Positions 1 to 62,239 of a stretch of 62,239 nt of DNA are shown here, piece after piece. The stretch comes from Kiritimatiellia bacterium (GTDB taxonomy: Bacteria > Verrucomicrobiota > Kiritimatiellia > RFP12 > UBA1067). Position numbers and translations under genes: made by a program. The DNA is taken from assembly GCA_045630425.1 (NCBI GenBank), contig JAZQTB010000100.1, forward strand, positions 1 to 62,239, given 5' to 3'. A model generated the notes under the pieces. The model saw only the letters and a program-made list of their open reading frames with translations, did not search any database and was not told the DNA's origin. Position 1 is the stretch's first letter. Every line of letters begins with the position of its first letter.

Positions 1-166
1 GATGCCGCAGCGGTATGTTTCAAGAGAATTTCTGAGATTGTAACAAGCAACGGGCGGCTGGGTGGCCTGTAAAATTCACTCAGGCAAGTCTCGACAGATT
101 CCTGCCGAGTGGCGCAGCATTGCCTAAAATAGAAGGCTTAGTACAGGAGGCGACGAAAAATATATC

Positions 167-223
167 ACAAATGAGCCACGGGGCGCGGCTTTAGACGCGA
201 CACGCGGGTCATTTGTAATTTTT
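167..223 (+). terminator. candidate intrinsic terminator / long hairpin
   Basis: Inverted repeat ACAAATGAGCC (167-177) / GGGTCATTTGT (206-216) with one mismatch, followed by AATTTTT (217-223). It lies between an open frame entering from the left edge (stop 70-72) and the CDS at 331. Confidence 0.35.
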
Positions 224-330
224 GAGGTGGGATGTTCCGGGTTGAAATTCTCGGCATAATATGAGAAAATATAGGGGATGCTCTGGGAATGGGTCCCGGT
301 CGGCATTCTCAAATCAAGGAGTCATATATA

Positions 331-1065
331 ATGAAAAAATTAACTTTTTCAGTTTTTGCCTGTATCGTCGCGTGCACGACTTTCGCGAAAGGGTTTTCCT
401 ACGACGAGGAGAATATCGATCATCCCGTCACTCCTTTTTCGTTTTCTCTCGCGACGCCCCTGCAGCTTCCGACGAGTTCCTGGAACGTCTACGGGCTTGC
501 GCTCAATGTTTTTTACGCCCAGCATCATGTCATGTACGGCTTGGATACGGGTCTGACGGGTTTCAACCGCGATGACGCCGCCGGCGTTCTGCTTCAGGGC
601 GTCGCCAACTGGAGCAACAGCGATGTATACGGTCTTCAGATCGCCGGTCTCGCCAACGCGGTCATGGGCAATACCGCGGGACTGCAGCTCGCTTCCGTCG
701 CAAACTACAACCGCGGCGAGTTTTACGGCGGCCAGGTCTCGCTTATCAACCACAACGGCATGATCAACGGTTTCCAGGCAGGCGTTTTCAATTACAACAA
801 GGGCGTCTGCAAAGCGTTTCAGATCGGTGCGGCCAACGCCGACGTCAACGAATATCGCGGCTGCTCCATCGGCGCGGTCAATTACGCCGGTCGTTTCCGC
901 GGTCTTCAGATCGGCCTGATTAACGAAATCGTCGAGACGGGGCGCGGCGTTCAGATCGGCGTCTTCAACGGCGCGGTCAATTTTTCCGGTCTGCAGATTG
1001 GTCTCTTTAACGTGATTCCGAAGGGATCTCTTCCGATTATGGTCGTGATGAACGCGCAGTTCTGA
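331..1065 (+). CDS. secreted/lipoprotein-like repeat protein with about nine degenerate G-x-Q-x-G/A-x-x-N repeats
   Basis: ORF track 289..1065. The internal ATG at 331 follows AAGGAG (316-321) and opens a signal-like MKKLTFSVFACIVACTTFA. Repeats seen: GLQIAGLAN, GLQLASVAN, GFQAGVFN, AFQIGAAN, GLQIGLIN, GVQIGVFN, GLQIGLFN. Confidence 0.6.
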   Translation: MKKLTFSVFACIVACTTFAKGFSYDEENIDHPVTPFSFSLATPLQLPTSSWNVYGLALNVFYAQHHVMYGLDTGLTGFNRDDAAGVLLQGVANWSNSDVYGLQIAGLANAVMGNTAGLQLASVANYNRGEFYGGQVSLINHNGMINGFQAGVFNYNKGVCKAFQIGAANADVNEYRGCSIGAVNYAGRFRGLQIGLINEIVETGRGVQIGVFNGAVNFSGLQIGLFNVIPKGSLPIMVVMNAQF

Positions 1066-1082
1066 TTCAAAGGATTTTAAAA

Positions 1083-2003
1083 ATGTCTGATTGCTGTATC
1101 TTTGCAGGACAGGGAGCTCAGGTTCCCGGTATGGGGCGCGACTTCGCCGAGGCCGATACCGAGGTCATGAAGCTTTTCGACGCGGCCGGCGCCGTCCTCG
1201 GATTTGATCTCAAGAAGATCTGTTTCGAGGGTCCCGCCGAGGAATTGACCAGGTCCAACGTATGCCAGCCGGCGATTTTCGTGACGTCCTACGCCGCCTA
1301 TCTTTCGCTCCAGAAGAGGAAGCCCGTTCAGTTCGCCTGCGCGGCGGGTCTTTCGCTCGGCGAATGGGGCGCTCTCTGCGCCGCCGGGGTTCTTGATTTC
1401 GATTCGACGCTCAAGGTGCTCGAGGCGCGCGGCCGCTTTATGCAGGAGGCGTGCGAGCGTGAACCGTCCGGCATGATCGCCATCGTCGGCGCTTCACCGG
1501 AGCAGCTCGCCGCGCTTTGCGAAAAGACCGGGTGCACGGTCGCGAACATAAATTCTTCGGCCCAGCAGGTCCTTTCGGGGTCCAAGGACGCCGTCGCCTC
1601 GGCGGCCGTCGTCGCCAAGGAGCTCGGCATCAAGCGCGCGCTTCCTCTCGCGACCGCCGGCGCCTTTCATTCGCGTTTTATGGAACCCGCGCGCGAGAAG
1701 CTCGCCGGCGTCCTCGACGGGATCGAATTCAAGGCTCCGAAGTTCCCCGTTCTTTCTAACATTACCGGCAAACCCCACTCGTCCGATCCCGCCGAAATCC
1801 GCGCGATGATGCTCGAGCAGGTTACCGGCACCACGAACTGGGCGGCCGACGTCGAGACCGCGAAGGCTCTGGGCTGCGACCGTTTCGTCGAGTTCGGTCC
1901 GGGCAAGGTGCTCTCGGGTCTCGTAAAGAAGATCGATCCCGCTTTGACGACTCTAAACGTCGCCGACATGGCGTCGCTTGACGCGACCGCCGCTTCGCTC
2001 TAA
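1083..2003 (+). CDS. fabD: malonyl-CoA:ACP transacylase
   Basis: 306 aa. N-terminal FAGQGAQ, active-site GLSLGEWGAL (GHSLGE-type nucleophile elbow), and a later AGAFHS motif typical of FabD. Confidence 0.9.
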   Translation: MSDCCIFAGQGAQVPGMGRDFAEADTEVMKLFDAAGAVLGFDLKKICFEGPAEELTRSNVCQPAIFVTSYAAYLSLQKRKPVQFACAAGLSLGEWGALCAAGVLDFDSTLKVLEARGRFMQEACEREPSGMIAIVGASPEQLAALCEKTGCTVANINSSAQQVLSGSKDAVASAAVVAKELGIKRALPLATAGAFHSRFMEPAREKLAGVLDGIEFKAPKFPVLSNITGKPHSSDPAEIRAMMLEQVTGTTNWAADVETAKALGCDRFVEFGPGKVLSGLVKKIDPALTTLNVADMASLDATAASL

Positions 2004-2030
2004 TCGAAAAACAATCATCAAGGAGTTACA

Positions 2031-2252
2031 ATGACTTTTGCGTTTATCCAGAACATGGGTCCCGTTCAGATCATCATCTGCATCGCCCTTATTCTTCTTC
2101 TTTTCGGCGGCAAGAAAATTCCCGAGCTCGCGCGTTCCCTCGGCAAAGCCAAGGGCGAGTTCAAGAAGGGCCTCGCCGAAGGCGCGAAGGACTCTCAGCA
2201 GGATGACGAAGTTCCCGCCGAGGAGCCCAAGAAAATCGAGAAAGAGGCCTGA
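2031..2252 (+). CDS. tatA: twin-arginine translocase subunit TatA/E
   Basis: 73 aa with a single TM helix then the amphipathic LLLFGGKKIPELARSLGKAKGEFKKG signature. AAGGAG lies upstream of the ATG. Confidence 0.85.
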   Translation: MTFAFIQNMGPVQIIICIALILLLFGGKKIPELARSLGKAKGEFKKGLAEGAKDSQQDDEVPAEEPKKIEKEA

Positions 2253-2269
2253 TTCAAAGGTGCCTAAGC

Positions 2270-3742
2270 TTGACGCCCTTAATCCGCGAGCGTCTTAAGA
2301 CTCTTCCCGACCGCTCTGGCTGTTATCTCATGCGAGATCGCCAGGGCGCGATTATTTATGTAGGCAAGGCGAAGAATCTCAAAAACCGCGTACGCAGTTA
2401 TTTCCGGCCCGGCGCGAAGCATGCGCCCAAGGTGCGTTCGATGGTCGACACGGTCTGGGATTTCGAGTTCATGACCGTCAGGAACGAAGCGGAGTCTTTG
2501 CTTACCGAGGCATCGCTGATCAAGAAGTACAAGCCTCACTTCAACATTCTGATGCGCGACGACAAGCGTTATCTCGCGCTCAAGGCAGACCGTGACGCGA
2601 CGTTTCCGCGTTTTACGTGCGTAAGGATCATACGCGACGACGGAGCCAGATATTTCGGGCCGTTCCCGTCCAGCCCCGTCGTGCGCACGGCGAAGGACTT
2701 CGTCGAGAAGCGCTACGGCATACGCTCCTGCAAGGCGATCGAGCCCGACGGGTCGACGCATGAGCATTGTCTCGCTGATGTCATCCGCACGTGCTCCGCG
2801 CCGTGCCTTAAGCGGATTTCGCGGGAGGAATACTTAGAGCGTTTCGACGAGGCGTGCGAATTTCTCGACGGCAAAAGGCCTGAAGTCCTCGATGAGCTGA
2901 AAGAAAAAATGACCGGGGCGGCCGCCCGCGGGGATTACGAAAGCGCGGCTAAAATGCGCGATACGTTTTTCGCGCTGAAGGAGATGACAAAGGCGCATTT
3001 CGTACGCAAGTCTCCGCAGATGCGCCGCGAAGACGCGCTTAAAGGGATCGGGGAGCTTGCCGCGGCCATAGGGCTTGAAAAGCCTCCGAGGACGATCGAG
3101 TGCGTCGATATCTCGAATCTCTTCGGGACTTACAATGTCGCCTCATTGGTCGTCGCGCGCGACGGGCTTCCGGATAAGCGCTATTACCGCCATTTCAGGA
3201 TAAAGAGCTTCGAGGGCGCGGACGATCCGCGGGCCATGGCGGAAGTCGCGTACCGCCGTTACGGGCCGGAGTCTACGATTTCGGCATCGTCTCCCCGCGC
3301 CGATCTCTACATCTGCGACGGCGGAATAACCCAGCTCAGGGCCGCGCGCGCGGTGTTCGCGGAATTGGGGATTTCCGACATTCCCACGATCGGACTTGCG
3401 GAGTCGCAGGAAACGATTGTCCTCGACGACGGGCGCGACGATATAAATCTCGAACGCGACAGTCAGGCGCTCATGGTTATAACGCGCCTTCGCGACGAGG
3501 CTCACCGCTTCGCCATAACGTACCACAAGTCGCTTCGCGACAAGGCCATACGGGAATCGGTCCTCGACGAGGTCACGGGTATAGGCGAGGCCAAAAAGAT
3601 GAAGCTTCTTAAAAAATTCAGATCCGTTTACGGTATCGCCCGCGCCTCCGCCGGAGAGATCGCCGCTGCCGCGGGAGTGAACGGAACGGTCGCGGCCGAA
3701 GTTCTGAAGGCCGTTTCGCAATTAACGAGAAAAGGTGACTGA
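2270..3742 (+). CDS. uvrC: excinuclease ABC subunit C (compact form)
   Basis: GIY-YIG N-terminus (GCYLMRD..IIYVGKAKNLKNRVRSYF), UVR motif (YESAAKMRDTFFALKE), a central nuclease region and a C-terminal HhH (VTGIGEAKKMKLLKKF). TTG start as in the ORF track. Confidence 0.85.
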   Translation: MTPLIRERLKTLPDRSGCYLMRDRQGAIIYVGKAKNLKNRVRSYFRPGAKHAPKVRSMVDTVWDFEFMTVRNEAESLLTEASLIKKYKPHFNILMRDDKRYLALKADRDATFPRFTCVRIIRDDGARYFGPFPSSPVVRTAKDFVEKRYGIRSCKAIEPDGSTHEHCLADVIRTCSAPCLKRISREEYLERFDEACEFLDGKRPEVLDELKEKMTGAAARGDYESAAKMRDTFFALKEMTKAHFVRKSPQMRREDALKGIGELAAAIGLEKPPRTIECVDISNLFGTYNVASLVVARDGLPDKRYYRHFRIKSFEGADDPRAMAEVAYRRYGPESTISASSPRADLYICDGGITQLRAARAVFAELGISDIPTIGLAESQETIVLDDGRDDINLERDSQALMVITRLRDEAHRFAITYHKSLRDKAIRESVLDEVTGIGEAKKMKLLKKFRSVYGIARASAGEIAAAAGVNGTVAAEVLKAVSQLTRKGD

Positions 3743-3744
3743 AG

Positions 3745-4281
3745 ATGAAAGCCCAGGATGTGATACTCTCCTCGCGGGTGGCCCATGTAAGGGAGCTCAA
3801 ATCGGAAATCGAGAGGCTGAAGGCGGAGAATCTCGAACTGCGCAACGAGAATACGCAGCTTAAAGGCCATTTCGCGATGGCGCTTCTGGCGGCGGAGGAT
3901 CTGCGCAATCTGCCTGAAGAAGGGCGATTCATCATCGTGGACGGGTGGAACGCGGTTCTCGGCGCGACGAAAGACGCTGAAAATCCGAAAGGGCTGATTT
4001 CTCTTTACAAACGACATCTTGAAGACAATCCCTCCGATTTCGTGTGGATAGTGTTCGACGGACATACGGAAAATTCAAAGGTCGAGGGGCGTCTGAGGGT
4101 CTCGTACACGGGCGGCGAGGGCTTGCACCGCGCCGACAGGTTTATATGCGACTTTTTGAGAATGGCCAAATTTTCCGGCGGTCTGTCCAGAATCGATGTC
4201 AGGACGCGGGACAAAGATTTCATAAAAGAGGTCAACCGTCTTTTGAACCCGAAATTCCTCCATCACGAGTTTTTGGTATAA
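3745..4281 (+). CDS. hypothetical protein, N-terminal coiled coil plus NYN/YacP-like domain
   Basis: 178 aa. FIIVDGWNAVLG, WIVFDGH and VSYTGGEGLHRADRFI resemble the DGYN / VFD / ADE pattern of YacP-type NYN RNases. Assignment is from memory of the family only. Confidence 0.45.
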   Translation: MKAQDVILSSRVAHVRELKSEIERLKAENLELRNENTQLKGHFAMALLAAEDLRNLPEEGRFIIVDGWNAVLGATKDAENPKGLISLYKRHLEDNPSDFVWIVFDGHTENSKVEGRLRVSYTGGEGLHRADRFICDFLRMAKFSGGLSRIDVRTRDKDFIKEVNRLLNPKFLHHEFLV

Positions 4282-4282
4282 T
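4274..4282 (+). promoter_or_regulatory. extended -10 element TGGTATAAT, 6 nt upstream of the nadE ATG (leaderless-type)
   Basis: TGGTATAAT at 4274-4282 and ATG at 4289. There is no Shine-Dalgarno sequence in the 6-nt gap. Confidence 0.5.
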
Positions 4283-4288
4283 ACGGGC

Positions 4289-6175
4289 ATGAAAGATTTT
4301 ACAAGAGTTGCGGCGGCGGTTCCGCCCGTGAAGATCGCCGATTGCGCGGCCAGCGAGGCTGCCGTTGAAAATTTTTTCTCGCGTTCCGTCGAGAAGGGCG
4401 CGGACGCCGTCGTCTTTCCCGAACTGTGTCTGACGGGCGCGACGTGCGGAGATCTTTTTCTGTCGCCCGCGCTTCTTGAGTCCGCCCGTAAAGCGCTCGA
4501 AAAATTCGCGTCGTTTACGGCCCGATCTCCGGGCGTGGCCGCCGTAGTCGGTCTTCCCCTGAGAGTTGAAGGCCGGATCTACGATTGCGCGGCGCTCGTC
4601 GAGAGCGGTTCCGTTAAAGGCTTCGTTCCCAAGAGCGTCGTCGATCCTTCCTCCGACGGCAGGTGGTTCGCGCCCGCATCGGCGGCGGCGTCGTTTAAAA
4701 CGGTGGAATTCGCCGGATCCCAAATACCTTTCGGCACGGATCTGATCTTTACCTCGGGCAACGTATCCTACGCCGTCGAAATCGGCTCCGACGCGGTTTC
4801 TCCTCTCGCTCCGGCGGTAAATCTCGCGCTTGCCGGCGCCAATGTGATCCTCTGTCCGTCAGCCGCGCCCGAAATAATCTCCCGCCACGATCGCCGGCTT
4901 GACGCGATCCGTTCGCGCTCGGCGCTTCTCAACGCGGGTTACGTCCATTCGGGCGCGGGAGCGGGCGAATCGTCGACCGACTGCGTCTTTTCCGGACCTG
5001 CGGTCATCGCCGAAAACGGCGAGGTTCTCGCGGACGGCGAGCGGTTCGGGCGCGACGGCTCCGTCGCGGCGGCCGATATCGACGTCGGTTTCATTGAATT
5101 TGAACGCTCGCGCAATCCGCTGTTCAAAACGTCCGGAGCCGGGCCGGTTCGCCGCGTGGCGCTCGCCGAACGGTTTGTCGTAGGAGGCGACGATATTTTA
5201 AGGGACGTCGATCCCTCTCCGTTCGTGCCGTCCGATCCCGCCGGGCTCGACAGGCGCGCGGCCGAGGTTCTTGAGATCCAGTCGTCGGCTCTCGCCACGC
5301 GCCTTAAGGCCGTCCGCTGCAAAAAGATCGTTCTCGGCGTTTCCGGGGGGCTCGATTCGGCTCTCGCGCTCATCGTGGCGGTCGAGACGTTCAGGAAGCT
5401 CGGCTACGACGCCCGGGACATTCTCGCTCTGACGATGCCGGGCTTCGGGACCACCGGACGCACGAAGGGGAACGCGGAGAAACTTTGCGAGGGCTTCGGC
5501 GTGACGCTCGAGACGGTCGACATCACCGCCTCCGTAAAAAGCCATTTCAGCGACATCGGTCACGACGAAAGCGTCAAAGACGTCACCTACGAGAACGCCC
5601 AGGCCCGCGCCCGCACGTTCATTCTTATGGACAAGGCCAACCAGACGGGCGCGCTTCTCGTCGGCACGGGCGATCTTTCGGAACTCGCTCTGGGATGGTG
5701 CACGTACAACGGCGACCACATGAGCATGTACGGCGTGAATGCCGGAGTTCCGAAGACGCTCGTGAAGGCGATCGTCGGCCGTTACGCGCTTTCGAATCCC
5801 GCCGTCCGCGACGCGCTCGCCGACATCGTGGACACTCCCGTATCTCCCGAGCTTCTGCCCGCGTCGGACGACGGCTCGATAGCCCAGATGACCGAAGACA
5901 GGGTGGGGCCGTACGAACTTCACGATTTCTTCATTTACCATTTTCTGCGGCGCGGAGCGACGAAGGGCAAAATCCTTTTCCTGGCGGCGAAGGCGTTCGC
6001 CGGGAAGTACGACAAAGCGGCCGTCGAGAAGTGGCTTGACGTATTCTTCAGGCGTTTTCTGACCCAGCAGTTCAAACGCAGCGCGATGCCCGACGGCCCC
6101 GTCGTAGGTCCGGTAGGCCTTTCACCGCGCGGCGGCTGGTCCATGCCGAGCGATATGGGATTCGTTGAATTATGA
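4289..6175 (+). CDS. nadE: glutamine-dependent NAD+ synthetase
   Basis: 628 aa. N-terminal CN-hydrolase-like half and a C-terminal PP-loop domain with VLGVSGGLDSALAL. Confidence 0.9.
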   Translation: MKDFTRVAAAVPPVKIADCAASEAAVENFFSRSVEKGADAVVFPELCLTGATCGDLFLSPALLESARKALEKFASFTARSPGVAAVVGLPLRVEGRIYDCAALVESGSVKGFVPKSVVDPSSDGRWFAPASAAASFKTVEFAGSQIPFGTDLIFTSGNVSYAVEIGSDAVSPLAPAVNLALAGANVILCPSAAPEIISRHDRRLDAIRSRSALLNAGYVHSGAGAGESSTDCVFSGPAVIAENGEVLADGERFGRDGSVAAADIDVGFIEFERSRNPLFKTSGAGPVRRVALAERFVVGGDDILRDVDPSPFVPSDPAGLDRRAAEVLEIQSSALATRLKAVRCKKIVLGVSGGLDSALALIVAVETFRKLGYDARDILALTMPGFGTTGRTKGNAEKLCEGFGVTLETVDITASVKSHFSDIGHDESVKDVTYENAQARARTFILMDKANQTGALLVGTGDLSELALGWCTYNGDHMSMYGVNAGVPKTLVKAIVGRYALSNPAVRDALADIVDTPVSPELLPASDDGSIAQMTEDRVGPYELHDFFIYHFLRRGATKGKILFLAAKAFAGKYDKAAVEKWLDVFFRRFLTQQFKRSAMPDGPVVGPVGLSPRGGWSMPSDMGFVEL

Positions 6176-7380
6176 CGTCGTCCGTTTACATCGCCAAGTC
6201 CGTCTACGGCGGGGACGGTCTCGGTCGCCTCGGCGACGGACGCGTCGTTTTCGTCCCCGGCGCTTTCGCCGGCGAGCAGGTCAAGGCCGAGATAGTCCAG
6301 GAAAAGAAAAGTTTCGTGAAAGCGCGCCTCGTCGAGATCGAGGACGCCTCCGCCGAACGTACCGGAACCGGCGACGCTCCGATACCGGGCGCCGTCTACT
6401 GGAATCTCAGCGTAAAGGGCGAGAAGGCCGCGAAGCGCGCGCAGCTCGCGGAATTTTTCGACCGCAACCGTATCGCGCTGCCGCCCGGCTGCGATCTTTC
6501 CGAACGCTCATCCGACACGGCCGGGAGCGCGTCGCTCAATTACCGCAACAAGGTTGTCTACCATTTTTCAGACGATTTTTCACGGCGCGTTTTAGGCTAT
6601 CGCGAAGAACCTTCCCATAAGATCGTCGATATAACCGAAGATCCGCTCGCGCGGCCTGAAATCAACGCGAAACTGCCTGAGATCCGCGAGAACGTGTTCC
6701 GCCTCCTTTCGACCGGACCGAAATCCGTCAGGCGCTCCGTCCGGGATAAGGAGAACGTCACGATCCGGTTCTCGAAGCGTTCGGGCGTCGTGTGGTGGAT
6801 GGGGGACGCGCCCGGAAACGTTACGATAAAGGAAGAGACGGCGGGAAAGGTTTTTGAGGTTCCCTCCGACGGTTTCTATCAGGTCAATCCGGGCGTGGGC
6901 GACGATCTCGTAAAGGCGGTCGTCAAAAAATTTCGCGCCTCCGCGACGAGGGAGGTCGTGGATCTTTACTGCGGCGTGGGCGTATTCGGACTATGCATGG
7001 AGCCGGAGCGTCTGACCGGCATCGAGTCGGGCCGACGCGCGATCGATTTCGCCCGCCGGAACGCCGCCGCCCAGGGGCGCGGCGACGCGCGCTTCCACGT
7101 AGGACTTGTAGGGCGCGATATCCGCCGGATTAAAATTACGCCCGAGACGACCGTCGTGGTCGATCCGCCCCGGGGCGGGATGGAGTTCGCCGCCGTGCAG
7201 GCGCTCTCCGAATCGGACGCTCGACGGATATTTTACGTCAGTTGCGACCCTGCCACGCTGATGCGCGATCTTAAACGGCTTTCCCGCGCGTACGAGGTGG
7301 AAGACGTCGAATGGTTCAACATGTTCCCGCGCACGGCCCGTTTCGAAACTCTCGTCGTGCTGAAAAAACGCGGATTGTGA
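6172..7380 (+). CDS. TRAM-domain RNA (uracil-5)-methyltransferase, RumA/TrmA family
   Basis: ATGA overlap with nadE. TRAM-like N-terminus (GDGLGRL..VFVPGAFAGEQVKAEIV) and SAM MTase motifs DLYCGVG, VVVDPPRGG, YVSCDPATLMRDL. Confidence 0.8.
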   Translation: MTSSVYIAKSVYGGDGLGRLGDGRVVFVPGAFAGEQVKAEIVQEKKSFVKARLVEIEDASAERTGTGDAPIPGAVYWNLSVKGEKAAKRAQLAEFFDRNRIALPPGCDLSERSSDTAGSASLNYRNKVVYHFSDDFSRRVLGYREEPSHKIVDITEDPLARPEINAKLPEIRENVFRLLSTGPKSVRRSVRDKENVTIRFSKRSGVVWWMGDAPGNVTIKEETAGKVFEVPSDGFYQVNPGVGDDLVKAVVKKFRASATREVVDLYCGVGVFGLCMEPERLTGIESGRRAIDFARRNAAAQGRGDARFHVGLVGRDIRRIKITPETTVVVDPPRGGMEFAAVQALSESDARRIFYVSCDPATLMRDLKRLSRAYEVEDVEWFNMFPRTARFETLVVLKKRGL

Positions 7381-7416
7381 TTTTCCGGTTTCGGTAAAAC
7401 AGAAAGGCGGCAAAAT

Positions 7417-7980
7417 ATGGCTAAAGTGTCTAAGAAAGACGTTGAGGTTCTTCTCGTAAAGGCCGAGATCGTTTCTCTGCCGGAGCGCAGGCTCGTCAAG
7501 ACGCGCAATCTCGTATGCGCGGATCTGATCTGGCCGCGAAAGGGCGTCGCCCGGAAATCCGCCGCGCGCGAGGCCGTTATCCGCAGGGGCAAGGCCGATT
7601 TTTCCGGGGAGCTGTGGGCGAACCGCGTTCTCTTCAGGGAGGAAATCGAGGGCCACAGCGCGCTCGCCGTCTCGATCACCGAATCTGTCACCGTTCAGAA
7701 ATTGAAGCGTTTCGCCCGTCTTACGGCCAAGTACGCGCTCAGGATGGGCGCGGATTTCATGGAGAAGGCGATGGTCGGATATGCGGACATCGCCTCCGCG
7801 CCGATCGATGCGCTTTCCGCCATGGTGGGCGAGAAGGACGCCCCCGAGGCTATCGCGCAGGGCGTTGTCGATCTTTCCGATCTGCCGGATGCCGGCGAAG
7901 AGCGTCTTGTCGATATACAGCTTAAACGCCCCGGCGAGAAGGACGTCATAGGCGTGATGACTCTCGCGTTGCGCGCCTGA
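7417..7980 (+). CDS. hypothetical protein
   Basis: 187-aa ORF in the GC-rich coding frame, with no motif I recognise. Confidence 0.5.
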   Translation: MAKVSKKDVEVLLVKAEIVSLPERRLVKTRNLVCADLIWPRKGVARKSAAREAVIRRGKADFSGELWANRVLFREEIEGHSALAVSITESVTVQKLKRFARLTAKYALRMGADFMEKAMVGYADIASAPIDALSAMVGEKDAPEAIAQGVVDLSDLPDAGEERLVDIQLKRPGEKDVIGVMTLALRA

Positions 7981-7996
7981 ACGCGGCGGATGACGT

Positions 7997-8860
7997 ATGA
8001 TCGTTGATTTTCACTGCCATTCGACGGCGAGCGACGGGACTCTCCCGCCCGAAGAGCTCGCAGAGGCCGCTCGTTCGTTCGATGCGTTTTCGCTGACGGA
8101 TCACGATAATTGCGACGGAGTCGCGGCCTGTGCGCGCGCGGCCGCCGAAAAGGGCGTCCGATTCGTTCCGGGCATCGAGCTTTCGATCGAGCCGGGGGAA
8201 GGATTCGACAAATTCCATCTTCTCGCTTTCGGCTTCGATCCCGATAACGGAGAACTTAAATCCTTTTTGAGAAAGGTTCTCGACGGCCGCAACGGCCGCA
8301 ACAGGCGCATTCTCGAGAATTTCGCGTCGATAGGAATCGAAATGGAATCCGACGATATAAATTCGTATGCCAACGGCGATGTTCTCGCGAGGCCCCATTT
8401 CGCCCGCTGGCTTGTGAATCACGGCTTTTCTTCGAGCGTGGCCGATGCGTTCAACAAATATCTTCTTCCGGATTCGCCTAAAGAGACCCGCTGTTACGAA
8501 GAGAGGTTTCATCCTTCCCAGGAGGATGCGTTCGGCGTCATCCACCGCGCCGGCGGCATCGCGGTAATGGCGCATCCCAAGTACTGGCGGCGCGAATGGC
8601 GCGAGACGGGTGTGGATATCGCAGCCGCCGAAAAAGAACTTTCGCGCCTTAAAGAGGCGGGGCTTGACGGGGTTGAGGCTTTGTATCAGGCCAATACCCC
8701 CGGCGAAAATGTCGATTTTGTCCGTATTGCCTCAAAATTAGGCTATTTAAAGACCGCGGGCAGCGATTTTCACGGCAGTAACAAGCCGACTATCGACTTA
8801 GGTATGGAGGTTACCGAAAATTATATCGCGCCTTTTCTTGAAAGGCTAAATTTGGTATAA
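7997..8860 (+). CDS. PHP-domain phosphoesterase (TrpH/YciV-like)
   Basis: N-terminal IVDFHCHSTASDGTL metal-binding motif and later AHP / GSDFHG motifs typical of PHP domains. Confidence 0.8.
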   Translation: MIVDFHCHSTASDGTLPPEELAEAARSFDAFSLTDHDNCDGVAACARAAAEKGVRFVPGIELSIEPGEGFDKFHLLAFGFDPDNGELKSFLRKVLDGRNGRNRRILENFASIGIEMESDDINSYANGDVLARPHFARWLVNHGFSSSVADAFNKYLLPDSPKETRCYEERFHPSQEDAFGVIHRAGGIAVMAHPKYWRREWRETGVDIAAAEKELSRLKEAGLDGVEALYQANTPGENVDFVRIASKLGYLKTAGSDFHGSNKPTIDLGMEVTENYIAPFLERLNLV

Positions 8861-8861
8861 T
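8853..8861 (+). promoter_or_regulatory. extended -10 element TGGTATAAT upstream of purA
   Basis: TGGTATAAT at 8853-8861, 45 nt before the purA ATG. It forms a perfect 9-bp inverted repeat with ATTATACCA at 8879-8887. Confidence 0.45.
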
Positions 8862-8906
8862 ACGGCACGGTTTCATACATTATACCATCATAAGGAAAAC
8901 AGAAGA

Positions 8907-10184
8907 ATGAATACCGTATTGGTTGGCGCCCAGTGGGGCGATGAAGGTAAGGGTAAGGTTATCGACTTCCTTACCGAAGAGTCTGATGTTGTAGTGCGCT
9001 TTCAGGGTGGCTCGAACGCGGGTCATACCGTTGTCGTAGGCGACAAGAAATATGTTCTCCACCTCGTACCGAGCGGCATTCTGCACGACGGCAAGCATTG
9101 CGTGATCGGCAACGGCGTCGTCATGGATCCCTTCGATCTCATGCGTGAGCTCGAGCAGGTCGAGAGCTGGGGCTTCGAACTTAAAGGGCGCTTCCACATT
9201 TCCGAGCGCGCCCAGATGGTCATGCAGTGGCACCGCGCCCTCGACAAGGCCGAAGAGGCCGTCCGTCCCGAAGGCGAGAAGATCGGCACCACCGGTCGCG
9301 GCATCGGGCCGGCGTACGCGGCGAAGGTCGGCCGCTACGGAATGCGCGTAGGCGATATTCTCAAGCCGAACTTCCTCGATCTCGTCCGCAAGCAGGTCAA
9401 CGAGGCCAATCTCAAGCTGCGCAGTCTCGGCGCCCTCGAGCTTGACGCCGAAGAGATGGTTAAGCTCTACACCCCGATGGTCGCCGCGCTTCTTCCGTAC
9501 GTGACCGACACGATCCAGCTTCTCCACCAGAATCTCGACGCGAAGAAGTCGATTCTTTTCGAAGGCGCCCAGGCGACGATGCTCGACATCGACTTCGGCA
9601 CGTATCCCTTCGTGACTTCCTCCAACCCGACCGCGGGCGGCGCCTGCACCGGCTCCGGAATCTCTCCGCGCGCCATCGACCGCGTCATCGGCGTCATGAA
9701 GCTTTATACGACCCGCGTCGGCGAAGGTCCGTTCCCGACCGAACTTTTCGACGCCGACGGCGAGCTTATGCGCCAGCGCGGCGGCGAGTTCGGAGCGACG
9801 ACGGGCCGTCCGCGCCGTTGCGGCTGGTTCGACGCCGTCATCGGCCGCTACGCCCAGCGCATCAACGGCGTCGATTACTGGGCGCTCACTAAACTCGACG
9901 TTCTCGACACGTTCCCCGTCGTCAAGATCTGCACCGGCTACAGGCGCAAGGACGGTTTCGTGTATACGACGTTCCCGGCCGATCTCGACGCCCTCGCGCA
10001 GTGCGAGCCCGTTTACGAGGAACTCCCCGGCTGGCAGTGCGAAACTTCCCATATCACCGACTACGCCGAACTTCCCGAGAACGCCAAGAAGTACATCAAC
10101 AGGATTCTCGATCTCGTAGGCGGTCAGCTCGGAGTGCTCTCCGTCGGTCCCGCCCGCGAGACGACGCTCCGCATCAACATCTAA
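8907..10184 (+). CDS. purA: adenylosuccinate synthetase
   Basis: 425 aa. GAQWGDEGKGK P-loop, GTTGRGIGP and GATTGRPRRCGW motifs. Confidence 0.95.
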   Translation: MNTVLVGAQWGDEGKGKVIDFLTEESDVVVRFQGGSNAGHTVVVGDKKYVLHLVPSGILHDGKHCVIGNGVVMDPFDLMRELEQVESWGFELKGRFHISERAQMVMQWHRALDKAEEAVRPEGEKIGTTGRGIGPAYAAKVGRYGMRVGDILKPNFLDLVRKQVNEANLKLRSLGALELDAEEMVKLYTPMVAALLPYVTDTIQLLHQNLDAKKSILFEGAQATMLDIDFGTYPFVTSSNPTAGGACTGSGISPRAIDRVIGVMKLYTTRVGEGPFPTELFDADGELMRQRGGEFGATTGRPRRCGWFDAVIGRYAQRINGVDYWALTKLDVLDTFPVVKICTGYRRKDGFVYTTFPADLDALAQCEPVYEELPGWQCETSHITDYAELPENAKKYINRILDLVGGQLGVLSVGPARETTLRINI

Positions 10185-10195
10185 CTTTTTGACTT

Positions 10196-10873
10196 TTGGA
10201 ACATCTCGCGATAATAATGGACGGCAACGGCCGATGGGCGAAGGAGCGCCGCAGGGCGCGTCTTTCGGGCCATCGGGCGGGCGCGAAAACGCTCGACGCC
10301 GTCATGCGTTACTGCCGCGAGGCCGGGATAAGGTATCTGACCGTCTACGCTTTTTCGACCGAGAACTGGAAGAGGTCGAAAGAGGAGGTTTCGGGACTTA
10401 TGAAACTTCTTTCGTCCTTCATAAAGGCGAAGGGGAAAACGCTCGTCAAAGAGCGCGTTTCATTCAGGGTCATCGGGCGTAAAACTGATCTGCCGCCTGA
10501 ACTTCAACGCGAAATCGCCGCTTTAGAAGAAAAAACGGCGGGCGGCGAATTCACCCTCGCCGTCGCGCTCAGTTACGGCGGGCGCGCCGAGATCGTCGAT
10601 GCCGCCAAAGCGTGGGCTGCGTCCGGCGCGAAGGGCGAACTGACCGAAGAGGAGTTTTCTAAATTTCTTTACGCGCCCGACATCCCCGATCCAGATCTTA
10701 TCATCCGCACGAGCGGCGAGTGCCGCACGAGCAACTTCCTCATGTGGGAGTCGGCGTACAGCGAGTGGTATTTTACCGACGTCTATTGGCCCGATTTCGA
10801 TCGTGCCGAATTCGACAGGGCATTGGAAAGTTATTCGCGGCGCGAACGCCGTATGGGAGGTAGACTGAAATGA
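10196..10873 (+). CDS. uppS: undecaprenyl-diphosphate synthase
   Basis: HLAIIMDGNGRWA motif, LTVYAFSTENW, and RTSGE.R.SNFL near the C-terminus. TTG start per the ORF track. Confidence 0.9.
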   Translation: MEHLAIIMDGNGRWAKERRRARLSGHRAGAKTLDAVMRYCREAGIRYLTVYAFSTENWKRSKEEVSGLMKLLSSFIKAKGKTLVKERVSFRVIGRKTDLPPELQREIAALEEKTAGGEFTLAVALSYGGRAEIVDAAKAWAASGAKGELTEEEFSKFLYAPDIPDPDLIIRTSGECRTSNFLMWESAYSEWYFTDVYWPDFDRAEFDRALESYSRRERRMGGRLK

Positions 10874-11661
10874 ATCCTTTGGTTAAAAGAATCGTCACCG
10901 CTTTGTCGACCGCGGCTTTTGTGGTTTGCGCATTGATATTTCTTCCGGTATCCGCAGTGCTGCCCGCGATGATTCTCCTCGCGCTTCTCGTGCAGCTTGA
11001 GTTCTCGCAGCTTGTCGCCAGGAAGTACGAGACGATGCCGTGGGCGGGGATCGTCGCCTCGTTAGGATATTTCATCACGGTCTTCTATTACGCCGAAAGG
11101 ATGCTCAGCTACGTTTATATTCCGATGGCGTTCGTGGTCGTGGTGTTTTTCTTCGCTCTCATCGCGTTGTTCGGGAAGTCCCCGAAACCGATGGAGGCGA
11201 TGGGCTCCACGCTTCTCTCTTTCGTTTATATTCCTTTCATGCTTACGTTCTTCATGCTGATTCCGGTTATGTGCGGAATGAAATGGCTTTTGTACATCAT
11301 CGCCATCGTAAAGATTTCCGATATGGGCGGATTCGCTTTCGGCAAGGCTTTCGGCAGGCATAAGATGTGCCCGGCGATTTCGCCGAACAAGAGCTGGGAG
11401 GGACTTGCCGGTTCGGTTTTCGCCTCGTGCCTTATTTCGTGCGCGTTCATTCCGATGACGGAGTTCGCCTGGCACAAGGCCCTCGCGTTCGGTGTCGCGG
11501 CGGCGTTGATCGGAACGTTGGGCGACCTTGTCGAAAGCCGTTTCAAGCGCGAGGTCGACGTTAAGGATTCGGCGACCTTCATGCCTGCGGGACTCGGAGG
11601 ATTTCTCGATATGTTCGACTCGCTCGTTTTCGCCCCCGCGCTTTTCTTCCCGTTTCTCTAA
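10870..11661 (+). CDS. cdsA: phosphatidate cytidylyltransferase
   Basis: Polytopic membrane protein with SPNKSWEG and GDL.ES..KR signature motifs. 4-nt overlap with uppS. Confidence 0.9.
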   Translation: MNPLVKRIVTALSTAAFVVCALIFLPVSAVLPAMILLALLVQLEFSQLVARKYETMPWAGIVASLGYFITVFYYAERMLSYVYIPMAFVVVVFFFALIALFGKSPKPMEAMGSTLLSFVYIPFMLTFFMLIPVMCGMKWLLYIIAIVKISDMGGFAFGKAFGRHKMCPAISPNKSWEGLAGSVFASCLISCAFIPMTEFAWHKALAFGVAAALIGTLGDLVESRFKREVDVKDSATFMPAGLGGFLDMFDSLVFAPALFFPFL

Positions 11662-13032
11662 ATGACGCGCACCAAAGAGGCCTGGGTTAAGTTTTTCGCG
11701 ACGCGCGTCGTCGGCGTCGCCGTCGATGCCCTGATCGTCGGCGCGGCCTATCTCAGCGCTTTCGTTCTGAGGTTCGATTTCGCCGAGCCCGTATCGATAG
11801 GCGGGTGGAGCGCAGTCGCGAAATCGTATGCGGTCGTCGTCTCGGTCTATCTCGCCGCGCTTCTTCTCACGGGCTGTTACCGCTTCGCCTGGCGCCGGAT
11901 CAGTTTCGGGGAACTGCCGCGTTATGCGCTCGCCGCCTTTTCCGCGTGCGTCGTCCTGACGCTTATGCGTTATTTCCTGCCGAACGTCTCGTTCTCCCAT
12001 ATCCGTCCTCCTTATTCGATTACCGTCATCTGCTTCGCGTTCACTTTCGCGGGTGTCGTGGGGGTGCGCTATCTTTGGCGCGTCTACAGCGCATTAGGCC
12101 GCAGGGACGCGGAACTTCTCTCCCGCGACGAGAAGACGTTCGACAACTCGGTGGCGGCCCGATTCTTCGCGGGGCGCACGGTAATGGTTACCGGAGCCGG
12201 CGGAACCATAGGCTCTGAAATAGTCCGTCAGGCCGCTTCGGCGGGAGCGGCGAGAATTTTAATGGTCGAGCGCTGCGAGAACGCGCTTTACGAAATCGAC
12301 CGCGATATGCGTTCATTGTCCAGAAGCGTTTCTCTCGTGCCGCTGATGGTCGATATCAACGACTCCGCGAGGATGAACGAAATCTTCGCGTCCGAAAAGC
12401 CGTCGGTCGTTCTTCACGCCGCCGCCTACAAGCATGTTCCGATGGTTGAGCTTAATCCCGACGAAGGCTGGCGCAACAACACCGAGGCGACGCGTTCGAT
12501 CGCGTCGCTCGCCGTCCGCTGCGGCGTGGAGAGATTCGTTCTCATTTCGACCGACAAGGCCGTAAATCCCGTATCGGTTATGGGTAAGACGAAACTTGCC
12601 GCCGAGAAGGCGATAATGGAGATAGAGGGGGCTACCTCGTTTTGCGCGGTCCGTTTCGGAAACGTCTTCGGAAGTTCCGGTTCGGTTGTGCCTCTCTTCC
12701 GCTCTCAGATCGCCCGCCGCGAGCCCGTCACCGTCACCCACCCCGACATGCGCCGCTATTTCATGACGATTCAGGAGGCCGTAAGTCTCGTCCTTCAGGC
12801 CGCAAGCCGGTCCGAGAAGGCGATTTACACGCTCGATATGGGCGAGAGCGTCAATATTCTTTCGCTCGCCGAGGGGATGATCGTCCAGGCGGGGTATCGC
12901 CCGTACGTCGATATTCCGATCGTCTTTACCGGCATCCGTCCCGGCGAAAAACTTTTCGAGGAACTTGACATTTCCGAAAAATCCGCCTATCGTACCGATA
13001 TGGCGAAGATATACATCACAAAATCATCGTAA
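11662..13032 (+). CDS. membrane-anchored polysaccharide biosynthesis NAD-dependent dehydratase/epimerase (CapD/PglF/WbpM-like)
   Basis: N-terminal TM helices, Rossmann VTGAGGTIGSE, and ISTDKAVNPVSVMGKTK catalytic-region motif. Confidence 0.8.
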   Translation: MTRTKEAWVKFFATRVVGVAVDALIVGAAYLSAFVLRFDFAEPVSIGGWSAVAKSYAVVVSVYLAALLLTGCYRFAWRRISFGELPRYALAAFSACVVLTLMRYFLPNVSFSHIRPPYSITVICFAFTFAGVVGVRYLWRVYSALGRRDAELLSRDEKTFDNSVAARFFAGRTVMVTGAGGTIGSEIVRQAASAGAARILMVERCENALYEIDRDMRSLSRSVSLVPLMVDINDSARMNEIFASEKPSVVLHAAAYKHVPMVELNPDEGWRNNTEATRSIASLAVRCGVERFVLISTDKAVNPVSVMGKTKLAAEKAIMEIEGATSFCAVRFGNVFGSSGSVVPLFRSQIARREPVTVTHPDMRRYFMTIQEAVSLVLQAASRSEKAIYTLDMGESVNILSLAEGMIVQAGYRPYVDIPIVFTGIRPGEKLFEELDISEKSAYRTDMAKIYITKSS

Positions 13033-13051
13033 ACGGAAGGAGTGATATTTT

Positions 13052-13699
13052 ATGAATGAACACGTTTTGCCCGCGTTGTGGATTCTCGGAGCGTATCTCG
13101 TCGGCGGCATCCCGTTCGGCTTCATAATCGGCAGGATGCGCGGCGTGGATGTGCGGACCGTCGGCTCGAAGAACATCGGCGCGACGAACGTTTTCCGCAC
13201 CGTCGGCAAGAAGTGGGGGCTTCTCGCTTTCCTGTGCGATGTTCTCAAGGGGCTTCTGCCTACGCTGGCGGCTAAGTGCTGGGCGGCCGATCTCTGGACG
13301 TGTCTTCCTCTCGTCGTCGGCGTCACATCGGTGGTCGGCCACATGCTCACTCCTTATATGAAGTTCAAGGGCGGCAAGGGAGTCGCGACGGCGTTCGGCA
13401 TGCTTATCGGGCTTGTGCCGGCTCTCGTCGGTGTCGCGTTCGCTCTTTTTGTCGTCGTTTTCGCCTCGTTTAACTATATATCGCTCGCGAGCTGTTCCGC
13501 GGCGGCTTTTCTCGCCGTTACCGTGTGGCTTCCGATATTGGGCACGAGGGGGTACGCCGATCTTCCCCAGTGCGTGCTCGTGACCGTAATCGCGCTTTTT
13601 GTGATCTGGAAGCACCGATCCAACATCGCCCGTCTTTTGAGCGGGACTGAAAACAAGATTTATTTCTTCGGCTCGTCCAAAAGCGATAAAGCCGGCTGA
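13052..13699 (+). CDS. plsY: glycerol-3-phosphate acyltransferase PlsY
   Basis: 215-aa membrane protein with GSKNIGATNVFR and KGGKGVAT motifs. Confidence 0.9.
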   Translation: MNEHVLPALWILGAYLVGGIPFGFIIGRMRGVDVRTVGSKNIGATNVFRTVGKKWGLLAFLCDVLKGLLPTLAAKCWAADLWTCLPLVVGVTSVVGHMLTPYMKFKGGKGVATAFGMLIGLVPALVGVAFALFVVVFASFNYISLASCSAAAFLAVTVWLPILGTRGYADLPQCVLVTVIALFVIWKHRSNIARLLSGTENKIYFFGSSKSDKAG

Positions 13700-13720
13700 G
13701 TTCTTTGAAAGGAGATAACC

Positions 13721-15088
13721 ATGACTGCATCATTGATACTTGCGGCGCTTCTGCCCGTCATTCCGCAACCGACCGAATGGACCCCGGCCGAGGGCACGTG
13801 CGATCTCGCCTCCGCCGAGGTGGTCGAAAAAATAGTGACCGACGCTTCGCTCGGCGATGAAGGCTATCGTATGAATATCCGCCCCGGCGCCGTCGAAATC
13901 GAGGCCGACGCGAAGACGGGTCTTCTCTGGGCGCGGCAGACTCTCGCTCAACTTAAATCCGCCGGACCAAAGGTCTCGTGCGGCAGAATTTTCGACAAAC
14001 CCAAATACCGCGTCCGCGGTTTTATGATGGATGTCGGGCGTATGTACCATTCGATGGACTTCCTGCGCGACCTCGCCAGAACGATGGCGTACTACAAGAT
14101 GAATACGCTCCACATTCATATCAACGATTGCGAGATTGAGAAGAATCCCAACGCCGACTGGTCGAAAAAGCAGGCGGCGTTCCGTCTCGAGTCCGAGGTT
14201 TATCCGGGTCTCACCGCGAAGGACGGCCATTACACGAAGAGGGAATTCCGCGAATTCATGCTGTACTGCAAGTCGCTCGGCATCACGGTGATTCCGGAAA
14301 TCGACGTTCCCGCCCATTCGCTCGCTTTTACGCGCTTTAAGCCCGAGTTCGCCTCCAAGAAATACGGCGCAGACCACTTCGATCTCGATAAGACCGATGA
14401 GATCGTCGCCTGGCTCAAGCCTCTTTTCGCGGAATACATGACGGGCGAGGAGCCGACGTTCATCGGGCCTTACATGCACGTCGGAACCGACGAATACAAC
14501 AGGGCGGAAGCCGAGAAGTTCAGAAAATTCACTGACGAGATGTTCAAGATGGTCGAAGGCTTCGGCTACAAGGTGTGCGCGTGGGGCGCGCTCACGCATG
14601 CCTCCGGGAAGACGCCCGTCCGGGCGCACCGCGACATCACGATCGATATCTGGCACAATCCCTATTATCAGCCTAAAGATGCGATCGACGCGGGCTACAC
14701 CGTCGTTTCGATTCCCGACGGCCTCGTTTACCTCGTGCCGTTCGCGGGCTACTATTACGACTATCTGAACTGCCGTTATCTTTATGAGCATTGGGAGCCG
14801 CGCAATATAGGGAACTATACCGTTCCGGACGACAAGCTCGATCAGCTCGCCGGCGGAAAGTTCGCGCTCTGGAATGATGCCTTAGGGCGCAAGGTTAAGC
14901 TCGAAGGTAAGCCGCCTTATACCGAGGCCGACAACTGGGACCGCATATACCCTGCGTTGCAGACGCTCGGGCAGAAGTTCTGGTCGGGCGCCCGCGCGGA
15001 TCAGCCGTGGGACAGGTTTGCGCCTCTTGCGAATTCCAAGCCCGAGCCTAAGGGCGTTAAGTTTTCGCGTGTCTTCAGATTCCGCTGA
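13721..15088 (+). CDS. glycoside hydrolase family 20 beta-N-acetylhexosaminidase-like, secreted
   Basis: Signal-like N-terminus, RGFMMDVGRMY, LHIHINDCE, and HVGTDEY (catalytic D-E pair context). Confidence 0.75.
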   Translation: MTASLILAALLPVIPQPTEWTPAEGTCDLASAEVVEKIVTDASLGDEGYRMNIRPGAVEIEADAKTGLLWARQTLAQLKSAGPKVSCGRIFDKPKYRVRGFMMDVGRMYHSMDFLRDLARTMAYYKMNTLHIHINDCEIEKNPNADWSKKQAAFRLESEVYPGLTAKDGHYTKREFREFMLYCKSLGITVIPEIDVPAHSLAFTRFKPEFASKKYGADHFDLDKTDEIVAWLKPLFAEYMTGEEPTFIGPYMHVGTDEYNRAEAEKFRKFTDEMFKMVEGFGYKVCAWGALTHASGKTPVRAHRDITIDIWHNPYYQPKDAIDAGYTVVSIPDGLVYLVPFAGYYYDYLNCRYLYEHWEPRNIGNYTVPDDKLDQLAGGKFALWNDALGRKVKLEGKPPYTEADNWDRIYPALQTLGQKFWSGARADQPWDRFAPLANSKPEPKGVKFSRVFRFR

Positions 15089-15127
15089 CGCGGTATCTTG
15101 TTTATGCGCTTAGTCCCTTGAGTTTTG

Positions 15128-15157
15128 ATGCGCTTCTCAACGCCTTTTGAAGCGCAT
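15128..15157 (+). terminator. perfect 9-bp stem hairpin downstream of the GH20 gene (terminator-like, no T-run)
   Basis: ATGCGCTTC (15128-15136) / GAAGCGCAT (15149-15157) with a 12-nt loop. Confidence 0.3.
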
Positions 15158-15164
15158 TAAATTA

Positions 15165-15173
15165 TGATATAAT
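15165..15173 (+). promoter_or_regulatory. extended -10 element TGATATAAT upstream of valS
   Basis: TGATATAAT at 15165-15173, with a ~58-nt A/T-rich leader before the ATG at 15232. Confidence 0.45.
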
Positions 15174-15231
15174 ACCCAAGATTTTCTCAAAAAGAGATTT
15201 TTTTCAAAAAACGATAAAAAGTTCAAGAGCA

Positions 15232-17934
15232 ATGATGGACAAGCATTACGACGCTAAGTCAGCCGAAGCAAAGTGGTATCCGCTTTGGGAGAAGAACGGT
15301 TATTTTCATCAGGAGCCTCGCGACGGCGAGAGCTATTCCGTAGTAATTCCGCCTCCGAACGTGACGGGCATTCTTCACATGGGCCATGCGCTCAACCAGA
15401 CGATTCAGGATATTCTCGTCAGGTGGCGCCGTATGCAGGGTAAGAATACGCTTTGGCTCCCCGGTACCGACCATGCCGGCATCGCGACTCAGAACGTCGT
15501 CGAGAAGGCGCTCCGCAAGGAGGGTAAGCGCCGTCAGGATCTCGGGCGCGAGGCTTTCGTTGAGCGCGTCTGGGAATGGAAGAAGCAGTACGGCGGAACG
15601 ATCGTCCATCAGCAGCGTATGCTCGGCAATTCGACCGACTGGTCGCGCGAGCGCTTTACCCTCGATGAGGGTTGCTCGAAGGCCGTCGCGAAGGTCTTTA
15701 CTCAGCTTTACAACGAGGGCCTCATCTACAAGGGCAACTACATCGTAAACTGGTGTCCCCGCTGCGGTACGGCTCTTGCGAACGATGAGGTCGAGCACGA
15801 GGCGAATCACGGTCACCTCTGGTATGTCCGCTATCCCGTCGCGGGCAGCGCCCTCGGCGCGAAGGGCGAGCTTAACAAGGATTATATCTGCGTCGCGACG
15901 ACGCGTCCTGAAACGCTCCCCGGCGATACGGCCGTAGCGGTCAACCCGAAGGACGAGCGTTTCGCCGCGATTGTCGGCAAGAACGTGATTCTTCCTCTTA
16001 CGGGCCGCGAGATTCCCGTTCTCGCCGACGATTACGTCGAGAAGGAGTTCGGTACCGGTATCGTCAAGATTACGCCCGCCCACGATCCCAACGACTTCCT
16101 CGTAGGTAAGCGTCACGGTCTCGAAGAGATCAACATCATGACCGACGACGGCCACATGAACGAGCTCGCGGGCGCGAAGTACGTCGGCATGGACCGCTTC
16201 GAATGCCGCAAGGCGCTCGTCGCCGATCTTGAGGCCGAGGGTTATCTCGATCATATCGAAGATTACGACAATCAGGTCGGCCACTGCTACCGCTGTCACG
16301 ATGTCGTCGAGTCGCGTCTTTCGAAGCAGTGGTTCGTTAAGATGAAACCGCTCGCCGAGCCCGCCATCGAAGCCGTCAAGTCGGGCGAGGTTAAGTTTGT
16401 TCCCGAGCGCTGGAGCAAGATTTATTTCAACTGGATGGAGAACATTCAGGATTGGTGCATTTCGCGTCAGCTTTGGTGGGGGCATAGAATTCCTGCATAT
16501 TATTTGAAGAGGGAACAGGGAACGGGGAACGGGGAAGAGGAGTTGGTGTTTGTTGCCGAGACCGCCGAGGAGGCGCTCGAGCAGGCGAAGGCCAAGACGG
16601 GTAACGCCGCATTGACGCTCGCCGATCTCGAGCAGGATCCCGACGTTCTCGACACCTGGTTCAGCTCGTGGCTTTGGCCTTTCTCGACTCTCGGCTGGCC
16701 CGAGAAGACGCCTGATCTCGACAAGTTCTATCCGACGAGCGATCTCGTAACCGCCCAGGATATCATCTTTTTCTGGGTCGCGCGCATGATGATGGCTGGT
16801 ATCCACTTTATGGGCAAGCCGCCGTTTAAGAATATCGTGATCCACGGTATCGTCCGCGCCGCCGACGGTTCGAAGATGTCGAAGTCGAAGGGCAACTCGC
16901 TCGATCCGTTAGAGCTTATCGACGCGTACTCCGCCGACGCTCTCAGATTCTCGATCGCGCTTATCACTTCGCTCGATTGCGATACGAAGGTCAATAAGGA
17001 GAAGTTCGAGATCGGCCGCAATTTCTGCACGAAGATCTGGAACGCCGCGCGCTTCATGGAAATGCAGGAGGCGAATCTCGGCGAGCGTGTCCCGATGGCC
17101 GAGATCAAGGATCTGACGAGCGACGAGAAGCACATTCTCTGGGCGACGGATATCGCTTGTAAGAAGCTCGGCGAAATTCTCGAGAACTACCGCATTCAGG
17201 ACGGTGCGCTCGCGGTCTACGACTTCTTCTGGACGCAGATCTGCGACTGGTACGTAGAGTATGCCAAGGACGCTCCCGACAAGGCCCGCGCGTTCGCCGT
17301 GTTGCGCGATGTATTCTTTAAGGCGCTTAAGCTCCTTCATCCGTATATGCCGTTCATCACCGAAGAGGTCGCCCATCAGCTCGGCTATCTCAAGGACGGC
17401 GAGACGATCATGCTCGCGGAATTTCCGAAGGGCTACTCCGACGAGGAGAAGGCGGCGTGGGGACTCAGCGAAGAGGTTTATGATTTTGTTAACGCCAAGC
17501 GCGAGGCGATAACCGCTCTTCGTGCACTCCGCGCGGAATACAAGGTTTCGCCCGCCGTGTTCGTAAAGGCGACGATTTCGACCGACGATAACCGCGCCGC
17601 GCTCGAAGTCGAGTCTCTTAAGAAGGCGATGCGCGCCGAGGCGATCGAGTTTACCGCGGCAGGAGCCGATCTTCCGATGCCGTCGAAGCTTACGAAATTC
17701 GGTACGGTCTATCTCAGTCTCGACGGACTCGTCGACAAGGCCGCCGAATCGAAGCGCATCGCGGCGGAACTCGCCAAGCTCGCCGGCTTTATCAAGGCGT
17801 CCGAGGCGAAGCTCTCGAACGAGAACTTCGTCGCTCACGCTCCCGAGGCCGTTGTCGCCGACGCCCGCAAGAAACTCGCCGACAACAAAGAGAAGGTCGC
17901 GCAGCTCGAAAAGCTCGCCAAGCTCTTCGCTTAA
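15232..17934 (+). CDS. valS: valyl-tRNA synthetase
   Basis: 900 aa. PPPNVTGILHMGHA (HIGH), KMSKSKGN (KMSKS) and a C-terminal coiled coil. Confidence 0.95.
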   Translation: MMDKHYDAKSAEAKWYPLWEKNGYFHQEPRDGESYSVVIPPPNVTGILHMGHALNQTIQDILVRWRRMQGKNTLWLPGTDHAGIATQNVVEKALRKEGKRRQDLGREAFVERVWEWKKQYGGTIVHQQRMLGNSTDWSRERFTLDEGCSKAVAKVFTQLYNEGLIYKGNYIVNWCPRCGTALANDEVEHEANHGHLWYVRYPVAGSALGAKGELNKDYICVATTRPETLPGDTAVAVNPKDERFAAIVGKNVILPLTGREIPVLADDYVEKEFGTGIVKITPAHDPNDFLVGKRHGLEEINIMTDDGHMNELAGAKYVGMDRFECRKALVADLEAEGYLDHIEDYDNQVGHCYRCHDVVESRLSKQWFVKMKPLAEPAIEAVKSGEVKFVPERWSKIYFNWMENIQDWCISRQLWWGHRIPAYYLKREQGTGNGEEELVFVAETAEEALEQAKAKTGNAALTLADLEQDPDVLDTWFSSWLWPFSTLGWPEKTPDLDKFYPTSDLVTAQDIIFFWVARMMMAGIHFMGKPPFKNIVIHGIVRAADGSKMSKSKGNSLDPLELIDAYSADALRFSIALITSLDCDTKVNKEKFEIGRNFCTKIWNAARFMEMQEANLGERVPMAEIKDLTSDEKHILWATDIACKKLGEILENYRIQDGALAVYDFFWTQICDWYVEYAKDAPDKARAFAVLRDVFFKALKLLHPYMPFITEEVAHQLGYLKDGETIMLAEFPKGYSDEEKAAWGLSEEVYDFVNAKREAITALRALRAEYKVSPAVFVKATISTDDNRAALEVESLKKAMRAEAIEFTAAGADLPMPSKLTKFGTVYLSLDGLVDKAAESKRIAAELAKLAGFIKASEAKLSNENFVAHAPEAVVADARKKLADNKEKVAQLEKLAKLFA

Positions 17935-17937
17935 AAA

Positions 17938-19005
17938 TTGAAAGCGCTCGTTCTCGGCTACGGAATAAGCGGGAAGGCCGCCGAAAAAACCCTTAAAGAA
18001 AAAGGGTACGAGGTAGATGTCGCCGAAGGGTACGATCTCGTCGTCGCGAGTCCCGCTATCGTAGTCAAGAGCGAGCTTCAGCTCGGAGTCGAGAAGCTTT
18101 TGTCGCAAGGCGTCAAGCTTCTTGCCGTGACAGGCTCGAAGGGCAAGTCGAGCGTCGTCAAGCTTGTTGCCGAGGCGCTTAATCTTTCCGGGCGAAAGGC
18201 TGTCGCCTGCGGCAATTACGGGCTCGCCGTATGCGATGTCGAGGATTGCGAGTGGGCAGTCGTCGAGGTCAGTTCCTTTCAGCTCGAGACGACGTCGCTT
18301 AAGCCGGGAACATTCGAAGCTGCGACCGTTTTAAATTATCAGGAGGATCATCTCGACCGTCACGGCTCCGTCGAACTTTACCACGCGCTTAAAAGACGGC
18401 TTTTGACGATGGCTAAAATCGCCGTCGAAACATGCGATGAGGCGAATGATGCGCCGCTTCTTGAAGGGTCGTATTTCGATAATCCGATTCTTCGGTCGAA
18501 CGGATGCCGCGCCATCGCTCTTTTGCGGACCGCGGGACTTAAGGACAGCGAGATCCGCGAGGCGTTTTTGAAGTTTGAGCCGCTTGCCCACAGAATGAAC
18601 GAAATCGGCGTTTTTCGAGGGGTAAAATGTATCGACGACTCTAAATCGACGTCACTCGCGGCGATGGCGGCGGCGATTGAGATGGTAAAAGGTCCCGTAA
18701 GGCTTATCGCCGGCGGAAGAGCGAAGGGCGATAATCCAAAAATCATTAAAGAACTCTTGACGAAACGGGTTAAAAAAGTGTATCTTATAGGAGAATGCTC
18801 GAACGCGTTTTTTGAGGCATGGTCTAAGGATGTGGATTGTGAAATCTGCGGTACTTTAGATAATGCCGTTAAAAGTGCGTTTAATGAAGCGGAAGTCGGC
18901 GAAACTTTGCTGTTATCGCCGGGGACCGCGAGCTACGATCAATTTAAAAACTATTCCGAGCGCGGCGAAAAATTCGCGTTTTGGGTACAACAAGAAGGAA
19001 AATAA
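17938..19005 (+). CDS. murD: UDP-N-acetylmuramoylalanine--D-glutamate ligase, short form
   Basis: VTGSKGKSS P-loop, IDDSKSTS (DSKATN-like) and a position next to ftsW. At 355 aa it has a shortened N-terminal domain. TTG start per the ORF track. Confidence 0.75.
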   Translation: MKALVLGYGISGKAAEKTLKEKGYEVDVAEGYDLVVASPAIVVKSELQLGVEKLLSQGVKLLAVTGSKGKSSVVKLVAEALNLSGRKAVACGNYGLAVCDVEDCEWAVVEVSSFQLETTSLKPGTFEAATVLNYQEDHLDRHGSVELYHALKRRLLTMAKIAVETCDEANDAPLLEGSYFDNPILRSNGCRAIALLRTAGLKDSEIREAFLKFEPLAHRMNEIGVFRGVKCIDDSKSTSLAAMAAAIEMVKGPVRLIAGGRAKGDNPKIIKELLTKRVKKVYLIGECSNAFFEAWSKDVDCEICGTLDNAVKSAFNEAEVGETLLLSPGTASYDQFKNYSERGEKFAFWVQQEGK

Positions 19006-19007
19006 AA

Positions 19008-19991
19008 ATGAATAAACTCAGTTTGGCTCTCTCGCTTGCTGCCGTCGCGGCGGTTTCAGGTTGTCTGGATCCCCAGTATAAGAGTCCGCGTTCGAAAACT
19101 CAAACGACAGCGGTGGTAGAACCCGCCAAGCCCGTCGAGCCCGTTAAACCCGTTGAGACGACGCCCCCGCCGCCCGCCACCATAGAAGTTGTCGATCAGC
19201 CTGAGGTTAAGATCGTCGAAAGCGTTAAGCCTGTCGTCAAGGAACCTGAATTTACGACCTACATTATCCAGCGCGGCGACACACTCTCCAAGATTTCCAA
19301 GCGCTACAACATCAAGATCGACGCCATCAAGGCCAACAATCCGCAGATTAAGAAGGATGTCGTTCGTCTCGGTCAGAAGATCAAGCTTCCCGGCAAGGTC
19401 GATGTAGGGGATCAGACGGTGCCCGAGGGTTCGTTCGCCTCCTCTTCCGCCAAGCCCGCCAAGCCCGCCGCGGCCGCTAAGGCCTATACCGGCGCGACCA
19501 AGGAGTATGTCGTCAAAAACGGCGATACCCTCGGCGGAATCGCGATCGCCTCCGGAATTTCCGTCCGTCAGCTTAAGGAACTGAACGGTCTTTCGAAGGA
19601 TGTCATCCGTGTCGGTCAGAAGCTTAAGGTTCCCGCCTCGAAGGTTGAAAAAACCGCCAGGCCCGCCGCCGCCAAGGTCGAATCCAAGAATCCCGCCAAG
19701 ATCGAAAAGCCCGTCGAAACGGCCCCTGCCGCGGTCGAGTCTGCCGCCGCCGAGACTGCCGACAATCCCGAGCAGCCCGCAGTCGACGCGGAAGTCAAGG
19801 ATCCCGCGCCTGCCGCCGCCGCTGCCGGCGTCAAGTATACTAATTACACCGTTGTTGACGGCGATGACCTTATCGGTATTTCCATCCGTGAGAATCTGAG
19901 CGTCGCCGAAATCCGCGAACTCAACAACATCCCTCAGGATGAAGACGTTAAACCCGGAATGGTGATTAAACTTCCCGTTCCCGCTCTCTGA
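19008..19991 (+). CDS. LysM-repeat lipoprotein (three LysM domains, Pro/Ala/Lys-rich linkers)
   Basis: ATG at 19008 opens MNKLSLALSLAAVAAVSGC (lipobox). LysM units: YIIQRGDTLSKISKRY.., YVVKNGDTLGGIAIASG.., YTVVDGDDLIGISIREN... Confidence 0.8.
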   Translation: MNKLSLALSLAAVAAVSGCLDPQYKSPRSKTQTTAVVEPAKPVEPVKPVETTPPPPATIEVVDQPEVKIVESVKPVVKEPEFTTYIIQRGDTLSKISKRYNIKIDAIKANNPQIKKDVVRLGQKIKLPGKVDVGDQTVPEGSFASSSAKPAKPAAAAKAYTGATKEYVVKNGDTLGGIAIASGISVRQLKELNGLSKDVIRVGQKLKVPASKVEKTARPAAAKVESKNPAKIEKPVETAPAAVESAAAETADNPEQPAVDAEVKDPAPAAAAAGVKYTNYTVVDGDDLIGISIRENLSVAEIRELNNIPQDEDVKPGMVIKLPVPAL

Positions 19992-19997
19992 CGCCAG

Positions 19998-21143
19998 GTG
20001 CGCAAGTCCTGGTTATATATATTGGGCCTGGTTGTCGCGACTCTCGTGGCGCTGGGCCTGATTGTTCTTTTCAGCGCGAGTGAGATCCGCGCCTCGATGC
20101 GGTATCACGATTCTCTCTTTTTCGTGAAGAGACAGCTGGTATTCATCGGTGTCGGAATATTCGTTCTGGTTTCCTTAGCGATTTTCGATTACCGCAACTG
20201 GCGCAATCATTGGGGGCTCGTCGCGTTTTTTTCAGGGTGCATTTTTCTTGCGCTCCTCTGCGTTTTTCTCTATAAGCCGATCAACGGTTCCCAGCGCTGG
20301 ATACCTTTGGGTCCCGTGAATTTCCAGCCGGCGGAATTCGCGAAGCTCTTTACCGTCATCGCCGTCTCGGTCTGGCTCGACAGGGCCGCATTGAAGATGG
20401 ACAAGTTTCTCGACGGAGTGTTCTGGCCGGTGTCGATAATCGCCATGATGTCGCTGCCGGTCTTTTTCCAGCCGGACTTCGGTTCGGTGATGGTCATCGG
20501 CGCCGTCGGCTTTATGCTTATGTTCGTGGCCGGCAGTAAAATTCTCCACATGATTCCGTTTATTGCGGCGGGCGCGGGGGCGTTCATCTGGAAGGTGGCC
20601 AACACGCCGAACAGAATGGCCCGTCTTTTCGCTTTCACCGGAATCACGATCGAAGGCGCCGAGACCGCCGCCGCCAACGCGTCCCACCAGAGCCAGATGT
20701 CGCTCGTCGCCATCTATCGCGGCGGACTGTTCGGAAAGGGGCTTCTCAGGTCGATGCAGAAGCAGAGTTATCTGCCCGAGGCGTGGACCGATTTCATTCT
20801 GGCCGTCGGCGCAGAAGAGATGGGACTGCTGTTCTCGGTCGCCGTGATCATTCTCTTTTTCTTCCTTTTCATTCTCTGTCTTCTGATCGCGAGCAATGCC
20901 GCCGACAGGTTCGGTCAGCTTCTGGTATTGGGGATGACCTTCGTCATTTTCTTTCCTGCGATGTTCAACATCGGAGTCGTTTGCGGGGCGTTGCCGACTA
21001 AAGGGATGGCTCTGCCGTTTTTCAGTTACGGCGGGACGCACATTCTGGCGTCCTTCGTGGAACTCGGCATTATCTTTTCGGTAGGAGTGCACACTCTAAA
21101 GGAAAAAAAACGCGTGTTCCAGCGTAAGAACGCAAGAGCCTGA
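19998..21143 (+). CDS. ftsW: SEDS-family peptidoglycan glycosyltransferase FtsW/RodA
   Basis: Polytopic membrane protein with FQPAEFAK and LPTKGMALPFFSYGG motifs. GTG start per the ORF track. Confidence 0.85.
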   Translation: MRKSWLYILGLVVATLVALGLIVLFSASEIRASMRYHDSLFFVKRQLVFIGVGIFVLVSLAIFDYRNWRNHWGLVAFFSGCIFLALLCVFLYKPINGSQRWIPLGPVNFQPAEFAKLFTVIAVSVWLDRAALKMDKFLDGVFWPVSIIAMMSLPVFFQPDFGSVMVIGAVGFMLMFVAGSKILHMIPFIAAGAGAFIWKVANTPNRMARLFAFTGITIEGAETAAANASHQSQMSLVAIYRGGLFGKGLLRSMQKQSYLPEAWTDFILAVGAEEMGLLFSVAVIILFFFLFILCLLIASNAADRFGQLLVLGMTFVIFFPAMFNIGVVCGALPTKGMALPFFSYGGTHILASFVELGIIFSVGVHTLKEKKRVFQRKNARA

Positions 21144-21147
21144 TTTT

Positions 21148-22434
21148 ATGAGCGGCTTTTCCCAGGATCATCCGTTGACGGTTTCAAGGCTGACGCTTGA
21201 AATAAAACAGCTCCTTGAAGGGAAATATTCCAATGTTTTCATAGAGGGAGAGATAAGCGGTTTTAAGCGCTATCCGAGCGGTCATGTCTATTTTACGCTC
21301 AAGGACGAAGGCGCGCAGATGTCGGCGGTCATGTTCAAGGCGTATTTCGACCGGTGTAAGGCTCGGGACGGTCTCAGGGACGGGGCGAAGGTTCTTCTGT
21401 ACGCCACGGCCACGATTTACCCTCAGCGCGGCAACTGCCAGCTGACGGTTAAAGACGCCAGGCTTATCGGCGCGGGCGATCTGATGCGGCGTTATCTCGA
21501 GCTGAAAGACCGCCTCGGCAGGGAAGGGCTCTTTGATTCTTCAAGAAAGCGTCCGCTGCCGTTTCTGCCGCGCCGCATCGGTATCGTTACGAGTCCCGCC
21601 GGAGCGGTCGTTCACGACATGTGCCGCGTGATGACGCGGAGAATGCCTAACGTCGAGATCCGCATATTTCCCGCCAAGGTTCAGGGCGCGGACGCTCCGG
21701 CGTCGTTAATTGCGGGCGTGAAATATTTTATCAATTCCTCCGCTTCTGATTTTAAGCCTGATCTGATCATCGTTGCGCGCGGCGGCGGTAGTTTTGAAGA
21801 TTTATTCTGCTTTAATGACGAGGGTCTGATAAGGGTAATGGCATCTTCTCCCGTTCCCGTCATTTCGGCGGTGGGACACGAGACCGATTACACGCTTTGC
21901 GATTTCGCCGCCGACGTCCGGGCCGGAACTCCCTCGATCGCGGCCGAGATCGCGCTTCCCGAAAAGAAGGAACTTCTTAAACGGCTGAACGCCGCGCTTT
22001 CATCGGTGACCTCCTCTCTGCGCGGCAAATACGAGAACCAGTCCCAACGCGTCGATCATCTTTCCGATAGGCTTGCGTACTCTTTAGAGAAAAGGGCGGA
22101 CGGCTCTGAGCGGCGGCTTCAGCGCGCCGAATCTTCGCTGTCTCTTCAGATCGAGTCGATGCGCTCGAGGTGTGCGGTTTGTCTTAAAACCGTCAACGGA
22201 CTTTTCGATTCGCTTTTGTCGTCGCTCGCTCTCGCCGTCGAGAAAAAAGGCGCTCGGATAGACAGGTCCGCGGCCAAGCTGTCGGTGCTCTCGCCGTATT
22301 CGGTTTTGGAGCGCGGTTATTCGCTTACAACCGATTCCTCGGGCGCGGTCGTAAAGAGCGCCGACGCCGTCGCTCCAGGCGATGTTATAACCACGCGGCT
22401 GATGTCGGGCGAAATCCGCTCTACGGTGGAATAA
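21148..22434 (+). CDS. xseA: exodeoxyribonuclease VII large subunit
   Basis: N-terminal OB fold (VFIEGEISGFKRYPSGHVYFTLKDE), IGIVTSPAGA, ARGGGS.EDL, and a long C-terminal helical region. Confidence 0.9.
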   Translation: MSGFSQDHPLTVSRLTLEIKQLLEGKYSNVFIEGEISGFKRYPSGHVYFTLKDEGAQMSAVMFKAYFDRCKARDGLRDGAKVLLYATATIYPQRGNCQLTVKDARLIGAGDLMRRYLELKDRLGREGLFDSSRKRPLPFLPRRIGIVTSPAGAVVHDMCRVMTRRMPNVEIRIFPAKVQGADAPASLIAGVKYFINSSASDFKPDLIIVARGGGSFEDLFCFNDEGLIRVMASSPVPVISAVGHETDYTLCDFAADVRAGTPSIAAEIALPEKKELLKRLNAALSSVTSSLRGKYENQSQRVDHLSDRLAYSLEKRADGSERRLQRAESSLSLQIESMRSRCAVCLKTVNGLFDSLLSSLALAVEKKGARIDRSAAKLSVLSPYSVLERGYSLTTDSSGAVVKSADAVAPGDVITTRLMSGEIRSTVE

Positions 22435-22468
22435 GAGCCGACATGTAAAAATAAAAAGCGCAGCCCTA

Positions 22469-22498
22469 TTGACGAACAGGCGGAATATTTGGTATCAT
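22469..22498 (+). promoter_or_regulatory. sigma70-type promoter for the tRNA gene
   Basis: TTGACG (22469-22474), 18-nt spacer, TATCAT (22493-22498) preceded by TG (22490-22491). It ends 32 nt upstream of the tRNA. Confidence 0.6.
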
Positions 22499-22530
22499 AT
22501 GCACCTGTTGTGTTTAAGCAATAAATCTTT

Positions 22531-22606
22531 GGCGAGATAGCTCAGTTGGTAGAGCGCAGGACTCATAAGCCTAAGGTCAAGGGTTCGATCCCCTTTCTCG
22601 CCACCA
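22531..22606 (+). tRNA. tRNA with CAU anticodon (elongator Met, or Ile2 if C34 is lysidinylated)
   Basis: 76-nt cloverleaf: acceptor GGCGAGA/TCTCGCC, D arm GCTC..GAGC, anticodon loop CTCATAA, T arm AAGGG-TTCGATC-CCCTT, and encoded CCA. The G1-C72 pair argues against an initiator. Confidence 0.9.
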
Positions 22607-22634
22607 TTCTTCCATCAATATACGGGTCAAGACG

Positions 22635-23930
22635 ATGTTCGAAGGAAATATTTTCGGCAAGCTCGATCAGAAACTACAGCACGCCGTTGCGGATGCAGGC
22701 TACAAAACCCCCACCCCCATCCAAGAAGAGGCGATACCCGTTTTGCTGAAGGGCCGCGATCTGATCGGCTGCGCCCAGACGGGTACGGGTAAGACGGCGG
22801 CGTTCATGCTTCCCATTCTGAACCATCTCGTCAAGGTCCGCAAGCCCCGCCGCACAGGCCATCCGCGCGCGCTTGTTCTTTCGCCTACGCGCGAGCTCGC
22901 GGCCCAGACGGCGGAGAACGTCAAAAAGTATTCCAAGCATGCGGGGCTTCCTTTCGCGTGCGTGTTCGGCGGCGTTTCCCAGTATGGTCAGGTAAAGGAG
23001 ATAAAGAAGGGCGCCGAGACCCTGATCGCGTGCCCCGGGCGTCTTATCGATTTGATGACCCAGGGGATAATCTTTCTCGATCAGGTCGAATGTTTCGTTC
23101 TCGACGAGGCCGACAGAATGCTCGACATGGGATTTCTGCCCGACATAAAGCGTATCATATCCAAACTGCCCAAAGTCCGTCAGTCGCTCTTCTTCTCGGC
23201 CACGATGTCGCCGCAGATCCGTAAACTCGCCGCCGAACTCGTCACCGATCCCGTCGAGATAACGATCGCTCCCGAGGCGCCGACCGTCGAGAAGATCAAT
23301 CAGCGCGTTATGATGGTCGAGAAGAACGATAAGGATTCGCTTCTGATCCATCTTCTCGAGAACCACCCCGAATGGACGAAGGTTATCGTTTTCGCCAAAA
23401 TGCGCCACGGCGCGGACAGAGTCAACAAGAAGCTTTTCCGCGCAAAGATCCCCTCCGCCGCGATTCATTCCGACAAAACCCAGAATCAGCGCACGCGCGC
23501 GCTCGAAGGTTTCAGGCGCGGAGACGTGAGAGTTCTCGTCGCGACGGATATCGCGAGCCGCGGCATCGACGTTCCCGACGTTTCGTGCGTGATCAATATG
23601 GAGCTGCCGCTCGAGACCGAGAGTTACGTCCATCGCATCGGACGTACGGCGCGCGCGGGCGAGTCTGGCGCGGCGATAAGTTTTGTGACCTCTTCGGAGC
23701 GCAATCAGCTCAAGGCTGTCGAGCGCTTTATCAAAAAGACGATTCCCGTCGACCGAGACCATCCCTATCACAGTTCCGCCGCCGACAGGAAGAACGGCAA
23801 GGAAGGCGAGGGTCTGGCTCCGGCGCCGTGGGTCCATCCCGCAAACCGAAACCGTTCCAATAAGAAGCGCAACGGCCGGAAGTCTTTTCTCGGCCGCCGT
23901 CAGCCCGATTTCGGCCAGAAGCGCGATTGA
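22635..23930 (+). CDS. DEAD-box ATP-dependent RNA helicase (RhlE-like)
   Basis: Q motif region, AQTGTGKTAAF, VLDEADRMLDMGF, SAT, HRIGRTARAG, and a basic C-terminal tail. Confidence 0.9.
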   Translation: MFEGNIFGKLDQKLQHAVADAGYKTPTPIQEEAIPVLLKGRDLIGCAQTGTGKTAAFMLPILNHLVKVRKPRRTGHPRALVLSPTRELAAQTAENVKKYSKHAGLPFACVFGGVSQYGQVKEIKKGAETLIACPGRLIDLMTQGIIFLDQVECFVLDEADRMLDMGFLPDIKRIISKLPKVRQSLFFSATMSPQIRKLAAELVTDPVEITIAPEAPTVEKINQRVMMVEKNDKDSLLIHLLENHPEWTKVIVFAKMRHGADRVNKKLFRAKIPSAAIHSDKTQNQRTRALEGFRRGDVRVLVATDIASRGIDVPDVSCVINMELPLETESYVHRIGRTARAGESGAAISFVTSSERNQLKAVERFIKKTIPVDRDHPYHSSAADRKNGKEGEGLAPAPWVHPANRNRSNKKRNGRKSFLGRRQPDFGQKRD

Positions 23931-23960
23931 CCGCGCGGTAACCCTGGAATATCCCCCGTT

Positions 23961-23990
23961 TTGCACGATCTGCGGAATTTTTGGTATAAT
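23961..23990 (+). promoter_or_regulatory. sigma70-type promoter with extended -10, 11 nt upstream of the nrnA ATG
   Basis: TTGCAC (23961-23966), 18-nt spacer, TATAAT (23985-23990) within TGGTATAAT (23982-23990). ATG at 24002. Confidence 0.55.
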
Positions 23991-24001
23991 CTGTTTTTCT
24001 T

Positions 24002-25003
24002 ATGCAGAAATTCCGCGAAAGTTATATTTCAATCAGGAAGGCGATCGAGTCGTCGTCGAGGATTCTCATATCCGGGCACTTAAGCCCCGACGGGGATTCT
24101 TTGGGTTCGATGATCGCACTTGCCCGTCTTCTTACGGCGGCGGGATATCCCGCGTTCGCCGCAGCCGATCTGAACGCTGTCGGCAAATTGAAGATTCTTG
24201 ACGGAGTGGAAGATATAATTCCTTTGAGAAAGCTCAAGCGTCAGAAATTCGACCTGTTCATCGCCGTCGATTGCGGCGACATCGCGCGGCTTCCTCCGGA
24301 AATAAGACCCTTTGCCGAAAAGCTGCCGCGCGTATGTCTCGATCACCATGTGACCAACGACGGATCCTTCTCCGACGCGTGCCTTTTGGACGCCGACGCT
24401 TCGTCGGCCGGAGAGCTGGTATGGCGTTTTGCGAAATGGATGGAGTGGAAGCTCGATAAGATTTCCGCAGAGGCGCTTTGGGTCGCGATGATTACCGATA
24501 CGGGGCGCTTCGCGTACGATTCGACGCGTCCGGCGACATTGCGCGCCGCGGGCGACCTGCTTAAGCACGGCGTCAGAACGGCGTACTTCAACGATCTCAT
24601 CTACGGGACCTTTTCGCGCAAGTCGATTGAACTTAAACGCATCGCGTGGCGCTCGCTGCACGTATGGAAAAACCGCAAGGTCGCCGAAGTTACCCTTACG
24701 AGGGACGATTTCCGTTCGGTGCGCGGGACCAAGGCCGACGCCGAAGACATAATCGAGATTCCGAGATGCGTCGCCAGAAACGAGATCGCGCTGTTTTTCT
24801 ATCAGATTCCCGACCGGACCAGGGAGGTCCGCTGTTCGATCCGCACGCGCGGCGATTGGGACGCTACGGAGCTGGCTAAGAAGTTCGGGGGCGGCGGTCA
24901 CCGCAAGGCCGCGGGCTGCACGATCACCGGGACGATGAATGTCGCAAAGCGCAGGGTTCGCGCGGCGGTCAAGGAAATGCTCAAAGAAGCCTCCCGCAGG
25001 TAA
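24002..25003 (+). CDS. nrnA: DHH/DHHA1 phosphoesterase (NrnA-type oligoribonuclease/pAp phosphatase)
   Basis: GHLSPDGDSLGS, VDCGD, LDHH, and DHHA1 GGGGHRKAAG. Confidence 0.85.
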   Translation: MQKFRESYISIRKAIESSSRILISGHLSPDGDSLGSMIALARLLTAAGYPAFAAADLNAVGKLKILDGVEDIIPLRKLKRQKFDLFIAVDCGDIARLPPEIRPFAEKLPRVCLDHHVTNDGSFSDACLLDADASSAGELVWRFAKWMEWKLDKISAEALWVAMITDTGRFAYDSTRPATLRAAGDLLKHGVRTAYFNDLIYGTFSRKSIELKRIAWRSLHVWKNRKVAEVTLTRDDFRSVRGTKADAEDIIEIPRCVARNEIALFFYQIPDRTREVRCSIRTRGDWDATELAKKFGGGGHRKAAGCTITGTMNVAKRRVRAAVKEMLKEASRR

Positions 25004-25021
25004 CGTTTTCAAGGAGTGAAG

Positions 25022-25969
25022 ATGTCTAAAGCGCTGATTTTGACCGACGGCAAGGCGGGCCACGAAAACCAGTCGAAGGCGTTCGCGAGGGCGCTGGGCC
25101 TTGAGTTCGAGATCGCGCCGGTCCGTTTCAGGTCCGCCTTCCACAAGGCGCTTTCGTATCTTTTCGATAAAATCGGCGTCAACGCGCGGTGGCTCTGGGA
25201 ATTTTCCTCCGGCGCCGGCGACGTTCCGGAATTGAAAAACGGCGGACCGAGGCCCGTCGCGGTAATAGGCACGGGGAGCGGAACGTTCTATCCCGCGAAG
25301 TCTCTCGCCCGCTCGCTCGGCGTCAGGTGCGCGGTCGTTCTCTATCCGCGAGGGTACGACCTCAAATCGTTCGACTGCATAATGGCGCCGTCGTTCGACA
25401 ATCCCGAACGTCTTCCCAACGTCGTCGAGATTCCGGCAAATCTCGTTTCAAACGACGCGAAGTTCTACGAGGACGGGGTGGCTGCGTTCCGTTCGCGGTA
25501 TGTTCCCGGCGAAAGACGCGCAGTCGCCGTCATCATCGGCGGTCCCAACAGGTGTTCGACCATGGCCGCAGGATGGATGAAGGAGCGGCTCGACGAGATC
25601 TTTTCCAAAGCGGGCGACTGCGAGAAGTGGGTTACGACCTCGCGCCGCACGCCGGCCGACGTCGAGGCGCTGGTCGAGTCGTATCCGTGGGACTACAAAC
25701 TCATTTATTCCAAGGATCGTTTCAATCCGATCCCCGCTTTTGTCGCGCTCGCGAGCCGCCTTTACGTTACGGCGGAATCGACCGGAATGCTTTCGGAGGC
25801 GGCGACCTGCGGCGGCGCCGAGGTTTACGCGCTCGACAATCTGAAGCCGGGGAATCACAAGTTCCGCCGTTTCGTCGAGACGCTCCGCCGGAACGGGTAC
25901 GTCGACGGAGGTCGTAAGGTCGATCTTTCGGGTGAGGTGGCGCGCGCCGGAAAACTTCTGGGGCTCTGA
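25022..25969 (+). CDS. ELM1/GtrOC1-family protein (putative glycosyltransferase-like, DUF1022)
   Basis: LILTDGKAGHENQSKAFARALG N-terminus, typical of the family as I recall it. ATG at 25022 sits 5 nt after AAGGAG; the ORF track starts at GTG 25016. Confidence 0.5.
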   Translation: MSKALILTDGKAGHENQSKAFARALGLEFEIAPVRFRSAFHKALSYLFDKIGVNARWLWEFSSGAGDVPELKNGGPRPVAVIGTGSGTFYPAKSLARSLGVRCAVVLYPRGYDLKSFDCIMAPSFDNPERLPNVVEIPANLVSNDAKFYEDGVAAFRSRYVPGERRAVAVIIGGPNRCSTMAAGWMKERLDEIFSKAGDCEKWVTTSRRTPADVEALVESYPWDYKLIYSKDRFNPIPAFVALASRLYVTAESTGMLSEAATCGGAEVYALDNLKPGNHKFRRFVETLRRNGYVDGGRKVDLSGEVARAGKLLGL

Positions 25970-27138
25970 TGAAAACCGGCCGTTCCAGTCTATGGCGTCC
26001 GGTGGCGTTCCTCTGGATTCCTACCGTCGTCGCTCTGGCGATGGGCGGATATTTTTTCGCGACCGATTTTCGGGAGATGAGGCGGGACGAGGAAATACGT
26101 TATCTCGAAGACCTCGAACGCTTCGCGGAAGGGATTGAGCCTTTCGGCGTGCAGGATTTCGTGTGGAAAAAGGGCGAGGGCGTCGTAAGCGGCGACAAGT
26201 CGTGGGAGAGCGTGTTTCCGCCGGACAGCACATGGAAGAGTCTCGAGCCGGTCGACGGGACCAAGCGTAAACTGATGTGGGGGCGGCGCGACACCCCCAA
26301 GGGGCTCCTGGTATGGAAGCGTTCCACGGGCGAAGACGATTCGCTGGTTTATGCCGCCGTCTCGCATATCGAGAAGAGCAACAGGACCGATATGATCCTT
26401 ATCGTCGGTATAGTCGTCTTTTCCGGTCTGGTGTTCACGACCGTGGTGGGCGTGAAGTTCTTTATGGATTATGTTCAGACGCGTGATGATTTCATGGCCG
26501 CCGCGGCGCATGATCTGACGACTCCTCTCGCGGCCATGAGATTCATGATCGGCAGAAACGACGCGGAGGCTATGACTCTCTGCGAGAGAATGGTCCGGCT
26601 CGTGACGAACATCAGGGATTTCATGCGTCTCGGCGGAAGGCGTCCGAAGCCGGCTGTGGAGAAGTTTGATATTGTCAGGGCGTACGAAGAGGCGTATTCC
26701 GTTTTCAAGGAGGATTATCGCGATATGTTCAACGGCGACGATGTCGCGTTCGTGCGCGGAGACGGCGTTGCCGTGTCCGGTCCTATCGAGGTGACGGGCG
26801 ACGAAACCCTGACGGTTCAGATTTTATGGAACATCCTCGGCAACGATCTTAAATACGCCGCCCCGTACGGGAAGGTCGAGGTTCGCGTAAGTCAAGCGGA
26901 CGGTTTTGTCCGGATCGCGTTTCTGGACGAAGGGCAGGGGATGTCGCCGCGGGAGATGCGCAAAGCCTTCGACCGTTATTACAGGGCCAGGACCGTTCTT
27001 GTGTCGGGGAAGGGCGGTTTCGGAATCGGACTTCCGACGTCTTTGGAATTCGCGGAAGCGATGGGCGGCACTCTCACGGTCCGTCCGAACGAACCCGCGG
27101 GGTGCATATTCACGCTGTCGCTTCCGTGCGGCGCATAA
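25969..27138 (+). CDS. membrane sensor histidine kinase (no cognate response regulator adjacent)
   Basis: Two TM segments, H-box AAAAHDLTTPL, and N/G boxes (ILGNDLKYA, DEGQGM, GFGIGL). Confidence 0.85.
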   Translation: MKTGRSSLWRPVAFLWIPTVVALAMGGYFFATDFREMRRDEEIRYLEDLERFAEGIEPFGVQDFVWKKGEGVVSGDKSWESVFPPDSTWKSLEPVDGTKRKLMWGRRDTPKGLLVWKRSTGEDDSLVYAAVSHIEKSNRTDMILIVGIVVFSGLVFTTVVGVKFFMDYVQTRDDFMAAAAHDLTTPLAAMRFMIGRNDAEAMTLCERMVRLVTNIRDFMRLGGRRPKPAVEKFDIVRAYEEAYSVFKEDYRDMFNGDDVAFVRGDGVAVSGPIEVTGDETLTVQILWNILGNDLKYAAPYGKVEVRVSQADGFVRIAFLDEGQGMSPREMRKAFDRYYRARTVLVSGKGGFGIGLPTSLEFAEAMGGTLTVRPNEPAGCIFTLSLPCGA

Positions 27139-27170
27139 TGGGATTTTTGCAAAAAACACCGCATTATGCG
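27132..27170 (+). terminator. inverted repeat overlapping the kinase stop codon (terminator-like)
   Basis: CGCATAATG (27132-27140) / CATTATGCG (27162-27170). The loop contains a nested TTTTTGCAAAAA palindrome. Confidence 0.35.
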
Positions 27171-27179
27171 GCGTGGTTA

Positions 27180-27188
27180 TGGTATAAT
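27180..27188 (+). promoter_or_regulatory. extended -10 element TGGTATAAT, 8 nt upstream of the efflux adaptor ATG (leaderless-type)
   Basis: TGGTATAAT at 27180-27188 and ATG at 27197. No SD in the gap. Confidence 0.5.
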
Positions 27189-27196
27189 TATCCAAT

Positions 27197-28261
27197 ATGC
27201 AGAAATTTATATTCCTAACAAGTTGTCTTGTAACATTAACGGCGTTAACGGCTGAAGTCACATTGCCCGTACATGAAGTTGCCAACAGACCTCTCAAGGT
27301 CGAAACGCGATTGCCGGGGCGTGTCGTTTCAATTTCAAGAGTCGATGTCGTTCCTCAGGTTTCCGGCGAAATTCTCGAAGTCTGCTTCGAGAACGGCGCG
27401 CTCGTGAAAGAGGGCGACGTCCTTTATAAACTCGATCCCGTCAAGTACGCGGCGGCCGTTAAAAACGCCGAGGCCAAGGTTTCGGAGTGCAAGGCGAACG
27501 TAGCGTACGCGGAGCAGTCGTACAACCGCCACAAGCGCCTTCTCGAAACCCGCGCGGTCTCGCTCGACGCCGTGGATAATGCGCTCTCTCTGCGCGACTC
27601 GTCCCGCGCCGCGTACGCGGCGGCCCAGGCGGATCTCGTCTACGCCCGCGACAATCTTGATCACTGCGAGATAAAAGCTCCGATTTCCGGCAAGATCGGC
27701 TCGACCGCGATGACGCGCGGCAACTATGCGAAAGCCGCCGGCGATCCTCTCGTTTCGATCGTTCAGATTTCTCCGATACGCGTGCGGTTTTCCCTTTCCA
27801 ACCGGCGCTTTTTGAGCCTTTTCGGCGGCTTGACGCGCCGGCTGCGCAATGAGGCTACGGCTCAGATATTTCTCGCCAACGGCGAGGAGCATTCGTGCGA
27901 GAGCGAGTTCGAATACGTCGAGAATACCGCGGATGAGCTGACGGATACGATTCAGGTGTTCTTCCAGTGCCAGAATCCGGAGGCGACGCTCCGTCCCGGC
28001 GGGACGGTCACGGTGGTGCTCGGCTCGAAGAAGGGCGAGATGATGCCCGCGGTCCCGCCGAGCGCGATCATGCAGGACGTCCAGGGTCCTTATGTATGGA
28101 TTCTCGACGAGAGGAACACCGCTTCGCGCAGGTCTGTGGCGCGCGGCGATCTCGTCGGCGACTGGGTCTTTATCGAAAAGGGTCTTAAGGCGGGCGACAG
28201 AATCGTCGCCAACGGCGCTCATAAGGTCAAAAACGGCATGACGGTCAAGGCTGCAAAATGA
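27197..28261 (+). CDS. RND efflux periplasmic adaptor (membrane fusion protein)
   Basis: Signal/anchor then lipoyl-hairpin-barrel pattern (VSGEILEV.F.NGALVKEGDVLYKLDP ... IKAPISGKIG ...). 4-nt overlap with the RND permease. Confidence 0.85.
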   Translation: MQKFIFLTSCLVTLTALTAEVTLPVHEVANRPLKVETRLPGRVVSISRVDVVPQVSGEILEVCFENGALVKEGDVLYKLDPVKYAAAVKNAEAKVSECKANVAYAEQSYNRHKRLLETRAVSLDAVDNALSLRDSSRAAYAAAQADLVYARDNLDHCEIKAPISGKIGSTAMTRGNYAKAAGDPLVSIVQISPIRVRFSLSNRRFLSLFGGLTRRLRNEATAQIFLANGEEHSCESEFEYVENTADELTDTIQVFFQCQNPEATLRPGGTVTVVLGSKKGEMMPAVPPSAIMQDVQGPYVWILDERNTASRRSVARGDLVGDWVFIEKGLKAGDRIVANGAHKVKNGMTVKAAK

Positions 28262-31200
28262 ATATCCGCGAAAAATTGGCGAGCCTTTATCCGAGTCTTT
28301 CGGTGTTTTTCATCACTCATCCGCGCATGGCGTGGGTGGTGGCTATCGTAATAACGCTTGTCGGCATAGTCAGCTTTTCCCGACTGGCCGTGGCCGAGTA
28401 TCCCAACATCACGCCGGTCACGATCACGGTCTCCGCGTCATATACCGGAGCCAGCGAGAAGGTCCTGAACGATTCCGTCGGTCAGATTATAGAAGATCAG
28501 ATCAACGGAGTCGAGGATATCTGGTATTACAAGTCGAACTGCAACGACCGGGGCTCGTACAACTGCTACTGCGTGTTCAGGCCGGGCGTTTCCTCGAACA
28601 TCGCGCTTGTCAATGTCCAGAACGCCGTCCGCCGCGCCGAGTCGAAGCTCCCGGCGGAAGTCAAGCAAAGCGGCATCACGGTTAAAAAGCGTCCCGAGGA
28701 CAGGATGGTCCTCTACATGTTCATGACCGACGGGCGCGAAGGCGGCATGGACATTATGGATCTGTCCAACTACGTCGAGAAGCAGGTCGCCGATTCGATC
28801 GCCCGAATGGACGGCGTCGGTCTCGTCGAGACGGGCGGTCGCGTATATTCGATGCGCATCTGGCTCGATCAGATCCGTCTGGCCGGACTTAACGTTTCGA
28901 TTTCGGAGATTAAATCCGCGATAGAATCCCAGAATGTCCAGGCTGCGGCCGGTACCGTCGGCGGCGAATACGCCAGCCGTCACCTTACCTTCAAACTCAA
29001 CGTGAAGGGGCGTCTGAAATCGAAGGAGGAGTTTGAGGACATCATTATCCGCAACAACCCCGAAACCGGCGGTCAGATACGCGTCAAGGACGTCGCCCGC
29101 GTGGAACTCGGCTGCAAGGGGTATACGCAACGCGGAAAATTCAATGAAAACACCGCCGTATCGCTTTCCGTCTACAAAACCCCCGAGGCCAACGCCGTTG
29201 AAACCGCCAAGCGCGTAAAGGTCGAAGTCGATAAATGGATCAAGCGTATGCCTCCCGGAGTCGTGGGCGTGCTCTGCGACGACTCGACCGCGTTCACCGA
29301 GGTGTTCCTCAATGAGACCTACATAACTCTTTTCATCGCGCTTCTGCTGGTCGTCGCGATCACATATCTCTTCCTTCAGGACTGGCGCGCGACGATCGTT
29401 CCCGCGATCGCGATTCCCATTTCCCTCGTGGGGTCGTTCACGTTCTTCTACGCTTTTGGCTTTACGCTCAACGTCCTTACGATGTTCGGCCTTATTCTGG
29501 TCATCGGCTCGCTCGTCGACGACGCGATCGTGGTCGTGGAGAACACCCAGGCTCTGATGCTTCGAGAGGGTCTCTCGGCCAAGGAAGCCGCGGCGAAGTC
29601 GATGACTCAGATCACAGGGGCGGTGATCGCGACGACACTGGTGACCCTTGCGTGCTATATGCCGCTCGCCTTCTACGGCGGTATGGTAGGTATGATGTAT
29701 GTTCAGTTCGCCGTCACAATGTGCGTGGCGCTCTGCCTTTCCACGGTGGTCGCCCTGGTGCTCTCGCCCGTTCTGTGCGCATACCTGCTTAAGAAGCCCG
29801 ATCCGAACAAACGCAGAATCCTTCTCGCGCCGTTCAACTGGACGTTGGATTTGAGCCGTCGTGGGTATTTGAGGTTTGTCGGGTTCTTTGTCCGCCGCGC
29901 GTTTTTCACGCTCCTGTTTTTCGTGGCGGCATGCGCGGGTACCTGGTATGTCTCGGGAAGGATAACTTCGGGCTTTCTGCCCAAGGAGGATCGCGGCTGG
30001 ATCACGGCCAATCTCCGCCTTTCGGAAGGGCAGTCCATCGACAACACGATCAAGGTGGTCGACGAGATTCACGAGCGCACTCTGAAGGTGCCCGGAATAT
30101 ATGCCGTTTCGTCCAACTGCGGCAGCAGCGGAATGTGGGGTACGGGCGAGAACCTCGCGACGATCTGGTTCCGTCTCGATCACTGGAACGATCGTAAGGA
30201 TCCCGAGCGGGCGATAGATAAAATCATGGACAATCTAAAGGCCGCGACCAAGGATCTCTATGCGGCCGAGATCGTGTTCTCCCAGCCCGCTCCGATTCGC
30301 GGCCTGGGCGGTTCCAGCGGCGTCGGGTTCAACTTCTGCACGATGGAAGGCGCAACGCCGTTCGAGATTCTCAACGCCGTCGATGGCCTTATGGATAAAC
30401 TGCGGGCCCATCCTTACGTAAAGAGCGCGGTTCACGGTCTTACGGCGTCGACTCCCCAGATGGAGCTTAAACTCGACCGTCAGAAGGCGGAACTTCTCGG
30501 CATCACGCCGAAGGTCGTCTTCCAGACGCTTCAAAACCAGCTGGCCTCGTTCTATGTCAACGACTTCAACATAAAAGGCGGCGTCTACGAAGTAAAACTT
30601 CAGAACGATCCCGATTACCGTATGTCGATCGCCGATATTCTCGCCGTGCGCATTTCGACCGCGTCTGGCGAATCGGTGCCGATATCATCAATCGGATCGG
30701 TCGAATACGTCGGCGGAACGCGCGAGACCATGAGTTACAATAAGATGAGGGCGGCATGGTGCGACGTTACGCCGAAGGAGGGCATCTCGACTTCGCAGCT
30801 GATGGAACTTATCGAGTCGATCGAGCTGCCTAAAGGGTATATCATCGAATGGGGTCCTGTGCAACTCCAGGAAAAAGAGAACGAAGGCCGTCTTCTCTGG
30901 CTTCTTGCGGCCGCGTTCGTCTTCGCGTATCTGTTTCTGGTCGCGCAGTACGAAAGCTGGACGATACCGGTACCAGTAATGCTTTCAGTTCTTTTCGCGC
31001 TTCTCGGCGCGCTTCTCGGATTGTGGGTCACTAATACTCCTCTTACGATCTACGCTCAGCTGGGTTGCGTCATGCTTATCGGACTTGCGGCCAAGAACGC
31101 GATTTTGATGGTCGAGTTCTCGAAGCAGGAGCGCGAAAGCGGGAAGAACGTTTTCGATGCGGCGATATCGGGGGCCGATCTGCGTTATCGCGCCGTTATG

Positions 31201-31404
31201 ATGACGGCATGGAGTTTTGTTATCGGTGTTCTGCCGCTCGTTTTCGCATCCGGAGCGGGATCCGGGGCCATGAGGGCTATCGGCATCTGCACTTTCAGCG
31301 GGATGCTCTTTGCGAGCGTCGTGGGCATAATTTTCGTCCCTGCGCTGTATTCGCTCTTCCAGCGCTTGCGTGAGCTGATAGGCGGATCCGGGAAAGGAGC
31401 TTGA
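28258..31404 (+). CDS. RND multidrug efflux permease (AcrB/HAE1-like)
   Basis: 1048 aa with 12-TM architecture and two large periplasmic loops. Conserved LVIGSLVDDAIVVVEN and MLIGLAAKNAILMVEF TM4/TM10 motifs. Confidence 0.9.
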   Translation: MNIREKLASLYPSLSVFFITHPRMAWVVAIVITLVGIVSFSRLAVAEYPNITPVTITVSASYTGASEKVLNDSVGQIIEDQINGVEDIWYYKSNCNDRGSYNCYCVFRPGVSSNIALVNVQNAVRRAESKLPAEVKQSGITVKKRPEDRMVLYMFMTDGREGGMDIMDLSNYVEKQVADSIARMDGVGLVETGGRVYSMRIWLDQIRLAGLNVSISEIKSAIESQNVQAAAGTVGGEYASRHLTFKLNVKGRLKSKEEFEDIIIRNNPETGGQIRVKDVARVELGCKGYTQRGKFNENTAVSLSVYKTPEANAVETAKRVKVEVDKWIKRMPPGVVGVLCDDSTAFTEVFLNETYITLFIALLLVVAITYLFLQDWRATIVPAIAIPISLVGSFTFFYAFGFTLNVLTMFGLILVIGSLVDDAIVVVENTQALMLREGLSAKEAAAKSMTQITGAVIATTLVTLACYMPLAFYGGMVGMMYVQFAVTMCVALCLSTVVALVLSPVLCAYLLKKPDPNKRRILLAPFNWTLDLSRRGYLRFVGFFVRRAFFTLLFFVAACAGTWYVSGRITSGFLPKEDRGWITANLRLSEGQSIDNTIKVVDEIHERTLKVPGIYAVSSNCGSSGMWGTGENLATIWFRLDHWNDRKDPERAIDKIMDNLKAATKDLYAAEIVFSQPAPIRGLGGSSGVGFNFCTMEGATPFEILNAVDGLMDKLRAHPYVKSAVHGLTASTPQMELKLDRQKAELLGITPKVVFQTLQNQLASFYVNDFNIKGGVYEVKLQNDPDYRMSIADILAVRISTASGESVPISSIGSVEYVGGTRETMSYNKMRAAWCDVTPKEGISTSQLMELIESIELPKGYIIEWGPVQLQEKENEGRLLWLLAAAFVFAYLFLVAQYESWTIPVPVMLSVLFALLGALLGLWVTNTPLTIYAQLGCVMLIGLAAKNAILMVEFSKQERESGKNVFDAAISGADLRYRAVMMTAWSFVIGVLPLVFASGAGSGAMRAIGICTFSGMLFASVVGIIFVPALYSLFQRLRELIGGSGKGA

Positions 31405-31412
31405 GTTCAGTA

Positions 31413-32129
31413 ATGGCCGATTCAGACAAGGAATGGTTTGTACGCAGCGGCGAAGGTAAGGTTTACGGACCTGCCGACCTTGCGACGCTCATAGAGTGGG
31501 CGAGCGAAGGGCGGATCGAGCCGACAGGGTTCGTTTCGTCCGACCGCAAAACGTGGATTCCCGCCCAACTGATGAGCGAACTTGAGATGAAATGGGTCGT
31601 CGAGGCGGAGCCAGGGCGATTCTACGGTCCGTTCAACCGCAATATGGTGAGCCGTCTCGTTTCGCGCAATGAGATTCCCGCCGGGGCCGTTTTTTACCGC
31701 AAACACGAGTTCGCCATCGACAAGGATCCTCCGCCCGTCGAAGTCGAGAAGATCGTCGAAAAGGAAGTCCGCGTCGAAGTTCCCGTCGAAAAGATCGTTG
31801 AAGTCGAAAAGATCGTCGAGGTCGAGAAGATCGTCGAAGTCGAGAAGATCGTCGAAAGGGAAGTTCGCGTCGAGGTACCCGTCGAAAAGATCGTTGAAGT
31901 CGAGAAGATCGTCGAGGTCGAGCCGCCGGCCCGCAAGGCCATAACCGCAGGAGAGATGCTGCCCGCCGTATCCGCGCGACCGCCGGCCCCGGCTTTTGGA
32001 GGAATGTTCAAGAATGTCGATCCAGCGCAGCTCGCGGCTCTTGAAGTAGCGGCGCGGCGAGAACTCGCCGCCGCGAAGGTGGCGAAAGGCGGGGGATTGT
32101 CGGGATTGTTTTTAAGGAGGAAGTCATGA
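31413..32129 (+). CDS. GYF_2-like domain protein with tandem VEKIVE repeats
   Basis: ATG at 31413 follows GGAAAGGAG; the ORF track starts at TTG 31401. Two GYF-like modules (EWFVRSGEGKVYGP..LIEWASEGRI.., KWVVEAEPGRFYGPF) are followed by at least 7 EKIVE units interleaved with REVRVEVPV. Confidence 0.7.
   Translation: MADSDKEWFVRSGEGKVYGPADLATLIEWASEGRIEPTGFVSSDRKTWIPAQLMSELEMKWVVEAEPGRFYGPFNRNMVSRLVSRNEIPAGAVFYRKHEFAIDKDPPPVEVEKIVEKEVRVEVPVEKIVEVEKIVEVEKIVEVEKIVEREVRVEVPVEKIVEVEKIVEVEPPARKAITAGEMLPAVSARPPAPAFGGMFKNVDPAQLAALEVAARRELAAAKVAKGGGLSGLFLRRKS
31737..31922 (+). repeat. in-frame 18-bp tandem repeat (GTCGAGAAGATCGTCGAA = VEKIVE) with a higher-order ~90-bp duplication
   Basis: Directly visible periodic gtcga[ag]aagatcgt[ct]ga[ag] units. 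They cause the spurious STIFST ORFs on the minus strand. Confidence 0.9.
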
Positions 32130-33565
32130 GCGGCAAAAAGTGGTACTTGAGAACCCAGGACGAAACTTTCGGGCCGGAGAGCGAGGAACGACTCGTTGAA
32201 TGGGCGAGAATGGGGCGGATCCAGCCGGGCCAGGAAATTTCCGACGATAACGAAATATGGAGGCGTGTCGAGGATGTGCCGTTTTTGGATATGCGCTTTT
32301 CGATCGATCTTGGCGACGGCAATCCGCGCGGTCCTTTCAACAAGGCGGCGGCCGAGGCGCTGCTTTCGTCAGGGCGGCTGCCTCCGACGGCGAGCATGGT
32401 CGAAACGCGCGCTCCGTTCGATGCGGAGGATGCCGGCGTTTCCGACGATGATATCAGACGCGAGACCGTTTTAGACGCCCCGCCGCAGAGCTGCGAAGTG
32501 AAGATCGTCGAAAAGATCGTCGAAGTGGAAAAGGTCGTGGAGGTTCCCGTCGAGAAGATCGTTCTTAAAGAGGTCCCCGTCGAGAAGATCGTGGAGAAGA
32601 TTGTCGAGAAGGAAATCCCCGTCGAAGTCGAGAAAATCATAGAAAAACGCATCGAAGTGCCCGTCGAGGTCGAGAAGATCGTCGAAAAGATCGTCGAGAA
32701 GGTTGTTGTCGACGATACCAGAATAAAGGAACTCGAGTCGATCATCGAAGAGGAGCGCCGCCACACCGCGAGCCTTCAGGCCAGGATGGATGAAGCGGCC
32801 AGGAGCAACGCCGAGCGCGAGGCCGCGATGCAGGAAAAGCTTATGCTGGCCGCGAAGGAGTCGTCGGCCCGCGAGGCGAAACTGCGCGGGCAGGTTCTCG
32901 CTCTTGAAGCCGAACTTCGCCGTCTGCCCGAATCGGCCGGCGAAATAGCCAACATCCAGGCTGCGGTCTATTCGCTTATGACGGGAGAGGTCGAAGAGAT
33001 CGGAAAACTCATCGAACGCGAGAAGGCGGAGGCCGAAGAGTTCCGCCGCCGCCACGAGGAGCGTACCGACAATCTGCTCCAGCGCCGCCGCGAACTTCTG
33101 AAGCGGGCCGGAGTGAACATCCAGGAGATGACGCGCAAGGCGCTCGTCAACAGGCCTGAGGATCCCCGCACCGCCCAGCTGCGAAAGGAAGTCGACGAAC
33201 TGCGCCGACTCGACGCGAAAAAGAGCTTCGAGGCCGAGTCGAGAATTACCGAGCTGACCGAAAAGCTGCGCCTGAAGGAGGCGGAGTTGGCCCGTAAAAC
33301 CGAAAGTCAGAAGGATGTCGCCCAGCTTCAGAGCCAGCTTCAGGAGTTTCGCGAGAAACTTAAGATCCGGGAGAATGAGCTTCTGGTCGAGCGTCAGCGT
33401 ACCGATACTCTCCGTCAGCAGCAGGCCGTGTATCAGCAGACGCTCTCTTCGCGCGTAAGGGAACTTGAGTCGCCTTCGATCGGAACGAGCCAGTCGATGT
33501 CGACAAACCAGAGCCGCGAGGCAAAACTCGTTAAACTTCCGAAATGGATGAGGTTCGGCCAATGA
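32126..33565 (+). CDS. paralogous GYF_2-like / VEKIVE-repeat protein with a long C-terminal coiled coil
   Basis: ATGA overlap with the previous gene and the same N-terminal plan (KWYLRTQDETFGP..LVEWARMGRI.., NPRGPFNK). The repeat block is KIVEKIVEVEKVVEVPVEKIV...VEKIVEKIVEK, followed by ~270 aa of heptad-like E/R/K/L/Q-rich sequence. Confidence 0.7.
   Translation: MSGKKWYLRTQDETFGPESEERLVEWARMGRIQPGQEISDDNEIWRRVEDVPFLDMRFSIDLGDGNPRGPFNKAAAEALLSSGRLPPTASMVETRAPFDAEDAGVSDDDIRRETVLDAPPQSCEVKIVEKIVEVEKVVEVPVEKIVLKEVPVEKIVEKIVEKEIPVEVEKIIEKRIEVPVEVEKIVEKIVEKVVVDDTRIKELESIIEEERRHTASLQARMDEAARSNAEREAAMQEKLMLAAKESSAREAKLRGQVLALEAELRRLPESAGEIANIQAAVYSLMTGEVEEIGKLIEREKAEAEEFRRRHEERTDNLLQRRRELLKRAGVNIQEMTRKALVNRPEDPRTAQLRKEVDELRRLDAKKSFEAESRITELTEKLRLKEAELARKTESQKDVAQLQSQLQEFREKLKIRENELLVERQRTDTLRQQQAVYQQTLSSRVRELESPSIGTSQSMSTNQSREAKLVKLPKWMRFGQ
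32496..32713 (+). repeat. in-frame degenerate VEKIVE-type tandem repeat
   Basis: Periodic gtcga.aagatcgt units across the interval. Confidence 0.85.
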
Positions 33566-35127
33566 CTTCCTTGTGCTGCGCCGTTCTCGCCGCCGTTTCA
33601 GTTTTCGATTATCCCGCTCTTCAGCCCCGTCATGAGGCGCTGAAAGCCCAGATGATGACGGCGATACGCGAGGCCGACAATTTCGGCATGAGGACGGCAT
33701 GTCTTAAGGCGGTGGAACTTTTTCCGGAGGATCCCGTCTGGAACTACAATCTCGCCTGCGCGTACTCCAAGGCGGGTAAAGTCGAGAACGCGCTTAATTC
33801 CTTGGAAAGGGCGATACGTTTCGGATATCGCGATTCCAGGGCGATCGCGAACGATTCCGACTTCAGGCCGATCTCCGACATGGAGGAGTTTCACAGGCTT
33901 CTCGACAGGGCGGACGCTCTCCGCGACGTTCCTGTCGCGTTCGGTCCGCTGGCGGCGATGCCGGCGAAGGTTAAAACAGGCGGGATCGTCATTCTTGACG
34001 AGCATAATCTTGTATGGGATTTCGACAAAGGCTGTTTCGCGGCCAAGGTCGAACTGGAAGGGGGCGGATTAAACGGCAACGACGGCGATTTGTATTTCAA
34101 CCGGGACCGGGGTCACTCGGTGCTTGCGGTCAAGGATTTTCCGGGCGTCACGTCCGTTCAGATGAGTGCCGCCGCTAAAGAGAAAGGCGTGGATGTAGAC
34201 TTTCCCAATACGGCCTTCCGGTATCCCGTTTTCGGGAACTGCAGCCGCGCTTTAGTTTCCGGACCAATGTGGAGAAGTCTGCCGCGGGCGTTGGTGACGA
34301 GCCAGGCTTTTCGTCTTAAGGCGATCAGCGGATTTTATCTGTCGAATCAGATATGGGTTTTCCCCGTAGTGAACGATTGCCCCCCGTTGGGCAGATACGG
34401 CGATGTATTCGCGTCCCAGACTCCGTATTGGATTGCGACCCAAGGCCGCAGCTGGTCGGATCAGTATTATCTGAAGGCGGCGCTCGAGGTTAGCCGCTCT
34501 CTCGATCCGGTCGTTAAAAAGGAGATCGTCGAGCGCGGACACCTCGCGCCTACGATTCAGGCCATAATCCGAAAATCGCTTAAATCGGTGACGGACGAAA
34601 CGGAATATCTGACGGAGAAGGCCCATCCGACCGCGTTTCCCGCCAATGGGCTCGATATGGAAAAACTGAAGACGCTCTCCTCTTCGCTTTCGAAGGATTC
34701 GATACCGCCGGTGGCCGTGATAAAAGGTGTTGCCGTCGGTCAGACGAAGAACGACGGGAATGCCGCCCGGATGCCTGAACTTACTTATGTAAGCGCGTGC
34801 GCGTGGGCGTTCGTGCTGCGCAACGGCGACATCAGCCGGACTTTCGTGATCGCCGCGGACGGAGCGGGCGAATATGAGTTTTCCGTCGTCCACGGAGCTC
34901 CCGGAGCGGCGAAAATCGAGAAATTGAGACCGGATGTCGCGAGAGTGACGCTCGATAAAAGTCTGATCACCCAGTCCAACCGCGTCGACATCGCCATATT
35001 CGGAAAAACGCCGTCTTCGAACTGGGGCGCTCCCGCATTCGTTTCTTTCGCGGTTCTCGACCCCGAGGCGGAATATTGCGATCCCGTTCTTCTCGGAGAC
35101 GGGAAATCCCGTCCAGAAAAGAAATGA
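33562..35127 (+). CDS. hypothetical secreted protein with an N-terminal TPR-like module
   Basis: ATG at 33562 opens the signal-like MTSLCCAVLAAVSVF; the ORF track starts at 33544. WNYNLACAYSKAGKVENALNSLERAIRFGYRD..DSDF..I is TPR-like. The remainder is unrecognised. Confidence 0.55.
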   Translation: MTSLCCAVLAAVSVFDYPALQPRHEALKAQMMTAIREADNFGMRTACLKAVELFPEDPVWNYNLACAYSKAGKVENALNSLERAIRFGYRDSRAIANDSDFRPISDMEEFHRLLDRADALRDVPVAFGPLAAMPAKVKTGGIVILDEHNLVWDFDKGCFAAKVELEGGGLNGNDGDLYFNRDRGHSVLAVKDFPGVTSVQMSAAAKEKGVDVDFPNTAFRYPVFGNCSRALVSGPMWRSLPRALVTSQAFRLKAISGFYLSNQIWVFPVVNDCPPLGRYGDVFASQTPYWIATQGRSWSDQYYLKAALEVSRSLDPVVKKEIVERGHLAPTIQAIIRKSLKSVTDETEYLTEKAHPTAFPANGLDMEKLKTLSSSLSKDSIPPVAVIKGVAVGQTKNDGNAARMPELTYVSACAWAFVLRNGDISRTFVIAADGAGEYEFSVVHGAPGAAKIEKLRPDVARVTLDKSLITQSNRVDIAIFGKTPSSNWGAPAFVSFAVLDPEAEYCDPVLLGDGKSRPEKK

Positions 35128-36095
35128 AATTCTTTCTCGCACCTCTCGCCGATTTTACGGACGCGCCTTTCAGAAGAATGTGTTTTGAGGGCGGAGCCGA
35201 TCTCGTTTATACCGAAATGGTTTCGGCCGCAGCTCTCGCCCACGGCAATTCGCCGACGCGCCATCTGATGGAGACGATGGACGGCGAGGGCCCCGTCGCC
35301 TGTCAGATATTCGGAGCGACGGAAAGCGACGTTGCCGCGGCCGCGCGCGAGGTTGAAAAGGTAAAGAAGCGTTTTACCGAACTGAATCTAAATGCAGGCT
35401 GCCCGATGACTCGCATCATCCGCTCCGGAGCCGGAGCGAAGCTGATTGAAGATCCTGAAAAGGTGTTCAGGCTTTTGAAGGCGATGTGCGAGAACTCTTC
35501 GCTTCCCGTTACGCTTAAAACGCGCTTGGGCCCGCATCCGAAGGACAGGAGAATTTTCGAGCTCGTCGACGCGGCCGAAAAGGCGGGCGCGAAAGGTGTT
35601 GCCGTCCATGCGCGTTTTACGAGCCAGATGCACGGTGGGCCGCTTGACCTCGAGCTTCTTTCGGAGGTTGTCGCCCGCTCCTCTCTGCCTGTAACCGGCA
35701 ACGGGAGCGTCAGAACGCCGAGTGACGTCGAGGCGATGGCCGCTGCCGGCGTCGAATCCGTCATGATAGGGCGCGCCGCGCTTTCGGATCCCGGCATTTT
35801 CGCGGTATTGAAGGGCCGCGAAAATCCCTGGTCGCGCTTCGAGGCGGTGCGTTGCCACCTGAAATACATTCTTGAGTTCCGCGAGCGGCTGCTCGAGAAG
35901 TTTCCGGACGATCATATCCGCGGCGCCGACGCCTTCGCGTCGGTCAAAACGCATACGCATCTGTTCAGGTATTTCAACGGACTGCCGGGCGCGGCGAAAC
36001 TCCGCGCGGAACTCAACTCAATCCGCACCTTGGCCGAGATCGAGTCCGCGATAAAATCCTTCAGTGATCGTTCAGATGGATTTTCAGCGCCTTGA
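35124..36095 (+). CDS. dus: tRNA-dihydrouridine synthase
   Basis: ATGA overlap with the previous gene. LAPLADFTDAPFRRM, LNAGCP, and TLKTRLG/HARF FMN-barrel motifs. Confidence 0.85.
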   Translation: MKFFLAPLADFTDAPFRRMCFEGGADLVYTEMVSAAALAHGNSPTRHLMETMDGEGPVACQIFGATESDVAAAAREVEKVKKRFTELNLNAGCPMTRIIRSGAGAKLIEDPEKVFRLLKAMCENSSLPVTLKTRLGPHPKDRRIFELVDAAEKAGAKGVAVHARFTSQMHGGPLDLELLSEVVARSSLPVTGNGSVRTPSDVEAMAAAGVESVMIGRAALSDPGIFAVLKGRENPWSRFEAVRCHLKYILEFRERLLEKFPDDHIRGADAFASVKTHTHLFRYFNGLPGAAKLRAELNSIRTLAEIESAIKSFSDRSDGFSAP

Positions 36096-37092
36096 ACGCG
36101 TCGAAGAATCCGACCGGCCACAGCCTCGTCGGAGTCGCCGATTCCAGTTCGCTTTCCGCCTTGTCTTCGAGATCGCGGAAGAAGTCGAATCCCGTCGCTT
36201 CCTCAAGACTGTCGATGCTCGTTATGTAATGTCTCGGCCAGGCTTTCCACGGAACATCCTGTTCGAAGACGAGCGCGAGGGCTCGGATTTTCCCTTCCGA
36301 CTGAGCGGCGATCACCTGATAGAATCCCGTCGGCACGTCGATGTCGGTTCCGCTCAGAGTTTCGCTGCCGTCTGAAATCGACCCTACTATGACCCAGACG
36401 TCCCCCCATCTGGCCGTGAACAGATCGGCGATGCGGTGCTCCAGTTCGCGCCAGACGCCGCGGTTCAGTTCGGGGGTCTGAGGCGCGATGTTGGTCATAA
36501 GGAACGTTTTTTTCTGCGCCTCGGAACCGAAGCGCGTCGCGATCGCGTGGTTCGGGACCATGTGGCCTCTGTCGTATCCGGTCCGCGCGTAGGAGGATGC
36601 CGCGGGGCAGGAACTGAAGGTTCTGTCTTTTTTGAAATTCGGACGGGCGGTCGCCTCGAAGAGCGCTTTCGCAGGTATTCTGTACGCGCACCATACCGGG
36701 TGTCTCAATCTGTCGGAATAGGCTATCGTGAATTCGCCCTTGTCGACGACGGAAATGTCGCGCGGCGCTTTAGCGCTGTTCGCTTTGGGAAGTCCGGCGA
36801 AGAACGTTTTCCCGGCTTTATGTCCTTCGGGGATTTCGCACGTCGCGTCGCTTCCCGTCAGACCGAAGGAGTCCGTAAGATCTGCGCAGACCTCGCCCGT
36901 GGAGAAAATCATCGCCGATATTAGGGGCGGGAGCCTTTCGCGCTTTTCGCGGAGATATTCTTCCGACTGTCTGACGAACCAGTTCGCGTATCCGGCAAAC
37001 AGGATGAAAGCCAATGCGGCGAATAAAGCCGATCTTCGCGCAAACCGTCTCAAGGAGGAAAGCGATGAACGTTCGCGGCGAGGCTGAGACAT
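36061..37092 (-). CDS. membrane-anchored DNA/RNA non-specific endonuclease (NUC/EndoG-like, beta-beta-alpha-Me)
   Basis: N-terminal anchor and the catalytic YDRGHMVPNHA motif, followed by TNIAPQ..LN.G.W. The 3' end overlaps the dus 3' end by 35 nt (convergent). Confidence 0.85.
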   Translation of the reverse strand: MSQPRRERSSLSSLRRFARRSALFAALAFILFAGYANWFVRQSEEYLREKRERLPPLISAMIFSTGEVCADLTDSFGLTGSDATCEIPEGHKAGKTFFAGLPKANSAKAPRDISVVDKGEFTIAYSDRLRHPVWCAYRIPAKALFEATARPNFKKDRTFSSCPAASSYARTGYDRGHMVPNHAIATRFGSEAQKKTFLMTNIAPQTPELNRGVWRELEHRIADLFTARWGDVWVIVGSISDGSETLSGTDIDVPTGFYQVIAAQSEGKIRALALVFEQDVPWKAWPRHYITSIDSLEEATGFDFFRDLEDKAESELESATPTRLWPVGFFDAFKALKIHLNDH

Positions 37093-37105
37093 GAAAATCT
37101 CCCGG

Positions 37106-37339
37106 TCAGAGATCGGAAAGTTCGATGCGGATCGTCTTGCTCTTCATCGCGTTTTCGTTGGCGAGAGAATTGTCGTCGGGTCCGAATCTGACCACGTCGT
37201 CGCGCTGGTTGTCGGGAATTATTATTTTCGCTCCGCACGCGGGGCATTCCGTTTCCTCGCCGATCATATCCACAGACGCCTCGATTTCGGTCGAGCATGC
37301 CCTGCACGCGAAACTTGTGAATCCGTCTTCGTTTTTCAT
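37106..37339 (-). CDS. small zinc-ribbon protein
   Basis: 77 aa with CRAC..(21 aa)..CPAC, a four-Cys ribbon. It lies downstream of the rodZ-like gene on the same strand. Confidence 0.5.
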   Translation of the reverse strand: MKNEDGFTSFACRACSTEIEASVDMIGEETECPACGAKIIIPDNQRDDVVRFGPDDNSLANENAMKSKTIRIELSDL

Positions 37340-37373
37340 TTTACACCTCTCGTATCTGTGCGTTGGTTCGATT

Positions 37374-38336
37374 TCAGTCGATATACAGTTCAGGCAGTTT
37401 CATCGGGACGCGCTTGCGCGGCTCTTTCGCGGCCGGCGCCGCGCCCGACGCTTTATCGTCGCCTGAGCCCGCGCCTTCGGCCGCCGTCGCGCCTTCGTCC
37501 GCCGGCGCCGGAGACATGGTCGCATTGTAGACGCAGCTGATGCCGGAGAAGATCAGCCATATCAGCAGAGCCGCTCCGAGCGCGAGCACGCCTACCCGCA
37601 GATAGACCGGAGGTATGGAGAAGCTTCTTTCGTCTTCGTATTCCAAAGGCTGCGGCGCGGCATATCTGGACGGGCCTCTTGTCTTAAAGGCGGTGGGGCG
37701 GGCGGAATTTTCGGCCGCATCCGCGGCGGCGCCGCCGTTTCCGTCCGAAGGGGCCGCGGGCGGTTCGGCTTTCTTCTCTCTGGGTTTTATGATTTCGGAT
37801 TCGAGCGCGAAATTGAAGAGGTCGCCCGTTATCGCGGGAGGGCCGTCGGATTCCGACGGAGCGGGGCCTGCGTCCTGCCGGGCGGAACCGGTTTCAGGAA
37901 CGGACTGCGCCTGCGAGGGTTCCCAGGCGGGCTCGGCGGACGGTTCTTCCGGCGGTACGCCCGCTGCGGACGGCTCGTCGTCCTTTGCGGGATTCCAGGC
38001 TTCATCTCCGGAGCTCGCGGCGACCTCGGGAGGTTCCCGGAGAACTTCCGCCGGGGCTGCCGGCGCGCTCTGGCGCATCCGTATGGTCGGAGGTCTGTTG
38101 CCGGTGAAAATGTCCATGAACTCGTTGACGAATGGTTTCGGATCCTCGATCCCGACGGCTTCGCAGTAGAGCTTTACAAAACCTCTGCCGTATATGGGAG
38201 CGGCAATCTTCGAGAAGTCTTCTCGTTCAAGGGCTTCGACCTGTTGTACGAGCATGTGGGTCTTTTCGGCGACTTCGCTCACGCTCAGACCTTTTTCTTC
38301 GCGCATTCTGCGCAGCGTCACTCCGAATTCTATCAT
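37374..38336 (-). CDS. rodZ: RodZ-like HTH cytoskeleton-associated protein
   Basis: N-terminal Xre-type HTH (LRRMREEKGLSVSEVAEKTHMLVQQVEALEREDF..YGRGFVKLY), a Pro/Ala-rich linker, and a single TM near the C-terminus. Confidence 0.7.
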   Translation of the reverse strand: MIEFGVTLRRMREEKGLSVSEVAEKTHMLVQQVEALEREDFSKIAAPIYGRGFVKLYCEAVGIEDPKPFVNEFMDIFTGNRPPTIRMRQSAPAAPAEVLREPPEVAASSGDEAWNPAKDDEPSAAGVPPEEPSAEPAWEPSQAQSVPETGSARQDAGPAPSESDGPPAITGDLFNFALESEIIKPREKKAEPPAAPSDGNGGAAADAAENSARPTAFKTRGPSRYAAPQPLEYEDERSFSIPPVYLRVGVLALGAALLIWLIFSGISCVYNATMSPAPADEGATAAEGAGSGDDKASGAAPAAKEPRKRVPMKLPELYID

Positions 38337-40888
38337 GATTGTTCCTCCGTAAAATCGTCCTCGAGCGGTGCTTCGGCGTCGTTGGCGTTCTCTTCGCCCG
38401 CGCCGTTCCCGGCTATATCTTCGCCGTTGAGTATTTTAATCAGCTGGTCTTCGTCCATCGTGATCTGTCTGGCGCCCATCCCCTGCGGCTGGCTTACGAT
38501 GCCGCGTTCGGCGAGCATGTCGAGTATTTTGGCCGCGTGGTTGTAACCCCATCCCATCTGACGCTGGAAGTGCGAAACCGACGCGCGCTTCGTGTTGATT
38601 ACGCATTCGACGGCCTTTTTGAAATCGTCCGCGTTGGCTGCGGCCTTGATGAGCTCGCGTTTCGCCGCCCTGTCTTCGGCGGGGGCGGGCCTGTTGTCGG
38701 GGTCGTCCTCGTTCGCGGCGAAGGGGTCTTCGACCGGCGCCTCCTTCACGCGGCTCAATTTGCTGGCGAACTGTTCGTCGAACTGGGTGGAGGAGTGCTC
38801 CTCGATGAAGCGCGTTATGTTCATTATCTCGCCGTCGGATATCCACGCTCCCTGGGCGCGGATGAGAAGATTGTCTTTCCCTCTGAAGAGCATGTCTCCG
38901 CGCCCGATCAGGTTCTCGGCTCCGGATTCGTCGAGAATCGTACGCGAGTCGATCGCCTGGGACGTCTTGAACGCGACGCGTCCGGGAATGTTGGCCTTGA
39001 TGGTTCCCGTGATGATCTTCGCGTCCGGACGCTGCGTCGCGAGAATGAGGTGGATTCCCGCGGCGCGGGCTTTCTGGGTGATGCGCTGGATGTTGGGGTT
39101 GACTTCCTTGCCGCACTGCCCGATCAGGTCGGCGGCCTCGTCGATGATGATGACGATGTACGGAAGCGTTTTCGGCATGTCGGAATTGAGTTCGGAGTCG
39201 TTCCCGAACATGTCCGTCTGGGTTACGGTTTTGCGGTGGTTGAAGTCGTAGATGTTTCTGACGCGCGCGCGCGCGAACATCTTGAGTCGTTTTTCCATTT
39301 CGGCGACGGCCCAGCTGAGGGAGAATACGACCTTTTTGTTGTCTGTGATTACGGGGACGAGAAGGTGGGGTATGGCCGAATACGGCGTGAATTCGACGAG
39401 TTTAGGATCGACCATGATGAGCTTGAGCTGGTCGGGAGTTCTCGTCATGAGAAGTCCGCAGATAAGCGAGTTGAGACATACGGATTTGCCCATGCCCGTA
39501 GCGCCCGCGACAAGCATGTGGGGCATTGTGGCGAGGTCGGCGATAAGTTCCTTGCCGTCGGCCCTTTTTCCGAAGAGAAGGGGAAGCTCGGCTTTGGAAT
39601 TCCTCCATTCGTCCGATTCGAAAATTTCGCGGAACGAAATCGACGCCGGTTTTAAATTGGGCACTTCGATGCCGATTTTGTCTTCGCCGGGGATCGGAGC
39701 TTCTATTCGGAGGGATTTCGCCTTCAGCGCCATTTTCAAGGTCGCGTGAAGAGCCGTGAACTTCTCGGGCCTCGTTCCGGGTTCGGGAAGGATCGCGTAT
39801 TTCGTGACGACCGGCCCCTGGACGGTGTATTCGAGGGAAGTGTTGAGCCCGAAGAGTTTCAATGTGTCGATTAGCTTTTGGCTCGTGCCTTCGATGTCGC
39901 TGTGGTCGGCTTCCGATTTTCTGAGCGGGTCAAGAAGATCGACCATCGGCAGTCTGTAGGGACCCTTGTCGTCGGCGGGGCCGTCAGGCTGCCGTACGGA
40001 CGCGGCGGCGGGTTTAAGGGGCTGTTTTGCGGACGGCGGCTGTTTCGGGGCTGGCGGAGAAAACGGCGGCTGTACGGGCGCCTCGGTTTCAAACTCCTTC
40101 GCGGCGGCGCGTTCCTCTTCGATTCTGCGCTTTTCGTCTTCTCTGCGTTTCTTTTCGGCTTCCTTCCTTTCGCGGATTCTGCGTTTTTCTTCCTCTTTCT
40201 GGACTCGCGCGGCCTCCTTGACCTGCCTGGCCTTTTCGTAAAGGGCCTGTCTCTGTTCGTATTCAGGAGTTCCGGGTTCGGCGTCGCCGGGATCGAATTC
40301 GTCCTGTTTTCCGAGCGCCCAGCGGCCCAGGAAGCGCAGGGTGGACAATATGGTCCCTATCCCTATCGCGCCGAAAAGCGATACGACGAGAAGCATTTCT
40401 ATGAGAACGCTGGACCCGACGCTTCCGAAAAGCGGAATGAGGAATCTGGCCGTTACGAGAAACCCTATTCTGCCGCCGGCGTTTTCGATGTTGACGATCT
40501 CCTGGAGGTGCTGTATTTTTGGCGCGTTCTGGGCCATCAGCTCAATGAGACACGCGACCGACAGCAGGAGACCCGTTCTCCACAACGCCCGCATCCCGGG
40601 GCGCAGCGACGCGCCCGAAACGGACCTGCAGCCGATTATGACGCAGTAGACGGGGATTATCCAGATTGCCAATCCCAGCAGGCTGTAGCCGTAATAGGAA
40701 AAATGGTCGCCGATAGGTCCGATCCAGTTGGTCGAAGCGATCGCGGGAGTCTGGACCTGCTGCATCGACGCCGAGTCGTACGTAAGAAGCGCGGCAAGGG
40801 GAAAAAGCGAAATCGGGAAAAACAACCACCCGATGAAGTTTTTCTTTCCGCGCATGAATGCTCTGTTCTGTTCCTGAAGGTCTTTCAT
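38333..40888 (-). CDS. ftsK: DNA translocase FtsK/SpoIIIE
   Basis: 851 aa. N-terminal TM helices, charged linker, Walker A VAGATGMGKSV, Walker B IVIIIDEAADL, and a gamma wHTH (SVSHFQRQMGWGYNHAAKILDMLAERGIV). Confidence 0.95.
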   Translation of the reverse strand: MKDLQEQNRAFMRGKKNFIGWLFFPISLFPLAALLTYDSASMQQVQTPAIASTNWIGPIGDHFSYYGYSLLGLAIWIIPVYCVIIGCRSVSGASLRPGMRALWRTGLLLSVACLIELMAQNAPKIQHLQEIVNIENAGGRIGFLVTARFLIPLFGSVGSSVLIEMLLVVSLFGAIGIGTILSTLRFLGRWALGKQDEFDPGDAEPGTPEYEQRQALYEKARQVKEAARVQKEEEKRRIRERKEAEKKRREDEKRRIEEERAAAKEFETEAPVQPPFSPPAPKQPPSAKQPLKPAAASVRQPDGPADDKGPYRLPMVDLLDPLRKSEADHSDIEGTSQKLIDTLKLFGLNTSLEYTVQGPVVTKYAILPEPGTRPEKFTALHATLKMALKAKSLRIEAPIPGEDKIGIEVPNLKPASISFREIFESDEWRNSKAELPLLFGKRADGKELIADLATMPHMLVAGATGMGKSVCLNSLICGLLMTRTPDQLKLIMVDPKLVEFTPYSAIPHLLVPVITDNKKVVFSLSWAVAEMEKRLKMFARARVRNIYDFNHRKTVTQTDMFGNDSELNSDMPKTLPYIVIIIDEAADLIGQCGKEVNPNIQRITQKARAAGIHLILATQRPDAKIITGTIKANIPGRVAFKTSQAIDSRTILDESGAENLIGRGDMLFRGKDNLLIRAQGAWISDGEIMNITRFIEEHSSTQFDEQFASKLSRVKEAPVEDPFAANEDDPDNRPAPAEDRAAKRELIKAAANADDFKKAVECVINTKRASVSHFQRQMGWGYNHAAKILDMLAERGIVSQPQGMGARQITMDEDQLIKILNGEDIAGNGAGEENANDAEAPLEDDFTEEQS

Positions 40889-41241
40889 TGATTCCTGGCG
40901 GGCACAGCCGCCTGTTTCTCTGTTTTTTCTGTGGTTTTTCCGTTCTCCTTCGGCCTGTCGGACGCCTTGGCGGCGGGCTTGGGCTGAGGAGGAGGCGTTT
41001 TTACGGCTTCTTTGGGTTTTTCCGTCTGCGCGTCAGGGCTGGTCATGAGTTTTCTGACGGTATCGTATATAACGGATTCGTCGGTGCTTTCGCCGGTATC
41101 TCTGGAGTCGGTCTTGTCTTTCAGCGCGCAGTAGGTGACGATCGCCAGCGACAGCGATATCACCTTCAGTCCGAAATTCTTGGTTATCAGGCGCTTTATG
41201 TATTCCCAGATGCCGCGGGGATTCCTTAAAATCCTTTTCAC
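40885..41241 (-). CDS. hypothetical membrane-anchored protein occupying the CdaR (YbbR) position but lacking YbbR repeats
   Basis: 118 aa. NFGLKVISLSLAIVTYCAL resembles the N-terminal anchor of CdaR proteins. The rest is a low-complexity K/P/E/T tail. Overlaps cdaA and ftsK by 4 nt each. Confidence 0.45.
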   Translation of the reverse strand: MKRILRNPRGIWEYIKRLITKNFGLKVISLSLAIVTYCALKDKTDSRDTGESTDESVIYDTVRKLMTSPDAQTEKPKEAVKTPPPQPKPAAKASDRPKENGKTTEKTEKQAAVPARNQ

Positions 41242-42062
41242 AGTCCGAATCCTTTCATTTTGCCCAGCAGGAATTTCTGGACGGACTTTATCCGTTTCGG
41301 CAGGAAGCCGCGCTCGGACACGTCGGCCGGAAGCGCCTTCGATATCCAGCGCATTATGGCGGCGTTGCTGGAGCCGCCGGGGTAGGTTATCATTTTCCCG
41401 TTGTGGGCCACGGAGATCCTGCCGGTCTCTTCGGACACGATGACGACGATCGCGTCAGTTTCTTCGGATATGCCCACGGCAGCGCGGTGGCGCATTCCGT
41501 TGTGGGCGAGGGCGGGATTGTGGGAGACGGGGAAAAGGCAGTGGGCGCTGGCGAGCCTGCCGTTGCGGATTATCGCGCCGCCGTCGTGGAGAGGCAGCGG
41601 CGGCGTGAAGAGCGTGATGATAAGTTCGGGGGATATCACCGCGTCGAGCGGCGTTCCCGACTCTTCATAGCCTCTCAGGGAGATGCCGCGTTCGAACGCG
41701 AACAGCGCGCCCATCTTCCGGGATGAGAGATCCTGGATGATTTCGACGAAGAGTTCCGCGGTCAGAACGCCGTTGCCGTCCTTGCGGTTTTCGATGCTGC
41801 CGAGAGCGCCTATCGTCGCCAAAAACCTGCGTATTTCGGGCTGGAATATCACGACGGACGATATCGCGAAATAGATGAGCAGATATTTTATCAGCAGCGT
41901 CAGAACATGGAAGTGCAGAAGGTGGGTTATAAGAGCGAGAAAAATGAACACGCCCACGCCGAACAGCGCCTGATAGAAGCGCGAACCTTTCGCGCCCTTC
42001 AGTATGGCGTAGATTACGAAAAAGAGAATTCCTACTTCTATTATCGGCGAGATTGTTTCCAT
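41238..42062 (-). CDS. cdaA: diadenylate cyclase CdaA (c-di-AMP synthase)
   Basis: Three N-terminal TM helices and a DAC domain with DGAIIIRNGRL..A and GMRHRAAVGISEETDAIVVIVSEETGRISVA. Confidence 0.9.
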   Translation of the reverse strand: METISPIIEVGILFFVIYAILKGAKGSRFYQALFGVGVFIFLALITHLLHFHVLTLLIKYLLIYFAISSVVIFQPEIRRFLATIGALGSIENRKDGNGVLTAELFVEIIQDLSSRKMGALFAFERGISLRGYEESGTPLDAVISPELIITLFTPPLPLHDGGAIIRNGRLASAHCLFPVSHNPALAHNGMRHRAAVGISEETDAIVVIVSEETGRISVAHNGKMITYPGGSSNAAIMRWISKALPADVSERGFLPKRIKSVQKFLLGKMKGFGL

Positions 42063-44075
<2,013 letters not shown>

Positions 44076-44083
44076 ATATGTAA

Positions 44084-44092
44084 ATTATACCA
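44084..44092 (-). promoter_or_regulatory. extended -10 element TGGTATAAT (minus strand), 8 nt upstream of the ftsH ATG
   Basis: The plus strand reads ATTATACCA at 44084-44092. The ftsH start codon occupies 44073-44075. Confidence 0.5.
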
Positions 44093-44158
44093 AAAAGCCG
44101 CTCTCGGGTGTTGTTTTTTTCAGCGGAACCATCCCCCGTGTCGAAATGACGGATTTTA

Positions 44159-44167
44159 TGGTATAAT
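44159..44167 (+). promoter_or_regulatory. extended -10 element TGGTATAAT for glf / upstream small ORF
   Basis: TGGTATAAT at 44159-44167, divergent from the ftsH promoter. Confidence 0.5.
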
Positions 44168-44173
44168 TGGCAT

Positions 44174-44236
44174 ATGAAGAAACATTTTTACAGAAACAAT
44201 TTCCTTCAGACGCATGACCGGAGGCCTGAGCTATGA
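44174..44236 (+). CDS. possible leaderless 20-codon upstream ORF (MKKHFYRNNFLQTHDRRPEL) overlapping the glf start (ATGA)
   Basis: The ATG lies 6 nt after TATAAT. Stop TGA 44234-44236 overlaps the glf ATG 44233-44235. This ORF is too short to appear in the ORF track. Confidence 0.25.
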   Translation: MKKHFYRNNFLQTHDRRPEL

Positions 44237-45315
44237 CTAATGTCGACGTAGTGATAGCCGGCGCGGGTATATGGGGTTCGACGCTCGCGCGCAGATTCGC
44301 CGAGGCGGGACGCAGGGTTCTCGTTCTGGAGAAACGCGCGAACGTCGGCGGTAACGTGCGCTGCGAGATCGACTCCGAAACCGGAATCGAAATCCATTCC
44401 TACGGCTCCCACATCTTCCATACCTCGCTGCCGGAAGTCTGGCGGTTCGTGAACCGCTTCGCGACCTTCAACGGCTATCAGCATAAGGTTCTCGCACGCT
44501 ACAAGGGCAAAACCTACTTTCTGCCGCTCGGCCTTGCGCTCGTCAATTCGTTTTTCGGCGTGGAGCTTACGCCCTCGCAGCTGCCCGCGTTCATGGCGGA
44601 CGAATCCCGTTCGTCGGCGCTTTTCGACGCCTTCTTCAGAGGCTATACCTCGAAGCAGTGGGGACGTCCGCCGGAGGAGGTCGATCCGTCGATCATAAAG
44701 CGCGTTCCCGTAAGATCCACTTACGACGTAAACTACTTCAACGATTATTGCCAGGGCATTCCGCTTGACGGATACAATTCCATATTCGACAATCTTCTCG
44801 ATCATCCGGGCATCACCGTCAGGTGCGGTTCCGGCGTGAGACTCAAGAACGGCAGACTCAAAGCCGGAGGGGATGAGCTTCCTCGGGTTCCCGTTTATTA
44901 TTCAGGTCCCGTCGACGCGCTTTTCGACTACAGGCTCGGCGTGCTTCCGTGGCGCACGCTGAAGTTCGAGACCGAGAAGCTCGACATCGCCGACTATCAG
45001 GGAACGAGCGTCGTGAACTACACCGAGGCCGAAGTTCCGTATACGAGGATCCATGAGTTCAAGCATTACCATCCCGAGTCGAAGGAGATAATGTCAAGGC
45101 CGAAGACGATAGTCATGCGCGAGTATTCCGCCGAATGGAAACCCGGCGATGAGCCGTACTACCCCGTCGATACGGCCCGGTCGCGCGAACTTCTCGCCGC
45201 GTACAGATCGGAGGCGGCCAGGATTCCGAATCTCGTTCTCGGCGGGCGGCTCGGAGCCTACAGATATTTCGATATGGATAAATCCGTCGAGAGCGCACTC
45301 AAGGTTGAAATCTAA
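44233..45315 (+). CDS. glf: UDP-galactopyranose mutase
   Basis: DVVIAGAGIWGSTLA..VLVLEKRANVGGN FAD motif, length and overall pattern (YGSHIFHT, YTSKQWG, GRLG.YRYFDMD). Confidence 0.9.
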   Translation: MTNVDVVIAGAGIWGSTLARRFAEAGRRVLVLEKRANVGGNVRCEIDSETGIEIHSYGSHIFHTSLPEVWRFVNRFATFNGYQHKVLARYKGKTYFLPLGLALVNSFFGVELTPSQLPAFMADESRSSALFDAFFRGYTSKQWGRPPEEVDPSIIKRVPVRSTYDVNYFNDYCQGIPLDGYNSIFDNLLDHPGITVRCGSGVRLKNGRLKAGGDELPRVPVYYSGPVDALFDYRLGVLPWRTLKFETEKLDIADYQGTSVVNYTEAEVPYTRIHEFKHYHPESKEIMSRPKTIVMREYSAEWKPGDEPYYPVDTARSRELLAAYRSEAARIPNLVLGGRLGAYRYFDMDKSVESALKVEI

Positions 45316-45336
45316 AGCAGAAGAAAGGGAACTTTT

Positions 45337-46950
45337 ATGATCAGGAAAGCGGCATTTTTCGGATTGTCTCTCGTGACGCTGGCCGTTCTGGGCGACGAAA
45401 CCGAATTCAGACTTTTGGAAAACGAATATTGGTGGGGAGGCCATTCCTTCAAAGGGCGGTCCATGCCGTATTCGGCGGAAAAATCGTTCAGCGACACCCT
45501 GATAGACAACAACCAGTGCAATCAGACGTCCGGAATGCTGATTTCCTCAAAAGGGCGCTGGCTGTGGAACGACGAACCGTTTTCGTTCGAGTTTAAGGAC
45601 GGTTTGTTCCGGGCGAAGGATAACGGAAAGGGCAGGTTCCTCGCCGGAACTGCGGCCGACGCCACTTTGCGCGGCGCTTTCCGCGAGGTTTCCAAACGCT
45701 TCTTCCCCGCCGACGGCAAGATTCCGGACGAGCTTCTTTTCACGGCCCCGCAATGGAATACCTGGGTGGAACTTACGTACAACCAGAACCAGCGTGATGT
45801 TTTGGCATACGCCGAGTCGATCGTCAAAAACGGTTTTAAGCCCGGAGTCCTTATGATCGACGATACGTGGCAGCACGCCTACGGCGTCTGGGATTTTAAT
45901 TTCAAGCGTTTCCCCGATCCGAAAGCCATGTGCGACAGGCTTCACGCCATGGGATTCAAGATTATGCTCTGGGTGTGCCCGTACGTCGGATTGGACACGT
46001 GGGAGGTCCGGCAGGAGCTGTGCACCGAGGACGGATGCGGATGCATTCGCGACGACAGCGGCAATCCGGCCGTTTTCCACTGGTGGAACGGGCGGTCCGC
46101 ATGCGTGGATTTTTCAAACCCCGCGGGGCGGAAGTGGTTCGCGGAAAAGCTGGATTTCCTCCAGAAGGAATACGGCGTCGACGGCTTTAAGTTCGATGCG
46201 GGCGACATGACGTCCTACGCGTTCAGGTTCAAGGCTCACACTCCGGAGGGCTCGACCGCCCACGGCCAATCGAAGGCGTACGGAGAGTTCGGCCTTCGTT
46301 ATTCGCTGAATGAATACCGCACCGTATGGCAGCTTGCGGGCCGTTCTCTCGCCCAGCGCCTGCAGGACAAGGGCAACGGCTGGGAGGATATTAGGCAGTG
46401 CGTCAGCGATATTCTCGCATGCGGCGTCATGGGATATTCGTTTTGCTGCCCGGATATGATCGGCGGAGGCCAGTGGACGGTTTTCCACGGCGATGCGATC
46501 AAGAACGTCGATTTCAAGGTGATCGCGCGCTCCGCGCAAATGCAGGCTCTTATGCCGATGATGCAGTTTTCTCTCAATCCGTGGCGCGTAATGACAAAGC
46601 CGGAAGACAAGAAGTATCTCGACGCGATTCTGAAAGCGGCTGAAATACGCGGTAAATACGCCGGTAAAATTCTCGATCTCGCAAAGGCCTCCGCCGGAAC
46701 GGGCGAGCCGATCGCCGCGCACATGGAATACGCTTTTCCGGGCAACGGATTCGAAAAAATCAACGACCAGTGGGTTCTCGGCGGAGATCTGATCGTCGCG
46801 CCCGTCCTTTCGCAGTGCGACGGGCGCAAGGTGCGGCTTCCCGCCGGAACATGGCGCGACGATTTAGGCGTCCGCCATACCGGTCCCGCCGTTCTTGAGT
46901 TGAAAAACGTTCCCATAGACCGCTTGCCGTACTATGAAAAAATAAAGTAG
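45337..46950 (+). CDS. secreted TIM-barrel glycoside hydrolase, GH31-like
   Basis: Signal-like N-terminus, GVLMIDDTWQ, and GVDGFKFDAGD, which resembles the GH31 GVDxFKTDFGE nucleophile region. Family assignment is tentative. Confidence 0.55.
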   Translation: MIRKAAFFGLSLVTLAVLGDETEFRLLENEYWWGGHSFKGRSMPYSAEKSFSDTLIDNNQCNQTSGMLISSKGRWLWNDEPFSFEFKDGLFRAKDNGKGRFLAGTAADATLRGAFREVSKRFFPADGKIPDELLFTAPQWNTWVELTYNQNQRDVLAYAESIVKNGFKPGVLMIDDTWQHAYGVWDFNFKRFPDPKAMCDRLHAMGFKIMLWVCPYVGLDTWEVRQELCTEDGCGCIRDDSGNPAVFHWWNGRSACVDFSNPAGRKWFAEKLDFLQKEYGVDGFKFDAGDMTSYAFRFKAHTPEGSTAHGQSKAYGEFGLRYSLNEYRTVWQLAGRSLAQRLQDKGNGWEDIRQCVSDILACGVMGYSFCCPDMIGGGQWTVFHGDAIKNVDFKVIARSAQMQALMPMMQFSLNPWRVMTKPEDKKYLDAILKAAEIRGKYAGKILDLAKASAGTGEPIAAHMEYAFPGNGFEKINDQWVLGGDLIVAPVLSQCDGRKVRLPAGTWRDDLGVRHTGPAVLELKNVPIDRLPYYEKIK

Positions 46951-47122
46951 TGAGACGATGCCGAAATGCCCGAATCCGCGTTGGACATTTATCACAGGAT
47001 GGTCTAAATAAGGGTATTATTTGTAGAAAGCCTGCCGAATGGCCTGAAGGCTGGTAGGTGAAGTTTTGAGGTGAAGGTGAACAATGGAGTACGAGGGTTG
47101 TGATACATTAGTTATAAAATTA

Positions 47123-47131
47123 TGATATAAT
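47123..47131 (+). promoter_or_regulatory. extended -10 element TGATATAAT upstream of the DUF4160/DUF2442 pair
   Basis: TGATATAAT at 47123-47131, 29 nt before GTG 47161. Confidence 0.45.
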
Positions 47132-47160
47132 ATTTACAGTTTTAACAAGAAAGGTATGAT

Positions 47161-47433
47161 GTGCCTACAATTTCTGAAAGTTTGAAAGGCGGTATAAAGA
47201 TTGCTGTCAATTACAGCGATCATAATCCACCACATTTTCATGTGGTCAAGGGTAGAAAGACTATTGCCCTTGTATCGATACGTGATGCTGTGGTTATTGA
47301 AGGCGTTTTGCCGCGCGTTTTGATGCATCGAGTTCTTGGATGGTGCGTATCCCATACTAAAGAATTGCTTGCCAACTGGGAACTTGCGCGGCAAGGTAAG
47401 GAGCTGAAATGGATTGATTGGACGATTGACTGA
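47161..47433 (+). CDS. DUF4160-family protein
   Basis: 90 aa. MPTIS...NYSDHNPPHFHV signature and W..L..W near the C-terminus. GTG start. Confidence 0.75.
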   Translation: MPTISESLKGGIKIAVNYSDHNPPHFHVVKGRKTIALVSIRDAVVIEGVLPRVLMHRVLGWCVSHTKELLANWELARQGKELKWIDWTID

Positions 47434-47445
47434 AAGGAGGATGTT

Positions 47446-47730
47446 ATGTTACATGATATTTGTATGGTAAAACCGGCAACAGGGCGCAAAGTGGATTGCT
47501 ATTTTACGACAGGTCATGTTAAGCGCTTTGATATGGCATATCTTCTTAAACCAGATTGCGGTCCGGTTTTTCGTCCATTGCGCGATCGTAAAACATTTTT
47601 GTCGACAATGACGGTTATGAATGGTACACTCGCTTTTGATGTCGCCGGTGGACGTAATGATCGCAAATGTGTAGATATAGATCCTGAAACGATTTTTGAA
47701 GAGGGTGTAACAGTATCGTCACCATATTGA
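47446..47730 (+). CDS. DUF2442-family protein (usual partner of DUF4160)
   Basis: 94 aa, 12 nt downstream of the DUF4160 gene. Pattern ..V...TGRKVDCYFTTGHVKRFD...F.PL.D...F..M.V.NGTLAFD is consistent with DUF2442 as I recall it. Confidence 0.65.
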   Translation: MLHDICMVKPATGRKVDCYFTTGHVKRFDMAYLLKPDCGPVFRPLRDRKTFLSTMTVMNGTLAFDVAGGRNDRKCVDIDPETIFEEGVTVSSPY

Positions 47731-47832
47731 ATTTTTACATCAGTAACTAAATAATGAAAGGAAGAAAAGAGAACTGATTGAAACTATATACCGATCGTAG
47801 TACATAGAACGGTCGGCTTCTCCACTTGATTA
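47731..47832 (+). repeat. intergenic module X, copy 1 (about 100 bp, second copy at 55722-55825)
   Basis: ATTTTTACATCAGTAAC..AATGAAAGGAAGAA..CTGATTGAAA..CCGATCGTAGTACATAGAACGGTCGGCTTCTCCACTTG is about 90% identical between copies. It contains the hairpin CCGATCG/CGGTCGG. Both copies start right after the stop of a two-gene TA-like module. Confidence 0.85.
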
Positions 47833-47916
47833 GTGATTAGGAGTCAGGGGTTAGTAGTTAGGAGTTAGAAAACTCTAAACTTAAAAACTCTAAACTAAAC
47901 CAAGGAGTGAGAGAGC

Positions 47917-47953
47917 GCGTAGGGTGGGAAACCTAACCTATGCAACGTACGCA
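47917..47953 (+). promoter_or_regulatory. hairpin plus AACGTACGC core, junction i
   Basis: Stem GCGTAGG (47917-47923) / CCTATGC (47937-47943), loop GTGGGAAACCTAA, then AACGTACGCA (47944-47953). Confidence 0.6.
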
Positions 47954-48174
47954 GTCTTGCGTATTTGGCTTTACCTGAAAACGACCAAAATTCCAGAAGG
48001 AGCCGGATATGTAGGATGCGTCACGTAGTGTATTCTGCGTGGCGTGTCTTCTGTTCGTGTTTCTTCAAGGCGCTTGGTCGTGCCTCAGGTAAAACATGGA
48101 TTTTGAAAGGCACGCCACTCTTCTTTTCTGCGCCAAGAGTGTTAACGTGCAAGGGAAACGGCGTGGAGAAGGAG
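47944..48174 (+). promoter_or_regulatory. conserved ~230-nt structured leader (module Z), copy 1, upstream of the Mrr-like gene
   Basis: Alignable over its whole length with 57253-57484. Three hairpins with invariant stems plus an alternative 8-bp pairing. Ends in GGAGAAGGAG 9 nt before ATG 48184. Confidence 0.7.
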
Positions 48175-48183
48175 AAATGAAAA

Positions 48184-49113
48184 ATGGAAAAACATTATTG
48201 GCTTCATCGTGCAAGTTACGAGGGTGGCTTGGTTATTTTAGAAAAGGAAAAGAAGCTGACAATAGGTTATTCGGATGCGGCTAGTGATGATGAAATGAAT
48301 ATGGCTTTCGCACAAAAGAATTATGATTCTTTTTGTTTGGCTTATACTAATGTTTATAATGGTAATATTGAGCGGTCTAAAAATAATCTGTGGCGCTTTG
48401 TTATTGAGATGCGGAAGGATGATATTGTAGTTGTGCCTTGCCCTTGGGGGTTTTATCTTTGTCGAGTGAACGGAGAGGCTGCTAAATGCAATAGAGATGG
48501 ACTTGATCTTGGATGGGAACGTGATGTTGAATTGCTTTCAGAAAAGCCTAAAACTCCCCGAGAATCGTATGCTAAATCAGGTCTGCTAAGTCGTATGAAG
48601 TGTTGTCAAACAACACTTTGTATTGATGATTTAAAGGAAGAAGTTGAATTGGCGATAAAACAAAAAACGCCATTTGATTTTGTTGGGGATGTAGCTAAGG
48701 TCATTCTTGAAAAATTTAAGGAACAAGGAAGCCCAGAGGGATTTGAGAATTATGTTGCAGCTGTCTTTGAGGCGATGGGAGCTGAAGTAGAAATTCTTCC
48801 TCGTAATTATTCAGGGAAGAAAGGAGATTGTGATGTCGAGGCTGTTTTCCCATTAATAAAGCTTGTAATATCAGTTCAATGCAAGAAACATGATGGAATT
48901 ACAGATGATTTTGCAGTGGAACAGATTAATTCATATGAAGCTAATGATAGAAGGAATGATCAAGATAGGTGGGATTACTGGAAATGGGTGGTGACAACGG
49001 CAGAAAAGTTTTCAGAAAATGCTGTTAAAAAGGCGAATGAAAACAATATTAGGCTTGTGACAGGGGTTGAATTTTGTAGGATGCTGCTAAATGGTGGTAT
49101 TAAAGTGATATGA
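48184..49113 (+). CDS. Mrr-cat (PD-(D/E)xK) restriction-endonuclease-like protein with an unassigned N-terminal domain
   Basis: The C-terminal half reads FENYVAAVFEAMGAEVEIL...GKKGDCDVEAV....ISVQCKKH...VVTTAEKFSENAVKKANENNIRLV.G..F, which matches the Mrr_cat D..(D/E)xK layout. The N-terminal ~150 aa are unrecognised. Confidence 0.7.
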   Translation: MEKHYWLHRASYEGGLVILEKEKKLTIGYSDAASDDEMNMAFAQKNYDSFCLAYTNVYNGNIERSKNNLWRFVIEMRKDDIVVVPCPWGFYLCRVNGEAAKCNRDGLDLGWERDVELLSEKPKTPRESYAKSGLLSRMKCCQTTLCIDDLKEEVELAIKQKTPFDFVGDVAKVILEKFKEQGSPEGFENYVAAVFEAMGAEVEILPRNYSGKKGDCDVEAVFPLIKLVISVQCKKHDGITDDFAVEQINSYEANDRRNDQDRWDYWKWVVTTAEKFSENAVKKANENNIRLVTGVEFCRMLLNGGIKVI

Positions 49114-49130
49114 TAAAGGAGGATGTTATA

Positions 49131-51281
49131 ATGATAGTAGGAGTTTGTAGAATCTTAAGTTTGGTTATTATTGCTACTTGTTGTACTTGTAGACTGCAAG
49201 CCATGGTATACGAGCCTTATATGGGGTGGAATTTTGTGACCGAAGGTGATGTAGTTGTATTTGGAGGTAGGTATTCTATTGGCGGTATTACAGATTATTT
49301 TAATGCTTCATATGGGGGAACATCGCAAAAGCCTAATGCTGGTACAGTAGAAATTCCATCTCATTCTTATGACGGGAAACCCCTTGTTGCGATAAGGGAT
49401 TGCGCATTTGCTTATTGGGATGGCGTCCAGGAATTTATAATACCTAGTACAGTGACAAATCTCTCTTCTTTGGCTTTTATGAGGAAGCATCCTTTGTATA
49501 GTGTTTGGTATGAGTTAGGTAGTGTTACATCTTTGGTATTTAAAGGTAATGCTTCTTATATTGAATATCCTTCGAGTTTCAAAGAAGCCTTGCCAAATTG
49601 TACTGTATATGTTTCAGTTTCTTCATCTGGGTGGAGAACGGATATTCCAGGAATGTGGAATGGATTGCCAATTAGATATTTGGAACAATTTTATTCCGTA
49701 AAATTTAACGCCAACGGCGGTACTGGGACGATGGCAAATCAGTCGTTCGTTTATGGAACATCGCAGAATTTGACGGCTAATGGTTTTAGTCGTGACGGTT
49801 ATTCATTCGTTGGCTGGGCGACGAGTGCTAATGGTGCGAAGGTGTATTCAGATAAGGAAAGCGTAAAGAACCTAACTACCACAGCTAATGGAACTGTGAA
49901 TCTGTATGCGGTCTGGGAGAGTATATTCGGTATTGAGAATGTTATCTCAAGGCCTCGTTATCCGTGGAGCGGCAAGGTGGATATTGATGTGACAGTGAAG
50001 GGGGCGGAAAACGAAGATTATTTAGTTTCTCTCGTTGTTCGTGATTTGGATGGCGGCACGAATCTCCCCTTGCGTACCGCGTGGCAAGCGGGCGGCACAG
50101 TGACGAACAATGCCTTTATTGTAAAACCTGGTGCGCATCGCTTTACGTGGGATGCGGCAACGGATATTACGAATGACTGCGATTTCGCCAATGTTGTGGT
50201 AAATGTATCGGCGGAGCATAGCGCGATTATTGGAGCGAAGAAGGTATTGACGCTTGAGGTTGCGGACTATGCAGGAACAGAGACGCTTGCGAATGTGCCG
50301 GTATTAGTGCGGCTTTCGACGGCGATAAATGGATTTAGCTATGCCGATTTCGTTGATACGAATGGCGGTGATTTAATATTCACCGATGAGAGTGGAAGCA
50401 TTGTCTATCCGCATGAGATCGACGAATGGCATACGGACGGTGAATCGCTTGTATGGGTGAAGTTGCCGCAGATGGCGAATGGTACAAAGTTCAAGATGGC
50501 TTACGGCAACTCACAACTTATAACTCATAACTCACAACTCTCATCGCACGAAGTGTGGCGCGACTATGCTGGTGTTTGGCACATGAACGAAGATTCGGGG
50601 ACGGCGTATGACTCTACGGCGAATGGGTTGGATGGGATTCCAAGCAAGGGCACAAATGAACTCGCCGATATAAGTCAGATGGTTGCGTATGAGAATGGTG
50701 CGTGTGGCAGGGCGAGGGTGAATGGGGCGATGAATGGCAGCAGCCTAAATTATATGTGCGTTCCAGCGAGTAGAAAGTTTTATTTTGGAGGACACTTTGT
50801 TGCGTCTGGCTGGTTTATGGCTAATGATATTGCGGAAAATGATGATCCTCGCCTGATTTCAAAGAAAAATGGTATCTCATATGCATTTAAGAACAAAGCA
50901 GGATTTGAAATTAATTATGAGAATGCTTTGACTAATTTGTTAGTAAGAGGACAGGGCACTTCAAACTTTATTACTAATACCCCATCAATATTAAACTCAT
51001 GGGTAAATCTCGTAGTTGTTTTTTCAGGTACAAATGTAACGGTTTATGCGAATGGGAAGAATGTCGGCTCGGGAATTATTTCTGAAGTATTAGATAATGA
51101 CGATTATCTTACACTTGGTGGAGGTGATGACCCGTATTCATTAAACGGTCAATACGACGAAATCCGCCTGCGAGGCGGGTCGCTTTCGGCGGATTGGATT
51201 AAGGCGGATTACGATATGATTGTGAATCGCAGCTTCTTGCGCTATGGGCCAGTGGAGAACGGGAAGGGTGTAGCGGAATGA
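49131..51281 (+). CDS. secreted multidomain surface protein: BspA-type LRR, Listeria-Bacteroides (InlB B-type) repeat, Ig-like, DUF2341-like and LamG-like domains
   Basis: ATG 49131 lies 7 nt after AAGGAGG; the ORF track starts at 49110. Hydrophobic N-terminus and LRR_5-like EIPSH..IRDCAF..EFIIPSTVTNLSSLAF. VKFNANGGTGTM..GYSFVGWAT, DLIFTDESG..YPHEIDEWH..LVWVKLP (DUF2341-like), and C-terminal LTLGG...YDEIRL (LamG-like). Confidence 0.7.
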   Translation: MIVGVCRILSLVIIATCCTCRLQAMVYEPYMGWNFVTEGDVVVFGGRYSIGGITDYFNASYGGTSQKPNAGTVEIPSHSYDGKPLVAIRDCAFAYWDGVQEFIIPSTVTNLSSLAFMRKHPLYSVWYELGSVTSLVFKGNASYIEYPSSFKEALPNCTVYVSVSSSGWRTDIPGMWNGLPIRYLEQFYSVKFNANGGTGTMANQSFVYGTSQNLTANGFSRDGYSFVGWATSANGAKVYSDKESVKNLTTTANGTVNLYAVWESIFGIENVISRPRYPWSGKVDIDVTVKGAENEDYLVSLVVRDLDGGTNLPLRTAWQAGGTVTNNAFIVKPGAHRFTWDAATDITNDCDFANVVVNVSAEHSAIIGAKKVLTLEVADYAGTETLANVPVLVRLSTAINGFSYADFVDTNGGDLIFTDESGSIVYPHEIDEWHTDGESLVWVKLPQMANGTKFKMAYGNSQLITHNSQLSSHEVWRDYAGVWHMNEDSGTAYDSTANGLDGIPSKGTNELADISQMVAYENGACGRARVNGAMNGSSLNYMCVPASRKFYFGGHFVASGWFMANDIAENDDPRLISKKNGISYAFKNKAGFEINYENALTNLLVRGQGTSNFITNTPSILNSWVNLVVVFSGTNVTVYANGKNVGSGIISEVLDNDDYLTLGGGDDPYSLNGQYDEIRLRGGSLSADWIKADYDMIVNRSFLRYGPVENGKGVAE

Positions 51282-51307
51282 ACCACAGACCAACACGAAC
51301 GCGAGGT

Positions 51308-51583
51308 TCAGAAAAGATCGCTGTGCGAGCCGGTGCGGGTCAATTCAAGGACGAGAACGTCCTCATGAATCTGGTAGATGAGCAACCAGTCGGGCGTAAT
51401 ATGGCATTCGCGGTGATTGGCCCAGTTGTTGCTGAGAGGGTGGTCGCGGTTTGCAGGGGAAAGGGGTTCGCCATTGGCGAGTTTGGTGACGATTGCATGA
51501 AGCCGTTCGACCGGCATATGTCGCCTCAGCATCAGTTTGTAGTCGCGCTTGAACGCAGAGGTGTGTCGGACGACATACTTCAT
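51308..51583 (-). CDS. yafQ: type II toxin, YafQ/RelE family mRNA interferase
   Basis: FKRDYKLM..., DHPLSNNWANHRECHITPDWLLIY....LELTRTGSHSDLF is near-canonical YafQ. ATG at 51583 overlaps the antitoxin stop (ATGA). Confidence 0.9.
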   Translation of the reverse strand: MKYVVRHTSAFKRDYKLMLRRHMPVERLHAIVTKLANGEPLSPANRDHPLSNNWANHRECHITPDWLLIYQIHEDVLVLELTRTGSHSDLF

Positions 51584-51849
51584 TTCGCCAAATCCTTCCA
51601 CATCTGCCCGAGATCCGTGTATGCTGGATGGTTCGGGTCGTGTGCGATGCGCTCGCCCTCTTCCATCGCCGCGATGGTCTCGGCGTTCGGCAATGGATCG
51701 GCCGAAATGGTGAAGGGTATGCGATTCTCCCGGATTACGGTTTTGATGTATACAGTGATTACTGATGACGCCGAAAGGCCGACGCTGTCGCAGAAGTCCA
51801 CAAAGCGCTTCTTGGTTGGGGCATCGAGTGAGAATGTCATGTTTGCCAT
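51580..51849 (-). CDS. dinJ: type II antitoxin, DinJ/RelB family
   Basis: MANMTFSLDAPTKKRFVDFCDSVGLSASSVITVYIKTVIRENRIPF is an RHH DinJ pattern. ATG at 51849 is preceded by AAGGAG; the ORF track's longer N-terminus is unlikely. Confidence 0.85.
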   Translation of the reverse strand: MANMTFSLDAPTKKRFVDFCDSVGLSASSVITVYIKTVIRENRIPFTISADPLPNAETIAAMEEGERIAHDPNHPAYTDLGQMWKDLAK

Positions 51850-52073
51850 AGTATTTTTACACTCCTTTGAATCAAAAACACGTATATCATACACTAAACT
51901 CACTGGTGTAGTCAAGGGTGCGGCATGTCAAGTAAGTGGCATGAAAGAATTTGAATGGAAAAAATGGGGAACCTCCAAATACATCAGTGGTAGACGTAGA
52001 TAATGGGTATATGATAAAATTATGCCATGAAAAGCGATGATAATATCAAAGAAAGATATTGTCCACGGTTGGT

Positions 52074-52082
52074 TGATAAAAT
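52074..52082 (+). promoter_or_regulatory. extended -10-like element TGATAAAAT, 10 nt upstream of the SNF2 helicase ATG
   Basis: TGATAAAAT at 52074-52082; a second copy lies at 52012-52020. ATG at 52093 has no SD. Confidence 0.35.
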
Positions 52083-52092
52083 GTAGCGGAAA

Positions 52093-54792
52093 ATGAGAAA
52101 ACAGAAGAAACCTTCGTTCGGTGTCGGTTGGGTTACGACAGATGAAGATGAACGCAACCTTCGTCGTTTTAGGGCGGAGACGGAGCCGATGACTGTTCGG
52201 TTTGTCGGAGATAAGTCGATTGCGCCGTTTGGTGATTATGATGTCATCAGCGTAGAGGACCGACAGAAGAAGTCGTATCGCGTTGAACTTCGTTCCCTGA
52301 CGAAATTCTCGAACACATGTTCATGCCCTGATTTTCGGAAAAGTGCGCTCGGAACATGCAAGCATATTGAGCGCGTTTTGCTCCGCGTAAAGCGCAAGGC
52401 GAAGGGACTTGTCCAGTCTCCATGCGGAGAGATATTCATGTCTCCTGATTTTAAGAATGTGTGTTTCCAGCGTGGCGATTCCATGGCTGACGGTGCGGCG
52501 GAAAGTCTCTCGCGGCATTTTACCGCTGAAGGACGATTGAAGATTGTTTCGCCGTTGGCGGTGGAAGCCTTGTTGACGACATGCGAGCGCCTTTTCCGAA
52601 AGTCGCCTGGTGTCATTCGTGTTTCTCCGGCAGTCACGGAATTTGCGAAGGATCTTCGGCAGAGAGAATACCTTGCATCTACGGTGGGGGCTTTCGCTTT
52701 GGAAATGGCATCGTGTGACGGGAAGTGGCCGTTTTTGAAAACTGGTCTCTATCCATATCAGGTTGAAGGGGCACTTCATTTGGCAACGAAGGGTCGTGCC
52801 ATTCTTGCCGATGAGATGGGGCTCGGGAAGACGGTTCAAGCGATTGCGGCGGCGCTTCTGTTGCAGGAAGTCGCAAAAATTAAGCGCGTTCTTGTTGTTG
52901 TTCCGACTTCGCTTAAAGGGGAATGGGCGGAGCAGATCGCGTTCTTTTCTGATGTTGAGACGGAACTGCTCTCAGGCGGACGCCGTGAACGGCTTGCACG
53001 TTATGTCGGGACTGGATCGTTTTTCCTTATCGCAAACTACGAGCAGATTATGCGGGATGGGATGGATGCGATCGACAGATTTAAACCGGATCTGATTATT
53101 CTTGATGAGGCGCAGCGGATTAAAAACTGGAATACGAAAACTGCTCGCACATTCAAGAAGTTGCAATCGCGTTTCGCGTTCGTTTTGACGGGAACTCCCC
53201 TTGAAAACCGTATCGATGAGTTTTATTCAATAGCGGAGTTTGTAGATCCGTCGCTGTTCGGAAGTCTTTTCCGCTTCAATCGGGCGTACTATCGGTTTGA
53301 TGAGAAGGGAAAATCGGCGGGCATGCAGAATCTTGACGATCTGCACGAGAAGGCGGCAACGATCATGCTGCGCCGCCGAAAGGATATGGTCGAGGACGAA
53401 TTGCCGGGACGCACTGACAAAAATTATTTCGTTCCGATGACAAAAGAGCAGAGTCTGCGTTACTGCGAGTTCGAAGACAAAGTGGCAAGGCTGTGCGCCC
53501 GCGCAAAGAAGCGGCCGCTTACAAAGGATGAGATGAAACTTCTACAGCGGCATCTCGCCTGTATGCGGATGTTGTGCGACACTTGCTTCATCTTGGATGA
53601 AGAAATTCGAGTGTCGCCTAAAATCGACGAAGCGATGGCAGTTTTTGAAGATATCTTTTCGTCCGATTCAAGTCGCAAAATTGTTGTGTTTTCCGAGTGG
53701 GTGAAGATGCTCGAGCTTCTTGAAGAACGGCTGAAAAAGGAAGGTGTCGGATTTGCCGTACATACCGGAAGCGTTCGTCAGGATCGGCGTCGTGAAGAGT
53801 TGAGGCGCTTCAAGACCGACCCGGATTGCCGGGTGCTGTTGTCGTCTGAAGCCGGCGGAGTGGGGCTTAATCTTCAAAATGCCAGCGTGGTGATGAATCT
53901 CGATCTTCCATGGAATCCGGCGAAACTTGAGCAGCGTATCGCACGTGCGTGGAGAAAGAAGCAAAGTCGTGAGGTTCTCGTAATCAATCTTGTATCTGAA
54001 GGAACGATAGAACAGCGGATGCTGGGTACGCTGAAGTTCAAGCAGGGCCTCGCCGATATGGTACTGGATGCACGCGGCGATGCATCTGATTTTGAGTCCG
54101 AAAAGTCCAAGAACGCATTTTTGGCGCGTGTCACATCGCTTATGGAATTTCAGCAGCCGGCGGTTGTGTGTGCAGACGGTACGGCAGGGACGCCTTCGGC
54201 AGAAAATGATTCTGAAAATGAAACATCGCAAAAGATGCGCATCGACGAAGTGTTGACAGAGGAAACGCTTATGCGTCTTGCCGAGTTGGAGAAACTTGGG
54301 CTCGTAACTCTTGGAGAGGAGGCGAAGAAGCGGCTTTCATTGTTGAACCAAGGCGGTGAAACTCAATCTTTCAAACGGCAGGATCGAAACCTTGCAATGG
54401 AGAAGCGGCTTACCGTTGCACGATCTGCAATGGAAAAGGCGAGGCGATTGGTACAGATGGGCGATCTTCTGCATGGAGGCGGTTTTGAGGAAGAGTCTAT
54501 GAAACCATATTGCGAGGCCGCTTCGCTTGCTGGTGCTGCGATCTTGTTTCTCGATGAAGGGAAGCGTAGTGGCGGTGAATCGGTTGATGATGTTCCTGAT
54601 GAGGTCTCGTCATTGACAAATGACGACTATTCTCATATTCAAAGAGAGGGAATGCTTTCCAAAGAAGTGATTGCAACGCTTGATTACGCTTTGGACAAGG
54701 GGTTCATTCCTAATGCAGAACATCGTATGAGAATCCTGATGGAAGAATGCGCGAATCTTGCTAATGGATTTGGTTCGAGAGGAATAAGGTGA
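52093..54792 (+). CDS. SWIM zinc-finger / SNF2-family helicase with a ~250-aa C-terminal extension
   Basis: SWIM CSCPDF..(8)..CKHIERV. SNF2 motifs LADEMGLGKTVQAIA, ILDEAQRIKN, LTGTPLENR. Helicase-C motifs SSEAGGVGLNLQ and WNPAKLEQRIARAWR. The last ~250 aa are unrecognised. Confidence 0.85.
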   Translation: MRKQKKPSFGVGWVTTDEDERNLRRFRAETEPMTVRFVGDKSIAPFGDYDVISVEDRQKKSYRVELRSLTKFSNTCSCPDFRKSALGTCKHIERVLLRVKRKAKGLVQSPCGEIFMSPDFKNVCFQRGDSMADGAAESLSRHFTAEGRLKIVSPLAVEALLTTCERLFRKSPGVIRVSPAVTEFAKDLRQREYLASTVGAFALEMASCDGKWPFLKTGLYPYQVEGALHLATKGRAILADEMGLGKTVQAIAAALLLQEVAKIKRVLVVVPTSLKGEWAEQIAFFSDVETELLSGGRRERLARYVGTGSFFLIANYEQIMRDGMDAIDRFKPDLIILDEAQRIKNWNTKTARTFKKLQSRFAFVLTGTPLENRIDEFYSIAEFVDPSLFGSLFRFNRAYYRFDEKGKSAGMQNLDDLHEKAATIMLRRRKDMVEDELPGRTDKNYFVPMTKEQSLRYCEFEDKVARLCARAKKRPLTKDEMKLLQRHLACMRMLCDTCFILDEEIRVSPKIDEAMAVFEDIFSSDSSRKIVVFSEWVKMLELLEERLKKEGVGFAVHTGSVRQDRRREELRRFKTDPDCRVLLSSEAGGVGLNLQNASVVMNLDLPWNPAKLEQRIARAWRKKQSREVLVINLVSEGTIEQRMLGTLKFKQGLADMVLDARGDASDFESEKSKNAFLARVTSLMEFQQPAVVCADGTAGTPSAENDSENETSQKMRIDEVLTEETLMRLAELEKLGLVTLGEEAKKRLSLLNQGGETQSFKRQDRNLAMEKRLTVARSAMEKARRLVQMGDLLHGGGFEEESMKPYCEAASLAGAAILFLDEGKRSGGESVDDVPDEVSSLTNDDYSHIQREGMLSKEVIATLDYALDKGFIPNAEHRMRILMEECANLANGFGSRGIR

Positions 54793-54815
54793 GAATCATA
54801 AGGAGTTCCTCTCTC

Positions 54816-54852
54816 CGTGTTTCGAGTTGTAGGAAAGAGAACCCGAAACACG
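54816..54852 (+). terminator. perfect 9-bp stem hairpin after the SNF2 gene (terminator-like, no T-run)
   Basis: CGTGTTTCG (54816-54824) / CGAAACACG (54844-54852) with a 19-nt loop. Confidence 0.3.
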
Positions 54853-54912
54853 CAACCAGAAATCAAACCAATGAGTGAGTATGATCAATTGTGAAATAAT
54901 ATCGTTCCATTG

Positions 54913-54941
54913 TTGACTTTAAGACCTGAAATTGAGATAAT
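54913..54941 (+). promoter_or_regulatory. canonical sigma70 promoter for the small-ORF/ART-like pair
   Basis: TTGACT (54913-54918), 17-nt spacer, GATAAT (54936-54941), then AGGAGG and ATG 54952. Confidence 0.6.
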
Positions 54942-54951
54942 AGGAGGCGTT

Positions 54952-55143
54952 ATGTGTGAAATGATTATATCAAAAAAAGTATGTCGTCGTACTCCTGTGA
55001 GAATCGCAAGGGATCGTGCGCTTGACGGTCTTGCTGAATATGTTCGCAAGCAGTGCGCAACACCACAGCGTTGTGCGCGGTACTTGGCTTCAGTCGGGCT
55101 TACTCGTTCGGCTAAGGGGCGCATTCTTGTTACGCCAATGTGA
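54952..55143 (+). CDS. 63-aa basic protein, candidate antitoxin/partner (possibly DUF3791-like)
   Basis: ATG 5 nt after AGGAGG, in the same frame as ORF-track entry 54910..55143. It ends 8 nt before the ART-like gene. AEYVRKQCATPQRCARYLASVGL loosely resembles DUF3791. Confidence 0.5.
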   Translation: MCEMIISKKVCRRTPVRIARDRALDGLAEYVRKQCATPQRCARYLASVGLTRSAKGRILVTPM

Positions 55144-55151
55144 TAATCTAA

Positions 55152-55709
55152 ATGTCGCATCGTCTTGAGTTCGTTTATGGTTATCATGGGTGTTGCAAAT
55201 CCGTGGCAGATTCTATTCTCTCTGGATCGGATGTATTGCTTTCTAGTGAAAACGATTACGATTGGCTCGGAACGGGCATTTATTTTTGGGAAGAAGCTCC
55301 TGCCCGTGCTTATGAGTGGGCGAAAAAACTGCATCCGAACGAACCTGCGGTGATTGGGGCAAAAATACGTCTCGGACGGTGTCTTAATTTGTTGGATGTG
55401 ACAGCTTATAAATCACTTCGCGACACATATAATATCTTGAAAGAGAATGTCTCTTTTCTGCTGCCGAGAAACGGAAAGCATTATCACCGACTTGATTGCC
55501 TTGTAATTAACACAGCAACGAGTTTTGCTGAAAAAGTTTTGGGGCTGCCATACGATACAGTAAGGTGTCCTTTCCCCGAAGGAGAGCCGGTTTTCCCTGG
55601 ATCGACCATTCTTGACCGTTCTCATATTCAGATAGCCGTTCGTAATCAGACGGCATTGGCGGAATTGTTCGCGGTTGACATCGCAAGTTTTGAAGGAAGG
55701 TGGGAGTAG
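55152..55709 (+). CDS. H-Y-type ADP-ribosyltransferase-fold-like protein (DUF3990-like), candidate toxin
   Basis: 185 aa. VYGYHGC (H motif), ~25 aa, DYDWLGTGIYFWEE..A.EWA (G-x-G-x-Y-F motif), and C-terminal SHIQIAVRNQTALAEL. The pattern matches my recollection of DUF3990 and the PARP-like H-Y-[E/x] clade. Confidence 0.45.
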   Translation: MSHRLEFVYGYHGCCKSVADSILSGSDVLLSSENDYDWLGTGIYFWEEAPARAYEWAKKLHPNEPAVIGAKIRLGRCLNLLDVTAYKSLRDTYNILKENVSFLLPRNGKHYHRLDCLVINTATSFAEKVLGLPYDTVRCPFPEGEPVFPGSTILDRSHIQIAVRNQTALAELFAVDIASFEGRWE

Positions 55710-55721
55710 TGTCTCGGGACA

Positions 55722-55825
55722 ATTTTTCACATCAGTAACCAAACAATGAAAGGAAGAAGAGATAACTGATTGAAATGATATAACCGATCGTAGTACATAG
55801 AACGGTCGGCTTCTCCACTTGGTTA
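55722..55825 (+). repeat. intergenic module X, copy 2
   Basis: About 90% identical to 47731-47832. It starts 12 nt after the stop of the ART-like gene. Confidence 0.85.
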
Positions 55826-55845
55826 GGGGTTAATAGAGAGGTAGA

Positions 55846-55934
55846 AGGTGAAGGTTTAAGGTGAACAGCGGAATGATATCTTTTTTGAAATAAAGAAAAT
55901 ATCCATTGTTCATCTTCACCTCAAATCTTCACCT
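55846..55934. repeat. long imperfect palindrome built from GGTGAAG / CTTCACC words
   Basis: Left arm AGGTGAAGGTTTAAGGTGAACAGCGGAATGATAT (55846-55879), A/T-rich spacer, right arm ATATCCATTGTTCATCTTCACCTCAAATCTTCACCT (55899-55934). Confidence 0.8.
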
Positions 55935-55972
55935 AAATCAAAACTCTAAACTAAACCAAGGAGAGAGAAAGT

Positions 55973-56009
55973 ATGCAAGATGGGAAACCTAACTTGCATA
56001 ACGTACGCG
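55973..56009 (+). promoter_or_regulatory. hairpin plus AACGTACGC core, junction ii
   Basis: Stem ATGCAAG (55973-55979) / CTTGCAT (55993-55999), loop ATGGGAAACCTAA, then AACGTACGCG (56000-56009). Confidence 0.6.
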
Positions 56010-56027
56010 ATATTGTGTTTAAATTTT

Positions 56028-56036
56028 GATATAATA
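56028..56036 (+). promoter_or_regulatory. extended -10 element TGATATAAT upstream of the PIN gene
   Basis: TGATATAAT at 56028-56036. RBS AAAGGAGAAGG precedes ATG 56064. Confidence 0.45.
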
Positions 56037-56063
56037 TGAAACATAAAAAGAAAGGAGAAGGCA

Positions 56064-56534
56064 ATGTCAGATAAAAAGAAAGTTTATGTTGAGACAAGCG
56101 TTATCAGTAACCTGACGGCGCGGCCTTCTTCGCGGGTTGTTGAAGCAGGTAGGCAGATAGCTACGATTGAATGGTGGGAGCGGGCAACGCAGGAGTATGA
56201 ATTGTATGGGTCATTCGTTGTTGAACGTGAGGCTGCAAGAGGTGATGCAGAGGCTGCTTCTCGGCGGTTGGAAAAACTTCGGGACTTGAAGTCTGCAGTG
56301 TTTGATGAACGTGCAATTATTTTGGCAGAAGCATTGCTTGCGGATACAGCAGTTCCACGAAATTCTTATGATGACGCGTTGCATATTGCTACTGCGGCAA
56401 TCAATGAAATGGACTTTTTGGTGACATGGAACTGTAAGCATATAGCTAATGCAGTCACTCGACCAGTTATTCGAAAAACCTGTGAACGTATGGGATATGT
56501 ATGTCCTGAAATCTGTACGCCAGATGAACTTTAA
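56064..56534 (+). CDS. PIN-domain protein (VapC-like toxin candidate)
   Basis: 156 aa. YVETSVIS (first acidic motif), DDALHIATAAINEMDFLVTWNCKHIAN (C-terminal acidic motif). Confidence 0.65.
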   Translation: MSDKKKVYVETSVISNLTARPSSRVVEAGRQIATIEWWERATQEYELYGSFVVEREAARGDAEAASRRLEKLRDLKSAVFDERAIILAEALLADTAVPRNSYDDALHIATAAINEMDFLVTWNCKHIANAVTRPVIRKTCERMGYVCPEICTPDEL

Positions 56535-56548
56535 TTAAGGAGGTTGTT

Positions 56549-56686
56549 ATGGAAAAAGAATCTATAATGGAAGAATTATGGAGAATAAAGGAAGAGATTG
56601 CGTCGCAGTATGATTCTTTTAAGGAATATGCTGCTGATATGTTGCGTTTGCAAGCGGCCGCTCATCCTGAGTTACCTACAACTTAA
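56549..56686 (+). CDS. 45-aa ORF downstream of the PIN gene, candidate cognate antitoxin
   Basis: AAGGAGG 6 nt before ATG 56549. Sequence MEKESIMEELWRIKEEIASQYDSFKEYAADMLRLQAAAHPELPTT, stop 56684-56686. It is absent from the ORF track because it is under 60 aa. Confidence 0.45.
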   Translation: MEKESIMEELWRIKEEIASQYDSFKEYAADMLRLQAAAHPELPTT

Positions 56687-56833
56687 GGAAATTGAATTTC
56701 AGCCGATGGAGGGCAAGGGAAGTCGGCTATATCGCTTGGAGCGATGAATGATCTTTGATAGAGGCGGGGGAATGCTTGCACAAGAACCTGCCAAATGGCC
56801 TGAAGGTTAGTTTAGATTTGTTTCATGTTGTGG

Positions 56834-57050
56834 TTTTTAGCCGTGTAGTGGTGTAGAAAGTGTAGAAGTGGGGAAATTGAACCACGGAATACACGGAACA
56901 CACGAAAATTAGGTTGGAAGTCCGATGTCTGAAGTCGGAGAGTTTTTAGCCGTGTAGAAGTGTAGAAGGTGTAGAAGTGGGTGAATTGAACCACGGAATA
57001 CACGGAACACACGGAATGTCGGAAAGGGGAATAGATGGAAGTCTGAAGTC
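56834..57050. repeat. two tandem copies of a ~109-bp unit, each containing a GTGTAGAAG / CACGGAA word hairpin
   Basis: TTTTTAGCCGTGTAG..GTGTAGAAGTGGG..ATTGAACCACGGAATACACGGAACACACG starts at 56834 and again at 56943. Confidence 0.85.
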
Positions 57051-57222
57051 TGTTGTTCTGAATTAAATCCCTTTACTCTTCACTCTTTACCCTTTACTCA
57101 TTACCCATTACTCATTACTCATCTCTCATAACTAACCAATAGGCAAAACCTTTTATTCGCCGTGGCAGAAAAGCACGGTTGAAAAAAGGAGCCGCGTGAT
57201 CCTACTTTAGGACCGCGGTTCA

Positions 57223-57262
57223 TCCTCCGTAGTCCCGAAGGGCGAAGGAGGAAACGTACGCA
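57223..57262 (+). promoter_or_regulatory. hairpin plus AACGTACGC core, junction iii
   Basis: Stem TCCTCC (57223-57228) / GGAGGA (57247-57252) with an inner CCC-GAA-GGG, then AACGTACGCA (57253-57262). Confidence 0.55.
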
Positions 57263-57484
57263 ATCTTGCGTATTTGGCTTTGAACGAAAACGACCAAAAT
57301 TTCCAGATGAAGCTGAGTATGTGAGATGCGTCACGTAGTATATTCTGCGTGGCGTGTCTTCTATTCGTGTTTCATCAAGGCGCTTGGTCGTGCCTCGTTC
57401 AAGACATGGATTTTGAAAGGCACGCCACTCTTCTTTTCTGCGCCAAGAGTGTTAATGTGCAAGGGTAATGGCGCGGAGAAGGAG
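57253..57484 (+). promoter_or_regulatory. conserved ~230-nt structured leader (module Z), copy 2, upstream of the 135-aa ORF / FGE / BACON operon
   Basis: Aligns with 47944-48174. Ends in GGAGAAGGAG 10 nt before ATG 57495. Confidence 0.7.
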
Positions 57485-57494
57485 TGGAAGGAAA

Positions 57495-57902
57495 ATGTCA
57501 GTAACAAAGACCGAAATCAAATCGTCGCTTAAAAATGAGTTATTGGAATTATTGTATATAAGTCATGCCAATAACAAACCAATGTATGTAAATGGTCGTG
57601 TTTGCGGAGACATCCTGGCATGCGACATAGATGATAGTGATGGGCAGATCTCAGTTTTCGTTTTTTGGAGGTCGAAAAACGATTCAATTCAGGAACCCTA
57701 TGATGCAGAGATTTCTAGTAGGAATTATTTAGACAGTATGTGTAATGTAATGCCTAAAGGATATGATGTCTATGAACATAAGGATGGATTGAGGTTAAGG
57801 AAGGTATATAGTAGTGAATATAGTGCGAAAGAAATTGTAAGAGAGATTTTAAGCGTGTATCAAGTCTTTGGCGGTCTGCAAATATGTAGGCTGGAGTTTT
57901 AA
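57495..57902 (+). CDS. hypothetical 135-aa protein
   Basis: The ATG sits at the same distance from the leader's GGAGAAGGAG as in copy 1; the ORF track starts at 57468. No recognisable motif. Confidence 0.5.
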   Translation: MSVTKTEIKSSLKNELLELLYISHANNKPMYVNGRVCGDILACDIDDSDGQISVFVFWRSKNDSIQEPYDAEISSRNYLDSMCNVMPKGYDVYEHKDGLRLRKVYSSEYSAKEIVREILSVYQVFGGLQICRLEF

Positions 57903-57966
57903 TAGGGAAGATTTGCTTGACAGATAATATCTCAATAGAATTTTTCTGAAATTGGAGGAGGCTATT

Positions 57967-59112
57967 ATGAAAAAGACAATTGTGGTATTGATTGGGTTTT
58001 ATATGTTACAAGGTTATTCGGCTCCGCTCATATCAAATGTGAAAGCTGAACCAATTGCTCCATGGGGAGAAATGGCTGTATCATGGAACGTAAGTAATAG
58101 TTCTTCGAAAAATGCGGCAGAATATAGCGGTTATTTGGTAATGAGTAATGTTATTTCAAGTGTAACATATTGGAAAAAGGTGGATGTTCCGCAGAAAGAT
58201 GGGTTTTGCCGAACTTATATTGATAAAAATATGTATTCAGGAAAATGGGATAAATCGGATCAGTGGGTCTTTCAAATACGCTTGTTTCTAAAATATTGTA
58301 TTGTAGATTTGTCTGCTGGTCATAGTACTTTATCTTATCCGATTTCATATTTAACCGATGAGCCGAAATACGGGTGGACAGAGGAATATAAAACAACAAA
58401 ATTAGTGTTGAGATTAATAGAGCCCGGTACATTTAAGATGTCGGGAAGAGCTGGGGACAGATGGACTGAGTATGACATCAGGTTAACAAAGCCATATTAT
58501 ATAGGCATATTTGAAGTAACCCAAAAACAATATAATTTAGTGGCAGGAGAGAACCCATCTTGTTATATGGGAGATAGACGGCCAGTAGAGAATGTTTCAT
58601 ATAAAGAACTCCGAGGACTTTATAATTGGCCGACAGATAAAAGATTGCCAACAGGTTTTTTAGGCAAATTAATTAAAAGAACTGGGGGGATATTTGATCT
58701 GCCTACAGAAGCGCAGTGGGAATATGCTTGTCGGGCTGGTACGGAAAGCCGTTTCAATAATGGAGGGGATACAGAGGAAGATCTTGCGTTGTTGGGGCGG
58801 TATGGTGGTAATGTGGCCGATGGGAGAGGCGGTTATTCTGAACATACTGAAGTGGGTTCTTATCTTCCAAATAATTGGGGGATTTATGATATGCATGGAA
58901 ATGTATGGGAATGGTGTCGCGACTGGGTTTGGAACAGCCCTAATGAAGATATGGTTGATCCTCTTGGAAAAGAGTCAGGGAGTGAACGTTGCTATCGTGG
59001 TAATTGTTGGCGTATGTCTGAATATATTTATTTCTTCTCAAGTAGTATGAGTTCTACTAAGCCAGAGAATAAGTATGAGGCGCTTGGATTTAGAGTTGTG
59101 AAAGAGCTGTGA
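57967..59112 (+). CDS. secreted protein with a C-terminal FGE-sulfatase (SUMF1/formylglycine-generating-enzyme-like) domain
   Basis: ATG 57967 after GGAGGAGG opens the signal-like MKKTIVVLIGFYMLQG. FEVTQKQYN, PVENVSY, LPTEAQWEYACRAGT, WGIYDMHGNVWEWCRDW, and GFRVV. Confidence 0.8.
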   Translation: MKKTIVVLIGFYMLQGYSAPLISNVKAEPIAPWGEMAVSWNVSNSSSKNAAEYSGYLVMSNVISSVTYWKKVDVPQKDGFCRTYIDKNMYSGKWDKSDQWVFQIRLFLKYCIVDLSAGHSTLSYPISYLTDEPKYGWTEEYKTTKLVLRLIEPGTFKMSGRAGDRWTEYDIRLTKPYYIGIFEVTQKQYNLVAGENPSCYMGDRRPVENVSYKELRGLYNWPTDKRLPTGFLGKLIKRTGGIFDLPTEAQWEYACRAGTESRFNNGGDTEEDLALLGRYGGNVADGRGGYSEHTEVGSYLPNNWGIYDMHGNVWEWCRDWVWNSPNEDMVDPLGKESGSERCYRGNCWRMSEYIYFFSSSMSSTKPENKYEALGFRVVKEL

Positions 59113-59128
59113 TACGAAAGGACCAAAT

Positions 59129-62100
59129 ATGAATAGTCGAATAATGCTTTTTTGTTGCGTGATGAGTGCAATTGCTGCAATACAAGCGGAGATAGTATCT
59201 GAATTTTCTGATGTAGTTCAAATGCCAATTTTGCAGGATGGGGCTCAAATATCACAATCAATTATCATAAAAAGTTCGCCTTGTTTAGCAAAAGAGGCGA
59301 AGGTTTTTGTTGATGATAATTTGCTATTTTCGTCTACAACTGCTTCTGAGTTTTTGTGGCAACCTCAACAATTAGGAACGCATAAGCTTGTTCATGCCGC
59401 AGGAGATTTAGCGTTTACAACAACTGTTTATGTGGTTCAATTTGATTATTTTGTTCAGTCAAACCCAAATCCACCTAATAAGCCTTCTCGAATATCATAT
59501 ATAACGCCTTTGACAAGATCTTTTGGTACTGAAGGTGGAGGAGGAGGAATTATTACATCTGGTGAAAGTACATGGGTGGCATCAGTGAGCGATCCATGGA
59601 TTACATTGAATACAACAAGTGGGACTGTTGGATTTCCTGTTGCTTATATGGTGAGTGCGAATACAAATGTTGAATCGCGAGTCGGGTATATTTATGTGAA
59701 TGAGTGGACTCATACAGTTACACAAGCTGGCTTGGGGGCTGATGTTGATAAGACTAATATTATGGTAGAAAACATTGGAGGGACAGGTAATATCAATGTG
59801 ACGGCTCAAAACAGAATCGTTTGGCAGGCGAGACCGAATGTTGACTGGATTTCAGTGTCTCCTACGAGTGGAGCAGGTGAGGGAAGTGTAAGTTATCAAG
59901 TTGCACCGTATAATGAAGTTGCGACGCGGCAAGGGACAATGACGGTTGCTGGAAATACGGTTACTGTATTCCAGTACGGGCGACGGATGAAACTTGAGAG
60001 TTATAGCGAGACGCGAGACTGGTACACACATGTTATTCCGATTACTGTTAATGCTCTTGCGATTACGGAATGGAGCGTAACACCGAATGCGAGCTGGATA
60101 TCAATTGTAGATGCTGGAAATGGTAAGGGTGGCGATTTGGTGAGTATTGCCATTGCTGAGAATCCGAGCTACAAGGCGAGAACGGGAACTGTGACAATCG
60201 GCAGTGAGACATTTACGGTTACGCAGGAAGGTCGCACGGATTTGGCGTTTAGTGTAAGCCCTGTTTCTTCTGAGGCGAGTGTAGAAGGTGCGTATGGACT
60301 TGTTGCAGTAACAGCAACGCCTGATCTTCCTTGGACGGCAAAGAGTGGAGCGAATTGGGTGACGATAGTCGCGACAACAGCATCCGGAGCAGGTAATGGA
60401 AATATCGTATATTCTGCATCGCCAAACCCAACCTTATACAACCGCACAGGAACCATAACCGTAACGCCGGATAAAGCCTCTGGCATGACGGCGAAAACGC
60501 ATACAGTCACACAGCCGGCGGCAGTTGCAGCATTGTCGCTGAGCGGCTATGAGTTTGTAGCAGCAGGCGAATCATGCGCGGTTGCGGTGTCGGTCGCTGA
60601 TATTGTCGAATGGGAGGTAAATGAATCGCTTGATTGGCTTACGGTTAATGGTTCCACTTCACGTACGGGGCCGGGAGTTGTGACATTGCAGGCGTCAGCA
60701 AATAATACAATCTATCCGCGTAGCGGTACTGTTACGATTGCAAGAAAGACATTTACGGTAACTCAGAAGGCTCGTGGTGTGGAAGTTGAATACGACTCGA
60801 AGCTGTTTGGTACGGACGGTGGTATGGAATCAATTTCGATTCATCCAGATGGGAATTCTTCGTGGACCGCAGTTGCATCTGATCCGACATGGATAACTAT
60901 CTTTCAAGGTGATTCGGGTACGGGAGATGGTGAGATTATGTACATTATTTCTCCGTATGTCGGAGATGGATCTGCTCGCACAGGTTGGATAACGGTAGGT
61001 GACAAGAAAATCTACATCACCCAGCGTGCATACGATCTTTCGATTTCGCCTAACGGTAAGAAGGTGATAGGGAACAATGGTGCTGGCGAAATCGGGGTTT
61101 CGGCTTCCATTGGCGATGTGTGGAACGCGATTGTCACTGAGCCGTGGATCACGATTGTTGACGGCTATGATTCCGGCACTGGAAGCGGAACGGTGAGGTT
61201 CATCTATACTGAGAATAATACTGGCAAGACGCGCACCGGCAAGATTATTGTTGCGGGAGAGGTCTATACGCTCGAACAGGCAGCACGGACTATGGTTGCG
61301 ATAACGGCGACAGCAGGTCGCGGCGGCAAGGTGTCGGGCGGCGGATCGTATGACCTTGGAAGCGAAGTGACGCTTACAGCGATTCCGGACGACGGGTATA
61401 AGTTTTCGTATTGGACCGGTGATGTCTCGACGATGCAAAATCCGTTAAAAGTAACGGCGGATGTCGCAAAGAGTGTGTCGGCAGTTTTTGAGCCGCTTCC
61501 GATAGCGTTTGAATCGGTAACATCGGGCACGGATGGCGTAAGGCTTTCTTGGAACAATCTTGCGTGGGCGACGGCCTATCGCATTTATCGGGGTGTGACG
61601 AGTGTCCCGTCGTCGGCTATAGTGTTGACAGAAATCGTCAACACCGGCAATTGCTCGTACCTTGATGAATCGGGCGATGTCGGGACGACTTACTGGTATT
61701 GGATTGAAGCTGAAGGGGCGGAGGATTCTGTGATGTCGGATCCAATGACCGGCATGAAGCAGAAACCAATTGTCATTTCTCCTATCACTTATCTGAATCT
61801 GCGCGGGGCAATACATACGAACCCTAATTCATATCAGGAAGGGACGCTTGTGTCGTTCACGAATCCTTCTGGTGTGACGGGCTATACGTTCGCGGGATGG
61901 ACGCCATCGCAGATTACGGCGGATATGACGGGTACACAGACTGTTCGCGCCAACTGGACGGCGAACAGCTATACGATTTCGTATAACGCGAACGGCGGCA
62001 GCGGAACGATGGATGGAACGCCGGCGGCTTATGACAGAGAGGCGACGGTAGCAGAGAACGGTTTTGTCAGGGATGGATATTTGTTCAAGGGATGGGCTAC

Positions 62101-62239
62101 GGAGGTTGACGGCGAGATCGTATATGCTGCTGGTCAGCTTGTGACGAATCTTACTTCACAGGCTCAAGGTGTTGTTACGCTTTATGCTGTTTGGGAGGCG
62201 GGAAAGGTTGGAAATCCCGTAATTACTCCTGGTGATGGT
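59129..62239 (+). CDS. giant secreted surface protein, partial (runs off the right edge): multiple BACON-like domains, then Listeria-Bacteroides repeats
   Basis: Open frame of 1037 codons from ATG 59129 to the window end. It is not in the ORF track because it has no stop. Signal-like MNSRIMLFCCVMSAIAAIQA. At least six units of the type W..V....G.G.G.V.Y.V..N....R.G.I.V.G..(F)TV.Q. C-terminal YTISYNANGGSGTMDG..GYLFKGWAT. Confidence 0.75.
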   Translation, partial: MNSRIMLFCCVMSAIAAIQAEIVSEFSDVVQMPILQDGAQISQSIIIKSSPCLAKEAKVFVDDNLLFSSTTASEFLWQPQQLGTHKLVHAAGDLAFTTTVYVVQFDYFVQSNPNPPNKPSRISYITPLTRSFGTEGGGGGIITSGESTWVASVSDPWITLNTTSGTVGFPVAYMVSANTNVESRVGYIYVNEWTHTVTQAGLGADVDKTNIMVENIGGTGNINVTAQNRIVWQARPNVDWISVSPTSGAGEGSVSYQVAPYNEVATRQGTMTVAGNTVTVFQYGRRMKLESYSETRDWYTHVIPITVNALAITEWSVTPNASWISIVDAGNGKGGDLVSIAIAENPSYKARTGTVTIGSETFTVTQEGRTDLAFSVSPVSSEASVEGAYGLVAVTATPDLPWTAKSGANWVTIVATTASGAGNGNIVYSASPNPTLYNRTGTITVTPDKASGMTAKTHTVTQPAAVAALSLSGYEFVAAGESCAVAVSVADIVEWEVNESLDWLTVNGSTSRTGPGVVTLQASANNTIYPRSGTVTIARKTFTVTQKARGVEVEYDSKLFGTDGGMESISIHPDGNSSWTAVASDPTWITIFQGDSGTGDGEIMYIISPYVGDGSARTGWITVGDKKIYITQRAYDLSISPNGKKVIGNNGAGEIGVSASIGDVWNAIVTEPWITIVDGYDSGTGSGTVRFIYTENNTGKTRTGKIIVAGEVYTLEQAARTMVAITATAGRGGKVSGGGSYDLGSEVTLTAIPDDGYKFSYWTGDVSTMQNPLKVTADVAKSVSAVFEPLPIAFESVTSGTDGVRLSWNNLAWATAYRIYRGVTSVPSSAIVLTEIVNTGNCSYLDESGDVGTTYWYWIEAEGAEDSVMSDPMTGMKQKPIVISPITYLNLRGAIHTNPNSYQEGTLVSFTNPSGVTGYTFAGWTPSQITADMTGTQTVRANWTANSYTISYNANGGSGTMDGTPAAYDREATVAENGFVRDGYLFKGWATEVDGEIVYAAGQLVTNLTSQAQGVVTLYAVWEAGKVGNPVITPGDG

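Follow-up and report, generated by a model that had tools for sequence, protein, structure and literature searches.

A probable structured 5' leader RNA with two alternative covarying folds upstream of unrelated genes in Kiritimatiellia and some Bacteroidota

A duplicated leader in the window

The window (the whole 62,239-nucleotide stretch of DNA analysed) contains two copies of a leader, one in front of a gene for a restriction-endonuclease-like protein and the other in front of a 135-aa ORF, which is followed on its 3' side by an FGE-sulfatase gene (57952-59112) and then, from 59129 to the last position of the window, by a BACON giant gene. A sequence-only reading of this DNA had described the duplication, with copy 1 ending 9 nt before the ATG of its gene (48184) and copy 2 ending 10 nt before the ATG of its ORF (57495). 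Both copies and both spacings are as it placed them, and a pairwise comparison of 47944-48183 with 57253-57484 gave 89% identity (E 2.8e-83). The window genome carries seven copies of the element in total, these two included. Helices are given in copy 1 numbering (Table 1); the corresponding copy 2 coordinates are higher by 9309 before position 47990 and by 9310 after it, Palt of copy 2, for example, lying at 57349-57360 / 57417-57428.

Copy 1 is preceded by a repeated module, designated A, that comprises a hairpin (CCGATCG..CGGTCGG), the motifs CTCCAC and GGAG on either side of a low-complexity insert, and a GAAA-capped hairpin (47917-47943). Module A probably belongs to the transcript that carries the core, as its 5' portion. 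A promoter is guessed at 47727-47755 (TTGAAT-17-AATAAT); a sigma-70 promoter scan upstream of both copies was uninformative. Similarity between the mosaic loci breaks at the 5' half of P1.

Table 1. Positions of the leader copies, their neighbours and the copy 1 helices
Feature	Position	Strand	Description and support
Module A upstream of copy 1	47735..47943	+	Also found at 55728-55999, on contig C104 and on contig C116
Second module A copy	55728..56008	+	Ends in AACGTACGC, no core after it, leads into PIN gene at 56064
Copy 1 conserved core	47944..48134	+	Model positions 1-191; covariance model (CM) R1 194 bits, E 1.4e-42; R2 178.5 bits; alignment A2
Copy 2 conserved core	57253..57443	+	CM R1 200.5 bits
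P1 hairpin	47947-47952 / 47959-47964	+	Near-palindrome TACGCA-GTCT-TGCGTA; 6 pairs, 99.2% paired, 5 never vary
Pa helix (Fold A)	47971-47978 / 48085-48092	+	Both partners changed at 7/8 pairs, with as many as 4 pair types
Pb helix	47982-47988 (CGACCAA) / 48074-48080 (TTGGTCG)	+	99% paired, 3 covarying pairs
Pc helix	47997-48000 / 48062-48065	+	4/4 pairs covary, 4 pair types
hp1 hairpin	48017-48028 / 48035-48046	+	12 pairs, 99.6% paired in 42 copies, 5 covary, -22.1 kcal/mol
P2 helix (Fold B)	47961-47970 / 48001-48010	+	10 bp, overlaps P1 3' strand; 90.5% paired vs 86.3% shuffled
Hairpin d	48069-48073 / 48080-48084	+	TTGG in loop; 100% paired in 63 sequences, 3 covarying pairs
Palt long-range helix, terminator-like stem	48039-48050 (GTGGCGTGTCTT) / 48107-48118 (AAGGCACGCCAC)	+	Covariation, cross-phylum; duplex -20.1 kcal/mol
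Copy 1 platform	48119..48175	+	Pyrimidine tract and GC clamp 48119-48134 pairs 48160-48175; MFE -23.9 kcal/mol
Copy 2 platform	57429..57494	+	Shine-Dalgarno (SD) GGAGAAGGAG 57475-57484 paired with pyrimidine tract 57430-57445; start codon 57495; MFE -26.1 kcal/mol
Copy 1 downstream gene	48184..49113	+	Mrr_cat restriction-endonuclease-like protein, 309 aa; Pfam PF04471, E 1.3e-11
Copy 2 downstream gene	57495..57902	+	135-aa ORF, no Pfam family; Pfam search

The leader has two mutually exclusive folds

Two arrangements of helices emerge from the alignments. Fold A, as modelled, would combine P1, an interrupted stem Pa-Pb-Pc, and hp1, with hp1 occupying the 5' strand of Palt. Over the 42 copies used for the helix statistics, Fold A positions are 98.0% paired, compared with 85.7% in shuffle controls, which retain the shared ancestry of the copies, and 31-50% in slid controls. 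Changes on both sides were found at 21 of the 45 tested pairs, with 252 cells changed on both sides, and RNAalifold independently recovered Fold A with 22 of 44 pairs compensated, lengthening Pc to 7 bp. The structure of the element is thus conserved far beyond chance. P1 is invariant across Kiritimatiellia copies and the junction nucleotides are highly conserved (alignment A2), while Pb runs through the series CGACC/GGTCG, TCGCC/GGCGA and CCGCC/GGCGG.

The same behavior is seen between the two window copies. The four changes at 48087-48090 (AGGT>GTTC) had been assigned to the loop of a proposed hairpin, hp2; they lie in the 3' strand of Pa and are exactly compensated by ACCT>GAAC at 47973-47976, a site 5' of position 48011, where the earlier substitution count began. 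Likewise, in Pc, 48064 T>A compensates 47998 A>T. That count of 12 substitutions becomes 14 when repeated from 48011 to 48174. The three-stem drawing that accompanied it was largely incomplete, since Pa, Pb, Pc, P2 and d, the strongest helices, were missed and hp2 was wrong. Its hp1 (48018-48025 / 48038-48045) is real, and longer than drawn. For hp3 the outcome is mixed: an hp3-like pairing is weakly supported (-9.2 vs -8.3 ± 0.18 kcal/mol with shuffled partners), but the region is variable.

Fold B would be formed by a long P2, hairpin d and a 12-bp, G+C-rich Palt. P2 covaries strongly in Bacteroidota (ATTCTTG/CAAGAAT, CATTTCC/GGAAATG), and it may lengthen further if the conserved 5' ACGUACGC pairs with the 5' strand of hp1; for this P0 pairing of the element's 5' end, complementarity is conserved and covariation is slight. 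A candidate pairing termed PK2 (TATGT/ACATG) was rejected, as 4 of 12 variants were uncompensated and the 10-bp P2 explains the covariation better. In hairpin d, GGC/GCC alternates with GGT/ACC and C-G with U-A. The 8-bp alternative pairing of the sequence-only reading proved to be part of Palt, which extends to 12 bp with 98.4% of positions paired and four covarying pairs, and which is kept in Bacteroidota. Covariation of both Palt and d is seen as well in an alignment across phyla to which neither had been fitted. The proposed hp2 (48079-48085 / 48108-48114), with which d is incompatible, is 81% paired, equal to the shuffled mean, and has no covarying pairs; what is more, it shows C.A mismatches exactly at the sites where Palt is compensated.

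The 3' strand of hp1 also serves Palt. The two helices have 7-8 nucleotides in common, so that Palt excludes the lower half of hp1, and both carry compensatory changes, which bears out the earlier suggestion of a mutually exclusive pairing in the layout of a switch or attenuator. For G>A at position 99, the compensation is found solely in hp1, whereas at position 97 U>C is compensated in 5/5 cases in Palt and in 3/5 in hp1. These opposite patterns indicate that both hp1 and Palt are under selection. Mean constrained energies over the 42 copies are -74.3 kcal/mol for Fold A and -77.8 for Fold B; the respective values are -74.9 and -77.4 kcal/mol in copy 1, and -71.9 and -71.4 in copy 2. The RNA therefore has two alternative nested folds that are mutually exclusive, supported by covariation and nearly equal in predicted energy.

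The 3' platform, the family and its downstream genes

In copy 1 the SD (GGAGAAGGAG, 48165-48174) lies within the paired segment 48160-48175, and the apical part of the platform is variable. Most copies share this tract/SD architecture. The duplex has an energy of -18.5 kcal/mol, compared with -15.4 ± 0.28 for shuffled partners, but the platform MFE structure has the SD motif paired in only 42 of 72 copies. Copies from Bacteroidota lack the SD-sequestering hairpin. A U tract follows Palt in all 24 Bacteroidota copies, while at least 5 U are found in the 8 nt after Palt in 88 of 125 Kiritimatiellia-type copies (70%), where the tract is mixed C/U. The type of platform thus differs by lineage, terminator-like in Bacteroidota and an SD hairpin in Kiritimatiellia, with the core kept. 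Judged as a terminator-attenuator, Palt provides an 11-12 bp G+C-rich stem with a U run directly 3' and hp1 as the competitor helix. On paper, the element fits the layout of an intrinsic-terminator attenuator, with a stem that is atypical for a terminator in enclosing ~55-65 nt. A same-strand ORF comes next in 124 of 130 distinct copies, its start codon mostly 45-58 nt past the core.

Covariance-model searches found the element in 214 of 301 genomes of the same order (35 of 53 genera), at up to eight or more copies per genome within the order, and in 43 of 121 genomes of the phylum. It was also found in 11 of 121 sampled Bacteroidota (~9%), and its presence was confirmed in 12 named Bacteroidota MAGs. 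One 2.4-Mb Bacteroidales genome has 67 copies. Carriers include gut and rumen Kiritimatiellia MAGs, where the element is common, and range from gut Bacteroidales to marine Flavobacteriales. The window leader is one member of a large RNA family with hundreds of members, which spans gut Kiritimatiellia, their phylum and some Bacteroidota.

No Rfam 15 family matches the element, in agreement with the earlier remark that it resembled no known riboswitch or leader class. The whole window gave a tRNA alone at the gathering threshold, and 47880-48220 gave a single spurious match (K10_TLS) at E ≤ 10; the 12 Bacteroidota loci returned tmRNA alone, and a Bacteroidota member, L147, only weak miRNA-type noise at E ≤ 10. 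Text searches of the literature, subscription literature being outside their scope, found no description of it. Diversity-generating (DGR), retron, bridge-RNA, omega-RNA and HDV-like ribozyme elements were set aside, since the genes after the element differ from copy to copy and its order of helices is unsuitable; Rfam serves as the formal check. A CsrA-type GGA site in ACAUGGAU was also dropped, as the GGA is not conserved and many copies have UGA (alignment A2).

Among 105 downstream proteins, the most frequent Pfam families were LRR_5 (9), LRR_8 (7), FGE-sulfatase (4), Sel1 (3) and A2M (3). Surface-type genes are represented by BspA-type LRR proteins, Sel1, A2M and BACON giants; the other classes include RM/BREX genes, kinases and the defence genes Mrr, HsdM, BrxA and helicases. 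By a reading of motifs, some products would be Fibrobacter-type paralogous-domain proteins. No common pathway or ligand theme was found among the 105. Downstream genes that have no pathway in common are unusual for metabolite riboswitches.

A proposed two-state leader and the alternatives

We think it likely, on balance, that the element is a previously uncatalogued structured 5' leader RNA of ~190 nt with a variable 3' platform, acting in cis on the next gene. With similar, less than firm confidence, we model it as a two-state attenuator or riboswitch-like leader. In Bacteroidota, Palt followed by U6-8 resembles an intrinsic terminator, so that transcription would stop ahead of the gene in Fold B and read through in Fold A. 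In Kiritimatiellia, the window included, the same pyrimidine tract would serve as the anti-SD strand of a long hairpin burying the ribosome-binding site; with the tract in this double role, control there would be at least partly translational. We infer that the RNA does switch between the folds, which of them is the ON fold, and that an external signal, be it a small molecule, an ion or a protein, would set the balance.

The helices might instead belong to a single static object, a pseudoknotted 5' UTR domain in which all of them stand together, hp1/Palt being possibly a folding intermediate. Such a domain would not be a regulated switch but would act constitutively, to stabilise the mRNA, to signal its processing or to bind a housekeeping RNA-binding protein. 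A four-way-junction-like pseudoknot can indeed be drawn from P2, Pa, Pc and Palt, the coexistence of P2 and Pa-Pc in this form is conceivable in principle, the conserved junction nucleotides would suit such a domain, and there is no known ligand for a leader whose downstream genes are unrelated. However, hp1 and Palt cannot coexist and are both compensated, and the nested folds are close in energy across the 42 copies. On geometric grounds, moreover, if P2 closes a loop of 30 nt and the linkers have zero length, that loop would be unlikely to form ~20 bp with a downstream strand. We regard the static domain as unlikely. It appears improbable that the element is an independent gene for a trans-acting small RNA, with a promoter and a terminator of its own, that happens to lie in front of other genes and is read through incidentally. 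In Bacteroidota the element does begin ~25-50 nt past a TAnnTTTG -7 box and end in Palt and a U run, which would yield a discrete RNA of ~175 nt. Against this stand the same-strand ORF at constrained distance in nearly all copies, the base pairing of the Kiritimatiellia 3' part with the SD of the next gene, and the implausibility of 67 near-redundant small RNA genes in one genome. The sequence-only reading had tied the leader to the very long secreted-repeat-protein genes of both operons, and so to processive antitermination of the put, EAR or RfaH/LoaP type, in which polymerase would become terminator-resistant in long operons. Some copies do head very long genes (the BACON giant here, LRR giants elsewhere), and the downstream genes are accessory, as in the RfaH and UpxY regulons. 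The tie itself does not hold, as ~105 copies precede anything from 70-aa ORFs to giants, including cytoplasmic defence genes; many precede single short ORFs of 70-250 aa, and Rfam gave no match to EAR or other antitermination RNAs. The element also has a terminator-like helix at its end and conceals the SD, which points to attenuation or translational control and not to a terminator-resistant RNA polymerase. We give antitermination little credence.

The sharp 5' edge of the element raises a different possibility, that the core, or at least the P1 palindrome (TACGCAA-TC-TTGCGTA), works at the DNA level, as a cassette junction or a target of site-specific recombination through which promoters or gene cassettes are moved, its structure being that of folded ssDNA as in integron attC. 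AACGTACGC is where loci begin or cease to resemble one another; module A continues into the core at 47944 but into unrelated sequence at 56000, there is a further truncated copy at C104:18460, and several unrelated upstream module types join the core at one same base. A DNA-level role would account at most for P1 and the mosaic 5' edge and would leave the 190-nt core unexplained. The window contig has no recombinase gene (Phage_integrase or Resolvase), the genome's two tyrosine recombinases and one serine recombinase are all elsewhere, and the copies are scattered singly, with no integron-like cassette array found. Many G.U pairs fit the sense strand only, and the lineage-specific terminator/SD platform and fixed start-codon distance point to an RNA function, which leaves recombination very improbable. 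As for a small protein encoded by the 54-codon ORF 48016-48180, which is open in both window copies, we consider its chance negligible. Conservation of this ORF had been named beforehand as what would contradict an RNA element, and it is not conserved: the aligned start codon is absent in 20 of 125 copies and a further 6 are unalignable, the median open length is 27 codons with only 20 copies reaching 50, and substitutions in the helices are compensatory, not synonymous. Nor does the leader contain a conserved short ORF of the kind used in trp-type leader-peptide attenuators. A start-stop mini-ORF (AUG-UAG/UAA/UGA, 48009-48014) was discarded, being not conserved, absent in the TACGAAGG subtype and a consequence of the U-R-R pattern (alignment A2).

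The preferred two-state leader shares features with several known systems. The trp-type 1:2/2:3/3:4 attenuators and the purine/TPP-type riboswitch platforms are likewise 5' leaders with mutually exclusive helices; as in attenuators and terminator-type riboswitches, Palt has a U tract on its 3' side and a competitor, hp1, that sequesters its 5' strand, and as in the latter the core is conserved while the platform varies by lineage between a terminator and SD sequestration. Unlike these systems, the element has no leader peptide or known ligand, its 'terminator' stem encloses the structured insert described above, the whole 190-nt domain refolds globally in place of a small platform beside a fixed aptamer, and the regulated genes have no common pathway. 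The SD-sequestering leaders, that is, translational riboswitches and fourU/ROSE thermometers, also pair a pyrimidine tract with a purine-rich SD a few nt before the start. In the element, however, this helix is coupled to a large conserved upstream domain and is missing from the Bacteroidota members, and at 15-20 bp with a GC clamp it is too stable for the physiological melting of fourU/ROSE. Integron attC sites and the single-promoter recombination of Mycoplasma vpma/vsp resemble the element in having a conserved structured element where a promoter region meets variable genes of accessory or surface function, and in the sharp break of similarity at P1. They differ in that the element has no nearby integrase or invertase and no arrays, has a structure that fits the sense strand, G.U pairs included, and is functionally coupled to a terminator or RBS.

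Closest in genomic pattern are the c-di-GMP-I/II (GEMM) riboswitches, which also occur in many copies per genome before unrelated surface, adhesion and unassigned genes. Such a pattern is expected of a sensor of a global signal. The element has no Rfam sequence or structure match to GEMM, and GGDEF (PF00990) was absent from all 8 carrier genomes tested, while the control search was positive in 8 of 14 reference genomes; because these carriers lack GGDEF genes, c-di-GMP is unlikely as the signal. Of the features looked for in a riboswitch, a covarying structured 5' leader domain, mutually exclusive platform pairings, and a lineage-variable platform with the core kept are present, and downstream genes linked to one ligand or pathway are not. 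A bolder and still doubtful model, which we offer tentatively, would make the element an orphan riboswitch class, a ~190-nt domain that senses a global small-molecule or ion signal other than c-di-GMP and, by refolding as a whole, coordinately gates dozens of unrelated surface, secreted and anti-phage genes in at least two phyla (Verrucomicrobiota, including Kiritimatiellia, and Bacteroidota), the genome with 67 copies using them for a single paralogous surface-protein family. If the two-state leader model is right, the element would be among the most widespread bacterial cis-regulatory RNA classes absent from catalogues, and its signal, once found, would reveal how defence and surface variation are globally controlled in gut bacteria that have received little study. 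With two complete, covariation-backed folds of equal predicted stability, it is a good model for large-scale RNA switching. For annotators, the element is useful as a mark of the 5' ends of accessory-gene transcription units in carrier genomes.

Copies of the leader and the extent of the family

The leader is duplicated in the window, as the sequence-only reading had proposed: 47944-48183 and 57253-57484 align with 89% identity (E 2.8e-83). Downstream of copy 1, after a gap of 9 nt, comes the start codon (ATG, 48184) of a 309-aa Mrr_cat protein; for copy 2 the gap is 10 nt, and the ATG (57495) opens a 135-aa ORF without a Pfam family, followed by an FGE-sulfatase gene and then a giant gene with BACON repeats. 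That reading counted 12 substitutions between the copies in 48011-48174; our recount gives 14. The changes at 48087-48090 (AGGT>GTTC), placed there in the loop of a stem, hp2, pair with ACCT>GAAC at 47973-47976, and A>T at 47998 is compensated by T>A at 48064, so that the two window copies alone already reveal the first of two folds, Fold A. Both leaders, and an orphan copy of the repeat upstream of copy 1 (module A), lie in an AT-richer accessory island.

The leader is a member of a family and not a mere duplication. A third copy lies on another contig of the same genome, and of 61 related genomes searched by a BLAST-type method, 32 carry the leader, often in multiple copies. We built an alignment (A2) from 42 near-full-length copies and made a covariance model, R1, from them. 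Full-length matches to R1 (E down to 1e-45) were obtained in 214 of the 301 genomes of the same order, covering 35 of 53 genera, with per-genome copy numbers reaching at least 8. A pattern scan of named genomes identified as carriers gut and rumen Kiritimatiellia MAGs (goat, sheep, yak, deer, horse and Hadza humans) and also Bacteroidota, with full-length model matches at E 1e-7 to 1e-16: Bacteroidales EPI_MAG_00072, Paludibacteraceae, Parabacteroides, UBA5349, Flavobacteriales UBA5869, Crocinitomicaceae, Parvicellaceae, Vicingaceae, Mesoflavibacter and Roseivirgaceae. When Bacteroidota sequences were included in a second covariance model, R2, the window's genome yielded 7 copies in total. R2 matched 43 of 121 sampled genomes (25 of 68 genera, other classes included) in the window's own phylum and 11 of 121 in Bacteroidota (10 of 120 with the seed genome excluded). 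Rfam 15 returned no family for window or Bacteroidota copies, even at E<=10, and text searches of the open-access literature found no prior description. The leader represents a real and strongly supported, uncatalogued structured RNA family.

Kiritimatiellia-type leaders scoring 150-183 bits were also seen on contigs deposited under Firmicutes or Proteobacteria names (L101, L111, L116, L143, L154, L176, L178; Gemmiger, Faecalibacterium sp. CAG:74, Azospirillum sp. 51_20, Anaerovoracaceae, Acutalibacteraceae), probably through mis-binning or mislabelling of MAG contigs.

Features of the leader and its surroundings (core position p corresponds to window coordinate 47943 + p; other positions are window coordinates unless a contig or locus is named)
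Feature	Position	Observation
P1 (Fold A)	core 4-9 / 16-21	no variation within Kiritimatiellia
Pa (Fold A)	core 28-35 / 142-149	7 of 8 pairs covary, up to four pair types
Pb (Fold A)	core 39-45 / 131-137	CGACCAA/UUGGUCG; variants UCGCCAA/UUGGCGA, CCGCCAA/UUGGCGG
Pc (Fold A)	core 54-57 / 119-122	4 of 4 pairs covary
hp1 (Fold A)	core 74-85 / 92-103	99.6% paired, 5 covarying pairs
P2 (Fold B)	core 18-27 / 58-67	10 bp; GUAUUUGGCU/AGCCGAAUAC, or GUAUGACGCU/AGCGGAAUAC with tandem G.A
Hairpin d (Fold B)	core 126-130 / 137-141	100% paired in 63 sequences, three covarying pairs
Palt (Fold B)	core 96-107 / 164-175	12 bp
Platform hairpin, copy 1	48119-48134 / 48160-48175	predicted to bury GGAGAAGGAG (48165-48174), -23.9 kcal/mol
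Accessory island	46951-62239	Mrr_cat, LamG/Flg_new secreted protein, SNF2 helicase, PIN, FGE-sulfatase, BACON giant gene
Module A, window	47735-47943	
Module A, window	55728-56008	ends in AACGTACGC, then unrelated sequence and PIN gene
Module A, elsewhere in genome	C104:16255(-), C104:18460(-), C116:21045(+)	copy at C104:18460 truncated
Word-built stretches	47833-47900, 55846-55934, 56841-57015, 57071-57125	GTTAG/CTAAAC, GGTGAAG/CTTCACC, GTGTAGAAG/CCACGGAA, TACTCAT runs
Far-upstream block	56690-56800; second copy on G000 C17 (L003 ~1760-1900, minus strand)	TATCGCTTGGAGCGATGAATGATCTTTGATAGAGGCGGG..GCTTGCA..GAACCTGC..GCCTGAAG

Two mutually exclusive folds

The helices came from an unbiased scan for column pairs changed on both sides, together with pair counts. 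In Fold A, 98.0% of the cells are paired, compared with 85.7% in shuffles that ignore phylogeny and 31-50% in slid controls, and both-side changes occur at 21 pairs (252 cells). RNAalifold independently gave the same nested fold, with 44 pairs, 22 of them compensated. The structure drawn from sequence alone was mostly not borne out: hp1 belongs to Fold A, but the covariation-supported Pa, Pb and Pc had been missed, and hp2, incompatible with hairpin d, is paired in 81% of cases, which equals the shuffle mean, shows zero covariation and carries C.A mismatches exactly where Palt is compensated.

The helices of Fold B overlap those of Fold A or cross them topologically. The central intuition of the sequence-only reading, a switch resting on the GTGGCGTG/CACGCCAC pairing, was right; this pairing is real and extends to form Palt, which reaches 98.4% pairing and has four covarying pairs (for example GUGUCUU/AAGGCAC vs GUGUUUU/GAAACAC). 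In A5, a cross-phylum alignment made without fitting to Palt, it is 91.8% paired with six covarying pairs. Covariation in P2 is modest within Kiritimatiellia and obvious in Bacteroidota (AUUCUUG/CAAGAAU, CAUUUCC/GGAAAUG, GUCUCUC/GAGAGAC), where its mean run is 5.95 vs 4.40 ± 0.18 with shuffled partners. P2 can be extended by P0, in which the conserved 5' ACGUACGC pairs with the hp1 5' strand; this complementarity is conserved, with little covariation.

Each fold is fully nested when taken alone, while hp1 and Palt have 7-8 nucleotides in common, P1 and P2 have four, and P2 and Palt cross Pa-Pc. A single pseudoknot holding all helices together is sterically unlikely: on geometric grounds the 30-nt loop closed by P2, with zero-length linkers, would need to form ~20 bp with the downstream strand. 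In Fold B the 7-bp Pb pairing could nevertheless survive as a loop-loop (kissing) contact, with CCAA in the apical loop of P2 and UUGG in that of d. Constrained folding gave means of -74.3 kcal/mol for Fold A and -77.8 for Fold B over 42 copies (-74.9 and -77.4 for copy 1, -71.9 and -71.4 for copy 2), and hp1 alone is at -22.1 kcal/mol vs -20.1 for the Palt duplex. The MFE structure of copy 1 is Fold B (-100.5 kcal/mol, z = -6.3), containing extended P2, Palt, d and the platform hairpin. Individual substitutions at core positions 99 and 97 show, as judged from the aligned copies, that both folds are under selection: G99>A is compensated in hp1 (U-A) but breaks Palt, and U97>C is compensated in Palt (C-G) in five cases, leaving an A.C in hp1 in two of those. 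The leader is organised like a two-state attenuator or riboswitch-like switch, for which we infer transcription start, termination and the switching between Fold A and Fold B.

The two ends of the leader and alternative explanations

A U-rich tract lies directly 3' of Palt. In Bacteroidota the element begins ~25-50 nt 3' of a TAnnTTTG -7 box and ends in ...CACGCC-UUUUUU, the U run being present in all 24 copies examined; Palt and the U run therefore look like an intrinsic terminator, which hp1 would oppose as antiterminator. The ORF starts 11-86 nt further downstream (first set, 32-53 nt). The tract is C/U-mixed in Kiritimatiellia, with at least 5 U in 8 nt in 88 of 125 copies, and together with a GC clamp it makes up the 5' side of a 15-20-bp hairpin, the 3' side of which is the purine-rich Shine-Dalgarno region. 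The equivalent platform hairpin of copy 2 is at -26.1 kcal/mol, and pairing of the tract with the Shine-Dalgarno region is at -18.5 kcal/mol vs -15.4 ± 0.28 for shuffled partners (phylogeny ignored). The stem proposed earlier as hp3 sits in the variable platform apex; pairing of the apex with the last Palt bases (CCAC...) recurs with a weak signal (-9.2 vs -8.3 ± 0.18 kcal/mol) and could serve as an anti-sequestor.

These observations bear on what else the element might be. Three observations make a stand-alone sRNA unlikely: the fixed distance to the ORF (core to start codon mostly 45-58 nt, with a same-strand ORF after 124 of 130 distinct copies), the pairing of the tract with the Shine-Dalgarno region, and the 67 copies in one genome. 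A small protein from the embedded 54-codon ORF is not conserved: the start codon is absent in 20 of 125 copies, with 6 more unalignable, and open lengths have a median of 27 codons, with just 20 copies at 50 or more. Processive antitermination, the function guessed from sequence alone, fits neither the many short, single-gene units nor the terminator-like end built into the element.

A DNA-level recombination element cannot account for the core, although it may be relevant to the 5' edge. The core is attached to three of the five module A copies in the genome; a fourth runs into unrelated sequence, and a fifth breaks off downstream of P1 and the P2 5' strand. The pattern points to modular shuffling or recombination at this edge. 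What is more, P1 is a near-perfect palindrome, and at ~44 related loci at least four unrelated upstream module types (for example GGCAAAACCTTT + hairpin + GGAGCCGCG..CCGCGG; CTGCGGAAACGCATCCGACGCCCGCAG) abut the core at the identical base. On the other side, no recombinase gene was found in the accessory island or elsewhere on the window's contig; the three window sites are all in direct orientation. Module A itself comprises a hairpin (CCGATCG..CGGTCGG), CTCCAC and GGAG flanking a low-complexity insert, and a hairpin with a GAAA cap, GGGTGGGAAACCTAACC, which has an internal loop similar to an 11-nt tetraloop receptor. Nearly all upstream modules end in a GAAA-type-loop hairpin directly 5' of P1, and on this basis the transcript may span 300-700 nt, its 5' domain being variable.

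The low-complexity, word-built stretches are variable inserts within upstream modules, like expansion segments. Far upstream of both copy 2 and the C17 copy of the leader lies a conserved non-coding block, which may mark the true promoter or 5' terminus of these long leaders.

Downstream genes and the candidate signal

Among 105 downstream proteins the top Pfam classes were BspA-type LRR_5 (9), LRR_8 (7), FGE-sulfatase (4), Sel1 (3) and A2M (3), with one or two each of HsdM, N6_Mtase, BrxA, PD-(D/E)XK, protein kinases, peptidases C10/S8 and glycosyltransferases; about half have a hydrophobic signal-like N-terminal segment. No shared metabolic theme was found among them, which speaks against a classical metabolite riboswitch and favours a global signal or protein effector. 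c-di-GMP is ruled out as the signal, since GGDEF domains were absent from all eight carrier genomes tested (control search positive).

The 67 copies come from a 2.4-Mb genome, Bacteroidales bacterium EPI_MAG_00072 (G306), in which the leader is expanded jointly with one surface-protein family. The downstream proteins examined there look like one paralogous secreted family with the motif ...F(T/K)DxRDxxxYK(T/A)V.MPDGK.W..., which resembles the Fibrobacter succinogenes major paralogous domain. In G306 (loci L147, L086, L198, L206, L210, L213, L215-L217) a second small hairpin, agccccttcggggct, comes after each leader copy, followed by an A-rich spacer and a gene whose product begins MKT....
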